Shown here: positions 1 through 64,000 of the stretch, in pieces | Numbering within the stretch: position 1 is the stretch's first letter | Layout of the letters: each line of letters starts with the position of its first letter | Assembly: GCF_001194135.2 (NCBI RefSeq) | Contig: NC_069005.1 | Coordinates: 902,194 to 966,193, forward strand | Direction: 5' to 3' | DNA from: Octopus bimaculoides | Lineage: Eukaryota | Length of the DNA: 64,000 nucleotides | Notes under the pieces: generated by a model | Told to the model about the DNA's origin: nothing | The model's database searches: none | Seen by the model: the letters and a program-made list of their open reading frames with translations, nothing else | Program-made: the position numbers and the translations under genes

Positions 1-115
1 TACTCCTGTATGTAATATGTGTGTATGTATACATATGTATGTCTATGTGTGTGTGTGTGTATGTACGTATGTATGTATGTATGTATGTATATATGTATAT
101 ATGTATGTATGTATG

Positions 116-149
<34 letters not shown>

Positions 150-157
150 TGTATGTT
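1..157. repeat. (TATG)n/(TG)n microsatellite
   Basis: Directly visible. Confidence 0.9.
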
Positions 158-1529
158 TGTATATCAGCAGATGCTCCTATAAATGTTTTCCTGGTGAATT
201 GTAACTTCAGATATTTCAGTTTAAATAACTTGGCAACCAGCAGTACGAACCAATCAATCAAAGCCATTTCAACATGTGGAATATGTCTGCTGTACTGCAG
301 CTAATCTATTAAATCATTACTTGGCAATCAAAATTTTAAAGATCAATATAAGATATGTTATTGAATTGAAATTTCAAAATTGTACAGTTTTATTTTATTG
401 ATTAAGCTTCAATCAAGATGAAAGACATGACAGTATATAACACGATACGAAATATGGTGATTTTTCATCAATAATTGAGACTTTCCTTAGTGATTGCCAG
501 AAGACATATATATAGGTGTGAAGGCCATTAGGTAGGTAAGGTGGCTGGTTGGCAATCTGGTTCCATGTTTTGGTTCACTTGGCAATTACATGGAATGGAT
601 CAGTGTTATATTTCTTCTTATTTCACAATAATTTTAAAAGCTGCCTCTTGATTAGTTTTTCAAATTGATGACAGAAGCTATAGTGAATAAAACTTTACAT
701 TTACAATCTCCTCCTCCTCCTCCTACCCCCTCTTTCTCAGCTAAATATTACATAACATTAAAAAAATCAATCAGGTTTTACCATCTTACAAATTCTGTTT
801 TTAGATGATTGTGTTAATTTTTTTTTTACTTTGGTTTAATTCAAATGACATTAGTAAATATGAAACATTTAATTTCCCCCTTGATAATTACAAGGAGATA
901 ATTAGAATTATCAATGAAACAAACTGATGAGACTGAGCTTATCTTACATTTAAATGAAATCATTTACAGACAAATAAATCGGCAGATATCTGATCATGTT
1001 TATGGCAGTAGTTTTGGTCCTTTTGTTACATTCTTTTCAACCCCAGTTATTAACAGAGAGAGAGAACAGTACTTAAGTAAGAATAGAAGGTCATCATGGA
1101 ATATTTTCAAATTGCAAAAGGGACAGAGGATGAAAGAAGGGTGGGCTGGGTGAGGTTGCAAGAATCTGTGGTGAGAGTGAGAGATGGCTAGAGACGAGGG
1201 AGGGAGAGTTAGATATAGTGAATGGTGACAAAGTGTGGAGGAGTGGTCTATGGTAAATGTGAGTTGGGGGGGGAGATGATGATAATAGTTATGTATGGAC
1301 CTTTTGAGTGATGTGGGTGACTGAAGAAAATTTTTAACTGGGCCCCACCTGCAAAGTCATGTGTTGTTTATCTTGATATGAGATCACCATGTTACACATG
1401 TATGGTTGTGATGCATGTGCCTGGTGTACCCTTATCAGCCGGGTAGTCATGATGGGTATACTGGGCTTCATATATTTTACCCCAGTGTCACTTTGAGGCA
1501 TGGACTGCTCTCTCACTCAAGAAGAAGAA

Positions 1530-1576
<47 letters not shown>

Positions 1577-2736
1577 AATAAAGGAAGGATGAGAAAAATG
1601 GAGATGATGGATGTGTATGGGTGAGTGGAGAGTAAGAGACATACAGTGATGGACAGAGACATGGGTGAATCAATAGGAAGTAGTTCAGAGGAGAGGGAGA
1701 GATGACTGGTAGCACAGATAAAGATGATGAAATATGCAATTCTTCTCTCATTTAATTATAGCAGCAAAATACTACAAGCGATAGTAGCATGTCCATGTCT
1801 CCCTCTTTACAGAATCACTAAATGCAGGTATGTGATAACCCACTTGTTCACACTTCGCAACCACATCCTGATTCTCTCTGCTGTTTTGCAATGTAGAATA
1901 TATCATGTCTCTAGTTCCTATGTTGTAGAACATTGGCAAACCTCATACTTTCTGGTTCCTCCCTGGCTTAATAAACCTGTCACCTAGCTTCTCTTCTCAC
2001 TATCCATTTTAATTTTCTGCTGGCTCCATTCTTCCAATCTTTCCAAATTTTCTAAAACTCATTGAAATGTGCCTCTCCAGTCAACAATAAATCTTTCATT
2101 TTCAAATATACATATATTTAAATAACACCACAGTAACACAACTTATTCGAAATGCTGAACATATGAGTCAAGTCCATTTTATTCTTTCTTCATATAATTA
2201 TTAGCTGTTTATATATTTATATGTATGTATTCCCTGATACAATAGACATTATATTTTCGCTTAGAAGCCTCATCACCTATGATCATTCAGTCCTTTAGGT
2301 CTCAAACACAAAATTCACTCATCAAGATCAGCTTAAATTGAGCAGCGATCAATACTGTTGAATACTCCAGTCTTTAATTTCATGGTAGATCAATGAAGCC
2401 AACAAAAGAGGCATCAATATCCTTTGTTGTACCCTGTATGCTGTAAGTTATTGATATACCTAATTAAAAATTATCCACGTCCATTAGTTTGATTTTAGTT
2501 ATTTTGGTATTATGATTTTTGCTATGTATTAATTCCCAACCATTCCCTATTGGTGAATAAACAAACTAGATTTATATTTCTGCTAGAATGTTCTGTATGT
2601 ATCAATTTATTGTCCTTCATCACCACTAGATTGGACTATAGAAACTATTTTGTATGAATATTTAGTTTCTTCATTCAAAACATGAATGCATATCTATGTA
2701 CATGCATATGTAAGTGTGTGTGTGTGTGTGTGTGTA

Positions 2737-3340
2737 CAGGGTGTGGTGAATAAACTGTTGTCTAAATTATGCAAAAATGAAAATAACACTGACATCTCAT
2801 TTTAACAGATATATTTACCAAAATTACATGAAAATATCGTGAAATACCAAAGAGTAAATTTAATCAATAAAATCGCCATTGGCTTCGACCATGGCCTCCA
2901 GAGGACTTCAGAATCTCCTGTAACTCTTCTGGGTGGTCTCCTTGTTTAAGTTAGTGAATGCTGCCATAATCCTTGCCTTCAGTTCATCTTTGGTGTTACA
3001 AAGAGTTTTGTTGGTCTCTTGCTCAACTGCGCCCCACACATTATAATCAAGGGGGTTGCAGTCTGGGGAGTTAGGTGGTCAGATGTTAGGGGTGATGTGG
3101 TCACAGAAATTGTCTGACAGCCACAACTGGGTTCTCCTGCTTTAGTGGCATGGTGTAGAGTCCTGTTGCCAGACATAGGTTCTTCCAGCAGTCACCCTCT
3201 TGACTCAGGGCAGCATTACCTCCTCTGAGTCTGAGGCCATGTGAAAAAATGAATGTAGCCATAACGTCACCATCACAAGTGATCACTTGAAACACCATGA
3301 TGTTGACTGGATGTTTGTTTTGTATCACTCTCAGTTCATG
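2737..3340 (-). mobile_element. Degenerate Tc1/mariner (maT/DD37D-like) transposase relic, 3' half
   Basis: Minus strand reads HPVNIMVF..ITCDGDVM and YVWQQDSTPCH*...*PPNSPDCNPLDYNVWGAVEQETNK, with stops and frameshifts. The left end is TA|CAGGGTG at 2735-2743. Confidence 0.85.
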
Positions 3341-3586
3341 TCCTCAGATTGACATCCAAACACTCTGAAATGTTCGTACTGGAGCATCTGGCATGAATGC
3401 CAAGCAGTACAGCATGTAATTTCCAAATTTCTGGCAGAGTGAATTGTGTCATGGTGCTGTTTTTGTCACAGACAGTGCCCAACTGATCCTACTATACTGT
3501 GTAGTCAACAAAATCAAAAACAAACAATGTGCTTGTGTGAAATTAAAAATATAAATGGCAACAATTTACCCATCGCACCCTGTATG

Positions 3587-3621
<35 letters not shown>

Positions 3622-3937
3622 TCATTCTTGTATTCATTCATTCATTCATTCTAAACCATGTGAACAGAAAAACCACATCATTGACTCCCAGACATGTATC
3701 AGCCTCTGGCACATAGATGTACTGTTTCATTTCCTTGCCTGCCCTTTTTTTGCTGCCACTACAATTGTTTCTATTTCTGAGATCTGGACTAGTGTGTGCC
3801 ATGCTTCTTTCACTCAACCACTTCTGACTCATTTGTTTCTCCTCTTCTCATCACCCATCACAAACAAAAAGAAAAGAAATATGGCAACATGGGAAAATAG
3901 ATGCTAAAACAGATTATTCTTATATTATAGTAATGTA

Positions 3938-4156
3938 AAGCCAGCAAGCTGGCAGAATCATTGCCATGCCAAGCAAAATGCTTAGAGATATTTGGTCCGT
4001 CTTCAGGTTTTGAGTTCAAATTCTGCTGAGGCGAACTTTGTCTTTCGTCCTTTTGGGGTCGATAAAATAAGTACTAGTTGATCACTGGGGTCGATGTAAT
4101 CAACTTGCACCCCTCTCCCAAAATTGCTGGCCTTGTGCCAAAATCTGAAACCATAT
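3938..4156 (+). mobile_element. tRNA-derived SINE family A, full length
   Basis: A-box-like TGGCAGAATCATT, B-box-like GAGTTCAAATTC, core ctttcgtccttttggggtcgataaaataagtac, 3' ggccttgtgcc. Homologous copies throughout the window. Confidence 0.8.
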
Positions 4157-5269
4157 TATAGTTATATATGCAAATCCAAGAACGTTGCTTTTGAATTCAT
4201 ACATCAATGAATGTTTTATCTTCTGAAAGAAGTTAACGAAAGAAAGGAAAGAGAAAAAGAAAGAGAATGAATGAGTGAGGGTATGATATGTATACATACA
4301 TAACCTCATGTATAGATGTACGTACACACACGTCATACAAATTCCCTGCATATTTCCGTACAGTGAAATGTTAAATTGTTAATACACATTTTATTTTTAT
4401 AGAAGTTTTTGTTATTTTATTTTTGTCACTTTTGTTTTTGTTTTTTTTTAGTATTATTTGACATTCCAAACGTATATAATTTGGCTTTTGCCTGGTATTC
4501 TACAGTTGAATTCTTGGAGTTTGTTTTTTGATTTATAGACCTGTTTTGTTTTTTTGTGCCAAAACATAAACTACATTTTTTTTAATGTCCTTTTTGTAAA
4601 TATTCTCATTACATGAATTGAAATAGTTTTAGAAATTGAACCATTGGCATAAATTGTTTGACTAGATATTTGGCACTGTACTGATCTGCATGTAATTCTT
4701 CAAGCAGTTTCTTGATAGTCTATTTGATTCCCGAAACACAGCACACCTACATTTTTCTCCCTATTCTGAAATCAGTTACGGATGGAATTGACTTTTCTTT
4801 TAACCTACTTCAGAAAAAGCTAATAAAATATATCCTAGTTGTTGGCTGAGGTCCTAGAAATGGTCAGCTCACTTTTTTTTATTTTGGCCAATGGCTAAGG
4901 CAAAAGATGCTGTTTGGTGGTCATGTTTCAAAAGATTAGGGCAGAATTTTAGCTCAATGTTCAATCCTCATCAACTTCTTCAAGTTCAACTTGCAGCAGA
5001 AAGTGGAAACTGAAAGAGGAAGGTGCCATTTGTTCTTTATCAAATTTTATCAAATGTTGGTACAAGTGGTGCCTATAAGTGGGCTGTTATTTGAATTCTG
5101 CTGGAAGAACAAGAGAAGCTGTGTACCCCGTAGTCCCGAATGAAAGATGAAAACTACAAAGATGTACGTGATATGCAAGATAAATGATGTGAAATAACTT
5201 TAGTGGTGAGAGCAGTCCAGAGAGCAGTGGAGGCAGCCAATCTCAGTGAGTGGTTGTGCTTGTTGTTAA

Positions 5270-5630
5270 TGTTGGCAACTGGTAGTGTTCAGTGTTTATA
5301 TCAGCCACTAGTAGTGTTCATTGCTAATTGCCAATAACCAGGAATATAATGCTAATATTAGTAACAAATAGTGTGCACTGCTAATGTCAACAACCAGTAG
5401 TGTTTATTGCTAATTGCCAGTGACTAGGAGTGTGTTGCTAATATTAGTAACTAGTAGTGTATGTTGATAATGTCAGTACCTGATAGGAGCTACTAGTGTA
5501 TGGGGTGGTAATACCAGCAACTAGTACTGTGCACGTATGTGTGATCATGTGTGTTTTGTCGATGTCAGCAATTGCTAATGTTAGTAACTAGTAATATTTT
5601 GTTGCTAATGCCAGCAACTGGTAGTCTTCG
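5270..5630. repeat. Degenerate ~29-bp minisatellite with ~86-bp higher-order unit
   Basis: gtagtgtt[c/t]attgctaattgcca recurs at 5311 and 5397; the sub-unit tgctaat[a/g]t[t/c]ag[t/c]aactagtag repeats. Confidence 0.7.
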
Positions 5631-6312
5631 TTATCACCTGTTGGCATAATATCCCTAATACTTTTATATTATACATTTCCAATGAATCTAAAGCACCTTA
5701 ACAAATAAATCCTATAGAAATAGTCATCTCTCGATTGAGGGTAGTGGGGTGGGTTGAGGATTAAAATCTAAGTCCATTGCCAACCACCCTGCGGTTAAAC
5801 TACATCCATTTGGTAATTTTTTTTTTTTCCAGTCATCTGATTCTAGTTATTGCCTGTCAGACTGTATCGTAACAAATGCACTATTTCTTTAGTATGGTAT
5901 TTGACATTTCAAGTAAATTAGAACAGTAATAATGTGGGCTTCTTGCTTTGAGGAGATTTGTTCATGTGACATGTTTGTTAGCCTCAAACATTTAGAAAAT
6001 TTTTGTTCTTAAACCATTAAGCCCAATGAAGTATTTCTGATGAGCTACCAATGATAGGAGCTTACAACTTATATATTAGTTTGACAGTCATGGTATCTTG
6101 TATGCAAGTAACATGTCACAATAAGATTTGTTGTTTTCTTTTTAATGCTAAACACACTGTTTTCTCTTTAGTATTGACTTATAGTGAATGGCAAAATACT
6201 ATGTAGTTGGTTACCTTAGATTTCCAGTATAATGTGAAAATATTTTCACCTGAAAAATTTATTGTGATTCAGCTAATAAAATGAGATAAAAAGCCATGAC
6301 TATAATATTTCA

Positions 6313-6353
<41 letters not shown>

Positions 6354-6545
6354 ATAGAATACTGGACAGTACAACTGAATGTTCACTTCATTATAACTAA
6401 ATCAGTGATATCTATATCCGTCTCTCTCTCTCTCTCTCTCTCTCCATATATATATCTATCTATCTATCTATATATATATATATTATATAGGTTAAATAAA
6501 ATTAGACAACAAAGCCAAGGCAGTGTGAAATTTCTAGCACTTACA

Positions 6546-7010
6546 TAGCCTTACCTGCCTTTTAGATGGCTCCAGACTGATCTGGTAAGGTTTCTACAGC
6601 TGGATGCCCTTCCTGATGCCAACCACTCCGAGAGTGTAGTGGGTGCTTTTTATGTGCCACTGGCACAGGAGCCAGTCGAGGGGCACTGGCATCAACCACG
6701 TTCGGAGGGTGCTTTTTATGTGCCCTCAGCACAGGAGCCAGTTGGGGGTACTGGCATCAACCATGTTCAGATGGTGCTTTTTATGTACCACGGCACAAGG
6801 TGCCAGTCAGGCGGCACAGACATCGGCCTCAACTACGATTTTGATTTTGATTTTACTTGACTCAATAGGTCTTCTCAAGCGCAGCGTATCACCCGACAAT
6901 TCAAGGGTACTTTTAAATGGGCTGGTTATGCAACACTGGTATCAGTTATGGCTATGATCTCACTTTACTTGCCAGGTCTTCTCAATCACAGCATATCTCC
7001 AAAGGTCTCA
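6546..7010 (-). mobile_element. RTE-type LINE 3' fragment (family C) with internal ~65-bp tandem units
   Basis: ttctacagctggatgcccttcctgatgccaaccactc; the motif ggtgctttttatgt recurs at 6642, 6708 and 6773. Confidence 0.7.
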
Positions 7011-7419
7011 ATCTACACACACACACACACACACATACACATAATGTCAGAAACAATTCTTATTGTTATTTCTATCTAAGGCACAAGACCTGAAATTGGA
7101 GAAAAAGCGGGTAATTAATATATCAGATCAACTCCAGTATGTGATGTAACTGATATTTTCTTTTACTGACAGTGTAAGGATAACAGGTATGTTGGTTTGG
7201 TTTGTCCAGAGTGTCTAATGAAATACTTATCTTGGGATAATCCTTTATCCGTCAAAGACTACTGTATAATCTGTTTGGATCAATAAATGTTTTCCCATGG
7301 ATTTATTTATAATCAATTACCATGCAACCTACTTTTAAGGCTGAATACAATTCTATCAAGTGGTTATTACCTTTGTTGATGACACCAAAACTTGGCTGTA
7401 AACTGCCAATTAGGCTCAA

Positions 7420-7476
<57 letters not shown>

Positions 7477-8369
7477 AAGAAAGCATTCATGTAATTGTGG
7501 TAATGTATGCAACACAGATGGCAGACATGCTTTTCAAGTAGAGTGAACAATAGGAGAATTATTCAATCCAACATTGTCAACAATCTTCCGCGTAAGTGCC
7601 CTTTATCAGCAGGGTTGGCAAACATCATTGAACTGTTAAATTCGTTTAATGCAAACCTATTTCACCTGAATGATAAAAGCATTAATGCCTCCACAAAATG
7701 CAAAACACCCATGATGCTTGTTACTCACCCTCTCTTACTGGTGATATGCTCCCAGTGCTATACAGGGGTAGATTTCACACCTGCTTCACATCAAGAAAGC
7801 AGAGTCATGTCATAAGCCTCTATGAATCTCTGATGAGAGGTCAGTGCCTTTTTAGGAAGGGCTTAGATGAAACATTGAAATATTCCTACTTACAAATACG
7901 ATCATTGCCTGATATATTATAAAAATATACTAAACAAAGCAATAACTTATATGTAATTATAGACAGGTACTGGCAACGAATTTCATTAACAGACACACCC
8001 ACAGCAAAAAAAGGTGGGTTTGATTATTTCTAATGTTTAAATACAATCATGCAAAATGTGGTTGTTAAGAAAATATATAATAATAATAATAACATACTTT
8101 ATTAACTAATATATGAGTGCCTGTGTTTTCTGACTCATGGATTTCTTAGTCCTGGTGGCATGACAAAAAAATGCAACCAATACACTCTAAAGTGGATGGT
8201 TTATTTTAAAAGCACTGTTTCATGGCTTTTTTCTTTCTTTCTTTCTTTTTTGTCTTTTCATAACTGTTCTACTAATTACAAACCTATGTAGTACTTCATT
8301 CCTGCCCAGTGTTTAATTCTGGGTGTTCTGTTCTGTTGCAACAACAGCTTAACCTTTTTGTATTTTTAG

Positions 8370-8498
8370 GCCCAACTTTAGTGAATGAAACTGACTGTTT
8401 GGGCAGGACTCCATTGATGTATGCTATTCATTATAATCAGCTGGAAGCTTTGAAATGCCTTCTAGATAAAAATGCTGATGTCAATATATCAGCTCATG
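8370..8498 (+). CDS. Ankyrin-repeat protein (ANKRD55/inversin-like), first coding exon found in window; 129 nt, phase 1-1
   Basis: Acceptor tttttgtatttttag|G and donor CATG|gtaagt. Encodes GPTLVNETDCLGRTPLMYAIHYNQLEALKCLLDKNADVNISAH, a canonical ankyrin repeat. It starts in phase 1, so an upstream exon is required. Confidence 0.93.
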
Positions 8499-10385
8499 GT
8501 AAGTCAATTATTATTATCATTTCTTTTTTTTTTATTGACCGTAGGTCATCAGGTACATCACAGAACCCGAATGTGTATGCATCCTTAAGCTCATGTTTAC
8601 ACACATTCACTAAGTACTATGGATGACTAATATCAAAGAATATTTTTTTTTACTTTCCTTTTTCCTTAATCAATGGTAATTTAGTCAATGAGCTTCTTTT
8701 ATATTGACTGTTTCATTATTTTATCATTGGTTGCTCAGTGCAGACTTTGGGGCTGGAAAAATTCAATTGTTGACCTAGTAGGAAAAAAAAAGAAGAAAAT
8801 GCCAACATTTTTTTGATGCTTAAATGCTTATTTTACGACTACATGTAAGTTTATATGAGATTGTTTTAAACACTGTCTTGCTATTGTCAAGATAAGGAGT
8901 GAAACATAAATAATAAAGGATACTTTTTATAATAGCAATGATTTTGAGGGAACAAGGTATTTTATGTCAATTGTATTTGTGTGCCATAAGGAATTCCTTA
9001 TGTATGTAATGTATACAACAAAGTAATTCATTGCCTTTGGCTCCAAGTCTTATCCACTGAAGTCACAAGCAAGGACATCTTATTTTATTATTTATTTCAG
9101 TCAAGTGCAGCAATTGTCATAGCTATTCCAGGCAGGTAAAGTCAATAAAATCAATTCTACAAATCCAATGTTTGTAGGGTAAACATCCGCAGGAAAAGAG
9201 TTTTTGAGAATTGCAATTTTGGAGTTGCAATTATACTTCAACAGACTTTATGTTCCCTTTTTAACCTTTTCATACCAACATGTCTGAAGTTGTCCCTCTC
9301 ATAGCTCTATTTTCTGACATACAAATCAACACAGTAAATAGTGTAAACATGTGAATCCAGTCAAACATCATCACTATCTTTCTAAATCCTGTTGCATTTC
9401 ACATGAAATTTTTGGTCTACTAAAGCTGTTTTGATGTGTAAATCAACCTTCCTTTTTGGGCTATAAATTTTGGTCTGAAAAATTCAACTTGTATGCTGAA
9501 AAATACTTAAAACTTTTGATTTTAAAGCATTCGTCTTTTAATCAAATTCTTCCAATCTTTCAATATAACCTGAGAGCATAAAGGCATAAACGCTTTTTAT
9601 GATTTCGGTTTTTGTTTGGTAAGATTCTTGACGTGAACTTGTGTGTTGAAACATAATCTGTTGTGTCTCAGGAGAGTCATTACGCCAATAATAAACACAT
9701 GCACTGGTTCTTTTTCACTTCTTGTTTTTTATTGCTCAGTTGATTAAACCATTTAACCAATAAACTAATCAACTGTTTGATTAATCAATCAATCAACCAA
9801 CAAACCAACCAACCAACCAATCAATCATTCAGGTTTGTCAAAGTCCTTTCATCACCATTCACCATCTCATCAATCAAATGCCCTTTTTACTCCCCTTTGC
9901 CCCAAAACACCAGTTTAGTGAAAAAAATTACTTACACTGAATCCCCACAAATTCTTGGTTATTTTCAAAATTAATTCAAGCCTAGACGCTCAGTTGTGGT
10001 TCATTAGAAATGCATTTTAGTATAGAATGGTTAGAAAAGGGTGAAAACTATTGACTATAAACAAACTCACCCTTCCCCGTTTTTCTTTTCACTTTTAAAC
10101 TTCTCTATCTCCTGAAACCTAGTTTTCAGCTGTTTACATTTCCTCCCAAAACATTCCTTTGAGCTCAGGATTAATGTCACCCACCACCACCACCATCATT
10201 ATAGTCATTGCCATCACCACCACCACCAACCACCACCAACAACAACACTACCACTGCCAACCACCACCACCACTTCCATACCACCACCACCATCGCCACC
10301 ACCACTCTTTCAAGTTCCACTCACATGTACTGCCAGCTGTGTCTGAGTGGTACAATGTTGCCACCAGTCTATGAAACCACAATAG

Positions 10386-10438
<53 letters not shown>

Positions 10439-11994
10439 TCTCTCTTTGTCTATTTCACTCTTCTTAAACAAAAGCTTCAACTTTTCCCTCTTTGCTTTCA
10501 TGCCATTACCATCACCAGCCAGCTAAGCAGCCAGTCTGCTAGCCAAGGAAACTAAGCTGTTATGAAATACCTACTACTACTGCAACCCATTTTACCTATC
10601 CACAAGACTACAAGGGGGTAGGGAAGCTTTTTGCTACTTGGGGGCAAATTGCAAATGCATAAAAACATGTAAAGGTGTGTCTCTGTTTTGAAAACAATGG
10701 GTCTTTAATTCTATAAATTCTAATTAGCATGTTAAATTAAATTCCCAGTTTGGTCTTGAGGCTAAAATCTTTTTCTCATGGATTTTTAGACTTCATCAGT
10801 GAATAGTTTCAAATTTGAAGGTGGAGGAAATTTTTCTATCCCTTAACTCTATGTGGTTACACAAACTGCTAGAAATAACAGCCAAGTCTCTCTGGCTCTA
10901 ATCATACCCAACCCAGTGCCATCTTATAATATTAGGACACACTAAGCAGTTGCCCGGTGGGGGTTTTATGGGTCTAGGGACCCAATTCTATTTTATATAT
11001 GCTGTAGTTTACTGTCAAATATCAGAGGACCCAGTGCATTGATTTACCAAGGGACAATCCTGACCTTATCATCTTAAAAAGTGACAGATATCCCTGAAAA
11101 GATAGGGGATGAGAATCATGGATTGAACGGGGGGGGGGGGGTTCCCTGACACTAAACAACAGTTACAACCTCTCCTAATCTAATCTATGCATTAATCATC
11201 ATCATACATTGCTATTTAGTTCTTCCTACTACACCAATTACCTATGGGGCGAATGAGGGAGACTTGTTGAAAATAGCAGCCAAATCTTCCTCAAATCATA
11301 CTCCTACAGTATTCTAAAAAAAAAAAATAAATAAAGACATCTGGGAAAACATAGTCATTGATACACCAAGTGAAACAGAGGGAGAATGGTTCTGGTTGGA
11401 ATAGTTTTGATTATAGGCCTGCTACTACTTATTCAGACGTCACCATGAGCTGAGCAACCACAACACCAACAACCACAACTACTTATTTATCTCCCCACAT
11501 AGCTCTTTCCCCAGTTCTCATAATGTGGAGGTGGGAGGCTGCTTGTAAGGATGTCTAATCACCTATCTACACCTTCCATGTGTCCCCCATCCCCACTTAT
11601 CCTATCAACTACTAACATAATTGTTTACATACCTACCTATTTGCCTACAGAGCAATTTAAACCCTAGACCCACTGACCCAACTGTACTTGTGCTATGTCT
11701 ACCAACCCTGTCTGCATGTCTGCCTGCCTGCCTGCCTGTCCATTTGTCCAGCTGTATGTGTGCCTATACCTACCTACCTACCTACCTGCTCACCCATCTA
11801 CCTTCTTACTTAGCCACCCAGTAAACATTCAGGTACCCCTGCCCTACCCTGAAGATGCAGCTGAGCATACCAGAGCAGAGAATCACAAAGCATGTTTGTT
11901 ACCGTGAAGCTGCACAAAACACTGACAATAGCAAAACATGCTCATACACATATGTACATACACATACACACATGCATGCACATACACATATGTG

Positions 11995-12029
<35 letters not shown>

Positions 12030-12834
12030 ATGTAACATTAGAATGGGAATTGTTGTACTTTTATAGGTCACTACCAGTGAGCCAGAGATCCTGTATATGG
12101 TCGCTTGACATGCTAGAAACAGCAACCAAATCTCACTCAAATCATACTCAACTGTCAACATCATCATCATCATATATTGTCTGTTTTCCATGCTGTCATG
12201 GGTTGAACAGTGTAATAAAAAAGTGTCAAGTCAAAAGACAGCCGAAAGCTCTGCTGTCCGCTTTGGTGTGGTTTCTATAGATGGATGTCCTTCCTCACAG
12301 CAACCATTTTACAGAGCGTGCTGGGGGAGGCTTTTGGTGTGGCACCAGCAGCAGTAAGATCATCGAGTAACTTGCAACGTGGTGGAGTGTGGGGTGGGGG
12401 GTATTGAGGAACAGAAAGAAAGCATCTTGCAGTAGAGAAGAAATATGGCTGCCTCAGGTGGAGAAAAAGAGAGAGAGTGACAGACAGACAGACAAGGTGA
12501 AGAGGCAATGGGGAATACACCTAAGTTATAGGGAGGTGTACATAGCGAAGTGGTGGAGGGATTTGAGAGGGTGTGTGTGGGTAGGTTCAGAAAGGAGAGT
12601 GGGAGGTGGAGGGTAGAGGGAATGCAGTGAGTGGGCACAGGCAGGGGGAGGGGGGTATTAGGAGGAAATGTTGTGGGGAAGAGATTAGACAGGGACAAAT
12701 ATTGTGTACAGGTAGGTTCATGAGGGAGAATGGGAGTTAGAGGGGAGGAGAAGACAACAGGTGGTGTATTCCCCTTCCTTCTTTCTCTGAGGTGGAGGGA
12801 GGAGGTGTTGGAATAGTAATAATTCTTTTTAGTA

Positions 12835-13031
12835 TGGGCTCAAGACCTAAAATTTTAGGAAGGGGACCTGCCAATTATATCGGTCCCAGTGCTCAACTGG
12901 TACTTATTTTGTCAACCCCAAAAGGATGAAAGACAAAGCCAACCTTAGCAGAGTTTGAACTCAGAATGTAAAGACAAACAGAGTCCTGCTAAGTATTTTG
13001 TCCAGCATGCTAACAATTCTGCCAGCTCACC
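12835..13031 (-). mobile_element. SINE family A copy
   Basis: Reverse complement of the 3938-4156 structure (ggtacttattttgtcaaccccaaaaggatgaaag..tttgaactcag..ctgccagctc). Confidence 0.8.
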
Positions 13032-13584
13032 AGATAATAATAATAATGATAATTCACACACACATTTATATAACCATGCACACACACATGCACACACACA
13101 TGCACACGCACACTCGCACAACGTAGAAGCAAGATGGTCAAATTAAAGTAATGCTTGATCTGTTTTATAGGAGAATGTGGGTTCAAATCTGTTACAAGTA
13201 TTTCACTTGTGTTTGTGGTGGTCAGAACCATTTACTGGTTTAGCTTGCACAACAGTCAACTAATAAAGAAATGAGATCATCTGAAAATATGCTTCATTTC
13301 ATACTTCATCCACTTTATGTTATGAATGTGAAACTAAGCACAAAAACCTAAAAGCTCCTTGTAAGACTGGTGGCATCGATATATAGATTACATTCCACAC
13401 CCCACCCCCACCCAGGGGAAAGAAAGAAAAACTAAAATGTAATATAGCTTATTCATTCACTCAGACACATGCACACACATAGAAGCTCATCGACAACACA
13501 CACATAGAAGCTTCTATACATATATGTACACATACAAAAAAAGAACATTTCGCATCTATATATATTAATATAAATAAACAGGCT

Positions 13585-13607
13585 TACACAGGAACTCACA
13601 CACATCT

Positions 13608-13692
<85 letters not shown>
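13585..13692. repeat. (CA)n microsatellite
   Basis: Long pure CA run. Many other CA, GA and TA runs occur, e.g. 6317-6348, 7423-7466, 10389-10432, 18637-18691, 36798-36844 and 47065-47230. Confidence 0.95.
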
Positions 13693-13694
<2 letters not shown>

Positions 13695-14208
13695 TCAAAT
13701 CTAGGTACTCACACAAATAAAAACGGAAGCATACAGATGTAAGCGGATGTAAATGAACATATTTTTGTAAACTTGACCGAAATCACACACACATTCAGAT
13801 ACACGTGTTTGGGGTATAATGGAATCGGCATTCACACATGTTCCATGATACTTAATATTACTCCGGTTAATATTAAAAGATTGACCTAAAATAAGATCGA
13901 GGTAATATATAGAGAGCCAAGAGTGAGCTACAGTTTTAATAGAAGCGAATGGAAATTGAAAATATTCTGATAGGCCCTGATAAATTTTTTGATAGATTTC
14001 TGATAGAAGTAGGCTACACTTTAAACACAATAAATTNNNNNNNNNNAAAACAAAAATAGCTGATAAACAAGTTTATGTAATCCAAAAAATTGACATAAAA
14101 TATTTACATATGGAGGACAAAATGGAAGTAAAGGGGATTTACTCTCATTTTGTAATTTGAGTTACAAGCTAGTTGTTTGGCACCCTACCATTTTTCACTC
14201 TCCACAGC

Positions 14209-14257
<49 letters not shown>

Positions 14258-14368
14258 ATTCCGAGTTCAAATTCCTCCAAGGTTGACTTTGCCTTTCATC
14301 TTTTCAGAGTCGATAAGTTAAGTACCTTCCCCAACCAAATTTCAGGCCTTGTGCCTATAGTAGAAAGG

Positions 14369-14427
<59 letters not shown>
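14258..14427 (+). mobile_element. 5'-truncated SINE family A copy with (TTA)n tail
   Basis: gagttcaaattcc..gcctttcatc..gtcgataagttaagtacc..ggccttgtgcctatagtagaaagg followed by (att)n. Confidence 0.75.
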
Positions 14428-14647
14428 CCAATGCCACTAAATGCCCTTCCTAATGCCAACCACTTTACAACATGTACTGGGTGCTTTTTTTTTTTTGTGG
14501 CACTAGCACTTGTGAAGTCACTGTGCAACTTGCTGGACTATAAACCCTGTTGGGAGTAGTTTTACACAAGGAGATGGGTTAAAGTATGAGTGAAGGGGCC
14601 AGTGCCGACAGAGGAGCAGCATGAAACATAAAGAGGTTGGGTGGTAA

Positions 14648-15066
14648 ATGTGTGGTTTAGAAGTTTGCTTCTGGGCCACATGATTTGGGATTCAGTTTCT
14701 CTGCATGACACCTTGGGTAAGTGTCTTCTACTATAGCCCTGTGCTGGCCAAAGTTCTGTGAGTGGATTTGGTAGATGGAAACTGAAAGAAGATCATTGTG
14801 TGTGTGTGTGTTTTTACCTCCTTGTCTTGACATTGTGTGATAGTTGTAAACAAGTGTCACCATCGTACAAGCATTACCCTTCATTTTCAGTTTTCTGTGA
14901 AAAAGTGCTTGGCCATGTATGAATATTATTTTACATGGAAACAGGTGAGGGTTGCTGACGGAAGGGCATCTGACTGTACAAAACCTGCCTCGACAAATTC
15001 TGACTCATGCAAACATGGAAAAAAGGACCCTTAAATGATGATAATGATGATGAAGATGATGATGAC
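14648..15066 (+). mobile_element. SINE family B tRNA-like head with a body ending in (GAT)n
   Basis: gtggtttagaagtttgcttc..caccttgggtaagtgtcttctactatagcc..gtggatttggtagatggaaactgaaagaag, then (TG)n, a body and a GAT tail. A similar composite lies at 30168-30540. Confidence 0.7.
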
Positions 15067-15659
15067 GGTGGTGGTGCTACTGCTGCAGTTGTCATCCTCA
15101 CCCTATTGTTACTTAGAGTTTGCTATTCAACAAAATATCTGAAAAACTTTTTAAAAGTGTGAAGTACATTTTTGAAGCTATGCACCCCACCAAATAGGGT
15201 AATCCAAAGGAATAATAATAAGGTTAGGCAGAAATTCACTTGTGAAATGTAAACAAGAGGAAATTGCTTCGAGGTAGATGGCAAATCTACATTGTACAAT
15301 GGATCAGCTGTTGGACTGCTTACAGTTGTGAATTTAAATCCCATCAAGTTTACTCTTGCACAGGTAACATATTTGAATAAGCATTGTATGTAAACATTCT
15401 TTGTCTTGTTATGGAAATGGTCTTGAATTAAAGTTAATGAGGACAAAATATCAGAAATTAGATTATTGTAATTTCAAGTCTTCTCTCTCTTTGCTCTCTA
15501 AATTCAGTGTCAAATACATTATGTACATGAAATTAATTACAGAACAGGTTAATGATAAGCAGTGACCAGCATCTAATTATTTCTTTTACAATACAGTGTG
15601 TGTGTGTCAGTGTATGCATTCGTAGACTATTTTAGGATTAGAACAGAGTACAAAATATT

Positions 15660-15872
15660 CTTTTCTACTCTAGGCACAAGGCCCAAAATATTTGGGGAGG
15701 GGGCCAATCGATTACATTGACCCCAGTACGCAACTGGTACTTAATTTATCGACCCTGAAAGATGAAAGGCAAAGTCAACCTCAGCAGAATTTGAACTCAG
15801 AACGTAACGGCAGACGAAATACCGCTAAGCACTTCGCCCGGCGCTCTAACGACTCTGCCAGTTTGCTGCCTC
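15660..15872 (-). mobile_element. SINE family A, full-length copy with 17-bp TSD
   Basis: Flanked by exact ACAGAGTACAAAATATT at 15643-15659 and 15873-15889; several CpGs retained. Confidence 0.9.
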
Positions 15873-16299
15873 ACAGAGTACAAAATATTGTATGTTTGGT
15901 TGTGAAAGTCATAGAGAGGCAATTACAATACTCTAGAAATGTCTTCAGAAGAGAGAAGGACTCTTATTTGGCATGATAGTGACAAATGAAGTTGTTTAAG
16001 TCAGAATTTGCTGAACAGTTTGAGGGGAACTTTTCAAGGGGAACCCTTTTGATACCAACCTGCCAGAGACTACCTCTGTTCCACGATACATATTTCTTGT
16101 TTTAGCATTTTGGTACCAACCCACCCGTGGCTACCCTAGTTCCATGATATAAATTGTTTTAAAGAAATCTAAATTAAAACCTTCCGTCATAATTTGATAT
16201 TAATTTATGTTCCAAAAACTGGCTTAATAATATGGCATAATTATTTAACCTTTCATCCTCTGCTACAAGTTCCCTCCTCAAATGCCCCTGCCCCTCTTA

Positions 16300-16625
16300 T
16301 AATCCTTTGTCTTGCGAGTTACTAGGTAACCCTGCTAGTGCTGGTGCCATGCAAAAAGCACCCCAGTCCACACTGGGTTGGCATTTGGAAGGGTATCCAG
16401 CTGTAAAAACCATGCCAAAACTGACCTCACCTGTGCTAACACCACATAAAAAGAACCGAGCCCTCTCTAGTGAGGGGTTGGTGTTAGGAAGCGCATCCAG
16501 CCATGGAAACCCTGCCGAAACAGACACAGTAGCCTGGGGTAGCTTTTCTACTTGGCCAGCTCCTGTGAACCATCCTACCCATGCATGCATGGAAGATGGA
16601 CATTAAATGGTGATGATGACAATGA
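16300..16625 (+). mobile_element. Family C (RTE-like 3' end) copy with GAT tail
   Basis: ggaagggtatccagctgtaaaaacc..acccatgcatgcatggaagatggacattaaatggtgatgatg. Confidence 0.7.
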
Positions 16626-18634
16626 TATATATATATATATGTGTATTTAAAGAAAGGTGAAAATAAAACTTTAATACAAAAGCAGAGAATAAATTGAAAG
16701 CTCCATACAAAAATGAGGCTATTCAGAGAATATTGCTCAAATGGTTTTGTCTTCCTGTTGACGTATCCATTGAGTGTAGCAACTGAAGATTATGCTGCAG
16801 CGCATCAATGATGTATTATTCGTTTCTGTTGTCATTGATAACATTTCATCTGCCATATTTACTTAGGATGTTGAGTGATGGAAGCTTTCAGCTATTGTCG
16901 GCTAATTTTATTTTTAATGTAATGCATTGTTGAGGTGCGCTATAATAATTACAAGCCTTTAATTGCTTTTAGTATTTCAAGGTTGGTTTGTTCATTGTCT
17001 CATTCTTATCATTATCATCATTATTATTATCATCATTATTATTATTATTATTATTATTATTAATAGTAGTAGTATTATTGTTGTTATTCATGTTTCAAGA
17101 CATATCACTGTTCTATCATTTATTTAGCTATATCGTCCTCGCTGCTTGCACTTTCATGTCTTATCTTTTACTTGTTTCAGTAATTGTGCTGTGGCCATGC
17201 TGGTACACCAAATTGAAGTCGGATATTTTTAGTCAAACAAATTAACCCCCGTTACTTATTCTATCAGTCTCTTTTACCAAACATCTAAGTTACAAGAATG
17301 TAGACAAACTTACATCAATTATCAAATAGTGGTGGGGAAGCGCAAACACAGGTGTAAAGACACATACACATATCATGATCATCATCATCATCATCATTGT
17401 TTTAATATCCACATTCATATGCTTGCATGGGTCAGAGAATTTGTTGAGATAGCTTTTGCACCAGTAATTGTAAAAAAATATTTCAAGATAACCAATTCAT
17501 AATCCACCTAAGGCTAGGATTTTTTAAAAAATATACCTTGACCTAATTGAAGGTCTAGTATTCCCAATTTGAACTTTAAACCTAGAGTGAGGATAGGGTC
17601 AACCTCATAGCTGTTTTTATAGCCATTTCAGGTTTCCAAATCTTCCTCTCACATTCTTTGCACTCAAAAACTATAGTAACCAAACAATAATATGATACTA
17701 GCCAAACCTACACAAACTTAGTTCACTTCAAACCACATCAGTGGATGGACCTTTACTGAAATTGCATAGACTAATTAATTAACCAGTTGAAAGTAATTGG
17801 ATGCAAATGCAATTGCTTCTTGTCTATGCAGCAGAAACGTGTGTCGGACAAATTTAAACCAAATCGTCATTGTTATCATTATCGTTTAACATTTGCTTTC
17901 CAATTAAAAAGCTAAAAATTAAAAATAAGCAGACGTACTCATCTCCATAATTGTCATATATATATATAACGGGCATATTTCAGTCTCCATCTGCCAAATT
18001 CACTCCCAAGGCATTGGTTGGCTCTGATTCAGAGTAGAAAATACTTGCCCAGGTGCCATGCTTTGGGGCTAAACCTAAAACCTCCTGGTCACAAAGCTAG
18101 CTCCTTAACCACACTGCCATCATCAGTGTCTCTCTATCTGAACTATTGTTGATGTAAATTTGTCTGTTTTATTGTTTGTTGTTATTGTTGTTTAGCCCTG
18201 GGTCAAACTCTAATCAAGCAAAACCATAATCAAAGCCTTTCCTACCCTTGATGTCTTCTCTTTTTAAGTGTATCTATCCCTTTACTTATTTAAGATGATA
18301 CAGAGACTTGGTTGCTATTTTTAACAGGTCAAGTACTAGTTAGAGGCTTCTCCACTGTATTATTATGCTACTAATTGTTCAAGTCCTTTTTAGTTTTAAC
18401 TTATAAATAAATATTCGTTGTTATGTCTCTCACGTAATTTACTGAAAACATCACCTCTTGCTTTATTTTAAACACCAAATGTTTCTTTTCAAATTGTCCT
18501 ATTAACATGCATCATTGTCAAATATCTGACCTTTTCAAAGCTAGTTTTACACTTCATAACTATCTTGATATGTTGGTCACATCCTGACTATTTGCTGCAG
18601 ACTACATTCACTGAAATATATGCAAAATACATTA

Positions 18635-18691
<57 letters not shown>

Positions 18692-20639
18692 NNNNNNNNN
18701 NNNNNNNNNNNNNNNNNNNNNNNNNNNNNNNNNNNNNNNNNNNNNNNNNNNNNNNNNNNNNNNNNNNNNNNNNNNNNNNNNNNNNNNNNNNNNNNNNNNN
18801 NNNNNNNNNNNNNNNNNNNNNNNNNNNNNNNNNNNNNNNNNNNNNNNNNNNNNNNNNNNNNNNNNNNNNNNNNNNNNNNNNNNNNNNNNNNNNNNNNNNN
18901 NNNNNNNNNNNNNNNNNNNNNNNNNNNNNNNNNNNNNNNNNNNNNNNNNNNNNNNNNNNNNNNNNNNNNNNNNNNNNNNNNNNNNNNNNNNNNNNNNNNN
19001 NNNNNNNNNNNNNNNNNNNNNNNNNNNATCTATCATCTCATCTTCCTGCACAACATATATAATCGTTCACAATATCTTTAAAAATCCACTTAGAAATAAT
19101 TATTTCTTGCAAAACATTTTCAGTTTCAAAAGATAAGTAAAATAAAATGAAAATATCCTCCAATTTTTACATTTAGTTTCGTTTCAGATAAAAATCATTA
19201 GATTTTCAAATTTTGTTCCATGTTAGAAAAAAATCGTAATTTGTTTTACCCAAATAGGAAAAATTCAAACACCTTGTTCAGTTTTTTTTTAAAAATTTTT
19301 CTTCAGTTTCATATTTCAAAACTAATAAGACAGAGGATGAATCAGAAATACTTAAAAAATGTTAACTAAAATTTTAATTTGAACTAAAATTCAATAAAAC
19401 TCAAAATTCACATTTGATTCAATGAAAAATTCCAGGTTTTCTACTTTTATTAAATTCTAATTTACCACAAATTTCTCAAAAATGCATCGTATGTTTATGA
19501 AAATATGAATTTAAAAAAAACTAAAAATCCATATAATTTGATCTAAATTCCCTCCTAGTTTTGGTTTTTAACCATTTTGAGATTGTTAAAACAAGCAGCT
19601 GTAGAATAACTGCAAAAGTTCATTCAACTACTCGTGTAGTTTTAATCTTAAAGGTTTATCATCATCACTGTTTTAATGTCCACTTTCCATGCTTACATGG
19701 ATGAGACACGAGTTTATTGGGGCAAATATTCTACAGTGGGATGCTCTTCCTGTTGTCCACCCTCCCTTATTTCTAAGTAAGGTAATATTTCCTCTTGGCT
19801 ACATATGTTTCCATTGCTTGTATGAAAGTGACAGTCATTTACTTTACAACTATTACGTGGTGTCAAGACAAGGAGACATAAACGCACACAAACTCACTCT
19901 CATACTCACAATATATACATACAAAGATCTATCTATCAATCTATCCACATACACACACATACATACATGCACCTATTTATAAACACACACACACATATAT
20001 GTATATATGTATATATACAATCACACACACACACACACTCACACACACACACAATGGGTTTCTTTCCCTTTCTGCTGACCAAATTCATTCATAAGGCTTT
20101 GATCTGCCTGGTGTTATAATAGAAGACACCTGTCCAAGGTGCCATGCAACAGGACTGAACTCAAAACCAAGCAGTTGAGAAGCAGACCTCTTAACAACCC
20201 AACCATTCAGTCGTCTCTTTTCAATCATAACCAGTTGGAAGAATTTATCACTCACCAAAAAAAAAAAAAAAAAGACCTGTGATTTTTAACAAATGGAGAG
20301 AATATAACTTAATATAACTTAATATTTTCATCTTCAAAATAACTATCAGATGGTTTGCTGGTGTATCAAGTATATGATGTGATAATATTTCACCACCTTT
20401 AAGTTGAGAAAACAGTACAATTTAAAAAAATTCTCAGTTTCTTGAAAGAGTCACTAAAAATTGTTACAATTTCTTTTTGTTTTCTCTCTACAGTAAATTT
20501 CAATTCACAAAGAACTTGTTTTCACACATCATTCGATGTATCAATATCTCTGATTTACAAATTCATAGCAAGAGGTAGTTGTACAACTCCATAAGCAAAC
20601 AGTAATAACCAGTTGTTGAGACTTAGGAGTGGTCACCCA

Positions 20640-21260
20640 AAATAGTGATTGAAGATATACTGACAGGCTTATATAATGTTCAGATAATTACATGCCACTT
20701 ATGAGCCCCATTTGACTCATATCATCTCCTACACTCCCTGTTTTAGTTCTAATTATTTCATGAGCTGACTCACATAATTTCTGAAAATAACTTTTAATCT
20801 ATTCAGTCAGATTTTGATGTTGTAATAAAAACTCAACCCTAATAGCAACAACAATTTCTTTTGGGGCTTTTGGTGATAAATGAAAGACATTATCACTGAT
20901 CTTGTGCTCCTAAAATTCATTTCTTCAATTTTCAGGGCCTCACCATAATAGAAACTTTTCAGATGGCCATTGTACATGGTTTTGATAAAGACAAACTCCT
21001 TTATGTGGTTTTTATTGTTAGTATTCAAAAGTAATTTTGTCTTTCTTTCTTGTTAAAGCTAGGGAGTATCACTGTCAAGTTTCTATGATACCTGGGTCAT
21101 CGAGTGGAAGTTTGTTGTTATCAACAGTGTCATTGTGGTTTTGTACTGAGTTTATCCAAGTAAATCTGTTGGCAAACACAATTCTTTATGTCCAGAAGCT
21201 TTATTTAACTGAATAGCCAAGCTCCTTGACTTCAAACTGGCAACCTTCTTACATAATAGC
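20640..21260 (-). mobile_element. Highly degenerate coding relic, possibly RTE-type LINE endonuclease region
   Basis: Interrupted frames QYKTT..LLITTNF, RSTRSV, ISDNVF and YFQKLCESAHEIIRTKT are loosely collinear with the RTE APE region as I remember it. Many stops. Confidence 0.25.
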
Positions 21261-21879
21261 AATCGTGTATAAGCATGTAAAACACATGCAGCATTGCAAT
21301 AATATTAGCAGAGCTATAATATATTAATTGGACAGTGAGTAAAAACTGGAGCAGATATTTCAAGAAGGGGGGGGGGGAAACAGGTGAATGAAATATGAAC
21401 GGATGATACAAGAACTTAAAAACTAAAACAAAAAAATGGGACAAATGAATTAGATATAATTAGGGCTAGATTAATTAGTTACAATATAATTGATAAATCA
21501 GGAGGATTTGTATATTTATTTTGTTTTCCATTTGAATTACACATTACAAAAATATTCGAATTAGTCTCCTTCATCGAATATTGTCAGTGTTGCAGGTTTT
21601 CTCTCAGTTTCCCTCTCCTAGACAGATGTGATAACAACAGAGGAGCCTTCCAAATAACAACAGAGGATACTTCCAAATCCACTCACAAATCTTTGATTGA
21701 CCTGAGATTATAGTAGAAGACACTTGCCCTAGATGCCACATAGTGAGACTGAACCTGAGACCATGTAGCTGTGTGTGTTCAGTAGAGGAGTCTGGTGGTT
21801 TGGGTCAGTACTTGAACATTAACATTATCCTTTAGGATGTTAACGAAAAATAGGATAAGTAATTTTTTAAAATAATGGT

Positions 21880-22090
21880 TTCACACTTTGTCACAGGGCC
21901 AGCAATTTGGAGGAGAGTGTAAGTTGATTACATCAACCACAGTACTTGACTGGTCCTTAATCTATCGACGCAAAAAGGATGAAAGGCAAAGTCAACCTTG
22001 GTAGAATTTGAGTTCAGAAAGCAAAGACAGACAAAATGCTGCTAAGTGGTTTTGTCAGGCAGGCTAATGGTTCTGCCAGTTTGCCATCTT
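21880..22090 (-). mobile_element. SINE family A copy
   Basis: aaggatgaaaggcaaagtcaaccttggtagaatttgagttcag..ctgccagtttgcc. Confidence 0.78.
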
Positions 22091-22919
22091 CAATTTTATA
22101 AAATAATAATTAAATATAGATTTTCTTTATAATTTTAACATTTTCTCTTTGGTGTTTATTTGATAATTGTTCTTGTTATTTTCTTTTTTTTTTATAATGG
22201 CTGAAAATATAAACACCCGAAATAATTCAACACTATAGACTTCTTTTTGCTTTCATATTGGCACTTCTCTTTCTGAAATTTGCAATAATTGAAGAAAGAC
22301 ATCTACTGTAGTAAATATTTTGGGATATAATGGGATTGTCCCTTTCGGTAGGTTTTGGTTCCTATATTATGTAGTATCTGAAAATTGAAACCAAAATTAA
22401 TTTATTTATGAAAGGAAACACAAATTTATAATAAGTTTATGGGAATGCATTGATTTCAAATTATTATCTATGGCCTTTGCCTCAGTCTGCTTGTATGTCA
22501 AGTAGGCTCCACTTTTTATGATTTAGCTATTAATAAGAGAAAGGGTGTCCAGCTATAAATCAACTGTTCCATCCATATGCCAATTTGGAAAACTACTCCA
22601 TCAATGCAAGAATGTGGAATAACTGAACTCCAAGCACCTCTGCCCTTCCCATTCCTACCCATCTCAGACCTCTCTGACATCCACCCTAACACCTTATCAC
22701 CAATGTCATTATCCCTTTCCAGCTACACCACCCACACACTCACTTCTAAACTGTAAGGTAGTCACATAGCTATATGACTAAAGCAAGAAACCTCTTCTGT
22801 TCTGGCTCTTTTCCCTTTTATTTTGCCCCCCCCCCCCGTCTCTCATTTGTTTTCCTTCACCTACATACAGCTATGTTATTTTTCATATCTGTAGTCTCTC
22901 TGATTTATCTCATTTTGAC

Positions 22920-23085
22920 GGGAAATACAGAGAATTTGGAATTACTATAATAAAGCTGATATTATACCAACAAGAGACTAGGAACAATGGCAAAAATATT
23001 TGAAGGTTGGTTGAAGATATTGGGTATTGAGGAAATTTGTTTGTTTGGCACAGCAAGAACCATTAAGAAAAACACTACATTTGTG
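22920..23085 (+). mobile_element. Degenerate R4/Dong-like RLE C-terminal fragment
   Basis: Reads EIQRIWNYYNKADIIP, then after a frameshift GTMAKIFEGWLKILGIEEICLFGTARTIKK. Confidence 0.55.
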
Positions 23086-24443
23086 GGATGTAGCCCAATA
23101 TTTATCTATCCCATTCCAACTGGACAACAACGAGATGCTTAGTGAAAAATTAAAAAACATAAAGGATAATAATAATATTTATAATTGTGTGGTCCTGGAT
23201 GGGTTCAGCAGTGTGGATGAAACCTTCAGATCAGTGGCCATTTATGCTCTGATTGGGGGAGAGCAGTAGAGCAGCCAGTCATCTTCAGCAGTTTAGAAGC
23301 ATTATGGATTCTACTAATTCGTGTTAATAGGCTATTGGAAGGGCATCTTGGACACACACTCTGATTATGTAGGAGTAACTGATAATATCAAATACAGTTT
23401 CATTCAAGTGTAATAATTGAATTAGACTATCAGACTCCCTATGTCTAAATTTTTAACAGATTATTACTAGTCCTTACAGAATGATTTTTACATTGCTAAA
23501 TTTATATTTTTTGTCTTATTATAAGTGCAGCCATTTGTATAACTTAGTCCCTATTTTTTATTGTTTTTATTTATTTTTTGTTTGGTGCTGCAATTTTCTG
23601 TATGTATGAAAAGGTAATCAAATTAAGATTGAACTCTCACACCATTATTTTACACAAACTTCTAAGCTCATCCTTTAAACCAGTGATTCTCAACCAGCAG
23701 TGCTGGGCCATGGATCACTTCATACTGAGCCAAATAGAAAGAAGAAGCTTTAAATTTTATCTTTATTTTATTGGTTATGAAAGTCTGCAGGAAGTTTTTG
23801 CATTTTATATGTATTACATATATAATAATTAAATTATATATTATTGTGTTTTGTTGTGCATGTGATCCCCCACCGCACCCCTAAGTCCCTAGAGAAAGTC
23901 TGTGATGCCAAAAACGCTGAGGATCAGTGCTTTGAGTCATAGTTTCACAGCACGTTTCTACCCACTGGGCTGTAAACCCAAGCAAGAGCAATTTTGTATC
24001 AATTTAGGTTAGATTTAAAGCTAACGTTTGCAACCAGGGAAAATCTTTCATAACTATTTGTTCATATTTATCTCAGAATATATATTTCCACACTGATATA
24101 AGTATTTTGGGTTGCCTAAAGTAACTTGCGTTGTTTCGTTTTGAACTCTAACTACCATATTTAAATTCATTTTCAGTCATGGAATCCATATTTAACCAAA
24201 CTTAGTATCAGGAATATCACTTATTACTCGTTTACTGAGATACAATATTTGTTTTCTGTGATTTCTACTCTGGTTCTCTCAACAATTTCAACTCATGGTG
24301 TCACAGGATTTCTACTTTCGTATCAAAATATTTCTTCTGCCATTCATAACTTTGGTGTTTCCTCTTCAATTAGATTTTTTTTCAGTGTTCTATGATTCCA
24401 GTTTCTTTGTAAACCTTATCAAGTTGTGAGATAGTCATTTGGT

Positions 24444-24477
<34 letters not shown>

Positions 24478-25799
24478 GGATGACACAAATTCATGAAGCA
24501 TTTCATATTTCACTGATGGTGCCCCAGCATGGTCACAGCCTTTGGGCTGAAATGCATTAAAAGAATAAAAGAATATCCCAAGTAGGTTTGACTCTAATGA
24601 GACATATGTGTGAACTGCTGCTACCCAACATTGTTCTGATGTTATGTAATACAAGTTTGCGAGTTCACTTCAAGCCATTTTTTTTTTTTCAATAGCGTAG
24701 CCATAGATGGAAGGCTGAGGTCAATGACTCTTTTATCAAAGCCCCTGTAACCAATGGGAGGAAGAAGGAGTAAATTTATCCTCAAACGTCTGTCTGAGTC
24801 TGGATGCTTACAACAGACCAGACTTCAGTAAAGGCACAAAGGCAACAGATTAACTCTGCCTTCCAAGAACAGGATTAGTGCTTCCAACAGATTTGCACAC
24901 AGCTTCCAAATTTCAGTTCCAGGATTTTTTAGTCATTTGAAAATACAATAGAGGACATTTGTCCAATATGGCATACTGAGATCAAACCCAAAGTCAAGTA
25001 GTTATAAGTTACTTTCCTTAAAAGACGGCCATGCCTGTACACACCTGGACTTTGCTTTATTTGTTTATGTATTCCAGTCCAAAAGCTATGGCCATGCTGG
25101 GGCACATAGTATTTATTATTGGAAATATAGTACCTGATAATGGATGATTAGGAATTTGTTCAATGCAAACCAGACAAAAAGGAGTTTGGAAAGTCATTTC
25201 GTCAGTGAAATACTACCATTATCTCTTATCTTTTCTACGTCTATAAAAGATCTACTGACCTCATTCTGGTCATTTGGTGTCATGCCACAGTCTTCTTATC
25301 TGCCAAAAATAAATAAAAATTAAAACAAATTAAAGTTTTTTATAAAAAATCATTGGTCAATGCTCACCAAGAACTTAGTTGCAGAACCCTAGATCGATAT
25401 ACCAGTATTTGAAAGTGTAACACCTTTGGGTTATAGTGTTGATGTTAGTGGTGGTGGTGGTGGTAAGATTGATATTGTTATTACTACAGTACTTGGGATA
25501 GCTCCAGTCAACTCTTCTTAAGAGGACCCATGGTATTTGACCATTTGACCATCTTATAGCCACCTCATTTCTAATGTAGAGCTCACTGGTCAAAGACGTT
25601 GCTCCTGAAACATGATTCTAGTTTCGAGGCAGTGACAAATTTTCCGATGGAGATTTGGTTACTATTTTGAGCATGTCCAGCAACTATATAGAATCTCCTT
25701 CATTGGCTGTGGCTGGTGGTGATGGTGGTGGTGGTGATTGGGGGTGGGGTGATTATGATGATGAAGTTGATGGTGGAGATGGTGGTGGCAGTGAGGGGA

Positions 25800-25810
25800 T
25801 TAATTTTTAA
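25800..25810 (-). CDS. Possible terminal coding exon of the nested gene (adds V-K-N-stop)
   Basis: Strong minus-strand acceptor tttgtctttggaatttttgtctatttgacag. A phase-1 join to the donor at 26229 gives GTT AAA AAT TAA. Confidence 0.35.
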
Positions 25811-26211
25811 CTGTCAAATAGACAAAAATTCCAAAGACAAATAATACGCAACCTCACAGTACAGTCATGTAAGCACAAGTAACAGTGCATTCTGGGTAGC
25901 TGAGGATTGTGGGTGGTCACTGGAGCACATTTTTACAGCCACCTCATGTTATTACACATCAATCTGTGATATGTGTAACATGGTTCACAATCAAATATAC
26001 TGTGTCATCTAAAATCAGTGATGAATGAATCAGTGATAAACGAGACCACATGTATTTGTTTTATTAATTCCAGAAAGATGACAGGTAAAATCAATCCAGA
26101 TGACATTTGAACTGAAATATTTAAAGAGATTTATCTACATAATCACATACGTTTTGTCAAGCACTTCCCAAAATCTTTCATCTTATATAACCATCACCAG
26201 ATTATATAGCT

Positions 26212-27009
26212 TTAACATGTATACCTACCTCTAGCACAGCATCTGTAGAATTTAGACAGTCTTGTAACTGGTTTGGATTTCTTCTCTGGTGGTTTAGAAA
26301 TGGGCATATTTGCAAGCTTGTCAAAGGTAGTATCGTATTTTTTGGAACTTAGGAAAATGACTGGTCGATATTCTTCCAGTTGTTTATCCTTTCGTGAGTG
26401 CTGTTCAAAATGATCAATGTATTCAACTGCCATGTTTTCTATAAGTACACAAGGTACCCTTGGAATATTGAAGGTTATTAATTCCTTTTGATCTGGCCTC
26501 CGAAGGGCAAAAGGCTCATGTAACACTGGTCCAATTTCAAGGCTTAAAGGTTGTGCAAGTGGGAGGTGTAACATAATCTCCTGCTGTGCACTCAAAAGTC
26601 TAGCTCGTGGTTCACTTTGTTGATAAAAATACCTCTTCTTTATGACCCCACTTTTCCCTTCAGCTGTTGTTATCATCTTGCTTTCACTTGCCACAAACTC
26701 TCCAGGTTTCACTATTGATATGTTATAACTTATTTCTTCTTTGGGGGCAAGACTTTTGCCATTAGAAGGATTTTGTTGGCAGAATTTACTTCTGGTAATT
26801 GTTTTTTCCTTTAGTATGTCACTTTCCATCATATTTCTAAACTGTTGAGTACAAATATATGTAACTGTCTGATCTGGTTGAATTTCTCTGTCTAACGGCC
26901 TATTCTGTTGATAATAAATTCCCTTTCTTTCTTCATTTATTTCAACAGCTTTTGTTGCATTCTGATAGATGACATCAAGGGATATCTCAGATTCATATAT
27001 GTCATCCAT
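26212..27009 (-). CDS. Uncharacterised 265-aa protein; candidate nested antisense gene inside intron 8499-43057
   Basis: 798-nt open frame MDDIYESEISLDV...KFYRCCARGRYTC* with non-repetitive composition in very AT-rich DNA. A minus-strand acceptor (T)13gatag lies 4 nt before the ATG (exon start 27013). A possible donor AGAG|gtaggt follows 26229. Confidence 0.72.
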   Translation of the reverse strand: MDDIYESEISLDVIYQNATKAVEINEERKGIYYQQNRPLDREIQPDQTVTYICTQQFRNMMESDILKEKTITRSKFCQQNPSNGKSLAPKEEISYNISIVKPGEFVASESKMITTAEGKSGVIKKRYFYQQSEPRARLLSAQQEIMLHLPLAQPLSLEIGPVLHEPFALRRPDQKELITFNIPRVPCVLIENMAVEYIDHFEQHSRKDKQLEEYRPVIFLSSKKYDTTFDKLANMPISKPPEKKSKPVTRLSKFYRCCARGRYTC

Positions 27010-28412
27010 TTTACTATCAAAAAAAAAAAAATCACAATAATGAATATTGTAGAAGAAAAATTCTACTTGGTAATCCCAAAATATGAATTTGTTTGCATTA
27101 AAAAATAGATATGAACACCACTTTAAACAAAGCCAGATTTTATTTATGATGTCATAATGTAAGTTTTGAAAACTTCTTTTCATCATTTCCACAATGCAGA
27201 GAATCATCACATTAGTTGTCCTTTATTTTACTTCATAAAATAATTCTCTGCATTTGTCCACTTTACAAATAATAAAAATATTCTTACAACACCAGTCACC
27301 TTGTTGACAAATTTGTTTTTCACTTCAGCTATTCATTTGTATCTTCTTCATAGTCATCAACTCCTTTATTAGTATTATTCTTCCATTATCTCAGCTCATG
27401 CTATTGGCAGTAATTCCACATGCATTAGCTAAGTCAGTAATCCAATATAACTTCTAAAAGAGAATAGTGCATTGGTAACAATAAATGCACAATGTATTTG
27501 CTTATTAGTTTAAGGTGCATTTTTCCATGCTGTCATGGGTTAGATGAGGAATTATTATGAGACAAGATATTATAGCTAAGATGCTCTTCTTGTCAACAGG
27601 GCTTTCTGTTTTCTCAAGAAAAGGGTTATTCTTATTGCAGAGGTTTTTCAAAAGCACAGGGACTGGATGTAATATCAGCAAGGTATGTCAGTATCACCAA
27701 GTGGTCAGAAGTGTGGAATATTCGAAACACAAATTATTCACACATGAATGTATGGATCATCAGCAGCAACTGAACATGTTTTTATGGAAGTTGTCAAGTA
27801 AATCACAACCCTCTTTCACCAGATATTTACTTCTGTTAGCTCTTGGGTTTTTCTATGAAGCTGATATGGGCAACCTTCTTTGAGAAGCAGGTTGCATGAG
27901 ACTTGGCTTGTCATCAAATAAGCTACACTACTAAAAAAATCCATGGTAATTTTATAAGTGTGCCATTCAGAAAATCCTGCAGGTCACATGCACCCCATGG
28001 GTCACAGTTTGCTCATGAATGCTATAAAGCTTGAGAATGACTTTTATAAAGTCTCTCTCATTCACATTGGGAATTTCTTTCATATCGTGTCTCCCACCAG
28101 TCATATACCTTCATACTATTTAAAGTTTTTAGCAATTACTATCCAATATGTACTTTCATATCTGTGACAGGGCAGTGTTCATGTTTATGTGTGAATAATA
28201 TGATCAACATATAATATTTATATACACCTGACACACAGATAAGGGTAACGAACTGTAGAAATCATGACATCTCACATTAAATAAATGAGTACATGAACCA
28301 TTAACGTGTCATCAGCGTTAGTGATGGAGAAAAGAAGCCAGTAGATGTCTGCCAATATTGATTAAGGAAAAAAACAGTATTTGTTGTTTGCATTCCATAC
28401 AATATTATCTAC

Positions 28413-29290
28413 AGTCTATTGACATTTGATAAAGTAATATTTGTAGTTTATTGATGTTCAATGAAATAGTATCTATGATTTATTGATGTTTAATAAAATA
28501 GAGCATTGTAAACTATTGCTGTTCAGTAAAATAGTGTGTCTTCTATTGATGTTCAGTAAAATATATCTGTGATCTATTGATGTTCAAATAATATTACTGA
28601 TCTATTGTTTTTCTATAAAATAGTACCCCTATCCTATTGGTGTTCAGTAATATAGTATCTGTAATCTATTGATGTTCGTTAAAGTAGCATGTGTAGTCTA
28701 TTGATGTTGAAAGAGTATTTCTGGTCTATTGATGTTCAATGAAATAATATCAGTTGTCTATTGGTGTTCAATAGAATAGTATCTGCCATCTATTGATCTT
28801 TTATCTTTTGCTTGTTCCAGTCTTCAGACTGCGACCATGCTGGGGCACCACCTTCAACAGTTTAGTCTAACAAATTAACCCCAGAATTTATTTATTTTTT
28901 TTAAAACTTGGCACTTATTCTATTGGCCTCTTTTTGTCAGACTGCTAAGTTACAGAGGCATAAACAAACCAACACCAGTTGTCAAGCAATGGTGCACAAC
29001 AAAGACAAGCCACTTACACAGTCACACACACACACACGATAGGATTCTTTCAGGTTCCATCTACCAAATCCACTCACGAGGTTGTGGTCAGCCCACGCCT
29101 ATATAGAAGACACTTGCCTGAGATGTTGTACAGTGGGACTGAACCCAGAACCATGTGGTTTGGAAGTAGAATTCTTACCATACAACCACATCTGAACCTA
29201 TAAAATAGCCTCTGTCATATATTGATGCTTAATAAGATAATATCTATAGTCTATTGGTGTTCAATAAAATAATATCTGTCATATACTGGT
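28413..29290. repeat. ~32-bp minisatellite (ctattgatgttcaataaaatagtatctgtgat-like) interrupted by a SINE
   Basis: About 12 degenerate units before 28799 and 2-3 more after 29199. Confidence 0.8.
28799..29199 (-). mobile_element. SINE family B (head, internal CA microsatellite, tail), inserted in a minisatellite
   Basis: gactgcgaccatgctggggcacc..ctaagttac..gtcaagc..(ca)n..ccaaatccactcac..agaagacacttgcc..gggactgaacc. Confidence 0.8.
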
Positions 29291-30167
29291 ATTGATTCCA
29301 TTAACTATAAATGGTTGGCATCCATTCAATAATTAAAATAGCTTTTAACTATAATATATAACGGAATAATTTCTTTGTGATTCTTTCTTTGTAATGGTAA
29401 TTCTGTTAAATCTATTTTACATATTTGATGATGTTTCACTCGTATTTATATAATTTATATTGCATTGTTATTATTATTATTGTTGTTGCTGTTGTTGTTG
29501 GCTAGCATCAGGTCAGTCCTAGCCCTGTCGGCCTATGGTTAAAAGTATTCCATTGTTGCCCAATCGTTTCATTTCATCTATAATGTGACGAGGTTAACAT
29601 TATTCAACATGTCTTATCCTCTTTCAAGACCTTAGAGTGTGTTATAAGAGGGAATAGTCTTCTATTTCTAGCAGGAAGAGTGATAACTGAGACATTTCTT
29701 TGTGTGTCTGATGGTGGAGGTGATGGCGGTAATGGTAACAGCAGAAGTGGTGGTGGTAGTGGTGGTGGTGCTTTGCTAGAGCACATAGTGGAGTTGGAAA
29801 AATCTATATTCTCTGAGAACAATAATGGTGTGTGTAATTAGCTAATTACTACCAGGAAGGAATTATATTGTCCCTCACACCCACTACAATATAAACCCTA
29901 CTATTTATTGCTTACTTGCCATTTGTTTCTTATTCCAAAATGAAGGAAAACTGATTAGTTAGGAAAGAAAATAAGAAATCAACATTTATTTTTTACATAT
30001 CTTTAAATTGTTTCAGCTTCAAAACTGCAGTCATACTGGGGCACCACCATTATATTGATAGTGTTAAAAAAACTTCATGTATGCATGAATAATAATCTCA
30101 ATGGATGTCTGAGCGTAAAGGGGTCACACAAGTCAGTCAATGATTTATTGAATAAAGCCATACATAC

Positions 30168-30540
30168 GTGGCTGTGTGGTTAAGTTTGCTTCCCAACCAT
30201 GTGGTTTTGGGTTCAGTGTCTTCTACTATAGCCCTGGGAGGACAAAATCTTTGTGAGTGGATTTGAAAGATGGAAACTAAGAGAAGCCTCCTGTCATGCA
30301 TGCATGCATACATGTGTGCATGCATGCATGTGTACCCTTGCCTTGACAATGTGTGGTGATTGTAAACAAGCATCACTTTTGTACCAGTGATGTTCTTTGT
30401 ATCCAGTCTGGCCATGGGAGGAAAATATTACCTGGCTTGGAAACAGGTGAGGGTTGAAGACAGAAAAGGCATTCAGTCATGGAGAATCTGCCTCAACAAA
30501 TTCCATCTGACTCTTGCAAGCATGGAAAAATAAATGATAA
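30168..30540 (+). mobile_element. SINE family B head composite
   Basis: gtggctgtgtggttaagtttgcttcccaaccatgtgg..gtgagtggatttgaaagatggaaact; body homologous to 14800-15030. Confidence 0.7.
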
Positions 30541-32477
30541 AGTGTGGTTGGTGGCAGCAGATTTTTTAGGGATGATACATAATCAATTGAATTGACTCTA
30601 GCACATGTCCAGTACTTATATTCACAAGCATGAAATTAAAAATTGATTCCAGGCTAATTAGATCTCAGAATGTCCAGGGATAGAACAACTTCCTCTCATT
30701 ACCCTGTTTTCTCCAAACTCCAGATGAAACACCCATTAATTTTAAAATGCTTTCACTACATACAGATGTGAACTAAATCTCCAGTTATACGAACTGTGTG
30801 AGATTATGTGCCTTCACCATGACTTTACAGCACAACAACAGGGAGGAAATATCAATCACTAATTGTTTCATCAGATAGGTTTACCTCCTACTGATTTTGT
30901 CACCTGCCATACCACACCAAGATTATTAATTCTCTTAGGTAAGCCATAAGCATCAGATCACATAATTTCATTTCTCTCTTTCCCACCAACTACCTCTCAC
31001 CTTGTGCATCTCAATACATCAATATACCAAGTGTTTGATTTAGCAAAGCAGTTATGTAATGCACATAGTCTTATTTCCTCCACCTCCAAGGAATCTATGA
31101 CCTTATGTTACAAAAAAATCAATATCAAAATGTCATGATTACCAATTAAACACTTTCCACTTCACTTCCATCATTATCAATATTGAGCAAGGCATGAACA
31201 TTATTCAATCTTCTTTCCCCTTCTCTTATAAGCCTGGAACGTTTTTCTAAAAGAGATCAATACATAACTTATTCTTTTTCTTCTTCTTCTTCAATTTTCC
31301 CCCATTTTACCTCTATTCTCGACCTTTCTCTTGAGCAATGTAGATCTAATGTAAGACTTTCCATGGCAATCCTCTTGTATGGAAAACTATGTTGTCTACT
31401 TTACAGAATCTGGTTGATTCTGTTCTATTCTGGTAACTGCATAATGGTAATAATTTTCATAAATTATGAATGCTTAAGTGAATGATTATACATAGAATAT
31501 GTAATATTTTTAGAGTCACCATTCACTTTGTAACTCATGAATATTACCTTTTTTTTTTTACTTCTTACTTACACTAAACAAGTGAGAGCTGGTGACAGGA
31601 ACAATATCTGGGCAAAGAAGATCTGCCTCAACAACAAATGACTGTATGGATCCATCTGACCCATGCAGGCATGGGAAAGTGGATGTTAAAATGACATACA
31701 TATATATATATATACATATATATATACATACATATATATATATATATACACAGACGTGTGTGTGTGTATCTCTCTATGTGTTTATGTATGTATGTATAAA
31801 TGTCTACACATACCTACATACATTTTCTCACCGTCTATATATCATCATGTTTCAGGTCGTCTGCACTTCTCCAGTAACTGTTGACATTTCTCGAAACGTG
31901 ACTGTCATACTCTTCCTACAAAATCATTGCTCAAGGTTGTTAGGTATGCTTAACAGATATATTTATTGCTTACAGAGGTACACACTTTTTCGTGGAATGT
32001 CTATAAATAACAATTGTACTGCTTTTGTATTATTTCTCTATCACTTTGACATTATCATAATATCATTGTGAAGCAAACTTTCATCTGAGCAATGTTTTAA
32101 ATTAGACAGCCGTATTTTAAGTAATGAATCTATCACTTATGTCGGTAGTCTCAAATATAATGTACTCTAATAATTAGGAGCTATTATTAAAAATACTTAA
32201 ATAACTTGAGTTAGACTTCTTACGATATTATAGTTTTTACAGCTTAATAATACGTTGTTATTTTTTTTAATAATGGGCATTTTCCCCCTGGTACGAGACT
32301 TTCTATTAATTCTAGTCACATTTATTTTTTTTATTTTTTGTTCTTTTTTGCATGTGGCCCTTAAATTATATATTTATTATTTAATATTTTACGAATTTAG
32401 TCTCCAATTAGAAACTAATAAACTAACATCTGCTGGTTTTAAAACATGTTTCTACAAGTGTCGCCCACTTTGTATAC

Positions 32478-32814
32478 TCTTCTTACTTGTTTCAGTTTTT
32501 TTACTGCGGCCATGCTGGAGCACCGCCTTTAGTTGAGCAAATCAACCCCAGGACTTATTCTTTGTAAGCCTAGTACTTATTCTACCAGTCTCTTTTGCTG
32601 AACCACTAAGTTATGGGGACATAAACACACCAGCATTGGTTGTCAAGCGATGTTGAGGGGACAAGCACGGACACACAAACATATGCACACACATACATAT
32701 ACATATATATATATATATGACAAGCTTCTTTCAGTTTCCGTCCACCAAACCCACTCACAAGGCTTTGGTCAGCCCAAGACTATAGTAGAAGACACTTGCC
32801 CAAGGTGCCACGCA
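32478..32814 (-). mobile_element. SINE family B copy (left member of an inverted pair)
   Basis: ctgcggccatgctggagcaccgcctttagttgagc..gacacttgcccaaggtgccacgc; relatively intact. Confidence 0.85.
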
Positions 32815-32924
32815 CAAATATTTGTGTATACATGCGTATATATATGTACACACACCTTACATATAGTAAACTGGTGGTCAAAGGTTCAAATCCCCTTGGT
32901 GGGGTCTTGGTTTTTATATGGTCA

Positions 32925-33390
32925 GGCATGGCTGTATGGTAGGAAGCTTACTTCCTCACCACATGGCTTTGGGTCCAGTCCCACAGAGTGGCACCTTGGG
33001 CAAGTGTTTTCTACAATAGTTCTGGGCTGACCAAAGACTCCTGGGTGGATTTGGTTGGCAGAAACTGGAAGATGCCAACTGTATATGTGTGTGTGTGTGT
33101 GTGTGTATATACATGCATGTGTGTGTTTGAATATGTGTATGTATACGTGTGTGTATGTATCTATGCAAGTGTGTTTGTGTTTGTGTTTGTCCTCCACCTG
33201 TTGACTGGTTTTGGTTTGTTTATGTCCTCTTAACTGTGTGGTGTGGCAAAATATGCTGATAGATTAAGTACCAGACTAGAAAAATGAGTTCTGGGGTCAA
33301 TCTGTTCAACGAAACTCTTCAATGCAGTGCCCCAGTATGGCCACAGTGCAATGTAAAAGATAGAAGACAAAAGGTGCGGAGGAATGGATA
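32925..33390 (+). mobile_element. SINE family B copy (right member of an inverted pair)
   Basis: gtggcaccttgggcaagtg..ggatttggttggcagaaactg..(tg)n..cagtgccccagtatggccacag. Confidence 0.8.
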
Positions 33391-33718
33391 TGTTTGTATG
33401 TCTGTGACACCATGTTTGTGTTTATGTCGACACAGGTGTTGTTTATGTTGTCTGTTTGTATCCTGTCACTTAGCAGTTCAATAAATATGAATTGATGAAA
33501 TATACACCAGACTGAAGAAAATGACTGGGAGCAATATAATTGACAAAGGTCCTTGAAGATATGCCCCAGCATGGTCACAGCCCAATCACTAAAACCAGTG
33601 AAAATATAAGAGAGTAAAGGAGTAAATGTATTGTAGTAGTTGTAGTGGTGCCAGTAGCAGTAGTAGTAGTAGTAGCACTACTACTACTACTATTACTACT
33701 ACTACTACTATCACCAGC

Positions 33719-33758
<40 letters not shown>

Positions 33759-33840
33759 GTATATTTGGGATACAGCTCTTGATTGAAACATGTCTAGTTA
33801 TTAAAATAGTTCAACCTCTTCCCCGGCTGTGTTTAAAATC

Positions 33841-33881
<41 letters not shown>

Positions 33882-34098
33882 NNNNNNNNNNNNNNNNNNN
33901 NNNNNNNNNNNNNNNNNNNNNNNNNNNNNNNNNNNNNNNNNNNNNNNNNNNNNNNNNNNNNNNNNNNNNNNNNNNNNNNNNNNNNNNNNNNNNNNNNNNN
34001 NNNNNNNNNNNNNNNNNNNNNNNNNNNNNNNNNNNNNNNNNNNNNNNNNNNNNNNNNNNNNNNNNNNNNNNNNNNNNNNNNNNNNNNNNNNNNNNNNN

Positions 34099-34134
<36 letters not shown>

Positions 34135-34454
34135 ATGGCATTCACTCCATCCTACAGATATACATCTACTGCGAAATAATGTAGTCGGAGAGATGAAATT
34201 CCCTCGTTCCTGACAAAAGGTGAATCGAATTTCCACTTAGCTGAAAAACCTGAACATCTTCCTCTCTGACCTCACCCCCCCCCACATCCCTCATCAGCCA
34301 ATTCCATTTCTATACTTTGCAGCTGTGCTATGAAGGAATAACCATTACCAAGTTGATAACATGGCAGCCAGATGCAGGATTTCCCTGTCTGCTATTACAC
34401 AACACAGCAATTCTATTAATGCAGTGATGGGGGCTTCCCCCACCAATGACATAT

Positions 34455-34502
<48 letters not shown>

Positions 34503-36230
34503 TCTCCCTCTTTCTCTCTCTCTCTCTCTCTTCCTCTCCCTCTTTCTTTCTCTCTCCCTCTTTCTTTCTCTCTCCCCTTCTCTCTCTATCCAACACACTG
34601 GCTTATTGATTTTAACACTGCTTTCAGATTCAGTTACCAGTTACAGTAATGTCTCTCCATACATTTCAGTAGGCAAGACAAGGTGGAAAATAAAATTTTA
34701 AAAAATGCAAGATTCACTCAGGTCTCTCCAGTAGTGCCTCTGATGTTCAGCAGCAGAACCAAAATATTGCATTATATTTATGGTTCAGTGCCAAATATAA
34801 CCTGTCTTTTGTAAATAATATTTCATTATTTGCTTGATACTAAACCCTTTTCATTTATTGATATTTATTGATTAACACTTCTGGTTATTACATTCACTTT
34901 AGTTTAAACCCTTTGTCTCGTTTTATTTTCAGTATATATTAAAATAACAACAACAACATTAATTGTAATAATAATGTTGATTGTTAATAAAGAAGTAATT
35001 ATGAGCTTATTGTATATAATGCTCAGGTGTGTTACAACTCATCAGAAAAGGGTAAAAAAGGGGACAGAAAAGCACAATAAGTCAAAGAAAGCAAGGCAAG
35101 AATGATAGTCAAAAAGTATGAGCTTAGTATACAAGATAAAGTATAAGGAGACAGAAAAGTGAAGAGTAAAAGAGTCAAAAGGAGGGGGGAGTGTTTAGGT
35201 ATGTCAAGAATAGTGTTGCTGGTTTTTAGAAAAATATGGAATTTTCTTTTGACTGATCAGTGTCTTGGCAGCTAATAATTGATGCAGGTAGTTTTATTTC
35301 CTCCTTTGACAATTCTGAACATTCTGAAAAAATATTTCCAAAAGTCATGGAATCCGAGCTGTTTTTTTTTATTATTATTATTCTATATTTGTGTCCATGG
35401 TTAGTAGAGATATTGAATTAAAATAGTTTTGTTGGAAAGATGGTGGATAATCTTGTGGGCTTTTACCAAGCTAACTACTAGACATCAAAGATTTAATTAC
35501 CTCTCTTTCTAATTATTTAATTATTTATCCATTAAGTTAGCTAATCAATTATTTATGAAGTGAAAAAAAGCTGACATTGAGATACACTAGTGTGCTGTAA
35601 AGAGAAGAAAAATGTAATATTTTGGCAATGAAAATTGATTTCTTTATGAAATGCCATATTCATTCTTCCTTCACTCAACAACTTCCAATACAGACCATGA
35701 AATTTGAATTTCAATCATTATATTTGGCTATTACCTGTTTATACACCAAGCTAACTACCAACTTATTTAGTAAGCTATCTGATTACTTCCCTAACTACAT
35801 ACATTTCTATATACTGAACCATGTATGACCATCTTTTTATATAGCAAGATAATTAACTAGCTTGTTACACAAACACCAAACTATCTTACTTTCTTTCTGT
35901 ATGCTAAGCTGTCTACTTATATAATATATATGTATATATATCATCATCATCTCCATCATTATTTAACGTCTATCTTCCATTCATGCATGGGTAGGACAGT
36001 TGACAGGAGCCAGCCAGGTAGAAAACTACCCTAGGCTACTGTGTCTGTTTTGGCAGGGTTTTTTTTTTTAACAGCTGGATGCTCTTCCTAACACCAACCA
36101 CTCTGCAGGGTGGACTCAGTGCTTTTTATGTGGCACTAGCAAAATGTGAGGTTAGTTTTGGCAAGATTTCCCGTTCCTGCCATTCGCCAGGGAAGTGGCG
36201 GAAGGAATGGGAACTCCTCCTCACAAATAT

Positions 36231-36278
<48 letters not shown>

Positions 36279-36795
36279 ATATAATAAGCACTTNNNNNNN
36301 NNNNNNNNNNNNNNNNNNNNNNNNNNNNNNNNNNNNNNNNNNNNNNNNNNNNNNNNNNNNNNNNNNNNNNTGTGTGTGTGTGTGTGCATGCAAGTGTATA
36401 TGTATGTATATATATGTATATCTATATATAAATGTGTATTTGTATATATATATATATATTTCTTCCAGTCTATTTGCCAGATTAATTCTTGCTTTGCAGA
36501 GCACATGATCAAGTTGCATGTGTCATTTGTTTGTGTAACATTTTGTTTTGTGAAGATAGTTTACTAATTCAGTAGCCAATCCTTTCCCAGGTGAAGGTCA
36601 GTTTTCCCATGTGAAAAGCCGGGCTCAGTATCATGAGCCAATAGAATGCTTGTCAGTCGTTTACAGTGCTGCCTCTGTATAAAACAGTCAGCAATACCAT
36701 AGTGTCCACATAGAATTGGGTGGAGTTGTTTGTTGATAGTTTGAGAACAATAACAATAAAGAAACAGCAACAATAACCATATACGTACTTGCATT

Positions 36796-36847
<52 letters not shown>

Positions 36848-36899
36848 TATATGTGTGTGCATATATCAAAAGAGACAACTTGAACCTGGTGCAGCTCTC

Positions 36900-37350
36900 T
36901 TCAGTTTGTTTGTTTGTTTTGGTTTGGTTTCTATGGTTGGATGCCCTTCCTAATGCCAATCACACCACAGAATGTACTGGATGTTTTGCATGTGTCACCG
37001 GCTGATGTATATTTTACATATCACTGTCATGGGGGCATATTGCGTGTCACTGGCATGAGTGCTCTTTATGTGTCACCAGCACGGATGCCTATTACATGTC
37101 ACTGGGCCAGGTGCCTTTTTACATAGAATGCGATCAGCACAGGTGCCTCTCACATGTCACCAGCATGGACACTTTCCATGTGCCACTGGCACTGGCCACG
37201 ACTATGAATGATTTCCCTTAGCTTGACGTGTCTTTTCAAGCAGAGCAAATCGCCAAAAGCCTCAGTCACTTGTCATTGCTTCCACGAGACTCAACATCTC
37301 AAGATCATACTTCACTACCTCATCCTACATCTTCCTGACGGACACGTCAC
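36900..37350 (-). mobile_element. Family C RTE-like LINE 3' fragment including the end of the ORF
   Basis: Minus strand reads *DEVVKYDLEMLSLVEAMTSD*GFWRFALLEKTRQAK (RTE C-terminus-like), then the 3' UTR motif ggatgcccttcctaatgcc. Confidence 0.65.
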
Positions 37351-38034
37351 TTCAGTTCCTCTTATTGTAGGAAATAGATACCAAGCTTATCCACAAAACT
37401 TCCATCGGACTTGAAGGCTACCCAAGAGAATATTTTTCTTCCATGAAATTTAATGCTGCAGTAACCACTGTTTCTAAGGAGATCATGATTTATGAACAGG
37501 ATTACGCTAGCATGATTATATGCCAGGAGTAATCTGCATGAAATGGTTAATAGCGAGAATAATCAATTTAAATTGTTGTCACCAAAGTTGAACAGCAGAT
37601 AGAAATTAATAAGTGAAGCAGTTTGTCTGCCTTGTGTAATACTAAAACTTAATTGTAAAATGCTGAGTTTGAATCTCGTTAAAGTGACAAGTAATTAGCA
37701 TAAATCAAGGACACTGTTGTGAGAGAGGGAGGTGGCGGTGGTGGTGGTGAGGACTTAACACTAACAATTCAATAAGCTGTGATTCTTTATCACTGAACAT
37801 TCAACAATTACGCTATGTTCACCTATAATGGCTGAATTTGAATAGAAGTTGATAGCTGAAGCCCACAATTTCTTCAGTTCACTGGGGATGCCACCCACCC
37901 CACACCGTCAAGCACTTGTGCATGAATTCTTTTGGAATCTTTCTTCACAGCTTAACCTGTTTTACCATTCCTCTCTGTATTCTTATCCCTCCTAGCTATG
38001 AATTATATTTTGTGATTTTTTATTATTATTTCCT

Positions 38035-38402
38035 TTCAAGCATTGGGCCTCACGGAGACAAAGTGGCTGAGTTCTGTTCAAGAGTTAGGCCTCACGGAGG
38101 CAGGTCTCAAAGAGGCAATAACCAAGACTTTTGGCATTATGTCGTGCTTGAGAAGAAGACCCATCAAGCCAAGTAAAATCACAATCGTGGCAGATACCAG
38201 TGTCACACAAATGGCACCCATGCTGGTGGCACATAGAAGCATCCATTACACTTTCAGAGTGGTTGGCATTAGGAAGGGCGTCCAGCCATAAAAACCCATG
38301 CCAAATCAGACAAGTGGAGCCTGGTGCAGCCTTCCAGCACGCCACCCCAGTCAAACCATCCAACCCATGCCAGCATGGACAACAGATGTTAAATGATGAT
38401 GA
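38035..38402 (+). mobile_element. Family C RTE-like LINE 3' fragment
   Basis: TTAGGCCTCACGGAGGCA (LGLTEA)..gagtggttggcattaggaagggcgtccagcc..ccaacccatgccagcatgg..ttaaatgatgatgat. Confidence 0.72.
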
Positions 38403-38419
38403 TATATATATATATATAC

Positions 38420-38452
<33 letters not shown>

Positions 38453-39162
38453 AACACACACACATCACAGTAGCCAGAAGCATTGCCAGTTCTTGTGTGG
38501 CCATTGACAATTTTTCACCTAATTTCTGACTTGAAATAATACTCATAATAAATAACTACTCTAATGCCAACCTTCTGAGATAATGTGTGTGTGTGTGTGT
38601 GATTAAAGCTTTGCTTTTACTCCTAGATGCCCTTCCTTCTGCTAGTAATTCCCCACTAAAGTAGAAGTAGAACTTGTTTCACATCCAGTCAGGCAGCTTG
38701 GAGCAGGCAGCTTCAGGTGCTTTGCTTAAGGCAGTGACATGCAACCACAGCAATATAATCAGAATTTACGACCATAATATCAATAGTCCAGCACTATAAC
38801 ATTACAGTTACACCNNNNNNNNNNCACACACACACACAAAGAAAGCAATGAAATGCAGTAGAAATACCAGTTCAACATTGACACACAGTTATACAGTAAA
38901 CACAATTTCTTTTGGTTAATAAATGTAGAATAGTAAAGACAAACCACCTTTAAATATTCACCTCTGTGGTCAGTATTTTACAATTGTGGAACACTTCCTT
39001 TCTTTTCATTGGTTAATAATTGTTTCTAATTTAAGCACAATGCTATCACGATTGAGGAGTGGTGCTTAGTTAATTTCTATCAACCCCAAATCTCGCTGGT
39101 GCATTAATCAACTCTGGATGCATGACAGGCAAAGCCTAAATTCATCATCCATACTTTCATTC

Positions 39163-39329
<167 letters not shown>

Positions 39330-40137
39330 NNNNNNNNNNNNNNNNNNNNNNNNNNNNNNNNNNNNNNNNNNNNNNNNNNNNNNNNNNNNNNNNNNNNNNN
39401 NNNNNNNNNNNNNNNNNNNNNNNNNNNNNNNNNNNNNNNNNNNNNNNNNNNNNNNNNNNNNNNNNNNNNNNNNNNNNNNNNNNNNNNNNNNNNNNNNNNN
39501 NNNNNNNNNNNNNNNNNNNNNNNNNNNNNNNNNNNNNNNNNNNNNNNNNNNNNNNNNNNNNNNNNNNNNNNNNNNNNNNNNNNNNNNNNNNNNNNNNNNN
39601 NNNNNNNNNNNNNNNNNNNNNNNNNNNNNNNNNNNNNNNNNNNNNNNNNNNNNNNNNNNNNNNNNNNNNNNNNNNNNNNNNNNNNNNNNNNNNNNNNNNN
39701 NNNNNNNNNNNNNNNNNNNNNNNNNNNNNNNNNNNNNNNNNNNNNNNNNNNNNNNNNNNNNNNNNNNNNNNNNNNNNNNNNNNNNNNNNNNNNNNNNNNN
39801 NNNNNNNNNNNNNNNNNNNNNNNNNNNNNNNNNNNNNNNNNNNNNNNNNNNNNNNNNNNNNNNNNNNNNNNNNNNNNNNNNNNNNNNNNNNNNNNNNNNN
39901 NNNNNNNNNNNNNNNNNNNNNNNNNNNNNNNNNNNNNNNNNNNNNNNNNNNNNNNNNNNNNNNNNNNNNNNNNNNNNNNNNNNNNGGTGGTGGTATCGGC
40001 AGCAGTGGCAGAATATATTTATTTATTAATATTATATTGTATTCATTTATAAACAATAGTGTTATTGGTTACAGAACTCCAATGGGCCAATCACTTGTTC
40101 ACTGTATGAAGCATGTACAATCAATATACATACATAA

Positions 40138-40184
<47 letters not shown>

Positions 40185-40584
40185 ACAGCTGTACTTGTTT
40201 GGCAAGTACAACTTGATGGGAGAGAGTATGTTCAAGCCGAGACAAATTATCTCATAAAAGAGAACTTTTAATAATTCACAATTGTGACAGTGACCCAGAT
40301 GAAGGCAGGAATTGGAGATTTTTGTGATTTTGAAAGGGTTAAATTAATTCCACCTTGATATATAGAGATCTATAGACATATAAGCAGAGGAATGGTTGTG
40401 TGGTTAATAAGCTCACTTTGCAACCTCATGGTTTTGGGGTCTAACAACATATATTCCTCGATTCAATCCAAGATGAATCCCCAAACTAAAATTAGATTTA
40501 AATAAAATCTAGATTTAATTTATTTATACATATTTAAATATAATTCATTTATATGAATATATACATAAATATATTAACATACAT

Positions 40585-40870
40585 GGCCGATACCAGCACC
40601 ACCTTGACTGGCTCCCATGCCGGTGGCACGTAAAAGGCACCATCCAATCATGGTCGATGCCAACCCCCTCTGGCCCCTGTGCCGGTGGCATGTAAAAAGC
40701 ATCCACTACACTCTCACAGTGGTTGGCATTAGGAAAGGGCATCCAGCTGTAGAAACATGGCCAGATCAGACTGGAGTCTGGTGCAGCCTCCTGGCTTTCC
40801 AGACCCCAGTCGAACCGTCCAACCCATGCCAGCATGGAAAATGGAAGTTAAACGATGATGATGATGATGA
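40585..40870 (+). mobile_element. Family C copy with (GAT)n tail
   Basis: gtggttggcattaggaagggcatccagctgtagaaac..ccaacccatgccagcatggaaa..ttaaacgatgatgatg. Further copies at about 12156-12370(-), 35940-36150(-), 48860-49153(+) and 53095-53290(+). Confidence 0.78.
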
Positions 40871-41506
40871 GTTAGTTATATGAAAATAAGTATAGATTTA
40901 GACGTACACACAAACTCAAAGACAAATATTAAAAACAGTCATCTTTTTTTAGCTCTTAACAGAATCAATATTTTTCAGTTTAGAAATAAGTAAATTCTTT
41001 ATTCAGGTTTATTTTTAAAAACGAGAAAAAAAAAAAGATGTTAAATTCTAAAATATTATCTTCAAACCACNNNNNNNNNNNNNNNNNNNNNNNNNNNNNN
41101 NNNNNNNNNNNNNNNNNNNNNNNNNNNNNNNNNNNNNNNNNNNNNNNNNNNNNNNNNNNNNNNNNNNNNNNNNNNNNNNNNNNNNNNNNNNNNNNNNNNN
41201 NNNNNNNNNNNNNNNNNNNNNNNNNNNNNNNNNNNNNNNNNNNNNNNNNNNNNNNNNNNNNNNNNNNNNNNNNNNNNNNNNNNNNNNNNNNNNNNNNNNN
41301 NNNNNNNNNNNNNNNNNNNNNNNNNNNNNNNNNNNNNNNNNNNNNNNNNNNNNNNNNNNNNNNNNNNNNNNNNNNNNNNNNNNNNNNNNNNNNNNNNNNN
41401 NNNNNNNNNNNNNNNNNNNNNNNNNNNNNNNNNNNNNNNNNNNNNNNNNNNTTTACCTAAAAGTGGAGGAGTGATCATCATCATCACCATTATCGTCGTC
41501 ATCATT

Positions 41507-41537
<31 letters not shown>

Positions 41538-41545
41538 GCAGCAGC

Positions 41546-41579
<34 letters not shown>

Positions 41580-43057
41580 GTTAATGTTCATGTTCCATTC
41601 GGTCTGGGTTGGACAACAGACAGAAACTGAAAGTGTTGTCGAATTGATTGTGGGCAAAAAGAAAAAAAAAAAAGAAAGAAAGAAATTGATTATTGATTTC
41701 TTCTAGTAGCACAAGGTCTCAGATTTCTTAGGGACAGGGGAACCGATTTTAGTGTGAAGATCATTTTTCATTTCTTTATTAGGAAACAGCAGCAGTGTGG
41801 TGGTCATGAATTCAAATCCTATTATCATAGCCATTAGGAATGATAAACTCCCAAGCAAAGTAAACACCTCTGAGGGAGAGGCTTTTGCTACCAACAAGCT
41901 TTCTGAACTTTGTCCAACCAGTTTCAATTTGAACAACTGCAGAGCATCCTCCTCTACTGCTAATTTGGTTACGTAGGTAACAGAAACTGTCTTCTTTCTC
42001 TAAGGAACCCCTGGGCATTGAAGTAAATCTGTTTCCTCTGTGTTCTTAGTGTTTATAGTTCCTACACATCAGAAAATACACACACACACACACACACACA
42101 TACACACACGCACACACGTGTGTGTGTATTTTCTGATGTGTAGTTTCTGGTTGAGTTGTTAAATGAGTACAGGTGATAAGAAGGAAGGAAATATAAAAAA
42201 AAGGTGTGCAGAAAGTCTCTTTCAGCTGTTCGAAGAACAGATGTGCAGATGGTGCATGTCGTGCAAAACATGCAATAGCTATGCATACATCAGAGATCTA
42301 CTCCATCATCAGAGCGAGAATGAGAATGAGCAGCAATCTGTTCCGTCATCAGAATAGAGTCTGGCACAGTCCTCTGGCTTGCCAGTTACTGTCAAACTGT
42401 CCGAGCCATGCCAGTATTAAAATCAGACATTAAATGATGATGATGATGATGATGATGAGAGGTTTTGTACAGTTTCTAAGTCTCGCTCACAAGACATTAG
42501 TCAGTACAAGGTTATAGTTGTAGGGTTGAACCCAACACCATATGGTTGTGAAGCAAACTTTTTAACCAACTTCTACAAAAACAATTACTCTAAAAAACTC
42601 TGTTTATAAGCAGCAGCGGCATTTTTTGATGAATTGCTATCAGGTAAGAATATCACCTGTGATAAAATCATTTTGTTCAGAGGGAGATTTATCTCACACC
42701 CAACCCACTTCATAACATAAAAAAAGGAAGACAAGCACCAGTTCTTGGTGCCCATCACAGCTCAGAAAACATTTAAATTTCATGAATACTTCTGTCTTTT
42801 AAAATGATATTCAGTTCTTATCCTCTTTTTCATCATCATGGTTTTACCACGGAAACACCCTCACAACATACAGCACCTCACATTACACACCACCACGCAT
42901 CCACAACTCAACACTCACATTACACCCCTACACACACACACTCCTCACACTGCACACCACACATCCCCAGCTCAGTCCTCACATCATCTGCTACCACAGT
43001 CACCAAATCCTTCCAGACCAATTGCACAATAGTCTGGTTTCTCTCTCTCGTTCACAG

Positions 43058-43212
43058 ATGGTTCAACTGCTGTCCACAAAGCCTGTTATGACAGCAACTG
43101 CAAAGCTTTAGAATTCATAATGAACCGCAGGGGTGACATACACTGTCAAGATACGCAGCTGCGATCTCCGATCCACTGGGCTGTTGCAACACCATCGACT
43201 GATTGTCTGAAG
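43058..43212 (+). CDS. Ankyrin-repeat protein exon; 155 nt, phase 1-0
   Basis: Acceptor ctctctctcgttcacag|AT and donor AAG|gtatgg. G from 8498 plus AT gives D; reads DGSTAVHKACYDSNCKALEFIMNRRGDIHCQDTQLRSPIHWAVATPSTDCLK, continuing the ankyrin register. Not shown in this frame in the ORF track. Confidence 0.92.
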
Positions 43213-44257
43213 GTATGGCTTCTTTTCTGTATTCTAAATGTTTCTTTGTTTCCCTAACCCCTACCCCTTCCCTGAGATCAGCCAACAGACTGTTTTACAG
43301 ATTCCCTTTCCCTCCTCTAACCTATTTTATTTGCATGGAACAGTAAGAAACAAAAGCCCTTACATAGAACCAGCCAACAAGGGGTGGGGTGGGGTGGAGG
43401 AGGAGGAGGTCATAAAAGCAGTGGTGATGGGGATGAGGATTAGGGGGCTTAAAATGATGGTGAAGATTTTGATAATGGGGGTGGTGGAGGTTTGTTAAGA
43501 TATTAAAGATGTTAAGGGGCTGATTGTTAAAACGTTGGCTGTTACATTGAACAGGTCAACCTATATATTGAGGAGTGTTCTCACTCACATATAATGGTGG
43601 TGGTGGCGGTGGTCATCGTCGTTGTTGTCATCATGATCATGGCTCCTGTGGTGGTGGTGGTGGTTGAAAAGTAATGTAGCCATTACACAACTATTAGTCA
43701 ACTGCCTTCTAACCATGACTGTTCTGCTTCATTCCCTCTGTCTATTCAAATCTTAGAGGTATACTGTGGATACTAGACTGGTGAAGAGCCTATCAGAGAG
43801 CCTATATGTGTGTGCTCTCTCGACCTGCTAAAGGCAGCAACCAAAACTCCCTGAAACTGTACATTCTACTGCCTTAAGTAAAGAAAGATACATTAGACAA
43901 TGTTGTCTTTGACTGGATGGTCATGGTAGAATGTCTTTGACTATTGATCTGTTTGGTTGTGAATTTGGAATTAACAGCTAATTAGTGCACTGAATATTAT
44001 AAGTTGTAATGAAACATGAGGGAAATGTGAAACAAGTGTATATAATATATTCATAGAGTCTTGACATATTGGTGGTGTAGTTGATGATGATAGTAAGGGT
44101 AGTGGTGGTAATGGTGGTGATGGTAGTAGTGGTGATAGCAGAGATGGTGAAGGTAGTGGTAGCAGTGGTGGTAGTGGTGATGGTAGCTTTGATGGTAGGC
44201 TGAGTAATTCAATTGATATCTAGTCCTTGCACGTTTTTTTTTTTTTGTATGTTACAG

Positions 44258-44470
44258 CTTCTTCTGCCCCATGACGTTAATGTATCATCTCGAGACAAAG
44301 ATGGACTGTCACCCAGCATGTGGGCCTGTCGACTTGACCACATTGACCACTTTGAACTGTTATGTAAAGCCAACCAATGGCAGAATGATGAAGAAGTTGA
44401 AACCGATGACAGTGGACGTACATGGCTTCACTGGGCAGTCCGCAGAACAGAACCCCTTGAATGTTTGCAG
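44258..44470 (+). CDS. Ankyrin-repeat protein exon; 213 nt, phase 0-0
   Basis: Acceptor poly-T..gttacag and donor CAG|gtaaaa. Encodes LLLPHDVNVSSRDKDGLSPSMWACRLDHIDHFELLCK...DDSGRTWLHWAVRRTEPLECLQ. Confidence 0.95.
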
Positions 44471-45348
44471 GTAAAAGACCCTACATCTCCTGGCTCTCCT
44501 CTTGCTAACCTTACACTCTGTCCCTAAAATTCTTATTTAAAATAAATATTTCCTACACACTTCTTTCATCAGTCTATATAAGCTGCTCTTCTTGGCTTAT
44601 AAGCAATGAAGTTCAGAGAATTAACAGTGAAATATCCTTCAAATTAGAGCATTTCTGCTTTATAAAAGACACATTAATAAGTTAATATTGCCCTGAACAC
44701 ATTAAGCATATACAGGTGGAAAAGTCCATTAAAGAAATTTAGTGAAACAACAAAAAATTGACACTGAAAAACAAAAGGATGGACAGGTAAAATAAAATGA
44801 AGTGTGAGAAAGATTTTCTGGTAACTTGACACAAAATAGACAAGTTTATTTGCAAACATAGGAACACGCCATCCTAAAATTCACACACATAAAACAGATT
44901 ATACAATACATAAATATAAAAAAAAAAACCCTCAAAGAAACTTAATTCACTCAAATTACAACAAAACACAACATGAAGAACCAGAAGTACGACCGTGAAT
45001 GACCTGTAAAAGTCAACTGTGGAGGACAACAATAAGGAAAACGAAAACCTGTTTAGGCAAGCATATTACATGGAAAGTATTGCAGGTACGGTTCTGTGGT
45101 GAAGAAGCTTGCTTTACAACCAGGTAGTGTTGGGTTGAGTCCCACTGTACACCATCTTGGGCAAATGTCTTTTACTTTAGCCCCAGGTCAACCAGTACCT
45201 TGGGAGTGAAAATGCATGACAGAGACTCTATGGAAGCTCATAATATACATACATACATACATACATACATACATACATACATACATACAAAGGGTCCAGA
45301 GTTCAAATCAATGTATTGACCCATTACCTATTCATATGTTTGTATATA

Positions 45349-45985
45349 CAGGATGGCATACTAAGAAACAGCCCAGGTTCTGTAGCATAGTGTGAATACG
45401 GAAATAAATTTGCACACACAAAAAAAGCACCCAGCATTTCGTTTACAAGTGTCATTGTGTTATTTCAATGGGAAAAGTAGGTTTTTAATTGCTGTACACA
45501 TGTGAAATGCTATGGTTTCAACTTTTGACTTTTCAAAATCCGTTGTCATGACCTCCTGCTTATGTGAGACGGTTGCACCAATTTATGAGTTACTGTCTTT
45601 GGACTTTGAGTAATCCTTTGGCAAATATCCTGAATAACTTCTGGTGTTCAAACTGTAGGCTCTCTTTGTTTTGGGGGTGTTGTGCACTGACCCTGTAGCA
45701 TGCCACTTCTTAACCAATCATTCTCTTTGCCAGTAAACCTTTACCCAGAAACTTAACTTCAAAAATTGGCATCTATTTGCTTCCTCAATCTTCACTCTTT
45801 CTGTTATTGAGTCTGTCATCTTGCAGAAAAGGCTATAGACATTTACTCAATGCAATTGTACAATCAACTAATGCACTAGTTGACTGTTCTCACCAAACAG
45901 TCAACTTGTGCACCATCTTTGTTCAGCAGTTACAAGTGGTCAAAATAACGCAATGACAAATGAACGGCTGTATTTATGTTTCACT
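45349..45985 (-). mobile_element. Internally deleted Tc1/mariner-like relic (N-terminal HTH region)
   Basis: Minus strand reads LVKKWHATGSVHN and TPEVIQDICQRITQSPKTVTHKLVQPSHISRRS*QRILKSQKLKP*HFTCVQQLK. The left end is TA|CAGGATGG at 45347; the other TIR is only partly recognisable. Confidence 0.55.
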
Positions 45986-46320
45986 CATGATCACAAGATC
46001 ATGGTTTCAATTCCTGGACTGAATGGTGTGTTGTCTTTTTGAGCAAGTTCACTCATTTAAACTGGGAGCTAGTTCATTCAGTTATGGACTGGAACAACAC
46101 TGCAATGGACCAGCATCCCATTCAAGGGAATGTTATGATCTTGGTCACTTACACATGATGGAAACCAGATAACCAATCCTAAAACCCAAGGCAGTAACGT
46201 CCAGGGGCCTTTTTTTTTTAATATGTGTATGCTTGACTAATGATATGTGACCCTGTAAATCTCACTAGTGATTTAATAATTTGTGTATTTTTAAACCTAT
46301 TTCAACCATTTCTATTTCAG

Positions 46321-46396
46321 ACCTTACTCACCAAGGACTCTGCTGCATTGAGAGACAAAGAGGGAAAAACTGTTATTTTAGTTGCAGCTGAACTGG
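46321..46396 (+). CDS. Ankyrin-repeat protein exon; 76 nt, phase 0-1
   Basis: Acceptor catttctatttcag and donor CTGG|gtaatg. Encodes TLLTKDSAALRDKEGKTVILVAAEL(G). Confidence 0.9.
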
Positions 46397-47068
46397 GTAA
46401 TGATAATATTTATTGATTCATTACAGCCAATGTTGGTGTGTTTATGTTCCCCGCAACTTCCTAGCATGAAGAGGAGGTTGAGCTTGTTGGGAAATGCTGA
46501 CAGCAAGGAATTTAGAACTTCATTATTCCAAACAGACTATGGAAGTCTGATATGGAGATGTGAAAAATCCTTATATTCTAACATAGTTGTGCTTTCAAAA
46601 TATATTACCTATGGACCTGTCTGTCTGTATGTATTTATATACAGGTAGAATAGTTTGTGGGCTGTTATGTAGATGTGTGTGTGTGTGTGTGTGTGTGTGT
46701 ATACATATATGTATAGGCACATGTATGTAGGCAAATGGATATGAATGTAAACAGATAGACATACAGACAGATAGGTACATCGGTAATATGAACAGACAAG
46801 CACACATATACACACACATATGCAAATGAAGACTGAAGCATGTGACCATATACACACACACACTTCACTTCACACAAGAACACATATGGAGACACACAGC
46901 CACACGTATGGAGATACACATCCATACATACAGACACAGTACATAGTCACAAAAGCCCATACACACACACATCTTTATATATATATATATTTGTCCCACC
47001 CATGCTAGCATGTAAGGCAGATGTTAAACGATGATGATGATGATATACATATATATCTTTATATATGC

Positions 47069-47100
<32 letters not shown>

Positions 47101-47175
47101 TATTGTATATATATGTGTGTNNNNNNNNNNNNNNNNNNNNNNNNNNNNNNNNNNNNNNNNNNNNNNNNNNNNNNN

Positions 47176-47212
<37 letters not shown>

Positions 47213-47814
47213 TATATATATTATATACATACATATATATACACACATATACGTACATAAATATATATTCACATCAGACTATACATACATGAACAGTATT
47301 GTATAGACCAAATCTAGCAGTGACAACTGTCCAAGAATCAGCAATTCTACCCCCCCCCACCTCCCAAACAGCAATTCTTTCGGTCTGTTTACCATCTTCC
47401 TAGGATAGTCGAGTGAAATTCTAATTACATCTTAGCCAGTTCTTGCAAGTATGTGAGAGTGCAAGCTGTTAGCTCTACCCAGCTTGTATACCATGACAGG
47501 AAATCACCGAAGGAGGGAAATATAGGCAGAAGTCTGCAACGAAAAATCAATAATCAACTTATTGATTTATTGCCAATCTCTAGATGTCATCTCCAGTATA
47601 AGACAGAGATGAGATGCTCGCTCCATGTGTTGTTTATAGTTTAATAGACTATCATTGTTTTTATTATTTGTTTTTGTTGTTGTTGTTGTTGTTAATGATG
47701 ATGTCACTGCTGACGTCTGTTCGCCGTCAGTGTTTTGCTGTCATCATGTCTTTTTTCATTCAGTTTTCACTTGTGTCATTGACACAGATACCACCATCAT
47801 CTTTCTTATTTTAA

Positions 47815-47865
<51 letters not shown>

Positions 47866-48035
47866 CCCCTGTTTGTTACATTTTGTTGTGAGCTGGTTGT
47901 AGAGAACCACTTCCAGTGTCTCCTGTTCCTCTAAAATAAGGAAGAAAGTTGAGCAAGGGGCTACCACTTCTTTTTACCTTTCATTTTGCAATTAATGATA
48001 ACTATCCAAAAAAAACCTGTATGTGTGTGTGTATA

Positions 48036-48075
<40 letters not shown>

Positions 48076-49121
48076 CACACATGCACACGCACACATGCAC
48101 ATGCACACATATATATATTATATACATACATATCAATATATATATATATGTGTGTATGCAAGAATCTTCTTTATACATACATCTAGTTATCATTTTCATT
48201 TAACCTCCCTTTTCTATGTTCGCATGGATCAGATGCAATTTATTGAGGCAGATTTTCTATGGCTAGATGTCACTCCTGGCACCAGCCCTCACCCACTTCT
48301 ATTTCCAGCCAAGGGGTTTTTTAAACCCAATATTCTACATGCAGTTATTTATAGTATAGGGATTTGAGACCCGACTGCAAAATTATCAGTTTGCGATCAT
48401 GAGTATACACCACTACTGTTTCATCTCATTCATGAAAAAAGCAACCAGCCCTTTTACCCTAGTTAAACAGTTTGGTGCTGAAATCACGGCAGACTGCAGT
48501 TAGTCTTCAGGCAAGACAGGTCACAGTGGAGCACATTGTTATCCTTCAAACAAGACACATTGTGGTTCTCTTCTCCAAGCTTCTACAATGTGCAATGATT
48601 ATTGTATCTGCATTTCTCTTCCAGATTGCTAATGTCTAAGTTAACACAGTAAATCTATTCCTACTTATTATTCTGCTAACCAGTGAATCTATGATAATTT
48701 ATACACAGTTTTCTATCAATAAAATATGGTTGGACGTTTGTGAGTTGCCTTTATTTATAATACATGCAGCCAGCCAAAACTCACAACATGGTGGCCACAA
48801 ATACACAGGCTCTCAACACTATCTTTCACCATTAAAAATAATATATATATGCATACATACGACTGATGCCAGTGCCACCTGTGCTAGTGGCATGTAAAAT
48901 GCATCATTCAAACATGGCCGATGCCAGTACCACCTGACTGGCTCCTGTGCCAGTGGCACGTAAAAAGTACCCTCTATACTCTTGGAGTGGTTGATGTTAG
49001 GAAGGGCATCCAGCTATTGAAACCTTGCCAAATCAGATTGGAGCTTGGTGCAGCCTCCCAGCTTGCTAGTACTCAGTCAAACCATCCATTCCATGCCTGC
49101 ATGGAAAGCAGATGTTAAACA

Positions 49122-49153
<32 letters not shown>

Positions 49154-49163
49154 ACATGTGTGC

Positions 49164-49229
<66 letters not shown>

Positions 49230-49319
49230 GCAATGGTATATATATTTCTTGGGCACAAATTTTAATTTGATTTTTGCTTAAAATGTCTTATTTAATTATC
49301 TACTTCTGTTATTATTCAG

Positions 49320-49463
49320 GTTCTTACCCAGCATGCAAGTTGATTGTTGAGTTAGCAGGTCAGAGTGTTGTCCATGACCAAGATAACTGCAAAAGGACAG
49401 CATTGCATTTGGCCACCCTCGGTGGACATGGCAATGTCTTGAATTTTCTCTTAGAAAATGGAG
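49320..49463 (+). CDS. Ankyrin-repeat protein exon; 144 nt, phase 1-1
   Basis: Acceptor ctgttattattcag and donor GGAG|gtgagt. Encodes GSYPACKLIVELAGQSVVHDQDNCKRTALHLATLGGHGNVLNFLLENG. Confidence 0.95.
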
Positions 49464-49741
49464 GTGAGTTAAATGATATCACTGGACATAGATCTTATGT
49501 GTGCATGTATGTATGTATGACAGGCTTCTTTTAGTTTTCATCTACTAAATCCACTGGTAGCTTGGTTGACTTAGGGCAATAGCAGAAGGTGTTATACAGT
49601 GAGACTGAATCCAGAACGTTAATTGGGAAGTAAACTTCTTGCCATATAACCGTGCCTATGCCACATCTCTAAATAAGGATTAAAAGTTTGAAATAATTTT
49701 AAATACAGGAACAAAGAAGATGATGCATAGAATGGGAATTT

Positions 49742-49775
<34 letters not shown>

Positions 49776-50022
49776 TTTTTTTGCTTATTACAAAGATCTT
49801 GAAATTTCTAGTTTTTGGTAATCATGTTCAGTGGCATTTCATTCCTGTTAGAAACTGTCAGTATAACATAACGTGAGATAAATAAATCAAACGAAAGTGA
49901 ACATTTTATGAATTATAAATGGAAAATAATTACAGTCTGAAAGACATTCACAGAATGTGTGTCTTTGAAGGTTTCTTTTTTCCAAAAAACTGAAAACTTG
50001 AAATGTATTATTTCTGTTGCAG

Positions 50023-50597
50023 CCAACATTGAAGTTCGTGACCAGTTCCAGGCAACTGCATGGGATTACGCCAGTAACAAACAGCTGCACTATTGTCAGT
50101 TGATCATTAAGTCTCACATGCATCAGTCACTCCAGGTCGGACTCAGGGCATCCAACAGTAACAACTCGTGGCAGAAGAATCCAGGCAACCGCCTCAATGA
50201 CCAGTTATTGACCATCAACGAACAGATGCATTGTAACACCAATAATAACAGCAACGTCAATACCATCACCACCACTGCCATTACTGCTACCACAACTTCC
50301 CCCATTGCAACCATAACTGCAGCTTCTATTGCTACTACTACTACTACCACTACCACCACCACCAACACCAATGTCGGCAATGTTATTAAAACTAATCACC
50401 AAAATATGATGAGACATGACTCTAGAAGAAGCACTGAGTGCAGTAGTGATGAGGGGGACATCAACAACAACAACAACAACAACCAACATGTTTTTGTCAA
50501 CAACAACAACAATAACTACAGCAATACGATCAGAAGAGGCTTAAGAAACAGAAGTGCCTCCTTTCAACACAGAGGAGAAAGCAACGTACCATCAAAG
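50023..50597 (+). CDS. Ankyrin-repeat protein exon (last repeat plus Thr/Asn-rich low-complexity region); 575 nt, phase 1-0
   Basis: Acceptor tatttctgttgcag|CC and donor AAG|gtgagc. Encodes ANIEVRDQFQATAWDYASNKQLHYCQLIIKSH...poly-T...poly-N...ESNVPSK. Confidence 0.92.
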
Positions 50598-50703
50598 GTG
50601 AGCCCCCCCCCCCAACCATTTACATTTCCCACTTGAGTCTTGAAGAGACACAGGATGTTCTTTTTTAATGTATTTCTTTTTTATACTTTGTTCACTTCTT
50701 TTT

Positions 50704-50746
<43 letters not shown>

Positions 50747-51564
50747 GGAACTTTTGCCACAGTGGTCAGAGCCAGCTGGGATTTGTTGCAAAACCAATTG
50801 CCTTCCTACTTTGTATCTCATACTTGCACTAAACTTTATTCTTGACAAAGGCACTTTAACTTTGCTTGATTTTGGTCCATCCAGCTGTGGATAAGAACCA
50901 TGGCGAGGTACAGGTCATTACAAGGTCACAGTATAATCAACAAATGTTTAGTTAGTTTTAACTCAGCTGTGTCTCACCCTCCCCTGCCGGTCCAGTCAGA
51001 AAAGAAATGGCAATATCAAAATATACAGAACATTTAGTTCCTTTCACTAGACATGATATATTTATCACCAGTTATTACTGTAGGTGTTGACTGATCAGAA
51101 TGTGAGGCACTGGTTCATATTCCTCTATTGAAGCTACCTAAACTCTCCACTGATTTATTCAGAACTACTGCCTTGTAAATCTCAATTTCAGTTCAATTCA
51201 ACTTCAAGTGTCTTGTGTTTTATGTGAGTACATTTGAAAGTATATGCTTCTATGAGGCATGGCCACCCCATCTGATTAGCTCTTCCTATTATGAGATGGA
51301 CAGGTTATCAGTAGTCTTTTGCTTGCTTAACACTATGAAACTAAAACAAAGCAGTTATCCTTAAAGCTCATTAGGTTACATTCATAAATATTTTTCTTTT
51401 CATTTTTATCTCACATTCAGTAGTTATCTCTATTGTCTGAGAAATTCTATGAATGCTGCACTAACAGTTCCTATAAACTTATTACCTTTGTTTATTGATG
51501 TCATCATAAATTTTCATTCCTTTTGCGCATTTCATTTTAGCTTGAAAATGAAAGATCTTTGCAG

Positions 51565-51690
51565 TCTGTGATCTGTCCACCAAAGAAACCAAGAAACCAA
51601 CACTTTTCAACAGCTGGCAACATTCAACAGTTCAATCCAAATGGTCCCATCTCACCTCCTTTGACCAACACTGGTAGTGCTTCAGATGAG
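51565..51690 (+). CDS. Ankyrin-repeat protein exon (disordered tail); 126 nt, phase 0-0
   Basis: Acceptor atctttgcag and donor GAG|gtactt. Encodes SVICPPKKPRNQHFSTAGNIQQFNPNGPISPPLTNTGSASDE; phases fit neighbours. Confidence 0.85.
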
Positions 51691-51971
51691 GTACTTCTTA
51701 ACAGATTTCCTTGTTTTTTTTTTGAATTGCATCAAATTGCTTTGAATGAGTATTCCAATAGGCATGCCTGTTGGGTTATGCAGCTTAGTTTCAAACCACA
51801 AAGCNNNNNNNNNNNNNNNNNNNNNNNNNNNNNNNNNNNNNNNNNNNNNNNNNNNNNNNNNNNNNNNNNNNNNNNNNNNNNNNNNNNNNNNNNNNNNNNN
51901 NNNNNNNNNNNNNNNNNNNNNNNNNNNNNNNNNNNNNNNNNNNNNNNNNNNNNNNNNNNNGTTTGTGTGTG

Positions 51972-52002
<31 letters not shown>

Positions 52003-52750
52003 TTGTGTGTTTTCCTTGCTACTGCTTGATCAGCAGTATTGGTTTCTTAATGTACCTACAACTTAGCAGTTCAGCAAAAGAGGCAGACAGAATAAGTATG
52101 AGACTTGAAAAATAAGTGCTGGAGTTGGATTTTTGACTAAAGCCTTCAAGTCAGTACCTCCAACATGGCCACAGTCAAATGATTGAAACAAGTAAAAGAT
52201 GAAAACTCTCTGGAGCAGATGGATTCAGTCTTTGAAGCTCTGATATCATAATAAAGATGAAATTGGTGGATTATAAATAAAGATCTAATAAGCAACTCAT
52301 CCAGTTTCCACAGCTGCTGGCAATCCACCGCCCCTTTATTTATTGCCTGTTATTAGCTTATCTATGGTAACTCTTCTATTCTTGTGTTCCTGGGATTAGA
52401 GTGAAAGCCTTGAGACTGATAAATAATGAAAAATTGGGTATATTTGGTGGATATTTAAGCAATGTGTTTGTGAATGGTTAATGGATTGGATGTGGTACTG
52501 AAGAAAGGTCAAGAACTCTTGAAATCTGCATATACACCCAGTACCTGTTTTTCTGTCTTTGATCACATTGTTTACATAGACATATTTGTATGTGAAATGT
52601 CGTAACAAATCAGCGCTGGCTCTAATTTCAATGGAAAATCTGCAGAGATAACTTTAAGAAGTCATTTTTGTTTCTAGTAAAGCCCGACAACACCATGAGA
52701 TAAACTGGACCAAAAAGTCAGGATATTGATGTGCTTGGTTTGTTTTGTAG

Positions 52751-52868
52751 GTTGTCAGAGATGCAGAAACAGCAAGAAGATTAGCAATGTATCATAAAGA
52801 TGAAACTATAGAAAATCAACAATCACTTGAAAATAAAGAACAACAACCAAACACACCAGATTCCCAAG
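52751..52868 (+). CDS. Ankyrin-repeat protein exon (disordered tail); 118 nt, phase 0-1
   Basis: Acceptor ggtttgttttgtag and donor CAAG|gtgaaa. Encodes VVRDAETARRLAMYHKDETIENQQSLENKEQQPNTPDSQ. It supplies the 0-to-1 phase change needed between 51690 and 55250. Not in ORF track. Confidence 0.8.
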
Positions 52869-54689
52869 GTGAAATTTTATTCTTCTCACACCTAATGATT
52901 TCTGTTTTTGTCTTCTTTCTAGCTCCTCCCGCCTGTTCTTATATAATGTAGCAGCAAGATAGCTAATGCCTGTTCCTCTATCATACTTCAGCCTCTTGAG
53001 ACTGGACATAAAAGCCATCTCCCACTTTACTGTAATCCCCAATCAGTCAAAGAGTCTTTTCCTTTGACTTGTGAATTAATTGGCTTCTTCTCCTTGAAAC
53101 TAGTATCATGGAAAGAGCACCCAGTACACTCTGTAAAGTGGTTGGCATTAAGAAGGCTACCCAGCCATAGAAACTATACCAAAACAAACATTGGAGCTCA
53201 TTGGATCCTGACACACAGTCCAACTCGTGCCAGCATGGAATATGGACATTAAATGATGATGATGATGATGATGATGATGATAACAATGATGATTTTATTA
53301 TGTGATGCCCTAAACTCCACTTTTACTCCTTTTAGGGATTATTATTTGATGTATTACTCTCTTTCTAAGACAACATGGTATAATTTGAAAAAGGGCTTGT
53401 TTGCTATTTCTAGCATGCCATAGGACCAGTTGGCAGTGCTTGCTTTTTGTCTCATTGATATATGGTTGCATGTTTAAACAGTAGAATAAACTATGGAAAG
53501 ATATCATTATGGTGGTTTATAAACTAAGTCATAACAGAATTATATACAGGACCATATAACAGCTATAGTTGGTGGGGAGGGGGTCATCCCTGTTCCTGAA
53601 TAACATCCATCTATATAAACTGCAATGGGGTACAGGTCTATCAGAAAAGCTTCTAATCTAGATATTGTGGTAAAGAAAGTCTCAGGTATTCTCCTTTAAT
53701 TAAATAAGACCTGTATGGCCAGCTGCTACAGTTGATGTGGGGCCAGGAAAGGTTGTAAGTAGAATGTAAAGGAATAATATTTTACAGGGGGTTTATTTCA
53801 ACCTTTTTTCATCTATAGTCTAAATGTTTGTCTGTTCTATCATGGTGGGGTGGGGGTTAATTATTATTGTAGATAAATATATCAAAAGAGCAGGTCAGGT
53901 GTCATAGAAAACAGCAGTTCAAAGCAGTTTGTATGTTATATAAACCAATGGCTCATGCGTTAGAATAGAACAGCAAGATGCATAAATATGTTTGTAGGTA
54001 TTTGTTGGATATAAATATTCATGGATCAATGTTCAGTATGTGATTTTTGTGGAAAAAAATGTGTTATATCGGATATACGTGAATTGCAGTAGTTTCTCCT
54101 TTTAGAGTGGCACACACACACACACAAAATAAATAATAATAAATAATAATAATAAATAAAAAGGGAAGAAATAAACATAGTTATTACAAGCACTATCAGA
54201 AATAATTTACTGCTTTGAGTATTTGTTCAGCTAAGCATGCATTTTGTATTGGGACAAATAGAAAGAAATATCTTTTGAAATAGTAATTCTGTTGTTAGAA
54301 TGGATGAAAAGATTGTGTTATGAAAAGCTGTAATGCCTTGTCATGTAAGCTACAATGGCTGGTAACAGCAGAATGCAACCAATGGATGTGAATTGGCCAA
54401 ACTGTGACAGGAATTATGCATGATGCTTTGCAATATGTTTTGGCTCTTTGTGTTCTGGCAGCAAAGCCTGTGATGATACCAGTTTCAAGCGGTGTCAGCT
54501 TTAACCAGCAGCATATCTCTTGGATAAACATTGATGGTATGGAGATGGAACACATGCATGGGCCAGATTTGGTCAAAGGAATTTTGTGTCCCCACATTTT
54601 TGGGAAGATGTATGGTCAACTTTGACTGATGGAGCCTCCACCCACTTCCATCTAATAATACACAGTCTAATGATAAAGGATAAAAACAC

Positions 54690-55030
54690 TGATCATCTTC
54701 TTCTTCTTCTTCTTCTTCTTCTTCTTCTTCTTCTTCTTCTTCTTCTTCTTCTTCTTCTGTTGCTGCTTTTCTTCCTCCCCCACCTTCTCTGCATCACATC
54801 ACTCACGGATGTCAGCTCCAACTCAAGAGCACAGACTGTCTTTCATTGGAGTCTTCCTGGCTCCACTCTCAGACCAGCTGCATGGTCTGCCGGTCCACGT
54901 GCAGGATGTTTTCACGAGACAGAATTGGCTCACAAGGAGTTCCTCCATCTTTTGAAAGGTCTTATTTTTAGTTCTGCAGAGTGTCCACAACAACCTCCAC
55001 ACCTGGCAAGCCAGATGGTGGGGGTGAGGT
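54690..55030 (-). mobile_element. Degenerate RTE-like LINE 3' fragment with (GAA)n tail
   Basis: Minus strand reads KIRPF..ELLVSQFCL...TGRP, weakly resembling the RTE C-terminus, and runs into a (GAA)n array at about 54695-54760. Confidence 0.4.
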
Positions 55031-55249
55031 GGGGAGAGTGAAGGACAGTTTAGTTACTGACCACCTGACCATGAAACAAGTAGTACTGGGAAACATGGCA
55101 CCAGAAGCAGGATTTCCCTCATTTGACCTGAATCAAAATAAATAGGTCATATAATGGCCAGATGGATTTTAATTGCAGTTAACTCAGTCTCTTGTTGGGT
55201 CACAACCAGTCCTTTTGCTAATTCCAATTTTCTTTTCGTTCTTTTGCAG

Positions 55250-55461
55250 TCTTGTCAAACACTAATGAAGAACAGGGATCTGTAACTGAAGAATCAGATT
55301 TAGCCAGGAATGAAGATGTCAGCTCTGATTTGATGCCAACCCAGTGGCAATCGGAAACCTTAAAGACAACCGTGTCCCAGCCTTGCCCTCCACCTGGCTC
55401 TCCTACAAAGCAGAGATACATATCAGCCTCACTGCATGGCCAAGCAAGGAATACACTCTGG
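55250..55461 (+). CDS. Ankyrin-repeat protein exon (disordered tail); 212 nt, phase 1-0
   Basis: Acceptor ttttcgttcttttgcag and donor TGG|gtaagt. Encodes (V)LSNTNEEQGSVTEESDLARNEDV...PCPPPGSPTKQRYISASLHGQARNTLW. Confidence 0.88.
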
Positions 55462-56229
55462 GTAAGTAAAATCAGTTGTATTGAGGGGTGGGGGAGTGAT
55501 GGTGATAGTAGTGGTGCCGATGAGGGCAGTGATGGAGGGGAGGGGGAGGAGGAGGAGGAAGAGGCAGCGGCAGTGGTGGCAGCAGGCAGCTGGTTATGAT
55601 GCTATTGCCATTGTGGCTGTGGTTGTTGTTTGTTGTTGCTCTTCTTCTTCTTCTTCTTCTTCTTCTTCTTCTTCTTCTTCTTCTACTTCTTCTTCTACTT
55701 CTTCTTCTTCTTCTTCTTCTTCTCCNNNNNNNNNNNNNNNNNNNNNNNNNNNNNNNNNNNNNNNNNNNNNNNNNNNNNNNNNNNNNNNNNNNNNNNNNNN
55801 NNNNNNNNNNNNNNNNNNNNNNNNNNNNNNNNNNNNNNNNNNNNNNNNNNNNNNNNNNNNNNNNNNNNNNNNNNNNNNNNNNNNNNNNNNNNNNNNNNNN
55901 NNNNNNNNNNNNNNNNNNNNNNNNNNNNNNNNNNNNNNNNNNNNNNNNNNNNNNNNNNNNNNNNNNNNNNNNNNNNNNNNNNNNNNNNNNNNNNNNNNNN
56001 NNNNNNNNNNNNNNNNNNNNNNNNNNNNNNNNNNNNNNNNNNNNNNNNNNNNNNNNNNNNNNNNNNNNNNNNNNNNNNNNNNNNNNNNNNNNNNNNNNNN
56101 NNNNNNNNNNNNNNNNNNNNNNNNNNNNNNNNNNNNNNNNNNNNNNNNNNNNNNNNNNNNNNNNNNNNNNNNNNNNNNNNNNNNNNNNNACTAAATTACT
56201 CTGTAAACTTAAACATTATTTCAGTCATG

Positions 56230-56329
56230 ACTTGCTTCCCAGCCACATGGTTTAAGGTTCAGTTTCACTGTACAGCACCTTGGGTTCCTTCTAAGTGGAT
56301 TTGGTAGACAGAAACTGAAAGGCGCCCAT

Positions 56330-56384
<55 letters not shown>

Positions 56385-56635
56385 GCATTGCATGCATGTG
56401 CATGCATGTGTGTGTGTTTATATCTGTGTCTATCTCTAACAAAACCTGACAACCAGAGTTGGTTTGTTTACATCCATGTAACTTAGTTGTTTGGCAAAAG
56501 GAACCAATGGAATAAGTACCAGACTTTAAAAATAAAAACAAACATTGCGATCGATTTGTTTGGCAAAAAACCCTTCAAGACGGTGCTCCAGCTTGGCAGC
56601 AGTGCAATGGCTGAAACAAGCAAAAAGATAAAAGA
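56230..56635 (+). mobile_element. SINE family B copy
   Basis: gcttcccagccacatgg..gtggatttggtagacagaaactgaaag..(tg)n..gacggtgctccagcttggcagcag..gaaacaagcaaaaagataaaaga. Confidence 0.78.
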
Positions 56636-57942
56636 CTGTTGTGCTACCAACTAAAGTCATAACAGAGAATAGTTCACTCAGTCTCAGACCAACGGAAAGT
56701 ACTTTTGGCTGCCTTGGCTAAAAGGGAAGGGAATCCAGCCCTCGAAACCATGCCAAAGCTGACGTAGAGCACAATGTAGCCTTGTGGCTCATTGGATCCT
56801 ATCAAACCATCCAACCCATGCCAGCTTGGAAAACAGATGTTAAATGATGATGATGATGATGATGATGACGACAATGACGATGATGATGATGTTATAAGTC
56901 TCTTTTTCTCCTTTTCTCATAGATGTCAACTCAAACTTCTTTGAATCTGACTCTGAGTTCTTTCAGTCTCCATGTTGTCTTCCTGCAGATTGTCTTTTGT
57001 CTCTGGACTCATCTTGCTTTTATTTTCTGAAACCACTAAATTACCAATCTCTGCTGAGTGGCAAATTCTTCACCAAAGAAACACTTGACATTTACAATCA
57101 TTTGCTTGATGCATTCCCTGATGAGAATAAAGTCTATCTGGTTGTGTGCTTGCTTGATTGGTAAATGATCACGTGACTGGCTGGCTGGCTGGCTGGCTGG
57201 TGGTAGGGGTCGTTTTCATCATAGAACTGCAGCTGTCTTCGTCTATCACCATTCTACATACCATACACACCTCCATGTACACCAAACAAGTGATTAATGG
57301 TGTCAACCCAGATTAATTAAGCCAAACCTAAGCACAATGAAATAATATCAACTCAGAAATTACAAACTTAATTTGATGCTCTCCACTTTCTCTTGCCATT
57401 TACTAGTGAAATTTCTATCAAATATTAACTATGTTCTCCTTTAAAATAGTTGCTTGGCAACCCATAGTTGTCAGTGAATGGCATGAGGGGGTGGTGGTGG
57501 CTGTAGGTTTGATATTAACACGTTTATTGCAAGGGAGGTAACTAGTGCCTTCTCAAATTTCTTTTTGTCGGGCGCCCCCTCCCTACCTCACTTCCTCCAC
57601 CTCATTGTTAAACTTGCTAAAGCCACATAATTTAATTTTCATTTTAAATAAATTATTAGGCTTCTTATTGTCCAACCATTATTCAAGCTGGCTCTGAAAG
57701 CTTTTGCCATGTTATCTCACCATTCTGAGACCACTGACACCATGTTCGTTTTCGCATCTTGGTATCTTTCAGTGAATTTATTTGTTTCAGTTGTTTGGAC
57801 TGCGACCATGCTGGGGCACCACCTTGAAAGGTTTTAGCCCAACAAATCACCCCCCAGTAATTATGCTTTGTTTCCTGTTAAGTTTGGTACTTTTTCTATC
57901 GGTTCTTTTTGCCAAATAATTTCTCTTTTTCTTAATTAATAG

Positions 57943-58585
57943 GCTAACAAAGATAATATGGTGAAAAATTATAATTTGACAAATGAAGCCCTCAATTATC
58001 CAAGTACAGTTCAACCTCCAATTTTAGATTCACAGAAATCTCCCCAGAATTCAGTATTGCATTCAAGATCTCTGTTCCATAGAAATCAGCAACCACCATC
58101 AGCAGCAGCACCACCACCACCACTACCACCACCACAAATGGCAATTCCATTCAACAGTGTCGCTGCTTCCTTTCCAACACCTCTAAGAAATCTGAATAAA
58201 GAATCTTCATTTAACAATCATTCCAATAAAATTAGAAGTGATGAGTTAGCTGATGATAGCTCATTGGGGCAATTGGTTCCTAGTGCTAAAATGGCACCAG
58301 TTAATGTACTGCACCAAAAGCCACCATTGAGGTCTGCTCTTGTAGCCAGAAACAGTATTCCTCAGGCTGGAATGAACTCAGAAAATAATTCCAACAACAA
58401 CAACATCAACAAACCTTGGTCACCTAAGCATCCACCTCAAAGAAGTATAACGGCTTTAAACAACTCCAGGAAAACGATGGATCCCAAAGGATCACAGAAT
58501 ATCCATGGGGCTTCAATATCGTCCCTTTCAAAAGACTTCCTACAGTTGAATAGGTCAAATTCTTCAAATCTGACACAGAATACAG
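57943..58585 (+). CDS. Ankyrin-repeat protein exon (Pro/Ser/Asn-rich tail); 643 nt, phase 0-1
   Basis: Acceptor ctttttcttaattaatag and donor ACAG|gttggt. Long open frame ANKDNMVKNYNLTNE...APPPPLPPPQ...NLTQNT(G). Confidence 0.87.
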
Positions 58586-58707
58586 GTTGGTATATACAAC
58601 TATCTTGTCAACATTTTCACATTCTTAACCCTTTCACAATGAAATTAAATGTCACGATTATTCCAGTAATGATGTTAAATGTCTACCAAAAATAGAAGAG
58701 ATAGAGA

Positions 58708-58906
58708 CACAAGAGTGGAAATTCAAGGGAAAGTGTTAGTCAATTACTTCAACCCCAGTATTTGGATGGTATTTTATTTTAACGACCCTGGAGAGACAGA
58801 GAGCAAAGTTGGCCTTGGCACGATTTGAACTCAGAACATCAAAAGCCAGAACAAACCACCACAAGGCATTTTGTCCACTACTCTATCAATTCTGCTAATC
58901 CACTGC
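58708..58906 (-). mobile_element. Degenerate SINE family A copy with MITE inserted at its 5' head
   Basis: caaccccagtatttggatggtattttattttaacgaccc..gatttgaactcag..ttctgctaatccactgc. Confidence 0.7.
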
Positions 58907-59057
58907 CAGGGCTGGCCCTAGGGTTGCTGGTGCCCCAGCAACCTTACAAGTGTAATTTAAAAAAACTTTCACAAGGAGAAAACCTGAAAATGTAGACTAA
59001 AAAGTAGATGGTGCCCCGGGCGACTGCTCGAGTTGGTGGTACCTTGAGCCAGCCCTG
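58907..59057. mobile_element. hAT-type MITE, 151 bp
   Basis: TIRs CAGGGCTGGCCCTAGG and CCTTGAGCCAGCCCTG (14/16 match). Exact 8-bp TSD TCCACTGC at 58899-58906 and 59058-59065. Confidence 0.85.
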
Positions 59058-59732
59058 TCCACTGCCCTTCTACAAAGAAAATGATATTCAATTGATATCA
59101 CCTTTTATTCTATCATCATTTACTTGGTTTCAGATAGAATGGTCAAATAGGTAGGATGCTATTTTTTTTGGGGGGGGGGGTGAAATGAAACCAGTTTGTC
59201 TTTGATCTACTGCTCTCTCACTATCCCCTAAATAAAAAGTACCTGACCAGAGAGAAGATAAGTGAGAGAGAACACTTCTGTAGTTGCCATAGTAACAATG
59301 GGAAACCAGATTAACTGGGAGTTGTTTACATAATTTAAAGTTTGTTTAAACAATATCATACAACCAGTGAACAGGTATTAGTTTTCATTGTGACCATAAG
59401 CATAACTCCATCAGTCCACAATTTATACTTTAACAGCATGGAAAATAGACTTTAAATGTTGATGGTGTTTAAATGTTGATGAGGCTGTGAAAAAAAAAGA
59501 GAAAAAATAAATAAAATGCCTGGAGAGACAGAGTAGATGAGAGAGGAATTATTTCATTGTGTTCAAAATAATTAGTGGAGGGGAGAGTTTAAAATATTAA
59601 TGAGATGCTGTAGATGTCTGAAGTACCAAGGGAAAACGTTGGGCTGTCTCTCTTTACATACAAGGAAATGGGAATCAAGTTTCTTCAGTTTATTATATTT
59701 CATAGTTTCTCAACAACATTCAAGCAATATTC

Positions 59733-59739
<7 letters not shown>

Positions 59740-59796
<57 letters not shown>

Positions 59797-59995
59797 CACT
59801 TTACTTCACAGAACATTCAGTCTTGTTTGTTCTGGTAGCTTCTGTGAGAGCGGATAGCAGCCTGCTGCCAGAGGTCTCACAGGGTCTCTTTCCACACATT
59901 ATAAGCTTCCATGCTTGGTTGTTCATTTCCATGGGAGACATTCAATATCCAAGGACCACTCTCAAAATCCTAGCTGTCCCCAACAGAACAGCTTT
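59740..59995 (-). mobile_element. 3' end of an R4/Dong-like non-LTR retrotransposon with (TAA)n tail
   Basis: Minus strand 59995-59942 reads KAVLLGTARILRVVLGY*, resembling the R4/Dong C-terminal motif, then a 3' UTR and (TAA)n. Confidence 0.65.
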
Positions 59996-60040
59996 TACTA
60001 CTACTACTACTATTATCATTATTAGCAGCATTTCAACCAT

Positions 60041-60411
60041 CTTAATGTTCCGAGTTCAGATTCCGCTGAGGTCAACATTGCCTTTCATCCTTTGAGGATC
60101 GATAAAATAAATACCAGTGAAACACTGGGGTTGATGTAGTCAATTCACCCCTGATTACAAACTTGCTAGCCCTATGCCACAATCTCAAACCAATATGGCA
60201 GAATCATTAGCATGCTGGACAAAATGCTTAGCAGCATTTCTTCCAGCATTGCATTCTGAGTTCAAATTCTGCCAAGGTCACTTTGTCTTTCAATCTTTCG
60301 GGGTCGATAAAATAAGTACCAGTCAAAAACTGGGGTTGATGCGATCGATTATCCCTGTCCCCCAAGTTTCAGGCCATGTGCCTATTGTAGAAAGGGTTAT
60401 TATTATCATTA
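60041..60411 (+). mobile_element. Two tandem SINE family A copies (about 60041-60193 and 60195-60411)
   Basis: Two successive gagttca[g/a]att..gtcgataaaataa[a/g]taccag..ctggggttgatg units. Confidence 0.78.
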
Positions 60412-61021
60412 TTTGATGAAAACTCACAGCTTATTTTGGTGGGTACGATGGCAAGTGTCAGCTGTTCACAGCCGGCAGACTAAGGTGACACTTGTTTACT
60501 GGTCATGCTTCAAGAACCGTGAAGAATTCTTGCAGTTCCAAGCAATGCTGATTTTTGGTAGATGTTCTACCTTCACACTGCTACTTCCAAATGCACCAAT
60601 TACTATTACTATTATTATTATTATTATTATCATTATCATTAGGTAGCAAGTGACACAAACATACACACCAGTACATTCATATCCATACGTGTGCGTGCGT
60701 GCGCGCGCGCGCGTGATAGAGAAAGCNNNNNNNNNNNNNNNNNNNNNNNNNNNNNNNNNNNNNNNNNNNNNNNNNNNNNNNNNNNNNNNNNNNNNNNNNN
60801 NNNNNNNNNNNNNNNNNNNNNNNNNNNNNNNNNNNNNNNNNNNNNNNNNNNNNNNNNNNNNNNNNNNNNNNNNNNNNNNNNNNNNNNNNNNNNNNNNNNN
60901 NNNNNNNNNNNNNNNNNNNNNNNNNNNNNNNNNNNNNNNNNNNNNNNNNNNNNNNNNNNNNNNNNNNNNNNNNNNNAATACGCAAACGTGTGTGTATGTA
61001 CGTTTGGTAGTACAAACATGT

Positions 61022-61056
<35 letters not shown>

Positions 61057-61534
61057 CTTGGAACTTTTGCCGATTAAAAAATAAAGTGTGTGTGTGTGTG
61101 TGTAAGAAGTACCGAATTTTATACTGTGTATCTTTTTGTTTGATTCAGCTGTCCATGACTGTTTACATTGTAGACTGATTACATTGTAGAGTTGTCTCCC
61201 TTCAACTGTACTTTCGACGAACTAAATATTTCGCTATTAATGGCAGACAAGAATCCTTCTTCACCCTTTGTGTACGGGTGAAGGACAGAATGCCAGACGA
61301 AAGGCCCTTATGTATTTAGTTACATCTTTTTAGGTTCTGAATTCAAATTCGTCTTGGATTTACATTGCTTTTCGCTCTTCTGCTGTCGGCAAAATAAAAC
61401 AAACCGAGTATACCGATGGACTTAATCAACTGTTCCCCACTTCTTCTGCCAGTCTTACAAATCATTAACATTCTCAAACCACGACATCGATTCATAATTC
61501 CTTCTTTCTTTCTGTCTTCTACGTGTAACCACAG

Positions 61535-61839
61535 GAAACACAGACGGCTGCAGCCTGCCGAGTGCTCTTCTTCTCCCTTTGGCTAATGCTCCACCTCGAT
61601 CACAAAGTCAAACACTACCAAAAAAGCAGTTGAGGCGGAAACAAGAACTACAGAAAGATGGTCAGCCCCAGGGCAGCTTATCAGAGGCAAAACTTTATCT
61701 CTCTGCAGATTCATTAATCGCCAGAGGCCAAAGGGTGATGGAGCCATTGTCGCGACCGAAATCACCTGGTTTGGGTCCAACTGCTACTTCTGGCCAGCTC
61801 GGGGGTTCGCCATTATTAGTAAACAGTCAGTCACAGTAA
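61535..61839 (+). CDS. Ankyrin-repeat protein, last coding exon found in window; ends in TAA at 61837-61839 or splices at 61835
   Basis: Acceptor ctttctgtcttctacgtgtaaccacag|GA in phase 1. Encodes GNTDGCSLPSALLLPLANAPPRSQSQTLPKKQLRRKQE...LLVNSQSQ*. The 11 exons sum to 2696 nt (2 + 898 codons), consistent with one frame. Confidence 0.8.
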
Positions 61840-61856
61840 GTTGTTTCTTAGTTTTG

Positions 61857-62070
61857 TATCTTTTGTCTTTTACTTGTTTCGGTCATTGAACTGCAACCAT
61901 ACTGGAGCATCACCTTGAAAGGTTGTAGTCGAACACTTCCCCCACAGTATTTTTAAGTCTGGTACTTTGTTCCACTGATTGCAAAGGTATAGGGAAGTAA
62001 TCAAACCAACACCAGTTGACAAGCAGTGTGTGTGTGGTGGAGGAGAATAAACACAAAGACACATACATGC
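61857..62070 (-). mobile_element. SINE family B tail segment running into the terminal satellite
   Basis: tcttttacttgtttcggtcattgaactgcaaccatactggagcatcacc..gacaagc..aaacacaaagacacatac. Confidence 0.72.
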
Positions 62071-62169
62071 ATACATACATATGCATCATACATGCATGCA
62101 TGCATACATACATATATACATAAATACACATACATATGCATACATACATGCATGCATATATACATATAT

Positions 62170-64000
62170 AGTGCATACATACATACGTATGTGCGTACGG
62201 ACGGACGTAGGTATGTACGTACGTACGTATGTACATACATACGTATGTTCGTACGTACGTACGAACGTATGTATGTACGTATGTACGCATGTACTTTCGT
62301 AAGTAGGTATGCACGAACGATCGTTGGAACGTACGTACGTATGAATAAAAGAACGAACGAAGGNNNNNNNNNNGTACGTAAGTACGTACAAACGAACGAT
62401 CGTACGTAGGTACGTACATACGAAACAACGAAGGAACTAAGGACCTAACGAACGATCTAACGAACGAATTTCGAATGTACGTACGTAAATGCGAACGAAC
62501 GAACGTAAATAGGAGCGTACGATATAACGAACGTACGTACGAAGATCGAACGAACCAACGAACGTACGTACGAACGAACGATCGGAGGTACGAACGAACT
62601 AACGACCGAACGAAAGAACGAACGTACGTAATTAAGTACAAACGAACGATCGTACTTACATACGAACGAACGAAGGATCTAACGAACGAACGTCCGTACT
62701 TACATACGTACGAACGAACAAACGTACGTACGTACGTACGTACATACGTCGGATGGAACGAACGAACTAACGAAAAAACGAACAAACGAAAGAAATAGCG
62801 AATGAACTTACGTACGTACGAACGACCGAACGAACGAACAAACGACCGAACGAAGGTACGTAAGTATGAACGAACGNNNNNNNNNNNNNNNNNNNNNNNN
62901 NNNNNNNNNNNNNNNNNNNNNNNNNNNNNNNNNNNNNNNNNNNNNNNNNNNNNNNNNNNNNNNNNNNNNNNNNNNNTACGTTCGTTTCTTCATTCGTTCC
63001 TTCTTTCGTGCATTCGTACGTACGAAGGCACGTTCGTTCGTTCCTTCTTTTATTCGTACGTACGTACGTACTTTCCAACGATCGTTCGTTCGTTCATGCG
63101 TACTTACTTACGAACTTACATACGTACGTACGTTCGTTCGTTCTTTCGTGGATTCGTACGTACGTACGTTCGTTCGTTAGTTCGTTAGTTCGTTCGTTCG
63201 TTCGTACGTACGTACCGTCGTTCGTTCGATCTTTCGTTCTTTCGTTCGTACGTACTTACGTACGTTTCTTCGTTCATTCAGTCGTGGTTTCGTTCATTAC
63301 GTACGTTCGTTCGCTCGTTCGTTCGATCGATCGTACATACGTAATTCCGTACGTACGTTCTTTCTTTCATTCGTTCGTTCGTTCGTACGTACGAACATAC
63401 GTTCAGTTGTTCGTTCGTTCTTTCGGTCGTTCGTACGTACGTATGTAAGTATGTTCGTTCTTTCGTTCATACTTAACTACATAGGTACATACGTACGTAT
63501 ATACGTTCGTTCGTTTGGACGTACTTACTAGCGTACGTTCGGTCGTTCGCTCAGTCGTTCGTACGTTCGTGTGTACGTACGTTCATTCTTTCGTTCGTAT
63601 ATACGTTCGTTCGTGCATTCGTACGTACGTACATACGTTCGTACGTTCGTNNNNNNNNNNTTCGTGCATTCGTACGTACGTACATACGTTCGTACGTTCG
63701 TACATACGTACGTATGTACGTAGGTTCATTCGTTAGTTCGTTCGTCCTTAAGTACGTTCGAACGTACGTTCGTTCTTTCGTTCGTTCGTTCGTTCGTTCG
63801 TGGTTTCGTTCATTCGTACGTACGTTCGTTCTTTCGTTCGTACGTATGTTCGTTCGTTCGTTCGTTCGGTCGGTCATTCGTACGTACGTATGTACGTATG
63901 TTCTTTCGTTCGTTCATTCGTTCGTTCGTCCGTTCGTCCGTTCGTATGTACGTGCGAACGCGCGTACGTTCGTTCGTTCCTTCTTTCTTTCATTCGTATG
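62170..64000. repeat. CpG-periodic tetranucleotide satellite (TACG/AACG on the left, TACG/TTCG on the right)
   Basis: 4-bp periodic CG over about 1.8 kb; strand polarity flips across the 100-N gap at 62877-62976. Confidence 0.9.

What the first reader, a model, noticed from the sequence alone, without database searches (positions are those of the whole stretch)
26212..27013. Candidate nested antisense orphan gene inside a 34.6-kb intron
Seen: a 265-codon minus-strand ORF with ordinary, non-microsatellite amino-acid composition. It is the longest non-repetitive ORF in the window, and a textbook acceptor (T13-gatag) lies 4 nt upstream of its ATG, so it looks like a spliced coding exon with a 5' UTR exon further right. 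I recognise no domain or transposon motif. Inference: a lineage-restricted gene transcribed opposite to its ankyrin host, with possible transcriptional interference or tissue-exclusive expression.
Basis: partly seen in the sequence, partly recalled or inferred. Interest (0 to 1): 0.78.

Follow-up and report, generated by a model that had tools for sequence, protein, structure and literature searches.

The report
Annotated octopus orphan gene in intron
The open reading frame is real and is already annotated in public databases as an uncharacterised, octopus-only gene (LOC106871379) lying backwards inside an intron of an ankyrin-repeat gene; its frame is kept open by selection, but its amino-acid sequence drifts almost freely and its function is unknown.

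Summary
There is a minus-strand ATG at 27009 and a stop at 26212 (265 codons). A T13 tract plus AG ends 4 nt before the ATG, and an AG|GTAGGT donor lies at 26229/26228. The window is Octopus bimaculoides chromosome CM046625.1, and the ORF is RefSeq model XP_014773287.1 (LOC106871379). That model splices 26229 to 25299 and ends in DKKTVA*. NCBI annotates it on the opposite strand inside a 1192-aa ankyrin-repeat gene, and I confirmed the host intron as 8499-43057 (34,559 nt). Orthologues exist in O. sinensis, O. vulgaris and one unidentified octopod. All four keep the start codon, both splice sites of the internal intron and the DKKT[VA]A* tail. There is no Pfam, PDB, viral or transposon match and no paralogue. 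A profile search of 1.84 billion proteins found no true relative. dN/dS is 0.75-0.87, and divergence (9.9%) is no lower than in the surrounding intron (mean 7.0%). Even so, staying stop-free in three lineages has neutral probability of about 3e-4. Indels are about tenfold depleted and all in frame, and replacements are more conservative than random. Best reading: a real, weakly constrained, taxon-restricted protein-coding gene. It is ordinary in kind and already annotated.

The parts
26229..27009 (-). CDS part of the main coding exon (codons 1-260 plus the first base of codon 261) of LOC106871379
   Evidence: 99% identical to XP_014773287.1. The frame is open, with only in-frame indels, in O. 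vulgaris, O. sinensis and the unidentified Logan octopod.
27010..27031 (-). Acceptor-like signal: T13 (27031-27019), GATAG with AG at 27015-27014, then 4 nt (TAAA, 27013-27010) before the ATG
   Evidence: TTTGATAG is invariant in four species, while the pyrimidine tract is interrupted in the others. Its use in vivo was not tested.
26223..26228 (-). Donor GTAGGT of the internal intron (exon ends at 26229)
   Evidence: AG|GTARGT is conserved in four species, and this donor is required to produce the RefSeq C-terminus.
26212..26228 (-). Read-through tail of the unspliced ORF (…GRYTC*). It is intronic in the RefSeq model.
   Evidence: the window ORF ends RCCARGRYTC*, whereas the RefSeq protein ends RCCARDKKTVA.
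25300..26228 (-). Internal intron of the nested gene (929 nt, GT…AG)
   Evidence: the gene span is 1730 nt in the annotation, and the acceptor TTTTTGGCAG| ends at 25300.
25280..25299 (-). Second CDS exon segment: AT AAG AAG ACT GTG GCA TGA, completing D261 and giving KKTVA*
   Evidence: unique pattern match. The acceptor and the DKKT[VA]A* tail are conserved in four species.
25056..25061 (-). Candidate polyadenylation signal AATAAA, about 220 nt after the stop
   Evidence: conserved in all four species. A second AATAAA at 25117 is not conserved. Its use as a poly(A) signal is inferred only.
8499..43057 (+). Host intron (34,559 nt, phase 1) of the ankyrin-repeat gene that contains the nested gene
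   Evidence: flanking exons 8370-8498 and 43058-43212; the host gene spans the locus on the opposite strand.

Best explanation
This is a genuine, taxon-restricted (so far Octopus/Octopodidae only) protein-coding gene, LOC106871379. It lies antisense inside a 34.6-kb intron of an ankyrin-repeat gene.

Shown:
- It has one large coding exon (ATG 27009 to 26229), a 929-nt GT-AG intron, and a short final coding segment (25299-25280).
- These give a 266-aa, 31-kDa, hydrophilic, basic (pI 8.8) protein with no signal peptide, no transmembrane segment and no recognisable domain or confident fold.
- Selection keeps the reading frame open and full length, and disfavours radical replacements.
- Individual residues are otherwise barely constrained: dN/dS is about 0.8 and the substitution rate is at or above that of the surrounding intron.

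Inferred:
- It is transcribed from its own minus-strand promoter, possibly with a 5' UTR exon spliced to the acceptor at 27014.
- It is translated into a largely disordered protein whose length, composition and a few short conserved blocks matter more than a fold. Those blocks are IYYQQ.RPLDR.IQP, KKRYFYQ.SE.R.RLLSAQ.EIML, LSLEIGPVL.EPF, RRPDQKELI and the C-terminal RCCA[RK]DKKT[VA]A.
- Like most such young or fast-evolving genes, it probably has narrow, tissue-restricted expression.

Whether it arose de novo or diverged beyond recognition is open.
For: - **Chance.** The ORF is far longer than chance allows in this window.
- **Public models.** It is identical to RefSeq XP_014773287.1, with orthologous models in O. 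sinensis (XP_036369160.1) and O. vulgaris (CAI9741066.1), plus an intact ORF in an unidentified octopod genomic contig.
- **Conserved signals.** The start codon, donor, exon-2 acceptor and DKKT[VA]A* tail are conserved in all four species. The in-frame sequence upstream of the ATG is broken by a 1-nt indel in O. vulgaris and O. sinensis, so ATG 27009 is the conserved start.
- **No stops.** In a neutral simulation with the observed branch substitutions (26, 51, 99) and the flank mutation spectrum, all three lineages stayed stop-free in 0.035% of runs. The product of the per-branch rates is 2e-4.
- **Indels.** The ORF shows one in-frame event per comparison (9 nt and 6 nt), against 4-13 events per kb of mixed lengths in the flanks.
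- **Replacements.** Amino-acid replacements are more conservative than random mutation predicts. Mean BLOSUM62 is 0.14 versus -0.44±0.21 (P=0.003) on the longest branch, with the same direction on the other two (P=0.06 and 0.18).
- **Copy number.** It is single copy: no paralogue in the window and only its own cluster in 5.8 billion and 1.84 billion protein sets.
Against: - dN/dS is 0.75-0.87 and not significantly below 1. Differences are spread evenly over the three codon positions and along the protein, and synonymous and nonsynonymous counts match the neutral simulation.
- ORF divergence between O. bimaculoides and O. vulgaris is 9.9%, against a 7.0% intron mean, so there is no sequence conservation above background.
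- No transcript, ribosome-profiling or peptide evidence could be examined here.
- The AlphaFold2 model is unreliable (mean pLDDT 37) and Foldseek found nothing.
- The O. vulgaris annotation uses a different 3' mini-exon (VGMG*), so the 3' structure is not agreed by all annotators.
- Orthologues were found through protein databases, which favours intact copies.
Confidence: 0.7

Rival explanations
1. The locus is transcribed and spliced, but the protein is not what is selected. Either the RNA or the act of antisense transcription is the functional product, or the locus is a nearly neutral proto-gene. Because the stop codon lies in the last exon, any premature stop in the big exon would lie more than 50 nt upstream of the 26229/25299 junction and would trigger nonsense-mediated decay. 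The ORF would then be kept open to protect the transcript rather than to make a useful protein.
For: - dN/dS is about 0.8 with an even spread of changes, and synonymous and nonsynonymous counts equal the neutral expectation.
- The substitution rate is no lower than in the intron.
- There is no fold or domain.
- The stop codon sits 20 nt past the last junction, which is the geometry this idea needs.
- The NMD rule itself comes from general knowledge and was not tested here.
Against: - Replacements are biased towards conservative residues, which an RNA-only function does not predict.
- In-frame indels would be tolerated under both models, so they do not discriminate.
- A 265-336-codon ORF is unlikely to pre-exist in 35% GC non-coding DNA.
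- There is no Rfam or structural RNA signal.
Confidence: 0.17
2. The ORF is a non-functional leftover or an annotation artefact. On this reading it is a chance or decaying ORF that gene predictors call only because it is long, and it has simply not yet been hit by a stop in the few species sampled.
For: - The sequence evolves at a neutral-like rate.
- Genome-wide, roughly 0.5-30 chance intervals of 336 to 265 codons could be expected in a 2.7-Gb genome of this composition.
- Orthologues were ascertained through protein databases.
Against: - The joint probability of no stops in three lineages is about 3e-4, and the indel depletion is about tenfold with all events in frame.
- Sequence immediately upstream of the ATG does carry a 1-nt indel, so the locus is not generally protected from indels.
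- Splice sites and the 6-codon tail in a separate exon are conserved in four species.
- Broken fragments from other species would also have been found by the protein searches, and none was.
Confidence: 0.09
3. The ORF derives from a transposable element or an endogenous virus, either domesticated or decaying.
For: SINE-like fragments lie in inverted orientation on both sides of the gene (24517-24552 and 28815-28850). Octopus introns are repeat-rich.
Against: - There is no multicopy signal: 3 hits in 5.8 billion proteins, all orthologues, and no paralogue in the window.
- There is no Pfam hit, so no transposase, reverse-transcriptase or integrase domain was detected.
- There is no relative in IMG/VR viral contigs.
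- The flanking SINE-like pieces are short, common repeats rather than terminal repeats of one element.
- The gene has a spliced two-exon structure.
Confidence: 0.03

Closest known systems
RefSeq LOC106871379 (XP_014773287.1, Octopus bimaculoides), with orthologues LOC118767891 (XP_036369160.1, O. sinensis) and CAI9741066.1 (O. vulgaris)
   Same: It is the same gene. Identity is 99% over the whole ORF, and the donor and second coding exon are identical. O. vulgaris is 80% identical at the protein level, and O. sinensis has the same two-exon CDS and the same nesting in an Ank gene.
   Different: All public names are 'uncharacterized' or 'hypothetical', and no paper in the searchable library mentions any of the accessions.
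Nested antisense intronic genes of animals (textbook cases recalled from memory: Pcp inside Drosophila Gart; EVI2A/EVI2B/OMG inside human NF1 intron 27b; F8A inside F8 intron 22)
   Same: A complete, independently spliced gene lies on the opposite strand within one large intron of a host gene.
   Different: Those examples encode proteins with known families or functions. This one has no detectable relatives. Any regulatory coupling with the host is untested.
Taxonomically restricted / orphan genes, including de novo genes and genes diverged beyond recognition (concepts as in PMC7660931 and PMC4888513)
   Same: - No homologue outside a narrow clade.
- A short protein that is poorly predicted structurally.
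- dN/dS close to 1 with the ORF nevertheless maintained.
   Different: The origin is unresolved. At about 20% amino-acid divergence for about 7% intronic divergence, homology would fade quickly, so homology-detection failure is as plausible as de novo birth. No outgroup non-coding orthologous sequence could be examined.
Bacterial DUF11/CARDB-like giant repeat proteins (P0005, P0006), the only non-octopus 'hits' of the profile search
   Same: A roughly 35-residue stretch (aa 88-122, EEISYNISIVKPGEFV…) weakly resembles the repeat motif.
   Different: This is an artefact. Per-repeat scores are 0.3-9 bits with independent E-values of 7e4-7e8. The whole-protein E-values only arise by summing 13-29 near-identical repeats. 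It is not homology.

Membership tests
Protein-coding gene (as opposed to non-coding sequence) | ORF longer than composition allows | tested here: met
   the expected number per window is 8e-4 for 265 codons or more and 1e-5 for 336 or more. The ORF exceeds all 150 simulated windows.
Protein-coding gene (as opposed to non-coding sequence) | Reading frame preserved across species (no stops, and indels only in multiples of three) | tested here: met
   neutral P is about 3e-4 for remaining stop-free. There is one in-frame indel per comparison, against 4-13 events per kb in the flanks.
Protein-coding gene (as opposed to non-coding sequence) | Purifying selection on amino acids (dN/dS clearly below 1, third-position excess) | tested here: not met
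   dN/dS is 0.75-0.87, codon positions are about equally hit, and synonymous and nonsynonymous counts equal the neutral expectation. The only constraint signal is that replacements are more conservative than random (P=0.003 on one branch).
Protein-coding gene (as opposed to non-coding sequence) | Conserved canonical splice sites that give a consistent product | tested here: met
   the donor, the exon-2 acceptor and the DKKT[VA]A* tail are conserved in four species.
Protein-coding gene (as opposed to non-coding sequence) | Transcription and translation observed | not testable with these tools
   No RNA-seq, Ribo-seq or proteomics access was available. The Logan contigs L002 and L004 end in repeats and are collinear with the genome, so they look genomic. 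RefSeq models normally need transcript support; that is recalled from knowledge of the NCBI pipeline and was not checked here.
Nested antisense intronic gene | The whole gene lies inside one intron of a host gene, on the opposite strand | tested here: met
   NCBI gene spans; host exons 8370-8498 and 43058-43212; the nested CDS lies at 25280-27009 on the minus strand. The O. vulgaris annotation splits the host differently.
Orphan / taxonomically restricted gene | No detectable homologue outside a narrow clade | tested here: met
   - word-indexed search of 5.8 billion proteins.
- full HMM search of 1.84 billion representatives, returning only artefacts.
- Pfam, PDB sequences, viral contigs and Foldseek.
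- Limit: unannotated cephalopod genomes could not be searched by tblastn.
De novo gene | The orthologous region in outgroups is demonstrably non-coding | not testable with these tools
   No outgroup cephalopod genome sequence is reachable. The genome collections offered are bacterial/archaeal, viral or metagenomic.
Transposon or viral ORF | Multicopy, and/or carrying transposase, reverse-transcriptase, integrase or capsid domains, and/or bounded by terminal repeats | tested here: not met
   single copy, no domain, no bounding TIR or LTR, and no viral relative.

The most novel reading that the evidence does not exclude
The gene was born de novo from intronic sequence of the ankyrin host within the octopod lineage. 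It is now maintained only for being translated at full length: frame and length are selected, while residues are nearly free. The product would be either a disordered protein or an ORF that shields a functional antisense transcript from nonsense-mediated decay. That would make it a clean, datable example of early-stage gene birth in a cephalopod.
Probability: 0.2. Interest if true: 0.5.

Novelty: already known. Interest (0 to 1): 0.22.

Why it matters
As a genome feature it is ordinary. Nested antisense genes and uncharacterised lineage-restricted genes are common in animal genomes, and this one is already in RefSeq for two octopus species and in the O. vulgaris annotation.

Its modest interest is evolutionary. 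The frame is clearly kept open, yet amino-acid changes accumulate at roughly the neutral rate. That combination marks it as a candidate young or fast-evolving gene. Cephalopod-specific genes are thought to contribute to cephalopod novelties, so it might be worth a look in expression atlases. Nothing here points to a new mechanism or a new class of element.

Tried and rejected
1. **Remote homology.** Pfam at E≤1, a PDB sequence profile at E≤10, a full HMM scan of 1.84 billion representatives and IMG/VR viral contigs found nothing real. The two bacterial giant-repeat hits were dissected and rejected as summed-repeat artefacts.
2. **Structure.** AlphaFold2 on the 4-sequence alignment gave mean pLDDT 37. 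Foldseek against the PDB gave no match at E≤0.001 and TM≤0.18. Both are uninformative.
3. **'Faster than neutral' evolution.**
   - The ORF is 1.8 times more diverged than its immediate flanks (P=7e-5) and 1.4 times the intron mean (P=0.004).
   - However, 13% of equal-sized intron windows are at least as diverged.
   - I therefore do not claim positive selection.
4. **Longer N-terminus.** The frame is open for about 70 codons upstream in O. bimaculoides and the Logan octopod, but it is frameshifted in O. vulgaris and O. sinensis. Rejected.
5. **Internal repeat (YYQQ… / YFYQQ…).** The self-alignment score was 44, against a shuffle mean of 30±5 and a shuffle maximum of 47. Not significant.
6. 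**Transcript evidence from Logan contigs.** The two contigs are identical, end in repeats and are collinear with the genome, so they are probably genomic. Exact look-ups of the unspliced 265-aa and 331-aa products found nothing.
7. **Retrieving the host protein.** A search with one exon peptide returned only a 67-aa fragment, so that search was wasted.
8. **Literature.** No paper mentions the accessions. The SRR number of the Logan sample could not be tied to a species.
9. **Rfam on the whole window.** No hits.

Full report
**Observation.** The minus strand carries an ORF from ATG 27009 to a stop at 26212, which is 265 codons. The stop-to-stop interval is 336 codons. A run of 13 T (27031-27019) followed by GATAG places an AG at 27015-27014, 4 nt before the ATG. 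A consensus donor AG|GTAGGT ends the putative exon at 26229. It is the longest ORF in the window that is not an N-gap or a microsatellite. With the window's empirical stop density, an interval this long is expected 1e-5 to 8e-4 times per window, and none of 150 simulated windows reached it.

**Identity.**
- A protein search returned three hits only: XP_014773287.1 'uncharacterized protein LOC106871379 [Octopus bimaculoides]' (99%, 266 aa), a hypothetical protein of O. vulgaris (80%), and an unnamed ORF from a Logan assembly (71%).
- Cluster look-up added XP_036369160.1, LOC118767891 of O. sinensis.
- The window therefore comes from O. bimaculoides chromosome CM046625.1, at around 0.92-0.94 Mb.
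- The RefSeq protein differs from the raw ORF only at the C-terminus (…RCCARDKKTVA versus …RCCARGRYTC*).
- In both NCBI annotations the gene lies on the strand opposite to, and wholly within, an ankyrin-repeat gene (1192 aa and 1168 aa products).
- I confirmed the host intron directly. Exons 8370-8498 and 43058-43212 have canonical sites, and joined they give an uninterrupted ankyrin repeat (Ank_2, E 1.3e-16). The intron is 8499-43057, or 34,559 nt.
- The O. vulgaris annotation cuts the host differently and gives the nested gene another 3' mini-exon.

**Is it a transposon, a virus, or a member of any family?** No.
- Pfam gave nothing at E≤1, and PDB sequences gave nothing at E≤10.
- IMG/VR viral contigs gave nothing.
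- There is no second copy in the window, at either the DNA or the protein level.
- No terminal repeats bound it, although short SINE-like fragments and a 32-nt minisatellite lie nearby.
- A full HMM scan of 1.84 billion representative proteins returned only its own cluster and two bacterial giant repeat proteins. Those two are artefacts: each repeat scores 0.3-9 bits, with independent E-values of 7e4 to 7e8. The whole-protein E-values arise only from summing 13-29 near-identical repeats.
- AlphaFold2 gave mean pLDDT 37, and Foldseek gave no match at E≤0.001.
- The protein is 31 kDa, hydrophilic (GRAVY -0.65) and basic (pI 8.8). It has no hydrophobic segment, and its internal repeat is not significant.

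**Evolution.** I aligned the gene and its flanks from O. bimaculoides, O. vulgaris, O. sinensis and the Logan octopod. The Logan contigs look genomic: they end in repeats and are collinear with the window.

*Substitutions look neutral.*
- dN/dS is 0.83, 0.75 and 0.87 for the three pairs, and differences are spread evenly over the codon positions.
- Differences are spread evenly over eight blocks of the protein (chi-square P=0.26).
- Synonymous and nonsynonymous counts equal those of a neutral simulation.
- ORF divergence between O. bimaculoides and O. vulgaris is 9.9%. The immediate flanks are at 5.4%, and about 14.7 kb of host intron averages 7.0%.
- Since 13% of equal-sized intron windows are at least as diverged, I do not claim accelerated evolution. 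I claim only that there is no conservation above background.

*The frame, by contrast, is protected.*
- With the observed branch substitutions (26, 51 and 99) and the flank mutation spectrum, all three lineages remain stop-free in only 0.035% of simulations.
- The ORF shows a single in-frame indel per comparison (9 nt and 6 nt), while the flanks carry 4-13 indel events per kb of arbitrary length.
- Sequence just upstream of the ATG has a 1-nt indel in O. vulgaris and O. sinensis that closes the upstream frame. The conserved start is therefore ATG 27009.

*Replacements are milder than random.* Mean BLOSUM62 is 0.14 versus -0.44±0.21 (P=0.003) on the longest branch. The other two branches go the same way (P=0.06 and 0.18).

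*Gene signals are conserved.* TTTGATAG before the ATG, the donor AG|GTARGT, the exon-2 acceptor and the DKKT[VA]A* tail are conserved in all four species. An AATAAA about 220 nt after the stop is conserved as well.

**Interpretation.**
- The most economical reading is a real, translated, taxon-restricted gene whose product tolerates most substitutions but not truncation. This is typical of young or rapidly evolving, largely disordered proteins (confidence about 0.7).
- The main rival is that the transcript, or antisense transcription through the host intron, is what matters. The ORF would then be kept open because a premature stop upstream of the last exon junction would trigger nonsense-mediated decay. 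This fits dN/dS≈1 and the gene geometry. It does not predict the conservative bias of replacements, nor the existence of so long an ORF in AT-rich DNA (about 0.17).
- A neutral relic or annotation artefact (about 0.09) is hard to square with the frame-preservation statistics and the conserved two-exon product.
- A transposon or viral origin (about 0.03) has no support.
- Whether the gene arose de novo or diverged beyond recognition cannot be decided. At about 20% protein divergence for about 7% intronic divergence, homology-detection failure (the concept in PMC7660931) is entirely plausible.

The donor prediction was exact. The 5' UTR exon, use of the acceptor, and transcriptional interference or tissue exclusivity remain untested.

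**Novelty and interest.** The gene is already annotated, as uncharacterised, in RefSeq for two species and in the O. vulgaris annotation. No paper in the searchable library mentions it. Nested antisense genes and orphan genes are well-known kinds. Interest is low (0.22). The only mildly notable point is the contrast between a protected frame and near-neutral residue evolution. That contrast makes it a reasonable candidate for studies of gene birth in cephalopods once transcript, translation and outgroup data are examined.

Noticed in passing
window 8370-8498 (+), 43058-43212 (+), about 44250-44470 (+): These are ankyrin-repeat exons of the host gene. The first two join in phase 1 to give a continuous Ank_2 match (E 1.3e-16), and the third also matches Ank_2 (E 6.8e-9).
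   Followed up: partly
window 49959-50636 (+) and 57958-58695 (+): Two long plus-strand ORFs (225 and 245 aa), rich in N/T/S/P low-complexity sequence. They are probably large 3' exons of the host gene. There is no Pfam match above threshold.
   Followed up: partly
window 28379-28800 and 29203-29293: A minisatellite of about 32-nt units (…TCTATTGATGTTCAATAAAATAGTA…), 1.4-2.3 kb on the 5' side of the nested gene. It is also present in O. vulgaris.
   Followed up: no
window 24517-24560, 25064-25105, 28815-28850: Short SINE-like fragments (GGTGCCCCAGCATGGYCAC…) in inverted orientation. One pair brackets the nested gene at a distance of 4.3 kb, and another lies within its putative 3' UTR region. 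They look like common octopus repeats rather than the termini of one element.
   Followed up: partly
window about 23106-23135 (-): This is the equivalent of the alternative last mini-exon used by the O. vulgaris model (CAG|TT GGA ATG GGA TAG, giving VGMG*). It is present in O. bimaculoides too, so an alternative 3' isoform is possible. The O. vulgaris annotation also ends an Ank gene model near window position 22981.
   Followed up: partly
window 27010-27222 (-): The frame stays open for about 70 codons upstream of the ATG in both O. bimaculoides and the Logan octopod, and this stretch is at least as conserved as the ORF. It is frameshifted by 1 nt in O. vulgaris and O. sinensis. It is probably a T-rich non-coding sequence that happens to lack stops.
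   Followed up: yes
window 61910-62785 (-) and 63008-63448 (+): Long ORFs made of tandem VRSFVRTY-like units. These are tandem-repeat DNA translated in frame, not genes.
   Followed up: no
window 14037-63660 (14 runs, 2732 N in total; e.g. 18692-19027, 39330-39985, 41071-41451, 55726-56189): Assembly gaps, mostly next to microsatellites. They create several spurious long 'ORFs' filled with X.
   Followed up: no
L002 and L004 (Logan SRR11869385 and SRR11869394): An unidentified octopod, about 13.5% diverged from O. bimaculoides in intron sequence, carries the intact orthologue. The two contigs are identical over 1297 nt and both start at the same repeat boundary. The species could not be determined.
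   Followed up: partly
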